The position numbers and the translations under genes are program-made. The notes beneath the pieces were generated by a model. It searched no databases, was not told where the DNA came from, and saw nothing but the letters and a program-made list of their open reading frames with translations. DNA of 63,199 nucleotides, counting the filler, from Kipferlia bialata (lineage: Eukaryota), in assembly GCA_003568945.1 (NCBI GenBank). It is 4 parts of 4 records of this genome, joined end to end, with 100 filler letters (N's around TTAATTAATTAA, not from the genome) between each part and the next. Parts side by side here need not be neighbours in the genome. Positions count along the whole stretch, not along the records: positions 61,305 to 63,199 come from BDIP01000272.1; 3 more parts are not named here. One strand, written 5' to 3'. Shown piece by piece: positions 1-63,199 of this stretch (position 1 is its first letter; each line of letters opens with the position of its first letter).

Positions 1-34
1 TTCGGGAGCCCCTCTTTTCCCCCCCCCCCCCCCC

Positions 35-3000
35 CTAGTCCCTGACCTCAGTGTTTGCCAACTCCTCCACCCCCTACGAGACAGACAAGAACAAGGGCAG
101 GCTCAGCCCCACATCATACGTCTAGAGAGTGGGTGTATCAGGGTGTGTAGAATAGAATGTGTATTGTGCTGTCTATTTAGACGAGTGTTTAGACGTATGT
201 AACCTCGTCATCCAGGGACAGTCTCTCCACAGTGACAGGGTCAGTGTCAGTCTCTCCCTCTCCCTCTCCCTCTGGCTTCTCGGCCTTGTGGATGGCGACA
301 GTGTCCTCAAGACGCACGGCCATGCCCTGGGGGGTCAGTATATATACAATAAATGATATATATATAGATATACTACACTGTATACATGTGTACTATGCAC
401 CTCAAGACGCATAGCCATGCCCTGGGGGGTTAACATACAATAGTATAAATACACATGAATAGTATACTATATATATATACATATATATATTTTCGTGTGC
501 GTGTGTTTACTATACATGCATACCTGGTACTTGGGGTTGATGAAGTCTGCGCAGGGTAGGTAGATGGCAGGCTCCACAGCTATGCAGTTGCCATCCACGA
601 GGGGACTGCCTGGGGATACCATGGGGCAGTCATGAGTGGACATGCCTGGAGATCAGTACATATATATGTCACTTATACGAAGAGAGAGAGTACACCCCCT
701 CCCTACCGATGTGGTGTGCGAAGGGGTGTGGGAACAGGGTCCCCAGCACGTCAGGGGTGGGCTCCTCTAGCAGTATGCCCCCAGCGGCCAGGACAGACAG
801 GATAGAGGCAGCACCAACAGTGGTCAGCTCAGACAGGGAGGCCTGGCCGTGCCTGGGGTTGAGTGTACAGCATATATGGATATATATATACTAGTATGAA
901 TATATATGGGGAGGCCTGGCCAGGCCTGGTGGGTTAGATGTTGGAGAATACAGTATATATGGGTATGTATAATAACATGGTATTTATGAAGAGTGTGCAC
1001 ACCTGTTCTCGATGCACTTGAACCGGTTGATACATATGTGATAGTGATTTAGGGACGACAAGCATATAGTTGCTATGGTGTACACACCTGTTCTCGATGT
1101 GCTTGAACAGGTTGTCCCTGCAGGCTGTCACAGTCTCGAGGAGGTCAAGCTCTAGAGGGTCAGACAGTTATGAGAAGGAAGGGGAGAGACAAATAGAGAG
1201 TATACACATCCACCCACCTGCGTCACTGACTGTCTCCACCACCACTGGTCTGGACACATCGGCACAGTAGCCAGCCTGGTTCCTAGGGTTAGTATATACA
1301 AACATATACATATACATATGTATATAGGAATATATATACATGTGACTGTACATACACACCGACACAGTAGCCGGACTGGTTCCTAGGGGGTCAGAGCATC
1401 TACAGAAACAAAGACACTAATCATCAACATATAATAATGGATCTATATTTACATATATATATAAATTCAGGTACCTCAGACCCACGTCGTACTGCAGCAG
1501 CTTGTCAGATGCAATGGGGGCTGTGCCGAAGATGTGGTGCACGCTGGAGGGGTCAGGGGGAGACATGGAATACATTTACATATATATAGTGTATATTGAG
1601 TGAAATAGGTAACTATGAGAAGGGCCAAAGATGTGGTGCACGCTGGAAGGGTCAGGGGGGAAGAAGTTGTGTACAATAATAGATGTCTGATTCATACAGC
1701 TACTTGCAGTATACATATATATATATATCCCATACCGCATAGCGTTCTGTCCCGTGGCCACCACTGGTGGGAATGCCAGGTGGTGGGACCCCAGCATGTG
1801 ACCGGAGTGCTCGAACCAGGAGGCGGCCTGGTCGTTAATGTAACTATGTGTATGTATAGATGTTGGTGAATGGAGGTGACAAGTATAACAGTATATACCC
1901 AAAACTGATTCCCCCACCTCGTGCTCGTGCAGGGCCACCCCCTTGGCGGCACCTGCTCTGACCTCAGACACAGACTGGCGGAGGGCCTGGGGGGTGAGGA
2001 GGCATATAGTATACTGATTGATGCATACTAATGTACTGACAGTATTGCACTAGATGCTCATACTCCCTCAGTCCAGCTGCATGCATGGGTATACATAGGC
2101 ATGTATACATTCATGCATATATATGTAGATGTATATATATATACATCCATACCTCCTCCGTCCAGCTGCATGCCTGTCTGATCTGGTCCACCTCCCACTC
2201 GTCCTTGACAGACATCATCCTGGGGGTGGGGCATAGTGTATAGGTATACAGATACATTGATATATACATATGGAGAGAGAAGGAGTGATATCCCAGTCGT
2301 CCTTGACAGACATCATCCTGGGGGTGGGGCATAGTGTATAGGTATATAGATATACAGATACATTGATATATACATATGGAGAGAGAAGGAGTGATATCCC
2401 ACTCGTCCTTGACAGACATCATCCTGGGGGTGAGGGGATTGTAGTGTAGGCAATGACTTTAGATAATGAATATACACATATGTATTGATGAGGGACTCAC
2501 ACAATGTACACCCTACACGAATGGCCCCACCTGTCGACCTGCATGACTGGCTGGCCTGTGCCACACATCTCCATGTTGCGGCCCTGGGGGTGAGGGTATG
2601 ATAACACGTTAGCACCGGCACCCTATGCTAGTCACTCACAACACCTATCGTTCCTACTACTCGTCCCACTCCCTCATCAGAACAAAGATACACTATCTAT
2701 ATGCATGTGTATACATATTTACACACCTCCGATGTCCACTCCCTCATCCATGTCTCAAACTCAGGCATGGGCTGCACAAGCTAGGGGTCAGAGGCACAGG
2801 GTGATTCATGTATACTACACCAATATATATTAAACAACATGGGTATGTGCTGCATCAGCTACACAGGGGGTGTCAGTAAGTATAACCACGCCCACCTCCT
2901 CTCTCTTTGTGTCTGTGGCGTCAGTGTAGAGACCCATCATCTCAGCTATGTCTGTGCCACTGGGCTTGGCCCCATAGTACGGGGTCAGCCTGGGGGTGGG

Positions 3001-3727
3001 CTCATACAAATATGTAATTGTATACACACACATATATAGATAGAGAGAGAGAGAGAGAGAGAGTCACTACCACCCTACCTGGGGTCCATGGCAAAGACAC
3101 TATAAACACACACATATATATACTAATTTATAGAGCGAGAGACAGAAGGGTGACTCTACCTAGGATCACTCTCCATGGCAAAGAGTCTCTCGGTCACAAC
3201 GCCCTGGGATTGGAAATATACCATACACTATATGTATCCATATCACTGTTAGGTTTCAGTGGTTCCGAGAGGCAACAGTGACAACTAAAGAGAGAGAACA
3301 GGTACATAGCCTCTGTACCATATATCCTTGTCCTTGGATACACACACCTCCTCGTCCTTGGCCAGAGACAGCACCACGTTGCTGTCGTCATAGCCTGTGA
3401 AGTACAGGAAGGGGGAGGACTGGAGGAAGGGCAGGGGGATGCCTGGTGGGTAAGGATAAAGGGGAGGGGGGGGGGGGAGGCTCAACTCTGCAACACTGAG
3501 AGTACATCACTAACTCTATATCCTATATACATCTCAGAGACTCAGTGGCAGAAAGACATACAGACACTATTGACCGTCAGATGTCTATCTGTATAGCATA
3601 CCACCCCACCTGGCTCCTTGAACTGGGGTGGGTTGGAGGGGATGGCCAGGGCTGTGCCGGGGTGCATGGAGGCCATGAGGGCAGCACGCCGCTGCGCAAA
3701 CACAGACAGAGGACCAACCAAACCCAT
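35..3727 (-). CDS. pepP: Xaa-Pro aminopeptidase (peptidase M24B, PepP/XPNPEP3-like), multi-exon
   Basis: Spliced exons read MGLVGPLSVFAQRRAALMASM..., MSVKDEWEVDQIRQAC, HLAFPPVVATGQNA, SSVHH, LLQYDVG, GYCADVSR, FPHPFAHHIG-MSTHD, IAVEPAIY and GMAVRLEDTV. This is the full D-D-H-E-E metal-ligand set of M24B. Last exon and stop are approximate. Confidence 0.88.
2195..2435 (-). repeat. Splice-acceptor echo array (3 copies, ~100-bp period) in the aminopeptidase gene
   Basis: TCGTCCTTGACAGACATCATCCTGGGGGTG occurs near 2200, 2297 and 2403. Only one copy continues into the full exon. Confidence 0.85.
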
Positions 3728-3784
3728 CTAACCAGACTACTAGACTGTTGAAGACGAGTCAACGGTCAGATGCGTGCCTCTCGT

Positions 3785-3820
3785 TGAATTGAGGGGGTAG
3801 TCGTCTGCACCCTCAATTCA
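3785..3820. promoter_or_regulatory. Inverted repeat/hairpin in a short divergent intergenic region
   Basis: TGAATTGAGGG (3785-3795) and CCCTCAATTCA (3810-3820) form a perfect 11-bp inverted repeat. Inner GTAG/CTGC can pair around a 4-nt loop. It lies between divergent genes. Confidence 0.45.
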
Positions 3821-4005
3821 CAAAACACAATGAACTTCTGCCCCACCTCGCTTCAGTGCCTTACGTGAGAGTACAGTGTGTAGGAGCAGTAGATTCATAG
3901 TATTGGACCTTCTATAAGCAGCTAGGGAACCCATCATTTCCCCTGACTGTGGAGTTAGGGCACCCCTTGTGTGAGTGCGTCTGTAGATAGTCCACCCAGT
4001 CCACC

Positions 4006-6804
4006 ATGACAGACACCATCCAGTGCCCGTTCTGCCAGGACCACTACCCAGCTGCACAGCTCATTGCACACTGCAGGTGATACATATACACACATACTTC
4101 TATACATTCGTAGTAGTGTGGCCCCCCTCGCCCTGTCTCTCTCTCTCTCCCTCTCTGTCTCTCTCTGTGTGTGTCTTACCCCAGGTCCTGTCGACTCAAG
4201 CTGAACAAGGGCCCCCTCAGTCAGCGTCAGCCCCAGAAGAAGTACGTCCCCCCTAGGGAGCCTGCCCCAGCCCCTGCCCACCGTGAGCAAGGGGATGTGT
4301 ATGAGGTTGACGCATACCCTAGTAGCAGTGATGCATACCAGGGTGGGGATGGATACTCACCGGCCCCTATCAGGCAGAGCGATGTCGAGGCAGAGAGGGA
4401 GAGGGAGAGGGAGATGGAGAGAGAGAGAGGCCGTGCCAGGGGTAGAGACAGGGAGCTCCAGAGGCAGAGAGAGCTGCAGAGAGAGCACGAGGAGGAGCTA
4501 GAGCTAGAGAGGGAGAGACAGCACCAACTGCAGCTGGAGGTAGGGGTGTGTGTGTGTATGTGTATGTATACATACCTGTATATATGTTCTAGTACTGACC
4601 CCAGATGGAGGAGGAGAACCAGGTCACTCTGTCTCCGGCTTTACTATACATGACTCCATGCATTCTATATATAATGTCTATATATGACTCTTCTGCTATA
4701 TACTGTACTATGTACTCTATATACATGTGTACGTGACTGACCCCAGATGGAAGAGGAGAACCAGGCCAGGAGGGAGAGGGAGAGACAGGTGGGCAGACTC
4801 AGCCCAGTATATACAATCCCTTCCTCTCTAGATATACACTGCGCTCTGTCTTCGATAGTGTATCTAGGTTGTATACATGTATTTATACACTATATTGTCT
4901 ACATGTGTCTCTGACCCCCAGCTGGAGGAGGAGGAGGTCCAGGAGAGACTCAGGGAGAGAGAGAGACAGGTTGGTGTCCACGTGTATGACTTGTGTACGA
5001 CCCAACCCCCCCCCCCACCGCCTCACTCCGACGTCAGCTGCTTGTAGAGATACCAACCTATATCAACACACACATATATATATCTCTACATCCGTCCCAT
5101 ACCATCTCATACAGCTGAAGGCCAACATGTGCATGTTTATACATATATATACACCTTATACCAGGTCCAGCTGCAGGTGAAGAGGGACCAGGCAGAGAGA
5201 GAGGAGGAGGCCAGGCGGCACAAGGAGAGGGAGCAGAGAGAGAGAGACAGGCTGGCCAGAGAGCGGGAGGGGGAGAAGGAGAGAGAGAGAGAGAGGCAGA
5301 GGGAGGCAGAGAGGGCCAGGCTCATCGAGGAGGAGGAGGAGAGAGAGAGGGAGAGGGAGAGAGAGGCCGCTGCGGAGAGAGAGAGACTCCTCGAGGTGGA
5401 GAGGGAGGAGAAGCTGCGCCAGCAGAGGGAGAGGGAGAGGGACCTGGAGAGAGAGAGAGAGATTGAGGCTGAGCTGCATGACCATGAGCTTAGTGAGCCC
5501 TCTCACTCAGAGGGGTCCCAGTCGGTGTCACCCCCAGCGGGGTACAGGTGGGTACAGGACATGTACTCTGTGAGCTATTACTGTTGTGATATATGTGGTG
5601 TTTATGAGAGTGATCTCTATGTGTATAGTTTCCCTTGCCCCGTATAGTCGTATTCTCATACCTTTCTCTCCCACCCTCCCCCACCTCACCCCACCAGGCC
5701 CCGTACCCGCTATGGCGATGGGACCTCAGGGTTCAGCGTGGAGGGGGAGAGAGACCTCGTGGCAGAGATTGAGCTGAGCAGGGAGAGAGAGGAGCAGGAG
5801 GCGAGGGAGAGGGCAGCCCTGGCGGAGAGGAGGGAGAGAGAGAAGGCAGAGCAGCAGAGGAGAGATGCCGAGAGGAGAGAGAGAGAGGAGGCCGACAGGC
5901 AGAGGCAGGTGGGTTGAGGGTGATGTCTTAAAGAGTGTGTTTGCAGTCGCTGCCGAATTTTACTAGGGGATATGTAGGAGTATATCATACATATACATAT
6001 AAATGTCCAAATCTCCTCACCCTTCAGATCCAGCAGGAGAGAGAGAGAGAGCTGGCCCTGTCCGACTTCCAGGTGGGTGATGTAGTACTCATACATGTCT
6101 TACAAGCATTATATATATGCATCTCCTTCAATTATTTGTTAAGAATTATTTATTACGTTATAGGCATCCTCTACACCCTCTGACCCCAGGCCGGCCAGCG
6201 TCAGAGGGCAGTTGAGTCTGTGCACCCTATGGACAGAGAGGGCGAGAGGGGGAGAGACAGGGAGAGGGAGAGAGAGGACCCCAGGCAGGGTGTGAGGTCA
6301 TTGAGGAGGGACTCTGGGAGGGAGAGAGAGTCTGGGAGGTCCAGGGGGAGCAGGTTAGTGTATGTACTATATATATACAGCTTACATAGAACGGGTGTGT
6401 CTCTCTCTCTCTATCTCAACCCCCAGGTCCCTGCGCCCCTCCACGGCCCATGGCCACAGGAGGGAGAGAGACAGCAGAGACAGAGACAGGGCTAGGCCAC
6501 AGGCTGGCAGGTACGGCCATGTATACTTACATACATATATATACATATATGTATATACTCAGTGTGATGTAGTCTGATCCCTTCTATCACTCACCCCAGG
6601 GACTCCCTCCCCCCCTTCCTCCCCACCCCTGCCTATGAGCCCGTGCCCAGAGACATGAGGGACATGAGGGAGAGAGAGAGAGAGAGGGTGGCTGTCCCTG
6701 GTGGCACAGTCTCCAGGTACTGCATGTACTGCGGCAACCCCCACTTCCCAGACGCCAAGTGGTGTGGCAACTGCGGGGCCATGCGTATACCATACCCCCA
6801 GTAG
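4006..6804 (+). CDS. Coiled-coil protein with N-terminal C2HC zinc finger and C-terminal double zinc ribbon (ZC2HC1-like architecture), multi-exon
   Basis: Reads MTDTIQCPFCQDHYPAAQLIAHCRSC, then long E/R-rich coiled-coil exons, ending RYCMYCGNPHFPDAKWCGNCGAMRIPYPQ* (TAG 6802-6804). A possible upstream exon starts at ATG 3830. Confidence 0.65.
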
Positions 6805-6987
6805 ATAGAGGTGTATAACATGTGTGTGTGCATATATATATGCCGAGAGATACCTCGAGTGTAGGCGAGGGTCTGCGATTGTATTTTGATGAATAGAGAG
6901 GAATTGGTATAGTATCATGGTCTTGGATAGAGCGAACGACCATCTATTTGTTAACTATGGACCCAACTTGCACTGCAAGGAGACTGT

Positions 6988-7983
6988 CTATGCCTCCCCC
7001 TCCTCCTTGCGCCATGGCATGTCCCCCTCCCACCCCTGCACCATGACCCCCTGTGCATCCACCGCATCCCCCCTCTGCCTCATCCACCCGGTGCAGAAGA
7101 GAGACTCGGCATACGAGTAGTCGGTCGAGATGTTGGCCTGGGGTGAATTTCTCACAGAATACTACGCTCTATGCATACAAAACGACACCTGGATCTTAAT
7201 ACCTTGATGCCAAATGCAGTATATACACACTATACACCATATACTCCATACCATACCTTGAGCTCTGCCAGGCCCTTGAACATGTACTTGATAGAGGCTC
7301 ATACACTATATCCTATTTACTATACACTATGCACTACACACTGCATATCCTACCTTGAGCTCTGCCAGGCCCTAGAACTTGCCAAATGCACTATACACTA
7401 TACACTCTCATATACTCATATATATATACACCTTGAGCTCTGCCAGGCCCTTGAACTTGATAGATGCACAATAACTATATCCTATTTACTATTCACTATA
7501 CTCTACACTCCAAATGTATCCTACCTTGAGCTCTGCCAGGCCCTTGAACTTGATCATCTCTCGGATCCTGGGGGTGAGGGAGAGGGGGGGGGGGGTTCTA
7601 TGAGTATGCTATTATAAATATATACAACCGTACCTCCCCAATAACAGCACCCTGATGTCGTGTCCATAGAACTCAGGGAGGGGTGTCTCCCCCCTCTGCT
7701 TAATAGCCTCAATCTCAGCTGGAGGTTAGGTACTATGTACATAATAGTATAAGAGTTAGTATACATATACATATATACATATGTATATATATACTAACTC
7801 CTACCTGGTGTCCTGTGGCACTGGGAGTAGATACTATAGATACTATATATACTGCACTACATATATATACATCAATACAAATCTATCTATCTATAAATAT
7901 ATATATATAGGTATACCTGGTGTCCTGTGGCACTGGAAGTCGTGCATGATGTGCGCCTCCACAGTCAGGCCCTGGGGTTAATG

Positions 7984-8015
<32 letters not shown>

Positions 8016-9061
8016 TGTATCTATAGAGGGAGAGAGAGAAAGATGTACATGATGTGGGTCTCCACAGTCAGACCCTGGGGTTAATAGACATAGTGAAGAG
8101 AAGAGAAGAGGGGGGGGGGAGGCCCTGAGTAGCATCAACGGGAGGATGATATATATTACTAGACACCCCTCACCCTGTCTGAGAATGTTGGGTTGATGCC
8201 GACTGATATGATGGCTGGCTTGACCTCATGGAGGATGCCACGCACAGTGGCAAAGCCTGGGGTTAGTATATATAGGGATATGGTGGTGTATACATATATA
8301 TAGAGAGAGAGAGAGAGTGTGTGAAGGATACCACGCACAGTGGCAAAGCCTGGTGATAGTGTATATGGAGATATTCATATAGAGAGAGCGCCTGGGCTGG
8401 GGGGGGGGGAGGGGATACAAAGAGAAGACATCACCATAGTAGCATACCACTAGGTACTAACTATATGAGGAACTAGTGCATAGATATACACATATACATA
8501 CCCACATACACCCCCTCCGGTGTTGCTGTGTCCCCATCAGTGTCTGTCCCTGGGTACTGACACACATTGGCTGTGGGGAACCCTATTGTCCTGCCCTTCT
8601 GATAGCCCTTGATGACAGTCCCGTGGCATAGTCTGAGGGGTGAGACGGGGGATAGAGTGGAATGTGTATATATAGAGAGAGAGATACATTGTGTATCCCT
8701 TGCTGACAGTCCCATGGCATAGTCTGTCGGGTGGGGGGGGGGGGGGGGGAAAGGGGGAACACTATGTATAGATAGTGACATATTATTAGGTGATCACCTG
8801 AAAGGGTGAGGAGTATATACATAGAAAGCGATGTAGGGGGCTGTTTATGGAAGACAATACACTACGGAGGGTGTGAGAGATGCAGGGAGACCATGGGAGC
8901 AGCAGGTGACAGATACGTAGCAAACATAGACTCAAGTCACTCAGCAGAACATCCGGCTACGCCGCATACCTGTTCACTGGCTGGTAGAACCTGTGCTCAG
9001 GTGGGGTGGGCATATCCCGGCCCGCCTTCCCCTCTCTCTCTCCCTCTCCACACCGACTCAT
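6988..9061 (-). CDS. RFK: Riboflavin kinase, multi-exon
   Basis: Exons read GTVIKGYQKGRTIGFPTANV, PEGVY-GFA, IISVGINPTF, TVEAHIMHDF, EFYGHDIRVLLLG, IREMIKFKGLAELK and ANISTD. Stop TAG at 6988-6990. Start is ATG 9061 or the in-frame ATG 9013. Confidence 0.92.
7254..7555 (-). repeat. Splice-donor echo array (4 copies) in RFK
   Basis: ACCTTGAGCTCTGCCAGGCCCT(T/A)GAAC occurs near 7255, 7352, 7430 and 7523. Confidence 0.85.
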
Positions 9062-9551
9062 ATGTCAACACAGTCTCCAAGGACTGAAAGAGATCCTGTC
9101 AATCTGACTCACAGATAGGCCGCCACTGATATACAGAGGGTAGGCAAGAGTTCCCTGCTTCCTGGACAGCACCACTACGGGCACTGGATGTGTAAAAGGC
9201 ACAGGCTTGAAGGCAAGCGTCTGAACTCGAAAGCTCTTGACCAACCAAGTATCACCCTTTTCCAGATTGTTTTGCTGCCAATAATTGATTCGCGTAGATT
9301 ATTGGTATTAGTCTGTCTTAGCTCTACTTCTGCTCTCACACACACACAAGCAACTCCATTTCTCGAGTGTTACCTCACTTCGTTACTGTTGTGACTAAGA
9401 GTATTGCTGTATGGGCCAGTCTATTCCACCTATCAACGTCTGGACTCTTACTCATACAAATATATCTGAGTCTCAGTCTGATCCTCTGTTCCCCTCCCTC
9501 TCTCTCTCACTCAGTGTATAATCCTCTCTCCCTCTCTCTCTCTCTCCCTCC

Positions 9552-12500
9552 CTAATGGTTCCACAGGTCCGGTGTCTTTGTCCCCATGTCCTTCTGCTGT
9601 GCCAACTGGCATATCTCATGCCCCACCACCACATCCTGCACAGCAGACCCCACCGTCTTGAACATGGTGACCTGGGAGGGGGAGGTGCGGCCCTAGGGGT
9701 GGGGAATATACAGTGAACATGGATATATATGTATATATATATATACATCCCCACACCCAGGTTAATCTCCCCCTTGGTCAGTGCCCCATATATACTACAA
9801 ATACTACTAGAGAACATGGTGATATATATCCACCTTAATCTCCCCCTTGGCCAATGAGCCCACCTCTCCCTGCACATCGGACCAGGACATGAGGCCAGCC
9901 TGGGGGTGAGGGAATGACTAAATGTACACTGTACGATGACTATTACATATGGCAGAACAGTAGAAATAGTATATATATATATATATATATATAATTCATA
10001 TATCCACCCACCTGCACTGCCTGTATGATGCCCCCTGCCTCCTCTATACAGGCAGGGAGGGAGTCCACAACTGGGGGTCAGGGACATAGCTGCCACACAT
10101 ACCATAAGTACAGTAGAACAGTCAGGTATGTATCCATCACACATACCTACATATGCCCCGGCTATGGTCTCTGGGGGTATCTCCACCTGAATGGTAAGTG
10201 TACAACAGGATATAGAGGGGACAACGCACGACGTCAGCTACTGTGTTCCCGATACCATCTCTGATGTATCTACCCACATACCATCTCAGGGGTGTATGCC
10301 CCAACTACATCGACGTATGTACATATACATACATATACCATACATATACACTATGCTATGCACATATTAATACACTCCATACCATCTCCGGTGTGTATGC
10401 CCCCACTGCCGATATGTGGGTGCCAGGTCTGACAGAGGAGGGGGAGAAGAGGGGGGACTGGGGTGAGGGCAGATGTGGAATATGTAAGTAGTTATGATAT
10501 CTATATAGCGAAATGTATAACACTGTCACCCGCACCGTAGATGGTGTGCATGAGAGTGCATACTACAGTATACAATGATAGTAATACTTATGTGAATGCA
10601 ACAACCGTACCGTTGAGGGTGTGCATGTGAGCACTATGTCAGCCTGGGACACAGCCTCATCGGGGTCGGTCATGACAGTGCCTGGGAGGTGAGATATTGA
10701 TATATATCAAAAATCGGTGCCTGGGGTGGTAGAGGGGGTCGACTGTAGCTACCACTGTAGGTATTCATGAAGTATAGATGTGTTCAGTATGGACGTATAC
10801 CGCATGCCCCCACCCACCCTTGACCCGAGGTGCCTTCTCCTTCAGCCACTCTATGTAGGCCTCGGCTGCACCTGGCATGCAGTCATAGGCACAGACCTGG
10901 GGGATAGGTCCTCTATACAGTGTATACCTACTGATACATATACTCGTATGCACTATGATATATCATATATATATGGGTACAGGCATAGGCACAGACGTGG
11001 GATCAGGGGCAGGCGTATACCCATGCGTGGATGTCTATGTGTCCATACCTCTGTGATGGGTCTGACACACAGTATGGCCTCGGTGCCTGCCTTGCCCTAG
11101 GGGGTCAGGGGGGGGAAGGGTTGACAAAACACGTCACATCAGCATGAATATGATGGGAACAAGATGACGGTACATATATATATTCATGTGTACCTGTGCC
11201 CCCACCCCCAGCACAGCCAGTGTGGAACTGTCCTCCCTGGACAGGTACCTGGCAGCCACACCGTTGGCAGCACCTGGGGGTAGGGGGTACGATATATATA
11301 CAATACTTATGTGAACACATATATATATATTCTGGGCAGGGAGTGGTGTATGTCTGAGTGTCACTCCCCACCTGACCTGAGGTATGTGAGTGACCCAGTA
11401 CTATTATCGGTATCATAATATCCCTGACACCCCACTATGCATATACCTGTCCTGAGGTATGTGAGGGCACCCCCGTCCAGACAGGCCAGGGGCATGCCAG
11501 TCACAGGGTCAAAGTCTGGGGGGTGAGGGGGAGATACGTCTAATACATTTGTTGAGTACATCATATATATACGAGATAGAGACGGGCTCAAGTCTGGAGG
11601 GTCAGGTGGTGGGGGTTATGTACGTGTAGCATATCGTGTACACACACATTCACACCCACCTGTGTAGAGTGAGGGCAGGGTGGGCATGTGCCTCTGGGGG
11701 TTGTCGGGTCTGATGTTGATGACCTAGGGGTCAGGATCATACGGAATGTACCATACCACCATTACTGATTATAACCACGACGATATACACACACATATAT
11801 GTGTGTGTGTGTGTGCGTGTCATGGGTTATTATTGACCAGGGGGGTCACTGTCAGACTCAGGATGTATTCACACTTATAAGGACCACAAGACATAGAGAG
11901 TCAAATAGCCCCTCACCTTGAGTCCCATTGCTGTCTCAGTCTCAGTGTGCACTATGCCTGGGGGTAGAGGATTGAGGTGGGGGGGATAGTGTATATAAGT
12001 GTGTAATGATATAGCACCCACCTCGCATGAACAGACCCATGTACATTTGCATGTATATTGTCGCATATACTCATGGGGTGTGATACATAAACAGTGATAA
12101 AGTACAGTATCCACCTGGCATGAACAGCCCCATGTCCCTATAAATAGCACACATATTCATCCATGTATCATAATGTATATATACACTATTCTCAGTATAT
12201 ATACTACACCTGGCATGAACAGCCCCATGTCCCCATCCCCTCCCCCAGGCATGTGGATGCGGGGGGGGATGGTGCAGATGCCTGGGGTGGGGAGAGGGGA
12301 AGAGAGCCAGGTTGATACACTCAATAGGAGAGTAGTGATTGAATATCACCCACCCTCTGTGGACAGTGCCTCTACATAGATACTTAGTACACGTATACAT
12401 ACCAATACATATAAGTGTGTATATATATATATATATATATGCATGCCACACCCTCTGTGGACAGTGCCTTGAATGCCCTCTCTGTGGCACTGACAGCAAG

Positions 12501-12607
12501 GGCCATGGGCATGGCCTAGAGTGGGAGGGAGTATACTCAAGTTCTTACTGATAGAGGGAGGGAGATAATGTTATCATAGATAGGGCCATGGGCATGGCCT
12601 GGGGTAA

Positions 12608-12643
<36 letters not shown>

Positions 12644-12698
12644 AGAGAGAGATTGATTGATACGGCAAGGGTCATGGGCATGGCCTGGTATTGAGAAG

Positions 12699-12729
<31 letters not shown>

Positions 12730-13040
12730 ATACGGCAAGGTCATGGGCATGGCCTGGTATAAGTGGAGATAGAGAGACGTTGATACAGCTATGACCATAG
12801 TCTGGGGGTGGGAATATGAGAGAGAGAAGGGAGATAGAGAGTGGCAAGGCCATGGGCATGGCCTGGGTGGTAAAGCGTGATACACTGCTAACAATTATGG
12901 ATAGAGGGAGAGAGAGAGAGAGAGAGAGAGATAGAGAGACGTTGATACAGCTAGGCCCAGTGGCATGGCCTTGGGGTGGATACACGGGGAAAGGGGGGGT
13001 TATCTGAAACACAGGATGTCAGGGTGCTTGATCAACGAGA
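9552..13040 (-). CDS. Ornithine cyclodeaminase / mu-crystallin family protein, multi-exon; start obscured by poly-G tract
   Basis: Exons read AMPMALAVSATERAF, IPPRIHM, LFMP, MGLK-VINIRPDNP, DPVTGMPLACLDGGALTYLRTGAA, LAVLGVGAQ, ADIVLTCTPS, PGTHISAVGAYTP, VVDS and TMFKTVGSAVQDV. Stop at 9552-9554. Confidence 0.9.
12500..12975 (-). repeat. Splice-acceptor echo array (~6 copies) in the ornithine cyclodeaminase gene
   Basis: (G)CCATGGGCATGGCCT is repeated, interleaved with (GA)n. Confidence 0.8.
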
Positions 13041-13165
13041 GAGGGAGGGGGGGAGGCGAAGAGGGGGGGGGGGGGGGGGGGGGGGGGACGTAAGATTACA
13101 ACTCAACAACCACAAGAGCTAGACACATATACATATGAACATCCTTATTACACCATACTTCCACA

Positions 13166-13627
13166 CTATAGTCCCAAATCTGTGTCAACCGACTACTACC
13201 AGCGAATCATCGCATGCTAAATACCTGTGTAATCATCTGCCAGGACGAATGCCTTCCCCAGCCTCGCCCTCCTGTGTGCCAGGGCTGCTGCCACCGAGGG
13301 TAGGGTCACCACAGGCAGAGTGGCCAGGACACCGTCCTCCACCGATGCCAGCCACTGCTGAGACCCTGGGGAGCTGGCCTCCTCAGACCTTGGCCTGCCA
13401 GTCCTGCTCTGGTCCAGCACGGATGCTGGTACATATCGAGGTATCACACTGTCGTGCCCAACGCGAACTATACTACTGTCATCGTTAATAGAGACAACAC
13501 ACTCGTCGCCCTCCACCTGAACAAGCGTGCCTGGAACGGCTCCGACTACCACCTGGTGGAGGGAAGCTTGGGACGGCGATAGATACACCCATACTGGAGA
13601 ACGATGCTCTAGAGACCCCACTTCCAT
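13166..13627 (-). CDS. Small protein resembling myosin N-terminal SH3-like domain plus first motor-domain helix (stand-alone)
   Basis: ORF 13217-13627 reads VWVY...GTLVQVEGDECVVSINDDSSIVRVGHDSVIPR...VEDGVLATLPVVTLPSVAAALAHR. A possible 45-nt intron (13224-13180) adds DLGL* ending at 13166. Homology judged by eye only. Confidence 0.5.
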
Positions 13628-13832
13628 GGCTCTCTAAAACAGGGGCAGTGGGATACAAGCTGCAGTATTTGCTGGTGAGGGTGCAGTTGAAAAATCCGTC
13701 AGTTTGAGCACGGTATCATCAGCACACTCTCTATATACCTGAGTGAGAAGTCGCCTTCACACTGATAGGTGGAGCATTTGGCTCTGTAGTCGATAGGCTA
13801 CGTGCCATACGACTCCGGGTCCCGTCCCATCC

Positions 13833-14477
13833 ATGGACACCGACCAGTTGAAAGCTCTGTATAAGAGGCTCGCTACCTCTAAGCCAGATGCCATTGACGC
13901 TCTGACCCAGCTGGTGGACGTGTCCCAGGACCCTGCCACCTGTAAGCGCATGGCCAGTCTGAAGTTCGACTGTGCCATGGTGAAGGCATCGACAAACTTT
14001 AAGGATCAATTGGTGACCGACCAAACTCTAGGTAGGCTGCTTATTTTAGCTCCCATATCTATGTGTGTGTGTGTGTGTGTGTGAATGCTGGGTAGTGGAT
14101 TATTTGGTGTCTGATGCGGTAGCAACCCCCCCCCCCCCCCCCCCCCCCCTCCCCCACCTCTCCCCCCCCCCCCCCCCCCGCTTCCCCCTGTCTGCCCCCC
14201 CCCCCCCCTGTACTATAGTTAATGTCTTCATCTGACCTCAACCGACATCGATTGCTGACATACCTTTCTGACACCTACCCGTATCTAACCCCAGCACAAG
14301 AGAGTGGAGGCCTTGTCTAAGCGCCTCAGCTCCTTGCGGGAGGCCCAGCACCTAGTCAAGAGGAGCCAGGGACCTGGGGTAGATCAGGTGGATCAGTCTG
14401 TACTTAACCATTCATCCACAGCTTCACATCCACCTGTACAATCATTGCAACAATGGACATGCCAGCTTCTGAATCCG

Positions 14478-14508
<31 letters not shown>

Positions 14509-16388
14509 CCTACTCATGTGTAGAAGGCCCGTGCCCACATCAAGTCGATAGAGGAGGCCAACCGGGAGAAGGAGAGGGAGAGAGAGGCCGAGGAGGAGAG
14601 GCTCAGAACCCAGAGGGAGTCACTGGCTCGGGCTGCGAAAGCCGCAAGGTGGGGTTGATATGATACCCTTAGTACATACAGTACACGAGCACGAGGTTGT
14701 CATGGCCTCATCGCAGGGTTGGCATGCTGAAGGTCCACAGGGGGTTGGATGAGACGGATGAGACGTCTGGTGTTGACGATGCTGAGAGAGAGAGAGAGAC
14801 CCTGGCTGATGGGGTAGAGGGCACAGCTGGTGGGTGGGAGGCACCTGTCACAGCACCGTCCCCTGCTCCCCCGATGACAGCTGGAGGAGAGGGAGAGACT
14901 GAGAGGGAGAGGGAGTGTGTGCAGACCGCCCCCCCTGACCTGGAGGTCTCCCCCCCTGGTACTGTGTCAGATACATCAGACACACAGGGACAGGGGCAGG
15001 GGGGTGGAGGTGTTGGCAAGGCGAGGGGGGTCGGTGGCGAGGCCATCACCATGCTACCCGTGACCACTGGGTCTCCCTCTGCCTCTCCCTCCCAGAGGAA
15101 GTCCAAGGGTAGACGCAGCAAGACAAAGGTGGGTGGGCAGCAGACGGCACTAGTGAATGATGTTCATACCCCCACACTATCGATTGACTCTGGTTCCTCA
15201 CCTGCCATCTCTCTGACTCATTGTATGAGTGTCCCTCTCTTACCAGTAGCTGAGGCCTGCCTGGGCCCTGACCTCCGAGTTGAACGAGGAGAGAGAGGAG
15301 GAAGGGGTGGACGACTTGCTAGACTGGGCCGACAGCATGGTACGGTCAGGGGGTGCATACTCCGCACTGTACTGTGGATACCCTGTATGCCTATCCCTTA
15401 CACCCAGGCACCAGTCCCTGAGGATGCTGCCTCTGCTGATGGCACACATGCAGACACAGACGCACACGACGTGGCACAGGCCCTAGGTGGGTGGGATGTA
15501 GTTGATATGTACCAGTCTCTCCTCATTCCCCACCCCCAGGTGCCGATCTCCTAGGTGTGCTGCAGGGCATCAAGGACAGGATCGACAAGTCCATGTCCAA
15601 GAAACAGGCAGCCAGGCTGGCACACGCACTGGCCCTGGCACAGGTATCCATTATATATATACGCACTCGTTCGGCCTTCCGTACCTATGTATACAAACTA
15701 TATATATATTCCGTGTATGGTATGTATCATTAACCGTCAGGAGCACATCAACAGGGGTGACAATCCCTTTGCCGAGGACGACTCTGCGAGGTGTCTCTCC
15801 CCCTCCCTCGGGTCTTTGCCTGCCAGTGGGGAGGGGGGCGAGATTCTGTTCCGGCTAGTGATGCAGCAGCTTATGGGAGCGGAGAGAGAGAGAGACACTG
15901 TGCCCGCAGAGAGAGAGAAGGAGAGAGAGAGGGCCGGGGAGATTGGGAGACTGAGACGTGTTCTCAAGACTCATTCCTCAGCAAGCCTCAGGTCAGTTCT
16001 GGTGTGAGTGACTGTTTGTATGAGTGTAGACACTATCCTCACTACAGGGCTCTCTTTGCCCGTATGGCCAAGTCCTTTGGCCTCACCCCTGAGCAGGGCG
16101 AGAGGCAGGCACTCCTGGCAGGTGGGCACTGATACTGTCACACACTGATACTATCATGTGTCTATTCACTGATACTATCATGTGTTGTCCCAGTATGAGT
16201 ACCACTAACCCCTAGGCATTGCGTTCTCCGGTGGACACACGGCGTCTGTCTCCAGAGACGGACACACCAAGGAAGAGGGTGAGAGAGGTGGCTGCCCTAT
16301 CTACAATGTACCCACACCCCTCACCTCAGACAGTAAGAGTGTACCGCTACACAAGCTGGCCTACCTATATCGCAATGAAGCACTCTAG
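13833..16388 (+). CDS. Hypothetical protein (helical/coiled-coil with low-complexity middle), multi-exon
   Basis: Reads MDTDQLKALYKRLATSKPDAIDALTQL..., then a chain of GT-AG-bounded coding-like exons ending ...LHKLAYLYRNEAL* (TAG 16386-16388). No family recognised. Confidence 0.6.
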
Positions 16389-16654
16389 ACGGGGCATTAT
16401 CAGGAGGAGAGATATGTGCCCCTCGAGGATTCGATGTAAGAACTTGACTTGCGAAAGAGATATGTAGTAGTATTCATAATAATAGTAAGACGAAACAGTC
16501 GTCATTGTAAGAATAGACCTTCACTTAGATCTAGTGTTCACTCATTGAATAGTTCTACTCTCATTTATAGTCTGACAAAGTCAGTCGGTTAGGATCCTTC
16601 AACCGGAGAGAATCCATAGGTATACATGTAGTTGTTCGTGTCTCCGACATATCT

Positions 16655-17028
16655 CTAATACCCTGTTCCCGACTCCGTTCTGGCCTGGGACCTTGTGATC
16701 TCTGCCCTCAGATTGGCTATGGTGTGGCCTGGCGTCAGAGACAACGGAAACTCAAAAAGAGTGCCTTCTCTTTCCGAGACACTACCCGAGTGACAAGGAT
16801 TCTCTCACCTAGCTTCCTGCTCTCCCCTGCCATGGACTGTCTGGGCAGGCCTCCTCTGTCTCTCTCTCTCTGCCTCTCCTTCTCCGTCTGCCTCACATGC
16901 ATCTGAGGTCAGACACACATGATGCTATGCTACTAGACTGCTCCCCACCTTGAGGTCCTGGAAGTGTTGGTCCGTGTGCCTCTGGGCGTTGTATCTGCCC
17001 CTCTTGGCTATCATGTCAGACCCAGGCC
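16655..17028 (-). CDS. 3' end of hypothetical protein (5' part lost at contig end)
   Basis: Three phase-compatible exons: PGSDMIAKRGRYNAQRHTDQHFQDLK / MHVRQTEKERQRE...RKL / GHTIANLRAEITRSQARTESGTGY*. Confidence 0.55.
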
Positions 17029-17095
17029 TGGGGGTGAGGGGAGGGGGAGGGGGAGGGGGGGGGGGGGAGGGGGCATACACACCTCATGAACGATG

Positions 17096-17195
17096 NNNNN
17101 NNNNNNNNNNNNNNNNNNNNNNNNNNNNNNNNNNNNNNNTTAATTAATTAANNNNNNNNNNNNNNNNNNNNNNNNNNNNNNNNNNNNNNNNNNNN
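17096..17195. other. Artificial contig-joining linker (N44-TTAATTAATTAA-N44)
   Basis: Exactly 100 nt. The central 12-mer has stops in all six frames, and the same structure occurs three times in the window. Confidence 0.95.
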
Positions 17196-17580
17196 TGCGT
17201 TTTTAACTAAAAACGCAATATCGCGGGAATTGCGGACTTAAGGATGCCTGACTCTAGGGTATAGGGCTACTAGGCTAGTAACGACGTAAGCTATCAATAA
17301 TTAGCTGCTTAGGGCCTATTAAGCTTTGGACGTTAGGTGGTACCAGGCACTGCGAGTAATACCACGAGTTCTCGCACTCACAAAGTCTTCTCGGAACCTC
17401 CTCCTCCTCCAGCCAAGAGATGAGTGTAGAATAAAAATCATCATAACAATTTCTATTCAACAATACACGATACTTAGTAGTCACAACACAGTCACAAACA
17501 GAGTACACCCCTACCATGGTCCCATGCCCCCACAGGACGTAGCACCCACAGCACAGCACAGGACATAGGACATAGGACTC

Positions 17581-17624
17581 ATGTCTCCACAGGGCTTATG
17601 TCTCCACAGGGCTTATGTCTCCAC
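17581..17624. repeat. 17-bp tandem repeat (ATGTCTCCACAGGGCTT) overlapping the WD40 stop codon
   Basis: About 2.6 copies are directly visible. Confidence 0.8.
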
Positions 17625-18707
17625 GGTTGTCTTGACCGGGCTGGGCGGGGGCTGGATGGCCATCTCTGTGACGTTGGTCCACTTCCAGAGCTTGATGGTC
17701 TGGGGTGGGCAGGGTCTCAGAGAAGGAAAGGGACTGGTACAGAGGTGGTGTAGAGGAGGTAAAGGTGACAGCTGGACACACAGAGGTGGCATGTCCACCT
17801 TACTCCTGCCAAGTATCAGTATAAGTATTAAGTAGTATCGGCATGAGAATAGAGGGTCCCGCCTTGCCCCTGCCCCATGTATCAGTATCAGTATCTACCA
17901 GTACCCACTATTCTACACTGCTCATCATGGTCCACTGATACTGGTACTGATACCGACCCCCACCTTGTCTCTCCCCCATGTGAACAGGAGGCCTGCCTCA
18001 GCATACAGCTCACACCCCAGCACCCAGTCCTCATGGGCCATCCAGTGGGCCACAACCTGGGGTGGGGCATGCATCGATAGCTGACAGTACGGTCAGGTAT
18101 TGGAACCATTATTGTAATGGGATGACACAGATACGCACACCATTGACACGCAACTACACAGCCGCACCTTCTCCATCCATACACATACACATACATATAT
18201 GCACCACTCACCTTCTTCAGAGTGGCATCCCACACAATGACGGTGCGGTCGTCACCTGGGGGGTCAGAAGGGGTGGGACAGTATATATCACACGGGTTGT
18301 GAGTGTTCCCCCTCACTCGATGCATACATATATATATGTATATACATACCTGTGCTGAACAGCAGCCTGTGCTCCCTGTCCCAGGCCAGGCCCTTGACCT
18401 GGTCATCAGTATCAGTGTCAGTATCAGTGCCATCAGTATCAGTATCACAGAGAGGCATAGGGAGGGAGAGGACTCAGACACATGACACTGGAAGGGCACT
18501 GCCGGGCCAACAAAGAGCATACCTTTATACCCTTATATACCCATATGCACACGCCACTCCCCCCACCTTCCCCCTGTGGCCATCTTGAGTATACGCCTAT
18601 CTATATGATACCCTATCTACATGATACCCTATCTACATGATACCGACACTGAATCCGATACCTTCCCCCTGTGACCATCACCAGTATCATATCATATGAC
18701 CCTATAC

Positions 18708-18740
<33 letters not shown>

Positions 18741-18887
18741 ACCTTCCCCCTGTGGCCATCGAGGCGGCACCGGAGCTGGGTCAGCCTTGACCTCTCAACC
18801 TGTCTGGGGGTGGGTATGAGGTCACACATAATTATAATGATCATAATCATAATGGTGGTATGAGCTGTCACCCAACCCCGTCCCAGT

Positions 18888-18928
<41 letters not shown>

Positions 18929-20538
18929 CATATATACATACATATATATGTATGGCATCAGTCCAATGACCCCCCCCCACCTGGGTATCTGCCACCCACA
19001 GACTGTCTTGTCAAAGGACCCCGAGAACAGGAAGGACTCCTGGGGGGTAAGACATCATATACAATACAGGTACCATACATATACAATGTCTATACTGGAT
19101 ACTGATACTGAGCCAGAGACCAGGAAGGACTCCTGGGGGTGGGGGGCACAACACCGGTATATACAGAATGATGCTAGAACATAGACGACCCGCCCCCTTC
19201 CCGCACCCACCTTTTCATCAAACAGCAGGGACCGCACAGAGGCAGTGTGGCCACACTGGGACAGCTGCTTGCCGGCCTCCTTGAGCCCCAACTCGGCCAC
19301 CTGGGGTCAGACAGACAGATGTGGCATTTGATATCACTGACAGCAATATATATATATATATATATATATATGGAAGACGGACAGAGCACGACAACAACAC
19401 AGAGGTATAGAACACTCCGACCTGGCTGAATGACCGGTAGTCCTCTCCCAGCACCAGGACGGGGATGGTGCGGCCCATGGTGCCGAGGAACACCCGCCTG
19501 CCCTACAGATAAGGGGAGGGAAGGGGGGGGGGGGATACACAGCCATACATACCTGCTGCTCGTACTCAAAGGTGTGGACCACGGCGTCTGTCACCCTGCC
19601 GCCCCCCAGCGACCTCTCCTCCTGGTCGTACAGGAACAGGTTCTTGTCCTTGCCTACAGACACCACAACGTCATGGTTCTCGGGCAAAATCATAATCTAG
19701 GGTTCAGACATAATCTAGGGTTCAATATGTTATAGTATCAGACATGCACTCCATATGTGATAAGGCAGAGAGACTGAGCGAGTCGGGATATAGTCACTAT
19801 AGACAACACATAACAAATGGGAGATGACAGCTGCACGGAGACGAACCTTAGTCACGGCCTTCTTGTGAGCATCGATCTGCCCAGCCAGCTTGAGACAGGA
19901 CCCTTGGTCCCCTGGAGGTAGGAGGGAGAGTCACACTGACGCCAAAGCACAACACACGCACCTACGGAGAGCAGCAGAATCATGCCGTTGCTGAGGCCTG
20001 CAATCACCCTGCGTCTGGACCCATCGAAGGCAAGGGCGGTGACCTATATATGGGCAAGGGGGGGAGACATGCCACACCGGTACCAATACAACGGCGAGTG
20101 CCTACTACCGCCACGCACCTTGCTGTTGCAGTGGAAGGTGGTGGCCTCCTTCCACTGCTCATAGGAGTCATCCAGCGCATGGAACACGTGGACCTGGAAT
20201 GAGAGGGAAGAGGGAGCGGTCCTAATTGGAGGAATGGGTGAGCGAAAGTGACCCACATAAGAACTGTACAACAGATCCCATTTCCCAACTACATAACCAG
20301 TCCCTCACAGGTCCGACCGGTCGGTATACTATATATCCAATATAAAAATCAATCCCTGACGCAAGGGCGGCGCTCTCCATAAAATGGGACCAGCCGAGAC
20401 CCCCACCTTCTTGTCATTGCTGGCACTGAAGATCAGGCGCTCCTCGGGGTAGAACGTCACAGCGTTGATGGAGTCGGTGTGGCCCCGCAGGCTCACAACA
20501 CAGTCGGGAGAAGTCCTGTCAGACTCAGCAGTTGCCAT
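17613..20538 (-). CDS. WD40-repeat protein (~7 blades), multi-exon
   Basis: Exons read LRGHTDSINAVTF...IFSASNDKKVHVF, VTALAFD, DAHKKAVTKI, VSVGKDKNLFLYD, GHTASVRSLLFD...LFSGSFDKTVCGW, LDGHRGKVKGLAWD...STGDDRTVIVWD and AHEDWV...TIKLWKW. Confidence 0.88.
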
Positions 20539-20717
20539 CACGTGGAAGCTTGGAGAGGACACACAGGGCACAGTATATACATATTGGCCTATTTGGCAAG
20601 GACGTCTATTTTAGCAGTTATAGACAATATGTAAGGCTTGCAATTATGCAGCTTAACTCTAGGGCCTAATTTAGAGAGAGAAATTAAAACCAGATTAAGC
20701 TCAATAGGCTAATATCT

Positions 20718-20782
20718 CCGTGAGTCATCATGCGTCACATCACATCTTCTCATGACATCATCATCGTCATCATGACTCACGG
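20718..20782. promoter_or_regulatory. Cluster of AP-1/GCN4/CRE-like bZIP motifs bounded by an 11-bp inverted repeat
   Basis: CCGTGAGTCAT (20718-20728) and ATGACTCACGG (20772-20782) enclose TGCGTCA, TGACATCA and CGTCA. The cluster lies between divergent ATGs at 20538 and 20833. Confidence 0.5.
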
Positions 20783-20832
20783 TGGAAGTATGGAGGGCAA
20801 ACACACGAACCTTTTCATTCACGTCTTGAGTT

Positions 20833-21867
20833 ATGGCATTCCGCATTAAAGCCCTCTTGTTTGCCGCTTTGGTTGTCCTGTGCTTTTGTAGTGGAGAATT
20901 GAATGCCTTCCGGGTGCACCGCTCTCCCTATGCGGCACTGGAGAGGTTGGAGAGACAGACTGCAGATGCCAGCCACCACCATCATGTGTATACACGCAAT
21001 CCCTTTGGTAACCCAATAGGCCTAATGGCCCAGAGGCATATTGACACCATGAAGGTACGCTTTGTACTATATACCCCCCTTTATGCTTGTCAATCCGTAG
21101 GAATGATCCATAGTAATGATACCTCTCCGACTTGTCATTGACTCAGTCTTATTCTGTTGCTTGCCGTCTCACCCCAGAGCCTTGACCCCCTCTTCACCTC
21201 CTTCTCCCATTCCTACCCTCCCTCCCTCGTTACCAAGAGGCAAGAGGCGTTGCATGCCGAGAGGCAGAGAGAGATTGCGGTGCTCAGTGCGCAGCACAGA
21301 GAGAGGCTGCAGAGGCAGAGGGAGAGGATGGCTGAGCGGGAGGTGGCCCTACACCAGAGATGGGCGGCCCTTGAGGAGAGGCAGCGTCTGCTGAGGGAGA
21401 GACAGCGTCTGCTGAGGGAGATGTACCTGGTGGACAGACTCAGGCTGGGGGGTCGCCTTGCCCCGAGTGAGATAGTACATGAGGCCCTAGTCGCTGAGAA
21501 CCCAATTGAGACCCCGACCCCGACCCCGACCCCGACCAGGACAGACCGAGGCCCAGGGGGCGCCCCTCTTACTAGGCTTCTTCGGGTGGCACCCCCCGAG
21601 GCCCCTGTGCCTCTGCCGCCCAGCCCCACCCCCACTTCCTCTGTACCAGGTGGGGACCGGCCATCACTGACAGTCGCCATCACTGACACAAATAGGGATA
21701 CTGAGACTGGCACTGATACTGACACAGGGGGGGAAGCACAAGGGGCTGCTGAGACCGACTCTCCCTCCATGTCTGATGGTGACGTTGGAGGGCAGGTGGC
21801 TTCCGAGCCTGCCCCCTCCCAGGAGGACGCTCTCATCCTAGACCTCCTGTCAGAGGAGTATGCATGA
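20833..21867 (+). CDS. Hypothetical secreted protein (signal peptide, coiled coil, Pro/Thr- and acid-rich tail), 2 exons
   Basis: Starts with a signal-like MAFRIKALLFAALVVLCFCSG. A phase-0 intron (~21055-21177) joins HIDTMK to SLDPLF. Ends LLSEEYA*. Confidence 0.7.
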
Positions 21868-22083
21868 GGGTCTGGCGGAATAGATTGTACCTGCGATTGT
21901 TGGTTTGTGAGTGTTTTGCTTATCTCATACTGTAGTACCTTCCACCGCCTTCTTGCAACAGCAATAGATTTCTTCTTGCAAAAAACAGGCAATTGTAGCA
22001 GCTACTCACAGAATGAAGCTTCGAGTCTATTTGTTGTTAATATGGAAAACAATGAAACAACAGTCTCCACCCGATGCCGCGTG

Positions 22084-23693
22084 TCACCGCCTGCCCCTGC
22101 CCTTGGAGGCCCCCTTGCCCTTGACGCCGGAGATGGTATTGGGGTTGATCTGGATATTAGTAAATATATCGGTCATCTCAGTCTACTCTGGGGGTTGACT
22201 TGTTATGCTATATATTGGGGGGTATGATGGGAGCGGTAGAACGGAGAGAAGGAGCACGCATGGACGTAAACATCGGTACATACGTATATATATATATATA
22301 CTTATATGCATACAACTGAGTCAGCTCATAGTGTTACATACTAGTACCTTCAGCACCCCCTTGGCATCCCACCGCCCCTCCTGAGCCTTGATACCCCTAC
22401 AGGTTAGAGAGAGACACGCAGAGAGAGAGAGACAGAGAGAGACAGGGCACTGATGGCACCCACCTGGTTCCAGCCACCAGTCGGCTGTTGGGTCCCTTTC
22501 TGTTGTTGTACTTGCCGGCAATGCGGGTGGACGTCTGCCGTCAGAGACTCCCCATATCAGTTACATACTACACAGAAGCCAACCGGAATCACGACACGAC
22601 CAGGGGTGGGATATATCAACACATCTGCATATGCAGACACCGAAGAGTACCTGGTGTACGTCCTCTCTGGTGATGTGTCCGTGGTAGGCCCCGTTCCTGA
22701 GCATGTCTCCCATGGGGGCAATCTGGGGTGGGCACACATGATGGATAATGTCACATGGAGTCTGGAGGTCATGTATATACACCAGTACCTTTGCCTTCCC
22801 CTCCGAGTCCCTGACCACATGGGTGAGACCCATCTCCATGGCACGCTGGTCCCTGGGGGGGAGAGGGAGAGAGAGAGAGAAAGAGAGAGATAGAGAGGGA
22901 GATGAGCCAGGGAGGGTGCCAGGCATGTGCCGCACCTTCTCTTTGCCTTCTTCTTCTCGGCCTGCTGCATCCCCTGCCACATCCGCAGCGGACACTGCTC
23001 CCTCTTAGCATCCCTCGCGCCAAGAAGAATCAGTTTCCGCTTCTGGGCAGCCTTTAGCTCCTAGAAGTGAGAAGAACCATCACATACATCATGTGACGGA
23101 TGCTATATATAATTAATACATATCAGGGACGTGGCAGTCCATAAATTCTAGGCCGCCACCTGCTTCTCTGCCTTTGTGAGATTGTGTCTCTTCTCCCTGA
23201 GCAGGTCTATGGCCACGTCCTCTACACCCTGGGGGTTGGGGAGGTACTAGGCATAGTATTATACATATGTAATAACACTACATAACATCCTCTGAATATG
23301 GGACAGCATCAGACCCAGATCTAATGGAGACACACCTGCTTGTTGGCGGCATCCTCAAACTCTTCCCGCTGTCTCGACTCCTTGTAGGCCCGCCGGTCGT
23401 CCTTCACCTGATGTCAATGTCAAGGACACGATGCGAAGGATACTCCATAGACAGGATGTCCATGAGATCTAGTTATACCCACTATACTCTCTAGACCATA
23501 TCACGCCCACACCAACTAGTACTGCACTCTCTCCTTGTACCTTCTTCCTGGCAGCCCTGTCCTCATTGCGCAGTGTGTCGTCAATGAACGCTGGCTTGGT
23601 AACAGATGCATTGTGGCCCGAGCGCTTCTTCCGCTGCGTGAATGCAAGCAGAGCGCTCTGGTCAAAAACAGCTGGGGGACCAGCTTTGTCCAT
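22084..23693 (-). CDS. Basic protein, possibly Faf1/DUF4602 (C1orf131)-like SSU processome factor, multi-exon
   Basis: Reads MDKAGPPAVFDQ..., QKRKLILLGARDAK (cf. LGAKPPK), and C-terminal GRWDAKGVLKINPNTISGVKGKGASKGRGRR* (cf. GKFkgGxLxlsxxdI). Family call is tentative; the gene itself is well supported. Confidence 0.5.
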
Positions 23694-23756
23694 CTAGAAG
23701 CCGTCAGTCGTGAGTATATGTGTTACTACCTGCGTGATGACAAATAGAGATGCGGG

Positions 23757-23783
23757 CACGCAATGCGTGACGCATGGTGCGCA
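23757..23783. promoter_or_regulatory. Overlapping GC-rich palindromes in the divergent promoter upstream of CKS1
   Basis: CACGCA-A-TGCGTG (23757-23769), ATGCGT-G-ACGCAT (23763-23775) and TGCGCA (23778-23783). Confidence 0.4.
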
Positions 23784-23849
23784 ACCCTTTTTTCACTTCT
23801 ATTTTGAAAGCTCTCTCGGCGGCTTTTGATTCTTCTCCTTCAGCCTATC

Positions 23850-37600: not shown

Positions 37601-40600
37601 AGGGGTCGAGAGCAGGGCAGAGGACGGGGAGGCAGTCACAAGGGTGGACACAGCCAGGGAGTCCGTCTCGATAGAGGCCACGTCGACGTCCCCACCAGTG
37701 GAAACGGAAAGAGCAGCAAGAGAAAGTGTTGAAGAGACACCTGTCGTGGCGACAGATAGTACCGTTGAACCAGACGCGTCATCAACCGTGAGCCCAACCC
37801 CGTTGGTTGAGATGGACACGGGCCTGTCCACTGTGAGACGGGACGGGGTGTCGCTCGACGCAGACAGAGTCACGTCCGACACCTTGACAGTGGAATCAGC
37901 CACCAGAGGGGACGTCACTCCAAGAATCCCATCCGAAATCAGCTCCAGTGTGTCACCATCTTCAAGCGCAGCAATAACGACGTCGTTATTGCCGTCAAAG
38001 CGAGAGGCTGAAAGACGCTGGACTGGAGACGAAGGAACAGTGATGTCCTTGACAACAAACTCGCCAGCGTTCATCACGCCCTCAGTCTGGAGTGAGCAGA
38101 ATGAGACACAACCAAAGGATGAAGAAATAGAATCCAGACATACAAACCTTGAACTCTGAGGATTCAATCTGCCCCAGGAATTCAGCTGTGCCCGATACAC
38201 TGAGCCCAGCCTCGAGAACAGACTCCTCGTAGAAGGACACCTCAGTCACGCCAGAACTGTCCCCAACCTCTACAACAACAGAGGGTGAGCCGGGGACTGT
38301 ACTATCCACAACGGTGAGAAGGACATCTGTGTCCAGGCCCACCTGAACTGGGCCAGTCTTGAGGACGGAGACATCGCCACTATCCATAGCCTTGGACGCA
38401 GAGGAGACGGAGGTATTATCATTGATGGCCAGAGTGTCGGTGGATAGGTAGTTGCTACCAGTAACAGCAACATTGGAATCAAACTCGAAAGGAGTTGAGG
38501 TCGTTGTAAACGAGGCAGTGGCGGAAGCTGTCGACACAGCGAGAACAGAGTCAACCTGGAGGTCGGGCGCATCCACCTCACCACCAACGACCAGGTTGCC
38601 CACTGCGACATCTCCCACAAGAGAGATCTCGGCAGCTGACACAACAACTCCCCCGTCCACAAAAGAGTCACTGGAGCCAGATTGCAGAACCAGACCGTTG
38701 CTGACCTTTGGAGACAAAGCCGCGGGGTTCAGATCATCTGTGTCTACAAGGGAGAGGGCTCCGCCAACGGAGATGGCACCGACCTCAACGGCGTCTGCAT
38801 CTAGGGACACGACCTCCATGTCACTCTGCACCAGCACAGACCCCTCGGCACACCCAGAGGAGGAGCACTCGGCAGAGAGAATCACAACGCCACTCTGGAT
38901 ATCACCCATTCCGGCCTGAGGTGAACAGGATGAGACGACACGGGGGGGGTTAACCAAAACTGAATCACCCTATAAACTATTAGAACGTACCACAAGCTCG
39001 ATCGCTCCCCCGGTACTGCCAACATCGGTTGTGGTCTGACCCATAACATGCACCAGAGTGGCTGGACCGGAGGAGATGCTTATTCGACTAATCTCTGTTC
39101 CAGACACAGTGGTATCTGCCCCAACAGTGACACCAATGGAAGACAGTGACGACATGGCAAGACTGTCGTCAGAAAATGAAGTGGGTAGTGGATAATGAGT
39201 AGACCACCAACGATGACCGAAGAACATACCTGCCCTCTACGGTGACCGAAGCCGGTAATGCTGCAGTTCCAACAGTGGCGGCAGATACGTCAGCAAGAGC
39301 TGCCACCAGGTCAGTATCGACCTCAATGTCGGAGTCCAACACAAGGCTTGACACATCAAGAGCATCAGAGGAATCAGAAAGAGCGCCAAGAGAAACAGAC
39401 ACGCTGGCAGACGTGGTACCGACGTTGTACTCGCCGACATATGTCGCCACTGGTAGCAAAAGGTTACCCGTGGGTGAGAGGACCATGTCATCAGCCGGGG
39501 CGAGGGAGACGTTGGCCGAGGAGGTGATGCGGTCAGTTGTGGCCTTGGTGTTTGCTACAGCAGACGTACTGATGAGGGCACCAGTGAGATTGGTGTCCTT
39601 GAATAGTGCCCCGTCTGAATCCACAACAATGGCTGTTGCATGCGTAATGGATACAGAGACATCAACGTCTGACAGGACTCCTTCCTCGACTACTAAAGGA
39701 ACTACAACACTAGCAACTCCCGCTGATTGACATCCGGCACAAGTAGGGTTGCCAAGAACAACGTCCCCGTCAGAACATCCGCTACCGGTGCAAGACCCTC
39801 CGGAAAAGACAACTGCCCCACCAGAGTCGGTACCAACTCCAGCAGATACCTCCACCTCACCGCCAACACCAAGATTACGGTCACCACCAACAAAGGAGGT
39901 ATCACGTCCGAGACTCTCTCCATATGCCAGGCCACTGTCAGAGAGAAGAATGCCGGCGGTACTCAGGTACTCTGAGTTCCCAACCTCCACACTCCGCAAC
40001 TCCAAAGTTCCTGTCACAGTCAAAGCCCCAGTTGAAACAGTGGCAGCACCGCTGTCAACCACAACCTCAACGGCAGCGAGACTGTCACTGTGGGAAACAA
40101 CAAGCTCATCATCTGTAAGGGATATCGCTCCAGTGCTGATCACACCAGCATCCAACGGAAGTGCAGGCACGTCAGCAGAGGATATGGAGACGGGGTCGGA
40201 TACTGATATAGCGCCAGCAGCTGAGCCGACAGTAAACCCTGAAGAGAACTCGATGTCAAGCTGTTCTCCGTGTGACAAGACCGAGAGAGAGTCTCCTAGC
40301 ACATGGGCAGTGCTAGACTTGTAATGGTGGCTGTCACCAGGTGAGGCCAGGGAGACATCTCCTGAGGAATGGGACACCGTCAGAACAGCAGCAGAGTCAT
40401 CTACGATCTCTACGACGATGGCCTCTAGCGTAGCACTAGCCTCGAGTGTGTCACTGCCCAACCCACTGGATACAGACAGGCCCTCGGTAGCAAGAGCAAG
40501 GGACTCAAGTACAATGGTACCAGACGCACACCCAGCCGTAGTGCACTCAGCTGTGACCACCACGTCTCCCGACTGTCCCATGGCCTCCATGCTCTGTCCG

Positions 40601-43600
40601 GCACTCACATAGAGGTCTCCCCCGGTCACACCAAGGCCAGAGGTGATGTCCAGAGATCCTCCCTTGTGTGTGGACGACCTCTGAGCAGCGACAAGAAGAC
40701 CAACAGTGGAAGAACCCATATCTGCATCGGATACGCCAATGGCGTAGTCTGACGACAACGAGACCGCGTCTACAGAAATGGAAGTGGAAACCTCGACGGA
40801 GTCTGCAACCAGAGCACTGCCTGCATCACCAACAACGACGAGGGGGGCAGAGAGAACAATCTCACTCACGTCAGCAATAAGAGACGTGTTCAGGGTTGGC
40901 GTCTCAATATCAGTGGAAGCCATCGACACAGCACTGGTGGTCCCGTCCACCTCTACTGACTCAGAGGTGGCCCCAACGGAAGTTACCCCAGAGTCGTCGA
41001 TGACGATAGTTGCAGTCCCTCCTGGTGACTGTGTCACACCCACAGCACCACTCGCCTCCAGAGTGATGCAAACTGAGTCCGTGAACGCAACGGCACTTGA
41101 AGAAGAACCCTGGATTGAGTCTCCCAGAGTCGTAGCGACCTCAAGCTCCCCATCCACAGACACAGTACCATCGGAGGAGACGATGCTGAGCGAAGACCCG
41201 TTCAATGTGGCGTGGGTAGTGTAAGTGAGAGAGACCTCCGGTGACCCTGCCTCAGTGACAATCAACTCACTGGAAGACAACAGAGTGGCATTCAATGTGT
41301 CAGATGTCACAGCACCCGTGAACTCTGCAGCTGCAGCCTCCACAGCACTCTCGATGGCAACATCACCCCCTGTAAATGAAACAGAGCCTGCAGCAAGACC
41401 GGAGTAGGTGAGAAGGAGTGGGACACCACCCTCAATCTGCACATCTCCTCCCTGGGTGTTTCCCTCTCCTCCTGTGAGAATAATGTTCCCGCCTCCGGAA
41501 GCGGCATCCAAACCGCTAACAGTGAAGGTATCGTCATCTGAGTCCGTGGCGTGGTAGAGAGTGGCCTCGAGCACACGGACGTCTCCGAATGCGGCAGTGG
41601 TGGCGACCAGAGACCCACTGTCCTCGAAGGAGAGAGAGGAGACACTTGTGTCCTCCAGTGTCAAAGCATCCGCAAACACCACAGAGTGACTCGAGGATGA
41701 CGGAGAGACGGAGAGGGTGTCATCTCCCGAGGAGTAACTGATCCCATACCCGTTAGAGGAGTCAGAGACGTTGACAACCATTGCCATGTGTGATCCAGAG
41801 ACCTCCACACTTCCTGTGTTATCGACGGAGTCGAGAGTGGCAGGGCCTGCAACCTCTAGAGCTCCCTCAATGATCACATCACCGGCGGCATCCACATCAC
41901 TCTCTGCAATCACAGTTCCCGATACATAGCCAGAGCTACACTCAGGACACTCGGCCGACAGAATGACATCTCCCACCTGGCCAACCCCCTCCTGTGACCC
42001 ACCCATGAGGACGGCGTCGGCACCAGTGATCTCACCTGATTGTGAGATGTCATAGGGGAACACCATAGTGAGACTGATTGGTATGACAAAGAGACCGACG
42101 TACCTGCTCCACCCCTGAGGATCACATCGCCGGCTGGGATGAGACCACTGGCTGAGCCCTGGCCCTGTATGACATAGGCCACAGGAGAGGCAGAGGCGAT
42201 GGGCGTGATTCCACCGGCTCCGAGAGTGGTAGTCTCAACCGTGAAGGTGTCGGTGACAATACCCCCGGTGAGGTGGATATCGGTAGATGCCACAGCCCCT
42301 GTTACGGAGAGTGTGTCAGCTGTGAGAGTGGAAGCAGCGACGCCGCTGGTAGAGGCTTCCAGTGAGTTTCCAGAAGATCCTGGAACCACAAGGGAACCTG
42401 TGGCTACAGTATCCAGAGCACCTAAACCAGCAACAGAGGCATCCGCCAGCAGGTACGCAGAGTCCAGCTCTGTCTGGGGTGAGTGTGGGGCCCTGAAGGA
42501 TGTACAGGACGTTATCAATCATACATACGACACCAACCTCAGACATGAATGACACCACTCCAGTGGACCCACTCCCAGATCCAGCGGCAACAATCAGAGA
42601 GCCACCACTGTTAGTTCCATCGCCTCCTAACAAATACACTGAGCCCCCATCAGAAGACCCAGTCACAGAGAGAGACTCACTGCCCGCGGGAGAGACAGAT
42701 GCACTTTCAATGGAGTCAACGGTCAGAGACTGTACCATGGCATCACCAGCGATATGCAAGACTCCAAGACTGGTCTCGCCGGACACCGCGAGGGAGCCTG
42801 GAATGGATACACCGGTGGATGCCACTTCAGTGACCGACGATCCATCCACTACCAGGGAGGCACCGGTGTCTGCCCAAAATTCTACTTGCGATGTCTCAAT
42901 GGAGAATGAGGTGGGGGAAGAGACTATCGAGGTCTCAAGTCCAACGCCTAAACTTGCTCCGACCTCAACTGACTGTGCTGCTGCAAGGCTTGAGCCTGTA
43001 ACACTCTCGGCGGCAGCAACGTCGGCGGTAGCGCTCCCTGCGGTCAAGGAGGACCCATCTCCCACAGTGACATCAGTGGCGACAAAGAGGATGTCTGCGG
43101 TCCCAGAGGAAGGCCCGATGACGCCGCTGGAGATGGAGAGGGCCTGGGAGAGGGGGCCAGACACAGCAGCAGACGTAGCATCGACAGAGTCCAGAGAGAC
43201 AGTGGAGGAAGAAAGAGCTCCAGCTGTCAGGCCTCCGTCGACCTCTAACTCCTCATGGACAATAACAGTCCCAGAGGTGCCTGTGCCTGGGGTGAAGGGA
43301 TACCAGTGGAGGCCAAATAGAAATGACACCGTACAAAACCAACTACCCAGGCACACATACACTCACCATCTCCTGCCACATCTAGTGTGATACTGCCTCT
43401 GCTACCGGTGCGACCGGTATACTCTCCAGGGGAGAGATACACAGTGCCTCCCATGCTGTATCCGGCGCCACCCTCCATGGATGCTGTGCCTCCAACCTGC
43501 CCCTCTGTGTCCGTGCCCTCCACCCCGATGGAGAGAGGCACGGGCGACCCAGACGACGTGGCGGAGAGACTCACGGTACTCTGAGTCACGGTGATGGCTC

Positions 43601-44721
43601 CCATAGTAATAGAGGACATTGTCCCAAGTGTCATCCCTCCAGGTGTAAGGTCTGTGGCGTCAACGGTTGACACAGACAGATCACCATTGACCACACTGTC
43701 GTCCGAAACTATACCCTCAGACCCCAGCACAAGAGAGGAGGTCTGGATCTCAGCAACACTCAGGGATGTAGCCAAAAGAGAGTCCACATCAGTGTCCGTT
43801 GACTCAACGATCCCGGCATAAACTGTAGTCCCTGAAAGTGAGGTCACGCTCAGGGGTTGAAGACATAGAAAGATACACCTCTGTGAATTGAACAAAAGAA
43901 AGGATCACAAGACAGAACTCGAGAAGAGAAAAGGGAAAGTCACAAGGGTACCTGTCATGACCAGAGGTGCCTCTCCGTCCACAACAAACTCCACTGAGGC
44001 ACTGGTATCAATCATGTCCCCTCCCTCGATGTAGAAGACGGCAGAGGTGGTCTTGGTCACCCCACCCACTCCAGAGTTCTCTCCAGAACCTTGGTCTGAG
44101 TACCTCCCTGTACCAGGAGTGCCATAACTGCCAATACCACCACTGACACTCTCTGTCTCCTTGGCACTGAAGGCAGAGGCACTAGCAGGATCGTTGGATA
44201 CAGTAAATCGACCATTGACAGTCATTGCACCGCTAACAGCAATACTATCAGACACCTCCATCGACTCAGACTCTACACTGCTGAAGGACGGCACCACTGA
44301 AGAACCGTCGCTGGTCACCATGTACCTGAGAGTCAGGAATATCATACGAGAGACTCTAAAATTAGCATCTCTCACCCTGTTGCCTCGTCAATTAGGATCA
44401 TAGAATCTGCCTCAATGGATCCAGCTGTGTCCCCACCAGACGATATTCCCGTAAAGTATGCGTCCTTCACCCATACTGCACAGGGGATGTACACAATGAG
44501 AGCTACAATCTGGAGGATCACAAGTAGAGTGAGCCAGAGCTTTCCAACTCCGGTAACCTCCTTACGCTTGATGTGACTGGGACCTAGCACATCTGACTCT
44601 TTCCCAGGATCATTACCCGGAGCTTGTGGGTGAGAGAATGATCGGAGAGGGCTAAAAGAGTGCAGAGAATCAGAACTAGAGGAAAACAACAATCTATACA
44701 ACCTGAAGGGGAGGAACTCAT
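28681..44721 (-). CDS. Giant (estimated >4,000 aa) type II membrane-anchored, acidic S/T/G/V/A/D-rich fibre/beta-solenoid-like surface protein, multi-exon
   Basis: ATG 44721 (MSSSPS/APGNDPGK...) is followed by KRKE and one TM segment (LWLTLLVILQIVALIVYIPCAVWV). About 16 kb of consecutive minus-strand ORFs of uniform composition follow (e.g. 965, 375, 348, 326, 291 aa), separated by short GT-AG introns and carrying recurring GGxVxIxGG modules. Ends ...QAALDWSHM* at 28681; an extra last exon cannot be excluded. Confidence 0.85.
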
Positions 44722-44967
44722 CCCCAAAACCTAACAGAGCAAGTCTCTGTGCCACAGCTGATCAAACTGACGGCAGCTGGACTATTACTGTCTTGGATCG
44801 GCTATCCTTCCGCCAGCTGAGAGGAAGGGTCCGTTCTCCAAAAAACTGAGGCCATCTCACTTCGCTATTTCTATAGTACCAAGCTCAGATAGCTTGACCT
44901 AAGCTCGGGTAGTAGCTGTGTCTGTCGTTTCCTGTCGTTTTAGAACGTACTGGGTCGATAGAGACGG

Positions 44968-46218
44968 ATGCCGCCTCCGGTGAGTACCCATATTTGGTTT
45001 TGGCCCATAACCTATCATTTTTGCGATTGTTAGGGACTGTGCGCCGGCATCGGAGTATCAAGTATACTCATTAGTAGAGTTTGGTTCGAGGATATAGTCG
45101 AATTCTGCTTACATCAGGTGTCTAAGCCACAGACGCTTCCTGCCCTAGATGGCGGGAAGCCCGGCTCAGGGCCTAAGAAACCCCCCTCACGCCCTCCACG
45201 GACAAAGCCTACTGCCAGTATGGGTCCCAGGGCTCTACCCAATGTTGTCACCCCGGTTACAGTCGGATTTCCCGTGTCCCAGCCAATGGGTGGCGCTTTC
45301 CCAGGCCAGAGCTCCTTCAATGCCAGCCAGTCCCAATTCAACCAGAGCATGAGCCCAAATATGGGTATGGGAATGGGAATGGATCCAAGGAGGTGAGATA
45401 TAGTATTTATCTTTGAGTGTGTATACTACTTCTTGGTACTTTCCTTCTATTTTTGGCTCACAGCAGTACTATGGGCAGGTTTATTCCTCCAAGGAAGCAG
45501 TACACCAGCAAGGGTTGTGGACTCATCCTCACCATTGTACTGGTTGTGCAACTGTTGCTACTCCTACCTGTCGCTGGATGGGTGGTACGTCGGAGTATTG
45601 TACTTCATCCACAGTCCCACTGCCCTGTGACACATCTCCCTCACCCCAGTCCGTCGCCTACTTCAGTGGCACCCTTATGAACTCTGATCCCTCTGTCGAG
45701 GTGGACCAGACTGCCCTTGTCCAGATCAATGCCGAGACAGGATTCATGGTACGGCAACCTGCTCTTTGCCCCCATCCCTAATGTCGTCTCCTGGTCTCAC
45801 TGACAACAGGTCACTGCAGCTGGAGAGGAGGTGGTCCCCTCCTTTGAGGAGATCAGCACCTCTTCCATCAGTGTCGAGGAGGACCTCCAGGTATATACGG
45901 GCTCATACTGGTGCTATGTTATTTTTAAAATTTTTAGTTCTCACTGCGTTTCCCTTCTTCTCACAATAGGTTGGGGGAGATGTTGTGGTTTCCGGTGTGT
46001 TCACTGCCATGATCACCCCAAGAGAGAGCTCTAGCGGTACCAAGCAGGTGGGTGCCGCTGAGGTCGCCTCTGCTGGGGGCAAGGGAACTGGCAAGGGAAC
46101 TGGCAAGGGAGGGTACTCCTTCAGCTCTGGTAGTGGTACTGGAGAGGGTGGGAGTGGCCATGGGTCTAGTGGCTTGGGCCCCTCTGTCAGTGGAAAGGCC
46201 ACAGAGACGGAGTTCCAG
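44968..46218 (+). CDS. Paralog of the giant type II membrane protein (5' part; truncated by contig end)
   Basis: Reads MPPP/VSKPQ..., a Pro-rich cytosolic tail, TM LILTIVLVVQLLLLLPVAGW, then AYFSG...LVQINAETGFMVTAAGEEVVPSFEEISTSSISV. The latter aligns with AYFTG...MILIDEATGYMVTSDGSSVVPSFSSVESESMEV of the divergent gene. Confidence 0.8.
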
Positions 46219-46255
46219 GTGGGTTTGACATATTATATATCATGGTATATACAAA

Positions 46256-46307
<52 letters not shown>

Positions 46308-46407
46308 NNNNNNNNNNNNNNNNNNNNNNNNNNNNNNNNNNNNNNNNNNNNTTAATTAATTAANNNNNNNNNNNNNNNNNNNNNNNNNNNNNNNNNNNNN
46401 NNNNNNN
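46308..46407. other. Artificial contig-joining linker (N44-TTAATTAATTAA-N44)
   Basis: Same 100-nt six-frame-stop spacer. Confidence 0.95.
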
Positions 46408-46412
46408 GGGGG

Positions 46413-46459
<47 letters not shown>

Positions 46460-46659
46460 GAGTGAGAGAGAGATAGAGAAGTACAGAAACAAATGTGTAT
46501 AATACCTCAATGCAAGGACGGATGGGGGGGGGGAGGGAAGAAAAGAGATATACAACATACCTCAATGCCAGGATGGCCGGTCTGCAGCAGAAGAGACCCT
46601 CTTTATACATATATATATATATATATACTATATATGTATATGTATGTATATCTATCTAT

Positions 46660-49600
46660 ATATACCTCAGTGCCAGGATGGCTGGTCTGCAGCAGAAGAG
46701 ACCTAGTAACAGTACAGCACCAGGCAGAATGACAGCTAGGGTAAGTACATTATATGGGTGCATATACATATGTATATGCATATATGCATATATCATATAT
46801 ATATACCTACATATATATATATATACACACACCTGACTGTCTCTGGGGCATCTCTGCCATGCAGTACAGGCCTTGTCTAATATACACATACATATATACA
46901 ACTATATAGTATATATATATGTGTGTATGTATGTAAATATATACACACCTGACTGTCTCTGGGGCATGTCTGCCATGCAGTACAGGCCATGCTTAAAGGC
47001 ACCACAAGGGTATGCGACAGAGGGTGCAGGGCCCACTGTATATGATGCAATACACCCTATAACAGGCACCTCACTACCACTCTCAGTCACTCCAAGGGGG
47101 AGAGAGAGCAGGTATTCCATGCTCTCTGTATCAGTATCAAGAGCTAGTGATGTGTCAAGGTCTGAGAGGGTGGATAGAGCTAGGGCGTCCTCTCTCGCCC
47201 ACCAGAACTGGGCTAGACCCTCAGAAGAAGAGGGCGTTCTAGCTACAGCACCACCTGTACACATGTACAAAGAGTCACTGAGGCTACTTGGTAGAGGTGT
47301 GCAGCTTGTTCCGAACACCCCACCCATGTTGTGCAAGGGGGATAGTGCCACAGTGGTTGGGTTGTGGGGGGTGGAAGAGAGGAAGGTGCCAGGGGTGAGG
47401 GAGTTGCCATACACATCCACACCACCTAGCAGCAACATGCCACTCCCACTGCCTGGGGGGTAAGGTTAGAGTAGTATAGTTACATATAATGAAACAATGC
47501 ACATCATACACTATTTAGTGTCAACATGCCACTCCCACTGTCTAGGGGGTCAGACAGCAGTAATATTATCACAATATACTATATAAATGTTGTAATATAC
47601 TATATATACATATATATCTAATAGTAGACATCTAGCAGCATTCCACTACCACTGATGTTGGTGGGGTATATGGAATAGGAATGCATATTAGAATCCCTAC
47701 CTTGCACAGCATGCGTACTGGCCACCTCCTCACTATATAACAATCAATTCATATATACTTATATATGTATAATATCTACTATATATAGATATATACATAA
47801 TGTACTCTTCATCTAACCTTGCCCTGCACTCACACTGACCACCTCCTCACACTAAACATAATATACATATATATATACATACATATATACATTCCATATG
47901 TACCTTGTATAGCCTGTGCGCTAGCCACCTCCTCACTGTCAGATGCACTCTGTGTGGTGACACTGTTATGCCCGACACCCACACCATGCAAGAGAGCCAT
48001 GGAGGAGACACTATCACTGCTAGAGACACTCTCGTTGCTCCAGAGGGTCTCCGCAGCCTCCTCCCCGTACACTACGCGAGTTAGGGTGGATGTATAGGTA
48101 GTGACACCATCTACAGTGGATGATGTGTGGGAGAGGATGTGTGCAGACCCGGCAGAGGAAGTGGTTGCAACCACTACTCCCTCTCTGTCCTCAGAGTCTA
48201 GGGACACGCCCTGATATCAGTATCAGTATATACACATAATCTAATGCTGTAAGAGTAGCAACAATGATAATTACTACTATATACCTCCTCCCACACTGCT
48301 GTGGTGTCTGTTTCACTCAGTGTGAGCATAAGTATATAGATGAATAGGTACGTATACTTATATACAATCTCATATACCTCTTCCCACCCAGCTGTGGTGT
48401 CTGTGTCACTCAGTGTCAGGTAGTGCACTATGTTATCGGATAGCACAGTGGACACACCACCTGTAGTGAGATGAGATGCAAAGATTAATTAATGCATATT
48501 AATACTACATAATAGAAATATAGAGAACTTTGTTATCGGACAGCACAGTGGCAACACCACCTGAAGTCATGAATTGAACATAACATATCATTATATGTAT
48601 ATGTATTAGCTAATGTGTGAAATATAGTGCACTGTGTTATTGGATAGCACAGTGGCCACACAACCTAGGGTCAGATATAGAACGCTAGACGTATACATAT
48701 CTAAATAACTATGAGTAATAGAGTACATTCTACCTAGTATGTACTGTGACATGGAGCAGATAGGTAGTATATAGTACTGGTACCAGTCTGATGAAAGAAT
48801 GTGTGTGTTCACATACATACACACACATATACAATATACCTAGTGTGTACTGTGACATGGAGCAATTAGGCAGTGTATGTTATAGTACCTGCATTCATCT
48901 ACATACATATCTATAGTATATCTACACACACACATATATACAAGACTCTATATATATAACTATAGTGTACCTAGTGTGTACTGCGACATGGAGCACACAG
49001 GCAGTGTATAGTACTTGGTCTCTAATACCTTCATTCATAAACCTACACATTTATAAATGTGTGTATATATATAGTGTACCTAGTGTGTACTGAGACATGG
49101 AGCACACAGGCAGGTGGGAGTAGGTGGGGTCGGCAGAAGGGGCCACAGTCAGAAGAGCAGTGTCGCCTGGAAGTGAGATCAGAAAAATCTGGGACTCCTT
49201 GAGAATAGTTAAAACGTGCTACATACCTGTTATGGACAGCGTCACAATGAATGTCCTGTCTGTTGACGCTGTCCCAATAAAAATATGTATATAGGCGAAA
49301 ATATATACTGTACAAATACCTGTCACAGATAGTGTCACACTCACTGCCCTGTCTGATGGCTCTGTTCCCTCTGTACCTGAGGCATACTCATGGGCAGACA
49401 GACCAGTAGAGCTATGGTAAGGTTCACATATGCATATATTCACATAAGAGTAATATGTAAATTTATGTGCAGACAGACCAGTGGAGCTATAGTCAGATAT
49501 ACACACTATTGTATCAAACTCATATTTATTATGCATATGTGTCAAATGCATAACTCATGGGCAGACAGACCAGTGGACCATAGAGTTAGATATAAACAAT

Positions 49601-50683
49601 GTATAAGAATATTTGCAGATATATAGACATTAATACTCTACATACATGTATACATTTACTACAAATGACACGTACCCATCTGATAGGTGTAGATAGGCCC
49701 CACCCCCTGACGCCATACATGCACTGGTGCGAAGCAGGGTGTCTGAAGTCAGATATATACATATACTCATTTGTACACTATAAATCTGTGTATGTATAGA
49801 CAGTAACATATATGAGTATATATACATGCACTGGTGCCCAACAGGGTGTCTGAGGTTAGTAATATATATATATATGTACATAAGTATACATAAATACTTA
49901 TATGAGGCCAGACAGGCACTGGCCGTAGAAGAGTGTCTGAGGCAAGGTACCGAGAAGAGTTATAATGTACACATGCACTGATGTGATTATGGTATATGTA
50001 CACTCATAGGCCAGACAGGCAATGGTGCGCAACAGTGTTAATAGGGTAAGATAGTTCATATACTCCGCAGTCACATATACTAATACTCAATATCTACACC
50101 AAAGAACACACATTTACATTGATACAGTACCTGACTCCAGAGCACTACTGATGTCTGTGTATGTCTACAGTTCTGTCATATATATTCATACTCTATACTT
50201 GCATAAAAAATATATGCCATATGCATCTGGAGTATACTAATACTATTATGTACTATATACCTGCATCTAGGGCACTGTCAATGTCTGTGTCTGTCTGCAT
50301 GTCTGTCAGTTCAACCACTCCTCTGGTGCTGTTATAGGAGAGGGTGTACCTAGTATGAGACATAGAGAGAGTAACAAGCAGTGAGACATAAGGATGGAGA
50401 GAGAGAGAGAGAGATAGATAGTTCAACCACTCCTCTGGTGCTATTACAGGAGAGGGTATATCTGGTGTAAGAGGGAGGGAGAGAGAGAGGGAGGGAGAGA
50501 GGGAGAGAGAGGCAGAGAGAGGGGGGGGAGACAGAGAGAGAGATGTGGAGGGAAAGGAAGGGTCTACTTACACTAGAGACCACTCTACAACTCAATCATA
50601 TGTAAATATACTATACACTCACACTATGGGTTCTGCCTCTGTCCAGTCTGACATGGATGATATATGTATATATTATAATACAT

Positions 50684-50722
<39 letters not shown>

Positions 50723-52000
50723 ATACGTACACTATCGGTTCTGCCTCTGTCCAGTCTGACATGTCATGACATACATATATAATTGAGTACATATAGTCTT
50801 TAAACATACTCATATATACTATACTCATGTTTACTCACACTGTGGGTTCTGCCTCTGTCCAGTCTGCCATGGATGATGCACCATATGTGGTGGGGGTGCC
50901 TGGGGTCAGTATGGCATGTACATGAAGTCCATAGGGTCAAAATACTATTTATAGTGTGTTCCATGTTTGTACCTGGTGACTCCAGTCCCCCTATGACTAC
51001 TAGGTAGATACGGGCATACAGTGGCACACATACACTATGGGTGTATACAATTCATATTCATACAAGTATATACCGTGTATATATACATACCTGGTGCCTC
51101 TAGTCCACCGATGACTACTAGGTAGTGGGTGCCATCCACAGTGGCAACGGTAGATGAATGACCTATCCTAGAGGGTAAGAAGGGAGAGGGACAGACAGAC
51201 AGAGAGAGAAAGAAACCATCAACAGTGGCAACAGCTGAGGAGTGGCCTATTCTATGGAATTAGAGACAGAGGGGGAGAGGGAGGGAGATACCAACAGTGA
51301 CAACAGCAGATGAATGGCCTATTCTAGAGGGTAAGAAGGGAGAGAGAGAGACAGAGAGAGAAATAGAAGAGAGAGAGAGAGAGAGAAAGAGAAGCCATCA
51401 AGGGTGGCAACGGCTGATGAGTGGCCTACTCTATGGAATAAGAAGGGGGAAGGTGGAGACAGAGAGAGAGAGGTGGAGAAAGGGAGAGAGAGAGAAGTGA
51501 TCAACAGCTGAGGAGTGGTATATTCTATAGAGTAGGAAAGAGAGGGGGAGGGAGAGAGAGGGAGAGAGCAGGAGCTCACGAGTGTCTGATAAGTAAGCGG
51601 AGAGACGAAGAGGTAAAGGTGGTAGAGAGAGACCATAAAGGGAGGTAATAACTGAGGAGTGTCCATATAGGTTTCAAAAGTATTGAGCGTCCTATCCCCA
51701 AAGATTAGGACAGAGTGGGAAAAACATATGAAAAGCTACCTTGGTACTAGTGTATGCACTGCCTCCATCAGTCCCTCTGACATTGCCATGATATTATACA
51801 GATACTGTATAAGTATATATATATATACATCAATGAAATTATACATAAGTATATATATATATATACATTAATGGAATGAATGATTACCTGGGCACAAGTG
51901 TGTGCACGCTATCCATCAGTCCCTCTGACACTGCAGAGACATGACCAGCCAGGAGCAACACGCACAGACATAGACAGAGAGACCACATGGAAGGTAGCAT
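46660..52000 (-). CDS. Type I membrane protein with kelch-like beta-propeller ectodomain (3' end lost at contig end), multi-exon
   Basis: Signal peptide MLPSMWSLCLCLCVLLLAGHVSA. Kelch-like motifs IGHSSTVATVDGTHYLVVIGG, MLLLGGVD and LYMCTGG. TM-like AVILPGAVLLLGLFCC near 46700-46740. Confidence 0.6.
51130..51660 (-). repeat. Degenerate splice-acceptor echo array (~5 copies) in the kelch-like gene
   Basis: Units resembling CAGTGGCAAC(A/G)GCTGA(G/T)GAGTGGCCTATTCTA are separated by purine tracts. Confidence 0.7.
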
Positions 52001-53015
52001 CTCTATGGTGAGGGACATAGGAGTATATATGTATGTATAAGCCCATACATATACACCTAGCATACAGTGCAATATAACTATAGAGAGAGGGGGGGGGGGG
52101 GGAGAGACATCATGGAAGGCAAAATCACTGTGGTGAGGGGAGAGCTAACTCATTCACTGACATATACACAAGTATAATAGTCTACTCATAAACACATGCT
52201 CGCATGTATATATATACATATACATATAGAGAGAAGAGCACACGTTCACACTTAATACCATCATTCTGCCAGGATATATAGAGGGGAGAGTTGGGTGATG
52301 GGTGGATGGAGAGAGAGATACATCGTGGGAAAGACAAAGAGTATCATGGGGGACACATAATAATACCAGTCTCTCTCTATGTTTCTTTCTCCTTCAAAAC
52401 AAGCCCAAACACAGCAAACTGATAACAGTATCCAGTACCTGTTGTGATGTATCAAGCGGGCGAGCGCCTCCAACTGTAACCACTTGGGTTGTCAAACTGA
52501 AGGTCTACGTTTATAGAGAGTCAAGTGCAACCAATCAAACTTCTTGATTCGGAGTAATGCAAAATACCTCCGCACCCTTATGTTGAATCGTATCTGATGA
52601 CACTCACTGCAACACTATATTTACATCGTATCTTCTCAGAGTCGACAGACACTCTGCTAGGTATGGGCATGTCATCTTACCATCTGCCTTTGAGATGTGT
52701 TTCAATCTCTCTATGATATACCTCTAGACATAAGGGTTCAAGCCTCCAGGTCTGCTTCCCACACCTGTTGCTCACCCTTACTTCATATACCGCTGCTACT
52801 ACATGTATTTGGAAAGCAAGTCACTGATTTAGTTCTAACACGAGGTATACTGGTGCTAAGTTGTTAGAAGTCCCCCCCTCTCCCTCTGCTCCAACTCTGA
52901 TACAGTGCTTGTGGAAATATATTCACATTCTGGATTCTGTATGTATTAAATACCTATGCTTTTCAATGTGAGTCGGGGCATGCGTATCCAATACCCAGGT
53001 ATATACATAGAAGAT

Positions 53016-56000
53016 ATGAGGAGAAACATGAGGAGATGCTCGAGTGCCCAGCACAACATGTATGCCACTGCCTGTGCCACTCTGCCCTTGGATCAGTATG
53101 GGGTCACAGTCACATTCACAGGTAGTATACATGAATCATAATATATATATATGGATATATCATATATATCATATTATCGAATATGTATATAATATGTCAT
53201 ATATATCATATACTGCCTGTGCCATTCTGCCCTTGGATCAGTATGGCACCACAGTCACATTCACAGGTACTATATATATATATATGTATATATACATATA
53301 TACCATATATCACCATACTGCCTGTGCCACTCTGCCCTTGGATCAGTATGGTATCACANNNNNNNNNNNNNNNNNNNNNNNNNNNNNNNNNNNNNNNNNN
53401 NNNNNNNNNNNNNNNNNNNNNNNNNNNNNNNNNNNNNNNNNNNNNNNNNNNGTATATATATATATATCATATATCACCATACTGCCTGTGCCACTCTGCC
53501 CTTGGACCAGTATGGGGTCACAGTCACATTCACAGAGTATAGGGTAAATTTAGTATATATACTCCAACTCTTGGTCATTCATACATGTCAGGTAGAGGAT
53601 TCACAAGTTTCAAGTATGTCTATAACCCACTGTACTTATGTATTCTATTGTCTATTAATTCACAGTCTCATTCACAGGCATTTTACAGGTATCTTATACT
53701 CTATGTTTATGTAGCCCTGAAGCAGAAATCAAGTCTATGTAGTATACACATCAATAGTACTTATATGCATATATGCATATATACTATTCCATAAATGATA
53801 TAGTCTTATTCCAGGGGGTACCATCGATATGGACAACGAGATTGACTCTGATGCAGAGAGGGTGTTTCTGAGACCATGCTATGAGAGGATCATTAATGTA
53901 CGAATAGTATGATGTTAATATGTATCATTATGTATGGCCGGATCATTAATGTATGTATAATATGTATCGATTATGCACTAATCTCTGGTTAGTCATTATT
54001 ATAGTGTCTACTCATGGATAGGCCCTGATCCGCACCAGTCACATTGGCCCACAGATGCAGCCACCCACTGGCAAGCATCGGAAGGCATTTGTACTAGGGA
54101 CACCAGGTAATGGTGCTGATGCTAAGTCTATTACTTTCTGTAACTATATCCTCCATTCAGCCATACGTGTGCTATTATTGTCTCATCAGTGTGTCACATA
54201 CGTAAGTACTACATATATATCCTCTTACAAATATTGTGCTAGGGACCCCAGGTGGTCACTACAAAAGCTGAGTCATATATATATATAGTCATAGTCTTGT
54301 TTGTGCACTGATACTGTCATCATACATGTATACAGTTGGTTAATCATACACTATCTCTTGTATAATGTGTATAGTATACAGGGCCAGGTAGTCAGTGTTG
54401 ATACTAGACCTTGTGCTAAACTTCACCCATATACACCCCTTGTCTACTATGTGTTCAATCATCATGATTATATTCTTATTGTACATATATCTACAATATA
54501 TATATATATGTGTGACATATATAGATGTATTCTTTTGCGGACACTGACCCCTAGGAACCGGCAAGACTGTCTGCCGCAACGTTGCCTGTGCCGCCCTGGT
54601 CCAACAGTGCATATCACACCATGCATCAGCACACATCATCTTCCAAAAGGCCAGTGGGGCGTCGAGACTCGAGACTCCAGTAGTGCATGTCTCAGCTGGT
54701 GGAGAGGTGTCTGGTTCCCTAGTTGGGGCCTCTGAGGAGATTCTGGGGCCTATGGTAGCTAAGTGGCAGAGGCAGGGTGACCTAGTCGTGTCTCTGATAG
54801 ACGTGTCAGAGGGGAGGTACAGACGGAATGTAACCAAGGTAACACTAAGAGTGTCTGATTACTTCTAATAGTCCCAGTATTTCTCTTGGGGTAATCTCTC
54901 TTTCAAATAATCCGAATACTATTTAGCGTAATCTTTCTAACACAGACCAAGGTGGAGTGGTACTTCTCCCACCCAGACGAGAGTCTCATCAAGAACAAGG
55001 ACAGGTTGAAGTCCCACCACAACAACGACATGTGGATGCCACTCTGGACCCTTAAGGAGCTGCAGACAGCGAGGGAGGGTCTATTCCCCTTTCAGGCAGG
55101 AGACTCAGTTGTTGATCCCGTACCTGCACATACAGACGAGAGGGAGGAGGGGGTGGGAGAGGTGGAGCTGAGAGGTACCGGGGTGCAGATGAGTGTCGCT
55201 GATGAGGACACCAGCGAGAGAGAGAGTGGGTGCTGTGGTGAGGTGGATTGGGAGGCAGGCTCTAAGGCAGCTGGCTACTCTTCCCCTAGTCAGCTCCACA
55301 GACTGAGGGGTTCATATGCACTGGTGATGGATGGGGACTATGTCAAGTCTAGCTACGCTGAGCCAGTTGGGATAACAGCATCTGAACTGGTGGCACACAG
55401 GTAAGAGTGTAGTAGTTAGTATACTCAGTATATATATTACTACTGCATATATATATAGTGTTTATCAATATGTTGGGGTGACAGCATCTGAACTGGTATC
55501 ACACAGGTAAGGATGTGATAGTATACTTAGTATATGTATTACTCTTGTAATAGTATATAGTGTTTATCAATATGTTGGGATGACAGCATCGGAACTGGTG
55601 GTACACAGGTACGATATATACATGTATACATAAGTATCTATACTATATATTTTGTATTACCTGGAAGGATTTCGATTTCGCTAATTCTCAGGTTTGGTCA
55701 CTTTGGTGGGAATGCCCGTGCCTGTCTGGAGGGACCAGAGAGCACTCTCGAGTTCCTACACGACGACATATACAGTGGGGTGGACTTGAGTAGGATCATC
55801 ACCCACTCAGCACACAAGCCTCCGAAGATGGTGGCGTGTCGGTACTGTCACTCATTCTTCCACTTCAACCCTAAGAGAGGACTGAGTGCACCATCTTACT
55901 GCTGGGCCACACCCTTTATACGCAGTCAAGTGTGTCTGGCTGCAATGTTGGTGGATGACAGTGGGAGTGAGAGTGAGAGCGAGAGTGATGATGTAGTGGT

Positions 56001-56076
56001 CTCGGGAGGGAAGGAGAAGAGACACTGTTGTAACACGGCAGGAGTGAGTACCCCGTCTTCTAAGCGTCATTATTAG
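53016..56076 (+). CDS. Crinkler/RHS-type (CR) P-loop NTPase, multi-exon; start uncertain
   Basis: Reads VFLRPCYERI, a Walker A split by an intron (FVLGTPG/TGKT), Walker B VVSLID, MWMPLWTLKEL, RFGHFGGNARACL and WATPFI. This is the motif order of CRN/RHS NTPase domains. Confidence 0.78.
53067..53540 (+). repeat. Exon-end echo array (>=4 copies) in the CR-NTPase gene
   Basis: ACTGCCTGTGCCACTCTGCCCTTGGA(T/C)CAGTATGG occurs near 53067, 53212, 53317 and 53481. Confidence 0.85.
53359..53451. other. Scaffold gap (93 N) within an intronic echo-repeat array
   Basis: Plain N run without linker, flanked by copies of the same repeat. Confidence 0.9.
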
Positions 56077-56333
56077 AATGTTCATATTACTGGTATCATA
56101 TCAGATTTCTTTCATACTTTTGGTTGCGAACTGGGGAGAGTATTAGCTATTACACTCTCCAGTTGTATTGCGACTACAATAAAAAGGAATATGTCGTGTC
56201 TCTATTACTATTCATACAACGGTGTTGTAAACACCATTCATACAATGAGGCGGTAGTTTATATCCGTCTATCAGTACAGCGCAGTCAAGAGTCCTCTCTC
56301 TCTCTCTCTCTCTCTCTCCCTATATACAATGAC

Positions 56334-59300
56334 TCAGTGCAGCACTGTGAGGAGACAGATCTCGTTCCTGGAGGGGAACCTCTGCTGGGGGCCCCAGCAC
56401 CTGCAGGGTTAGTATACATTAGCCATACACACATATGAGTATAATACAAACACATACACAAATGTCTATATATGCGAACAAATATACACTCACCCTGCCC
56501 CACTAGTCACCACTGCATGCACAATGTTATTACATATACGCACTGATGTACACTATATATATACATATCTGTATAGTATCCACTCACCCTGCCCCACTAG
56601 TCACCACTGCATGCATCGGGTGGTCTCTCCTATCAGACTCGACCAGAGAGTGGCCTGGGGTTAGCTACTGTATACAACTTCAAGACTAGATCTATAATAA
56701 CAGCCCCAGCCAACAGTTGCCCATTAGGTATTGCCAGTAACACTCATGAATAGCAATACTCAACCAGAGATACAACTGGGCATAGATATCAATATGACAT
56801 GACTATATGATCCGCACTGGGGATACATACATACACTAACATGCAACGAACTGCTTGTAGACAATTAGAAATACATGTAAATACATGTATACATGTGCAA
56901 ACAGTACCATGCCTACACATATACATAATTACTTCACAAAGTAAATGTCTGTATTAATTCTAACCTGCAAAGAACTGCTTGTAGACGATCCTCACTGCGA
57001 TGTTGAATGGCCAGACCTGGCCTAGGTGTGAGGGGAGGTTTAGGGGGCAAATAGTCAGAAGCAGCAGATATAAATAGTATGTTATTACATGCGTATATGT
57101 GTCAAGAAAGTGTTGCTAATTGGGTAGAAGGGTGAAGAGGGGGAGAGAGAGATATAGCAGTATGAGTGAGAGGGGTATATATATATATATATATATATAT
57201 AGATCTATTACCTGTGTGTGTGTGTCCCTGATGCATAACAGTATGAAAGTGAGTAATACATAGTCTACATACATAAGCATTTACCTGCGTGTGTGTGTCC
57301 ACTGCACACAATGTCTGCACCGGCATCTGCTGCCTGGGCCATCGTACGTCTGAAACGTCAGATAGCTATACAAATATAGAAGTGAGAGAAGCATTCACAT
57401 TGTATGAATATAGTACCTATCTGGGTTGTGACATAGCAGCAGTCTGGGCCTGTATGTATATACATATAAATATAGTGTATAGTACGGTATATATATACAC
57501 TATACCTGTCTGGGTTGTGGCATAGCAGCAGTCTGGGTCTGTCAGATGGGGCACAGGACAGAGTGCCCCATATATATATATATATATATAGTGTATATAT
57601 ATATATATATTAAGAGTGTATAGTACTGTATACCTATCTGGGTTGTGACATAACAGCAGCCTAGGTCTGTCACATGGGGCAGAGGACAGGGTGCCCTATA
57701 TACATATATATATATATTAATGGTGCATAGTACTATATCCTGTATATACCTATCTGGGTTGTGGCATAGCAGCAGTCTGGGCCTGTCACATGGGGCAGAG
57801 GACAGGGTGCCCTCAATGTCACACACTAGCCTCTTCCTGAATATCAATATACATGCTGCAGTATTACTGTATATATTATATTGTACTGACTATATAATAC
57901 ATTTGGTGCCCTCGATGTCACAGACAAGTCTCTTCCTGATATTCAGTATACATGCTATACATATACACACATTAATACGGTATAAGTAGTATGTTGTATT
58001 ACTAAATATATAATATATTTGGTGCCCTCAATGTCACAGACCAGTCTCCTCCTGTTATATCAATATACATGCCACAGTATCACTGTATATATATTATATT
58101 GTACTGTATATATAGTAGTATACTGTACTGCATATATAATAGGGTGCCCTCAATGTCACACACAAGCATATTCCTATATAGATGAGTATATGATTTGCAC
58201 ACATTGATATATAAACACATAACTAATAAATGTATATATGTACCTAGTAGTTGGCTGGGCGGGACTGATCACACCCCGCTGCTTGACCTGTGTTGACCCG
58301 GCTGGACTGTTCGAGACTGACTGGTATCCCTCCACAACGTCTGTCTCTGTCTCTGTCTGGCTAGTCTCTGGTTGGCCAAATGCTGTGTCGTGGGCGCCAC
58401 AGATGACAATGGGGAGGGGGCCGGCCTGGTGTCAATAAATATATATATATATATATACCTTTAGGTATACATTATTATATATATATATGGTATTATCGAT
58501 GACAATGGGGAGGGGGCCGGCCTGGTGTTAGTTGATGTCTATATATGCACTCATTCAATATATAAATAAATATGGTGCCCCAGATGACTACTGGGAGAGG
58601 ACCGGCCAAATGACAAATGTATACAATAATACATGTATATATGTGTGTGGGTGGGTGGGTGGAGGAATTTATACAATAGTATATATAATATATATAATAT
58701 ATACAATATATGACTGTGTACTACATACTACTATTGATTATACATATATATACATACCTTTGGGGTTGAGTCTGCCCACTCATTCTCCAGCACATTCATT
58801 ATATAACTTGATAGTATATATTATCATATATACATATACATATTTATAGATGTATCATTGTATATATATATACCTTTGGGGTTGAGTCTGCCCACTCATT
58901 CTCTAGGACATGCATATCATAACTTGAGAGTATATACCATATATATACATGTATACATACATACCTTTGGGGTTGAGTCTGCCCACTCATTCTCTAGGAC
59001 ATGCATCCTGCCGGCATTCTTGAGGGTGTTGATCATAGCCCTATCATAAGTCTTTAACGAGAGAGATAGAGTGTGTGTGTGTGAAAGAGAGAGACGAGAG
59101 AAGAGAGAGAGAATGCATCCTGCCAGCATTCTTAAGGGTGTAAATCATTACCCTATCATAAGAGAGAGAGAGAGAGAAAAAAATAGAGATAAAACTCATG
59201 GCAAATGCAGTAATACCTTGGCTTGTCAAATGCCTCGTGGTTCCCAGTGACACCAAAGAGAGGTGCCTCAATCCTGGTGAGCTCTGCTATTCTGATGGGT

Positions 59301-61058
59301 TAGAGTTAAGAATGATGATATGATAAATGGATTGGATATTTAGAAACAATTAAGTCTGCTATTCTAATGGGTTAGAGTTAGTCAAACTCATTACTAATAC
59401 ATAAGAAACAATTATGTTAGCACTCAGCTAGAAAGAGAGATCCTTTGACAATAGATAAGTCGATAAATAGATAGAGAGAGAGAGAGAGAGAAAGATACCT
59501 GGACACGACCGAGGGAACAGGGCCACCGTCTGACATGTCACCTGAAGAGTGAGGGTATATATATCACTGTCGTATATGGTATATACTATGTATATACCTG
59601 AGAATACCACTACATACACATATTCATATGTTGTTGTGTATATACCCATACCTGCGTACACCACTGCATCTGCCTTGTGACTGTTCTGACGATATAAACA
59701 TTGAACAGGAATATACATCAAGAGAATATATATACATATACTTGGAATTACCTGCGAATACCACTGCATCTGCCTTGAGACCGTTCAGGGCATCTACAGT
59801 CTGTCTGAGGGTTAGACACATTCCCATTTATATATATATATATGTATATATATAACTGCATACACACATCTGAAGGTCAGTATCCAATAATGCAAATATA
59901 TGTATATAGGGAGAGACCGTTCAGGGCATCCACAGTCTGTCTGAGAGTTAGTGTCATGTACTAGATATATATATAATGTATGTAGACTACATATAGAGGG
60001 AGACCCAGACACATAGTGTGTTCAGTGCAGCAGCAAGTTACATGGCAGTTAGATGTACCACACACTATACATAAGAACAAAAATCCTCATAAAATATAAT
60101 ACAGACATGAGGAAAGAGATACTCAAATAATACAATACCATCTCCTCCTATAATACAATACCATCTCCCTACCTGACCACTCTCATTGGCACCAGTCCAC
60201 ACCAGAGAGTGTTTAATACCACAGTATACGGCATATATTGTGTACATGTATTGGTATATAAAAATTATATACATGTATATATATACCTGACCACTCTCAT
60301 TGGCACCAATCCACACCAGTGCGTATCTGAGAACAGAGCAACGGAGGTGGTCTGCACAGGACCGTCTCCAGTCTAGGAGTTAGTATACTATATGTATATA
60401 TATACATCTAAACACAAGGTCACGATATAATAATAGTATGTATAATATTCCATATATATCAATGGAGGTGGTCTGGACTGGTCCCTCTCCAGTCTGGGGG
60501 TAAGTACAGCTGAAGAATGACCCTTCTGACAGCAATATATCTTTACCTATACCCTATAAACACTATTTATATACCTTCCTATCTGTCAGGTCCACCGTGA
60601 CCCTTCTGACAGCAATATCTATATACCTATATAATAATATTACTATATACTCTATATACAATACACACCTTCCTATACTATATACTCTATATACAATGCA
60701 TACCTTTCTGTCTGTCAGGTCCACTGTGACCCTTCTGACAGCCACTGGCAGCTGGGGCATGATGTACATCACAGCCTGAGAATAAGGGGCTAGAGAGAAA
60801 GACAGAGAGATGAGGTACACTACAACCTGAGAATGAAATGTAAGATACGGAAAAATACATCTATATACAGCGTATACAAGAATACAGTATATGAGGGAAA
60901 TATATGATGTATCATGACAACCTGACATCAAGGGGCCAGAGAGAGAGAGAGAGAGAGAGACGGTGAACATGACAACCTGTTTGTATGGCGCTAGAGAGAG
61001 AGAGAGACATTCATCATTACCTGCAAGAATCTGCTCAATGATAGTGACACAAAGGAGC
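56334..61058 (-). CDS. Calcineurin-like metallophosphoesterase, TMPPE/YkuE family (5' end lost at contig end), multi-exon
   Basis: Motifs ALFSDTH, ADAVVFAGDMSDG, GVTGNHE, HVLENE, LLLCHNPD, SGHTHAGQVWPF and VTSGAGCWGPQQRFPSRNEI. Stop at 56334-56336. Confidence 0.88.
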
Positions 61059-61149
61059 TAGAGAGAGACAGAACCAACTGTGTATGTGAATGTATATACA
61101 TCCCTATCTGTAGGAGGCTGCCCAGTATTGTGGACCACAGACTACATGT

Positions 61150-61204
<55 letters not shown>

Positions 61205-61304
61205 NNNNNNNNNNNNNNNNNNNNNNNNNNNNNNNNNNNNNNNNNNNNTTAATTAATTAANNNNNNNNNNNNNNNNNNNNNNNNNNNNNNNNNNNNNNNN
61301 NNNN
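61205..61304. other. Artificial contig-joining linker (N44-TTAATTAATTAA-N44)
   Basis: Same 100-nt six-frame-stop spacer. Confidence 0.95.
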
Positions 61305-61543
61305 CCCCCCCTAATTGCCCCTTACCCCCCCCCCCCCCCCTCCCTCCCTCTATATATAGAGTACTGTCTTATGATACTGATATCCCCTCACGCTAGGTCC
61401 CCTTCAGCCACATGGTTGGGTCAGGGTATATATATTGTATATATATAGTATAGTATACATACAATTGTATAGTATAGTATACGATAGTATACTATACTAT
61501 AGTATACACACAAGTCACTACACATTCAATTCATTTACCCCAG

Positions 61544-61942
61544 GTCCCCTTCAGCCACATGGTTGGGTCAGAGGTGTACTCCCACGAGGTCAAGAAGGTA
61601 CGGAGTGCCATATGGTGTAGTAATATATACTCTATATAGTATATAGTATATATGTGTATACTATAGTGGCTTGGTCGTTCTGTGTTCTCTACATTTTCTC
61701 AGAATGGTGGAAAGACCACTGATGGTAGGCTGAGGTTATCCTTTGCTACTAGTAGTGTTACTAATATATCAATACTAATATGAGGTTCTGGCAGTTGAAC
61801 AGAGGCATCAGTATTATTGTAGTATGTATGTATATTACAGTACTGATGTCAGGCTGAGGTGATCAAGAGTGCCTTCCGCCGTTCCATCGGTCTCAGGATC
61901 AAGGAGCAGAAGGAGGTGTACGAGGGTGAGTGTTATATAGTG

Positions 61943-61979
<37 letters not shown>

Positions 61980-63155
61980 CAGTGAAAGATCAAGGAGCAG
62001 AAGGAGGTGTACAACGGTGGGTGTCAGGGCATACATGTGTGGAGTGCAGAGTGTAGGAGTTGTGTTGTGGCCTCTGTCTACGAATTGTTACTGCCATCCC
62101 CCCAATGTGTTATCTGTACATATATATGTAACTATACATAACCCCAGGTGAGGTTGTCAAGGTGCTCCCTGTCGAGGCAGACAACCCAACAGGGGGGTAT
62201 GGACGCGTCATCTCCCACGTGCTCCTGACTCTGCAGGTATGGGGGTTAGACACAGTGATAAATATCTATTATTGGAGTGATATATATATATTGAAATTTA
62301 TATATATATCTCACCCCCGGACCAAGAAGGGCCAGAAGGATCCTCCCTCTCTCTCTCCCTCTCTCTCTCTATATATATATATCTATATATATATATATAT
62401 CTATGTATGTATATACTCATTCCAGACCAAGAAGGGCCAGAAGGAGCTCAAGCTGGACCCAGCCATCCACCAGCAGCTGGAGAAGGAGCAGGTATAGAGT
62501 GTATATGTATAGTATAGTATATGCTAATGAATATATCATGTATATATGCTATGTAAAATACATCCACCAGCAGCTGGAGAAGGAGCAGGTATATATATGT
62601 ATATATATAGTATAGTATATAAGTTAATGAATATGTCATGTATATATGTTAAGTAAATTTACATCTACCAGCAGCTGGAGAAGGAGCAGGTATATATGTA
62701 TATATATAGTATGGTATATGAGTTAATGAATATGTCATGTATGTATGTTATGTAAAATTCATCCCCCAGCAGCTGGAGAAGGGCAGGTATATACATCCTA
62801 GTATGTATATATGCACAAATACAAACATGTAAGTATATGTATATACACACACTCACCCCAGGTCAAGCAGGGCGATGTCATCTACATCGAGGCCACCTCT
62901 GGTTCTCTCTCTCTCTCTCTGTATATAATAGTATATATATACACACTCACCCCCCAGGTCAAGCAGGGTGATGTCATCTACATCGAGGCCACATCTGGTT
63001 CTCTCTCTCTCTCTATATATATATAATAGTATATACATATATATACACTCACCCCCCAGGTCAAGCAGGGCGATGTCATCTACATCGAGGCCACCTCCGG
63101 TGCTGTCAAGAGGGTGGGCAGGAGTGACAGATACGCCACAGAGTTCGACCTAGAG
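61544..63155 (+). CDS. RUVBL1: RuvB-like 1 (pontin/Rvb1) AAA+ ATPase, internal fragment
   Basis: Exons read [18 protein letters not shown] / [25 protein letters not shown] / [29 protein letters not shown] / [22 protein letters not shown] / [32 protein letters not shown]. Confidence 0.95.
62465..63100 (+). repeat. Donor echo (4 copies) and acceptor echo (3 copies) arrays in RUVBL1
   Basis: CATCCACCAGCAGCTGGAGAAGGAGCAGGTATA occurs at ~62465, 62561, 62662 and 62760. CACTCACCCC(C)AGGTCAAGCAGGG(C/T)GATGTCATCTACATCGAGGCCAC occurs at ~62850, 62945 and 63046. Confidence 0.9.
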
Positions 63156-63199
63156 GTACTCATATTCATTAGCATACATACTATATATATATATGTATA

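Follow-up and report, generated by a model that had tools for sequence, protein, structure and literature searches.

Splice-junction echoes: copies of exon ends and their splice signals in the introns of Kipferlia bialata

Several processes that duplicate splice sites, create introns or lengthen them have been described. In the human F7 gene, the border between exon 7 and its intron falls inside the first unit of a 37-bp minisatellite of intron 7 (PMC1557585). Neo-introns of Daphnia pulex carry the footprint of staggered-break repair with insertion, in which the terminal bases of the adjacent exon recur as a direct repeat on the distal side of the inserted DNA, and the same type of repair has been proposed to lengthen introns (PMC4202315). 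Introns can also be gained by tandem duplication of an exon segment that holds AGGT (PMC3265369, PMC4974935, PMC2891723) or through introner elements, which are intron-creating transposons (PMC9860276). Finally, CST-guided fill-in by Pol alpha-primase at breaks generates small tandem duplications (PMC8355091). How introns lengthen and how the spliceosome chooses among identical sites remain open questions, studied mostly at single loci.

In a 63-kb stretch of Kipferlia bialata DNA (the window), to which our echo analysis was confined, exon ends recur together with their splice signals inside the adjoining introns. We call these copies echoes. Our literature search found no description of such a pattern in fornicates, and the accessible part of the Kipferlia genome paper neither mentions duplication nor presents a relevant repeat. 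That paper does report 124,912 introns (PMC5874029), and thus the intron richness that a preliminary description of this DNA had called unexpected for a relative of Giardia was already on record.

Echoes at splice junctions

The splice-junction echoes are confirmed as real and are more widespread than first noted. Our curated set comprises 48 splice junctions (28 donors and 20 acceptors) with 71 echoes in all. Neighboring copies are spaced at a median of 102 nt (interquartile range 93–116), the exon-derived part has a median length of 29 nt (range 9–64) and is accompanied by 2–20 nt of splice signal, and the spacer between copies has a median of 69 nt. GT is retained in 42/42 donor echoes and AG in 26/29 acceptor echoes, so that 68 of 71 decoys keep the splice dinucleotide that many had been claimed to preserve.

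As an uncurated test set, we took 109 predicted exons and counted copies of exon sequence lying no more than 450 nt away. Donor echoes had been proposed to lie downstream of their exon and acceptor echoes upstream, and this polarity was evident, with 53 copies on the expected intron side versus 2 on the wrong side (p ~4e-14). Polarity alone, however, must result from any adjacent duplication under selection. As for position, 64/74 exon-derived copies reach the adjacent exon end, compared with a null of 0.197 (~20%; p ~7e-35), an enrichment that is overstated to the extent that families were detected through non-repetitive words, which under-detects repeats lying wholly in AT-rich introns. The enrichment at junctions beyond random placement, on which the preliminary description had staked its claim, is therefore present. 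The interior-copy test used a complexity filter, because (GA)n otherwise dominates. Among repeated word pairs that are not of low complexity, 1025 are direct and within 700 nt, versus 17 that are direct and distant and 36 that are inverted; 453 of 802 nearest-neighbor distances fall at 90–119 nt, and a chance origin of the repeats is excluded. All 11 arrays of period 95–116 reported by Tandem Repeats Finder overlap a curated junction family. The supposed decay of copies with distance is not general: of the 15 multi-echo families, 2 show divergence that rises with distance, 6 show the reverse and 7 a mixed picture.

Echoes are confined to genes with (TA)n- and (GA)n-rich introns. As had been suggested, microsatellite tracts accompany them: (TA)4+ or (GA/TC)4+ tracts are present in 47/71 echo units, whereas 72 predicted echo-free introns contain a (TA)4+ tract in 6 cases and a (GA/TC)4+ tract in 3. 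These 72 introns, which are short and non-repetitive, occupy a neighboring, echo-free 26 kb. None of the 148 exon ends at 19.7–45.4 kb is echoed, versus 53/218 in the TA-rich parts, where about a quarter of exon ends thus recur with their splice signal. AT-rich sequence begins at approximately +2 at donors but, at acceptors, only upstream of the C-rich branch/acceptor signal, a placement that matches the longer shared stretch at acceptors than at donors.

Echo families and the RUVBL1 locus

Exon maps outside RUVBL1 come from a self-trained ab initio gene finder, which mis-called two RUVBL1 echo pieces as exons; its final version recovered the RNA-supported RUVBL1 boundaries together with these two false exons built from echoes. 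Pfam supports the assignment of the TIP49/RUVBL1, aminopeptidase P, riboflavin kinase and ornithine cyclodeaminase genes, and its support is weak for the WD40 and kelch genes. Single-exon Pfam scans gave no confirmation of the NTPase and metallophosphoesterase names, a Pfam scan of 40 long reading frames produced no match above threshold, and no scored relative of similar length emerged when the riboflavin kinase frame was used as a protein query. Echoes occur in every other region singled out in the preliminary description (pepP, RFK, cyclodeaminase, WD40, kelch-like, NTPase and metallophosphoesterase). The families are given below by their span, on the minus strand except where the plus strand is named, with offsets in nucleotides.

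Near the start of the window, single acceptor-end echoes lie at 326–421 (exon 5′ end 326, offset 95) and 1543–1642 (exon 5′ end 1543, offset 99), with a single donor-end echo at 1003–1088 (exon 3′ end 1088, offset 85). The aminopeptidase P gene has one donor-end echo at 2064–2153 (exon 3′ end 2153, offset 89); two acceptor-end echoes follow at 2219–2423 (exon 5′ end 2219, offsets 98 and 204), the inner of which copies the whole unit, and one acceptor-end echo is found on the plus strand at 4605–4747 (exon start 4747, offset 142). Three donor-end echoes in the riboflavin kinase gene span 7257–7525 (exon 3′ end 7525, offsets 93, 171 and 268), and beyond them are one donor-end echo at 7805–7917 (exon 3′ end 7917, offset 112) and one acceptor-end echo at 8256–8349 (exon 5′ end 8256, offset 93). 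The cyclodeaminase gene has a single donor-end echo at 11372–11447 (exon 3′ end 11447, offset 75). Further donor-end echoes occur at 12354–12452 (one copy, exon 3′ end 12452, offset 98) and at 12020–12210, where the piece at 12115–12141 (offset 95) is identical at 24/24 positions and the spacer is unrelated; by eye, the latter family also shows a more diverged copy near 12020–12043. Four acceptor-end echoes at 12515–12862 (exon 5′ end 12515, offsets 83, 169, 238 and 347) have (GA)n between copies. Two donor-end echoes at 18567–18743 (exon 3′ end 18743, offsets 81 and 176) and one acceptor-end echo at 19039–19132 (exon 5′ end 19039, offset 93) precede the echo-free region.

On the far side of that region, single donor-end echoes occur at 46561–46666 (offset 105), 46833–46949 (offset 116), 47701–47904 (offset 203) and 48285–48378 (offset 93), and single acceptor-end echoes at 47452–47541 (offset 89) and 49742–49849 (offset 107). 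Two acceptor-end echoes are present at both 48460–48664 (offsets 100 and 204) and 49411–49578 (offsets 75 and 167, the outer without AG), and three donor-end echoes at 48734–49080 (junction 49080, offsets 109, 240 and 346). A donor-end echo at 50343–50455 (offset 112), preceded by (GA)n, is assigned with less certainty to the plus strand. It is followed by two donor-end echoes at 50623–50839 (offsets 108 and 216), one at 50973–51091 (offset 118), a (GA)n-rich acceptor-end array at 51167–51560, in which one echo was curated (offset 156) and further copies are seen, and one donor-end echo at 51740–51888 (offset 148). Two plus-strand donor families come next, with three echoes at 53095–53509 (offsets 145, 250 and 414) and two at 55400–55608 (offsets 106 and 208); a 93-N gap at 53359–53451 lies inside the former, and pairs of 44-N runs occur elsewhere. 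Single donor-end echoes are found at 56494–56588 (offset 94), where 28/28 positions plus GTGAGTG are identical next to an unrelated spacer, and at 56841–56965 (offset 124). One exon has three donor-end echoes at 57417–57750 (offsets 116, 244 and 333, exon-derived parts of at most 64 nt) and three acceptor-end echoes at 57836–58173 (offsets 99, 216 and 337); another has one donor-end echo at 59652–59752 (offset 100) and one acceptor-end echo at 59804–59940 (offset 136). The remaining families are single acceptor-end echoes at 58425–58521 (offset 96) and 59291–59363 (offset 72, mostly splice signal), two donor-end echoes at 58758–58965 (offsets 91 and 207), and single donor-end echoes at 60173–60287 (offset 114) and 60575–60704 (offset 129).

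RUVBL1 (TIP49), on the plus strand, is represented by five exons with a summed length of 378 nt: 61544–61597 (identified by the spliced RNA contig X2 record 9 and a gene-finder boundary), 61853–61925 (RNA contig and gene finder, with a Pfam TIP49 match in frame), 62148–62236 (RNA contig and gene finder), 62426–62491 (RNA contig and sequence) and 63060–63155 (sequence, frame and homology). As first described, the end of the fourth exon recurs three times at ~100-bp spacing. Its 28-nt tail plus GT is copied at 62561–62590 (offset 97, no differences), 62662–62691 (offset 198, one difference) and 62759–62788 (offset 295, two substitutions and a 1-nt deletion), the tail pieces being 62561–62588, 62662–62689 and 62759–62786, and the family at 62491–62788 is a whole-unit tandem array with units of ~99 nt. 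Also as described, the start of the fifth exon occurs twice upstream of the true copy: the acceptor signal and first 42 nt recur at 62862 and 62958 (pieces 62862–62909 and 62958–63005), in an array at 62862–63060 with units of 96–102 nt and (TC)n inside. Four RUVBL1 echoes lie beyond those noted earlier. Three are acceptor-end copies, of exon start 61544 in the family 61397–61544 (piece 61397–61431, offset 147, TAG kept), of exon start 61853 at 61729–61853 (piece 61729–61740, offset 124), and of exon start 62426 at 62321–62426 (piece 62321–62340, offset 105), where AG is lost (CGG instead of CAG) and (TC)n(TA)n follows. The fourth, a donor-end copy of exon end 61925 at 61925–62018 (piece 61988–62016 plus GT, offset 91), is preceded by (GA)n.

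We compared X2, a presumed RNA run whose record 9 contig is spliced, with the window over 61305–63012. The matching part of X2 record 9 begins at 61544 and joins 61597 with 61853, 61925 with 62148, 62236 with 62426, and 62491 with a copy of the acceptor. It skips the echoes at 61397, 61729, 61988 and 62321 and the three donor echoes after 62491, showing that the main RNA form omits echoes. The proposed rule that the first donor and the last acceptor are chosen was followed at all five junctions resolvable in this one contig. For example, donors 61925 and 62491 are used rather than their one and three echoes, respectively, with the proviso that a contig may miss rare use. Frame and homology suggest that the RNA uses the exon copy at 63060 and not that at 62862.

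Possible origins of the echoes

The preliminary description regarded the echoes as tandem copies, which fits some multi-copy arrays, whereas 32/33 single-echo families repeat the exon end and at most ~20 nt of signal before homology ends. On the intron side, only 8/42 donor echoes and 17/29 acceptor echoes are more similar to their true site than unrelated junctions are and, within the 33 single-echo families, 1/19 donors and 10/14 acceptors. Nine of these ten acceptors have above-control scores of 10–17, which we read as probably ~10–20 matched nucleotides, the branch signal fused with that of the acceptor; for the tenth (51168) the score is 31. For 52/70 spacers no match exists within 1.2 kb in either direction or on either strand, and the only spacers that matched nearby sequence were (GA)n and array units. 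Many echoes with unrelated spacers (12115, 56494, 58522 and 61397) have exon parts that are 100% identical, so that the spacers are not merely diverged copies. Whole-unit tandem arrays, such as that at the RUVBL1 donor, look secondary. Spacing increases with exon-part length with a slope of 0.58 ± 0.25, where 1 is expected if filler length is independent, and beyond every donor echo the intron continues for at least ~48 nt. By eye, neither microhomology nor a shared motif was seen at the breakpoints on the exon side, and the window contains no dispersed or inverted repeat family. Two other ideas were set aside: echoes from both ends confound any attempt to tell the models apart by how long the terminal intron segment is, and a micro-exon or complete-intron cassette, in which an acceptor closes the spacer or a donor comes after an acceptor echo, is not general.

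We tentatively favor, at somewhat less than an even chance, repeated events of DNA break repair that are anchored at the junction and insert filler. The echoes themselves are direct repeats of ~20–75 bases of exon end and splice signal, placed ~100 bases from the true junction within the adjoining intron. A staggered break or pair of nicks would span the junction, and both ends would be filled in and joined around filler DNA, giving the order exon tail and signal, filler, exon tail and signal, old intron, with the ~60–70 bases of unrelated AT-rich DNA between the two copies as the filler. In a close variant, repair of a break in the AT-rich intron would involve a short template switch onto the nearby exon end, with copying that halts at AT-rich sequence able to pair with the other end. 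Each event could lengthen the intron by ~100 bases and leave an intact decoy splice site behind, and some ~100-base units, as in the RUVBL1 donor array, may later have been amplified head to tail. Decoys would be tolerated if the site continuous with the full exon is chosen (first donor, last acceptor), perhaps helped by degradation of mis-spliced RNA. Against break repair, we know of no process that explains why one breakpoint lies within ~12 nt of the junction or why the spacing is so even, and repeats of 20–75 nt with ~60–70 nt of filler far exceed both the Daphnia footprints (4–12 bp) and the filler of usual end joining. The shallow slope of spacing on exon-part length and the lack of microhomology or a shared motif at the exon-side breakpoints also count against it. 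A possible but rather unlikely account is an active mutational process that is targeted to splice junctions and builds introns in ~100-base modules, possibly through coupling to transcription, to splicing or to fragile tracts of (TA)n adjoining splice sites. If so, long AT-rich introns would be stacks of modules, each with a copy of an exon end and a working splice signal, and the spliceosome would have to choose strictly the site attached to the full exon.

Plain head-to-tail duplication of ~100-bp units, each composed of an exon end and ~70 nt of intron that subsequently decays, would require selection to remove duplications that do not cross exactly one junction. Whole-unit homology is clear at the RUVBL1 donors and acceptors and at 2220, 55401, 53096, 51168 and 57837, and with introns of ~70–150 nt most tolerated 100-bp duplications would cross a junction, producing both polarity and contact. 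Nevertheless, the short intron-side homology of the single-echo families speaks against this origin, which we judge unlikely, as do exon parts that are often 100% identical over 24–42 nt, spacers that are complex and unrelated rather than merely shifted microsatellite, and exon-part identity that is no lower in single-echo families than in whole-unit arrays. Moreover, the neighboring exon ends (0/148) escaped echoing despite offering a similar target of long exons and 45–110-nt introns. Assembly error, in which divergent haplotypes or collapsed repeats were set in tandem, is the least probable account and finds some encouragement in the N runs noted above, including the gap inside one array. 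X1, a DNA run, may be the assembled sample and hence is not independent, but its separately built contigs run continuously across echoes and true copies, with a uniform depth of ~376–458 and not half depth (record 1 spans 61326–61927 and record 6 spans 62668–62885). Copies also differ by substitutions, families hold up to four echoes, exon parts of 9 to 64 nt are not fixed by word size, and the RNA contig confirms the flanking exons.

Two further proposals seem to us distinctly improbable. In one, splicing intermediates or pre-mRNA fragments are reverse-transcribed or serve as repair templates and are inserted in the intron, which would account for copies that terminate at junctions. Copy boundaries do match RNA-level boundaries, and acceptor echoes often start near the predicted branch site, which is where reverse transcription of a lariat intermediate would stop. 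However, a free 5′ exon would lack intron letters, and thus the GT in 42/42 donor echoes, several of which share 5–10 intron letters (GTTAG, GTGAGTG), counts against an RNA template; donor echoes are also not followed by downstream-exon sequence, and the window showed neither a reverse transcriptase nor a retroelement. The other proposal, equally doubtful, is that echoes may be kept for function, either as decoys that tune splicing or as recursive splice points at ~100-nt steps, through which a spliceosome tuned to short introns could remove long ones stepwise. Retention of splice dinucleotides in 68/71 echoes versus 86.5% expected from divergence (p ~0.01) is consistent with this possibility, as are echo site scores equal to those of true sites (median difference −0.44 bits), a unit length that matches usual intron length in the window (medians 73–110) and exon tails that mostly end in AG, so that tail plus GT forms an AG|GT point. 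By contrast, many echo tails have no branch-like motif (the RUVBL1 tail, for example, is purine-rich), GT follows only about 6/29 acceptor echoes, and 20–64 nt of exon identity would be unneeded.

Comparison with known systems

In the echo-rich genes, roughly one exon end in four is paired with a natural decoy that has an intact splice signal, and echo-bearing and echo-free genes adjoin on one contig, which would provide a dense natural data set. It could be used to test the rules of donor and acceptor choice in a lineage with a reduced spliceosome, and to test break-repair models of intron growth. More practically, the false exons that our gene finder made from echoes imply that gene annotation in such genomes may contain errors here that break the reading frame.

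Among described systems, the F7 minisatellite is similar in that downstream copies of an exon end and its donor form pseudo-sites that stay silent although intact, while splicing takes the donor furthest upstream. In our window, the true exon end and its splice site belong to the first unit in 48/48 curated families, and silent pseudo-sites with use of the first donor are seen in one RUVBL1 RNA contig. F7, however, is one locus with identical head-to-tail units, whereas here 48 junctions in ~36 kb are affected, acceptors included; units homologous over their whole length occur in some arrays (RUVBL1, 2220, 55401 and 53096) and not in 32/33 single-echo families, and most echoes are single, with unrelated DNA between echo and true site. 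CST/Pol alpha-primase repair likewise gives duplications of tens of bases at breaks, but those duplications are adjacent, whereas ~60–70 nt of unrelated DNA separates the copies here. Introners resemble echoes in adding intron DNA with a flanking target duplication that supplies a splice site. In contrast to such transposons, the window lacks a dispersed family of copies, terminal repeats and spacer sequence in common, and its repeats are much longer than transposon target duplications.

In AGGT duplication, as here, a local duplication makes duplicate splice sites and one copy becomes intronic. The new intron in that case is the duplicated exon sequence between two AGGT sites, whereas the echoes in our window lie within older introns and are followed by a complete short intron tail. 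Nor do these introns open with a copied downstream exon head and close with a copied upstream exon tail, as this (Rogers) model expects; donor-end copies are located 72–203 nt inside the intron, with GT and further intron sequence after them. The Daphnia neo-introns share with echoes a direct repeat of exon-terminal bases that flanks unrelated DNA, an arrangement we find here, and repeated events of this kind have been proposed to lengthen introns. Yet the Daphnia repeats, at 4–12 bp, mark new introns, whereas repeats of ~20–75 nt that include the splice signal extend existing introns in Kipferlia and recur at ~100-nt spacing.

Echoes at exon ends in RUVBL1 and other genes

In RUVBL1, which carries a plus-strand TIP49 Pfam match, sequence reading and a repeat scan show that the last 28 nt of the exon at 62426-62491, together with the GT after them, recur at offsets of 97, 198 and 295 nt. 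The acceptor signal and first 42 nt of the exon at 63060-63155 are repeated 102 and 198 nt upstream, and four further echoes (copies of an exon end and its splice signal within the adjoining intron) lie at 61397, 61729, 61988 and 62321. The pattern that the preliminary description reported for this gene is thus present as described. Pfam matches to aminopeptidase P, riboflavin kinase and ornithine cyclodeaminase lie on the minus strand.

Across the window, nearly all repeats outside low-complexity sequence are direct and lie close together (1025 word pairs versus 17 distant and 36 inverted), and 453 of 802 nearest distances fall within 90-119 nt. The 96 extended segments group into 41 clusters, every one in 1-19.1 kb or 46.5-63.2 kb. 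Every cluster was read and junction coordinates were then fixed, giving 48 junction families (28 donor, 20 acceptor) with 71 echoes in total, a single one in each of 33 families and two to four in each of the other 15. Neighbor spacing has a median of 102 nt (IQR 93-116; 50 of 71 in 85-120), the exon-derived part a median of 29 nt (range 9-64) and the spacer between copies a median of 69 nt. Some exons have echoes on both sides: three donor-end and three acceptor-end echoes flank the 87-nt exon at 57750-57836, and one of each flanks the exon at 59752-59804. In the cyclodeaminase gene, a third, more diverged exon tail with GT (12020-12043) lies 93 nt past a curated echo, with an entire 64-nt intron tail after it. 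The count of older echoes is probably too low.

Sidedness, anchoring and regional distribution

The uncurated test used exons of 40 nt or more, cleared of echo pieces, from the third version of our own small self-trained gene finder, and donor-end copies required at least 21 of 28 matches to the 28-nt donor end. Of the 109 exons from the TA-rich parts, 31 have a donor-end copy downstream and 1 has one upstream, and acceptor-end copies occur upstream for 22 and downstream for 1; all four counts are zero for the 74 exons of 19.7-45.4 kb (side, p ~4e-14; region, p ~1e-13). Whole-exon tiling with a complexity filter yields 74 copy groups, 64 of which reach the adjacent exon end, against a contact fraction of 0.197 expected under random placement (p ~7e-35). 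The remaining 10 reflect wrongly predicted ‘exons’ rich in (GA)n, an offset boundary or isolated marginal windows. Copies therefore have both polarity and junction enrichment, bearing out that part of the preliminary description. The gene finder places RNA-supported RUVBL1 boundaries exactly, yet mis-calls two echo pieces as exons (61667-61756 and 62862-62930) that would disrupt the frame; the same error may be present in publicly available annotations of such genomes.

(TA)4+ or (GA/TC)4+ tracts occur within 47 of the 71 echo units. In the echo-free 19.7-45.4 kb, 72 predicted introns are short (median 73 nt) and complex, with normal GT and CTNAC..AG signals, and contain a (TA) tract in 6 cases and a (GA/TC) tract in 3. 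The genes and introns of this region form a second type, sharing a contig (17196-46307, between N runs) with echo-rich genes. We found no Pfam match for the long minus-strand reading frames that make up its ~26 kb (19700-45400), including a 1021-aa frame at 39172-42234. Elsewhere, (GA)n-rich stretches that repeat every 45-66 nt (5181-5401 and 51170-51650) are labeled exon-like by a composition model. Homopolymer-like tracts include a C-rich run of ~83 nt (14126-14208), 25 G (13063-13087) and a 44-nt G-rich run (17030-17073), and 44 N, 12 letters and 44 N stand at 17096-17195, 46308-46407 and 61205-61304.

Junction repeats around unrelated spacers

Polarity by itself follows from any adjacent duplication that leaves a gene functional, including the simple tandem duplication that is one rival explanation. 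In gapped alignments anchored at each junction, 8 of 42 donor echoes and 17 of 29 acceptor echoes show intron-side similarity above the unrelated-junction level; free local alignment finds intron-side homology in 16 of 71. The 33 single-echo families comprise 19 donors, of which 1 exceeds the unrelated-junction level, and 14 acceptors, of which 10 do. Nine of these ten acceptors score just 10-17 (the tenth, at 51168, scores 31), which we read as ~10-20 matched nucleotides of a fused branch and acceptor signal. Exon parts are in many cases identical, as at 12115 (24/24), 56494 (28/28), 61397 (28/28) and 58522 (24/24), each beside complex, unrelated spacer sequence, so the spacers have not simply decayed. 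A search within 1.2 kb on both strands found no match for 52 of 70 spacers; the other 18 match array units or (GA)n. The primary structure thus looks like a junction repeat, an unrelated spacer and a junction repeat, and the ~100-nt whole-unit arrays, including the RUVBL1 donor array, look like its secondary amplification. The echoes are mostly not the decaying tandem copies initially proposed: homology past the junction signal is rare in single-echo families, and of 15 arrays, 2 decay with distance, 6 reverse and 7 are mixed.

In the inferred mechanism, repair of a staggered break with filler would generate this primary structure. Alternatively, a break in an AT-rich intron could lead to a short template switch onto the nearby exon end, resolved once copying reaches AT-rich letters; such a variant would account for donor echoes sharing only 2-10 intron letters and acceptor echoes the whole C-rich signal. 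Neither version of break repair accounts for how evenly the copies are spaced, how long the repeats are or where the filler comes from. RNA-mediated copying is a further rival, as are selected recursive or decoy sites. All 42 donor echoes retain GT and 26 of the 29 acceptor echoes retain AG, with splice-site scores on par with true sites. As to assembly artefact, also a rival, a 93-N gap inside a donor-echo array (53359-53451) suggests that echo arrays break assemblies. Contigs of a DNA run (X1, matching 96% of sampled words) span echoes together with true copies, with depth uniform at 376-458, although X1 may be the sample behind the window assembly and thus possibly not independent.

Splice-site choice and comparison with known systems

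A second run from the same sample (X2), which we guess to be RNA, yields a 1331-nt contig comprising 61544-61597, 61853-61925, 62148-62236, 62426-62491 (after shifting ambiguous letters) and then an acceptor copy. The skipped stretches are flanked by GT..AG, and the contig is therefore a copy of a spliced transcript. At 61925 and 62491 it takes the first donor, and at 61544, 61853 and 62426 the last acceptor. All 5 junctions that can be resolved fit choice of the site continuous with the full exon, in contigs that are blind to rare isoforms. For the acceptor after 62491, we favor the true copy at 63060 over 62862 on the basis of frame and homology, as comparison with X1 and X2 covers 61305-63012 and 63060 lies outside it.

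We found no published report of such echoes in the literature searched, nor does the paper on the Kipferlia genome mention duplications of this kind. A free-living fornicate described in PMC5874029 is intron-rich (49.4% G+C, 124,912 introns). Acceptors window-wide (for example, 63045-63059 and 62413-62425) place a branch-like CTNAC just 2-6 nt before a C-rich YAG, the same fused layout as reported for Giardia, Spironucleus and Trichomonas, in agreement with the metamonad signal described in PMC6679479. Site choice in RUVBL1 parallels the oriented scanning shown in F7 intron 7 (PMC1557585). For Daphnia neo-introns, PMC4202315 proposes staggered-break repair with filler, describes a 4-12-bp repeat of the exon’s terminal bases at the insert’s far end, and proposes that repeated events lengthen introns.
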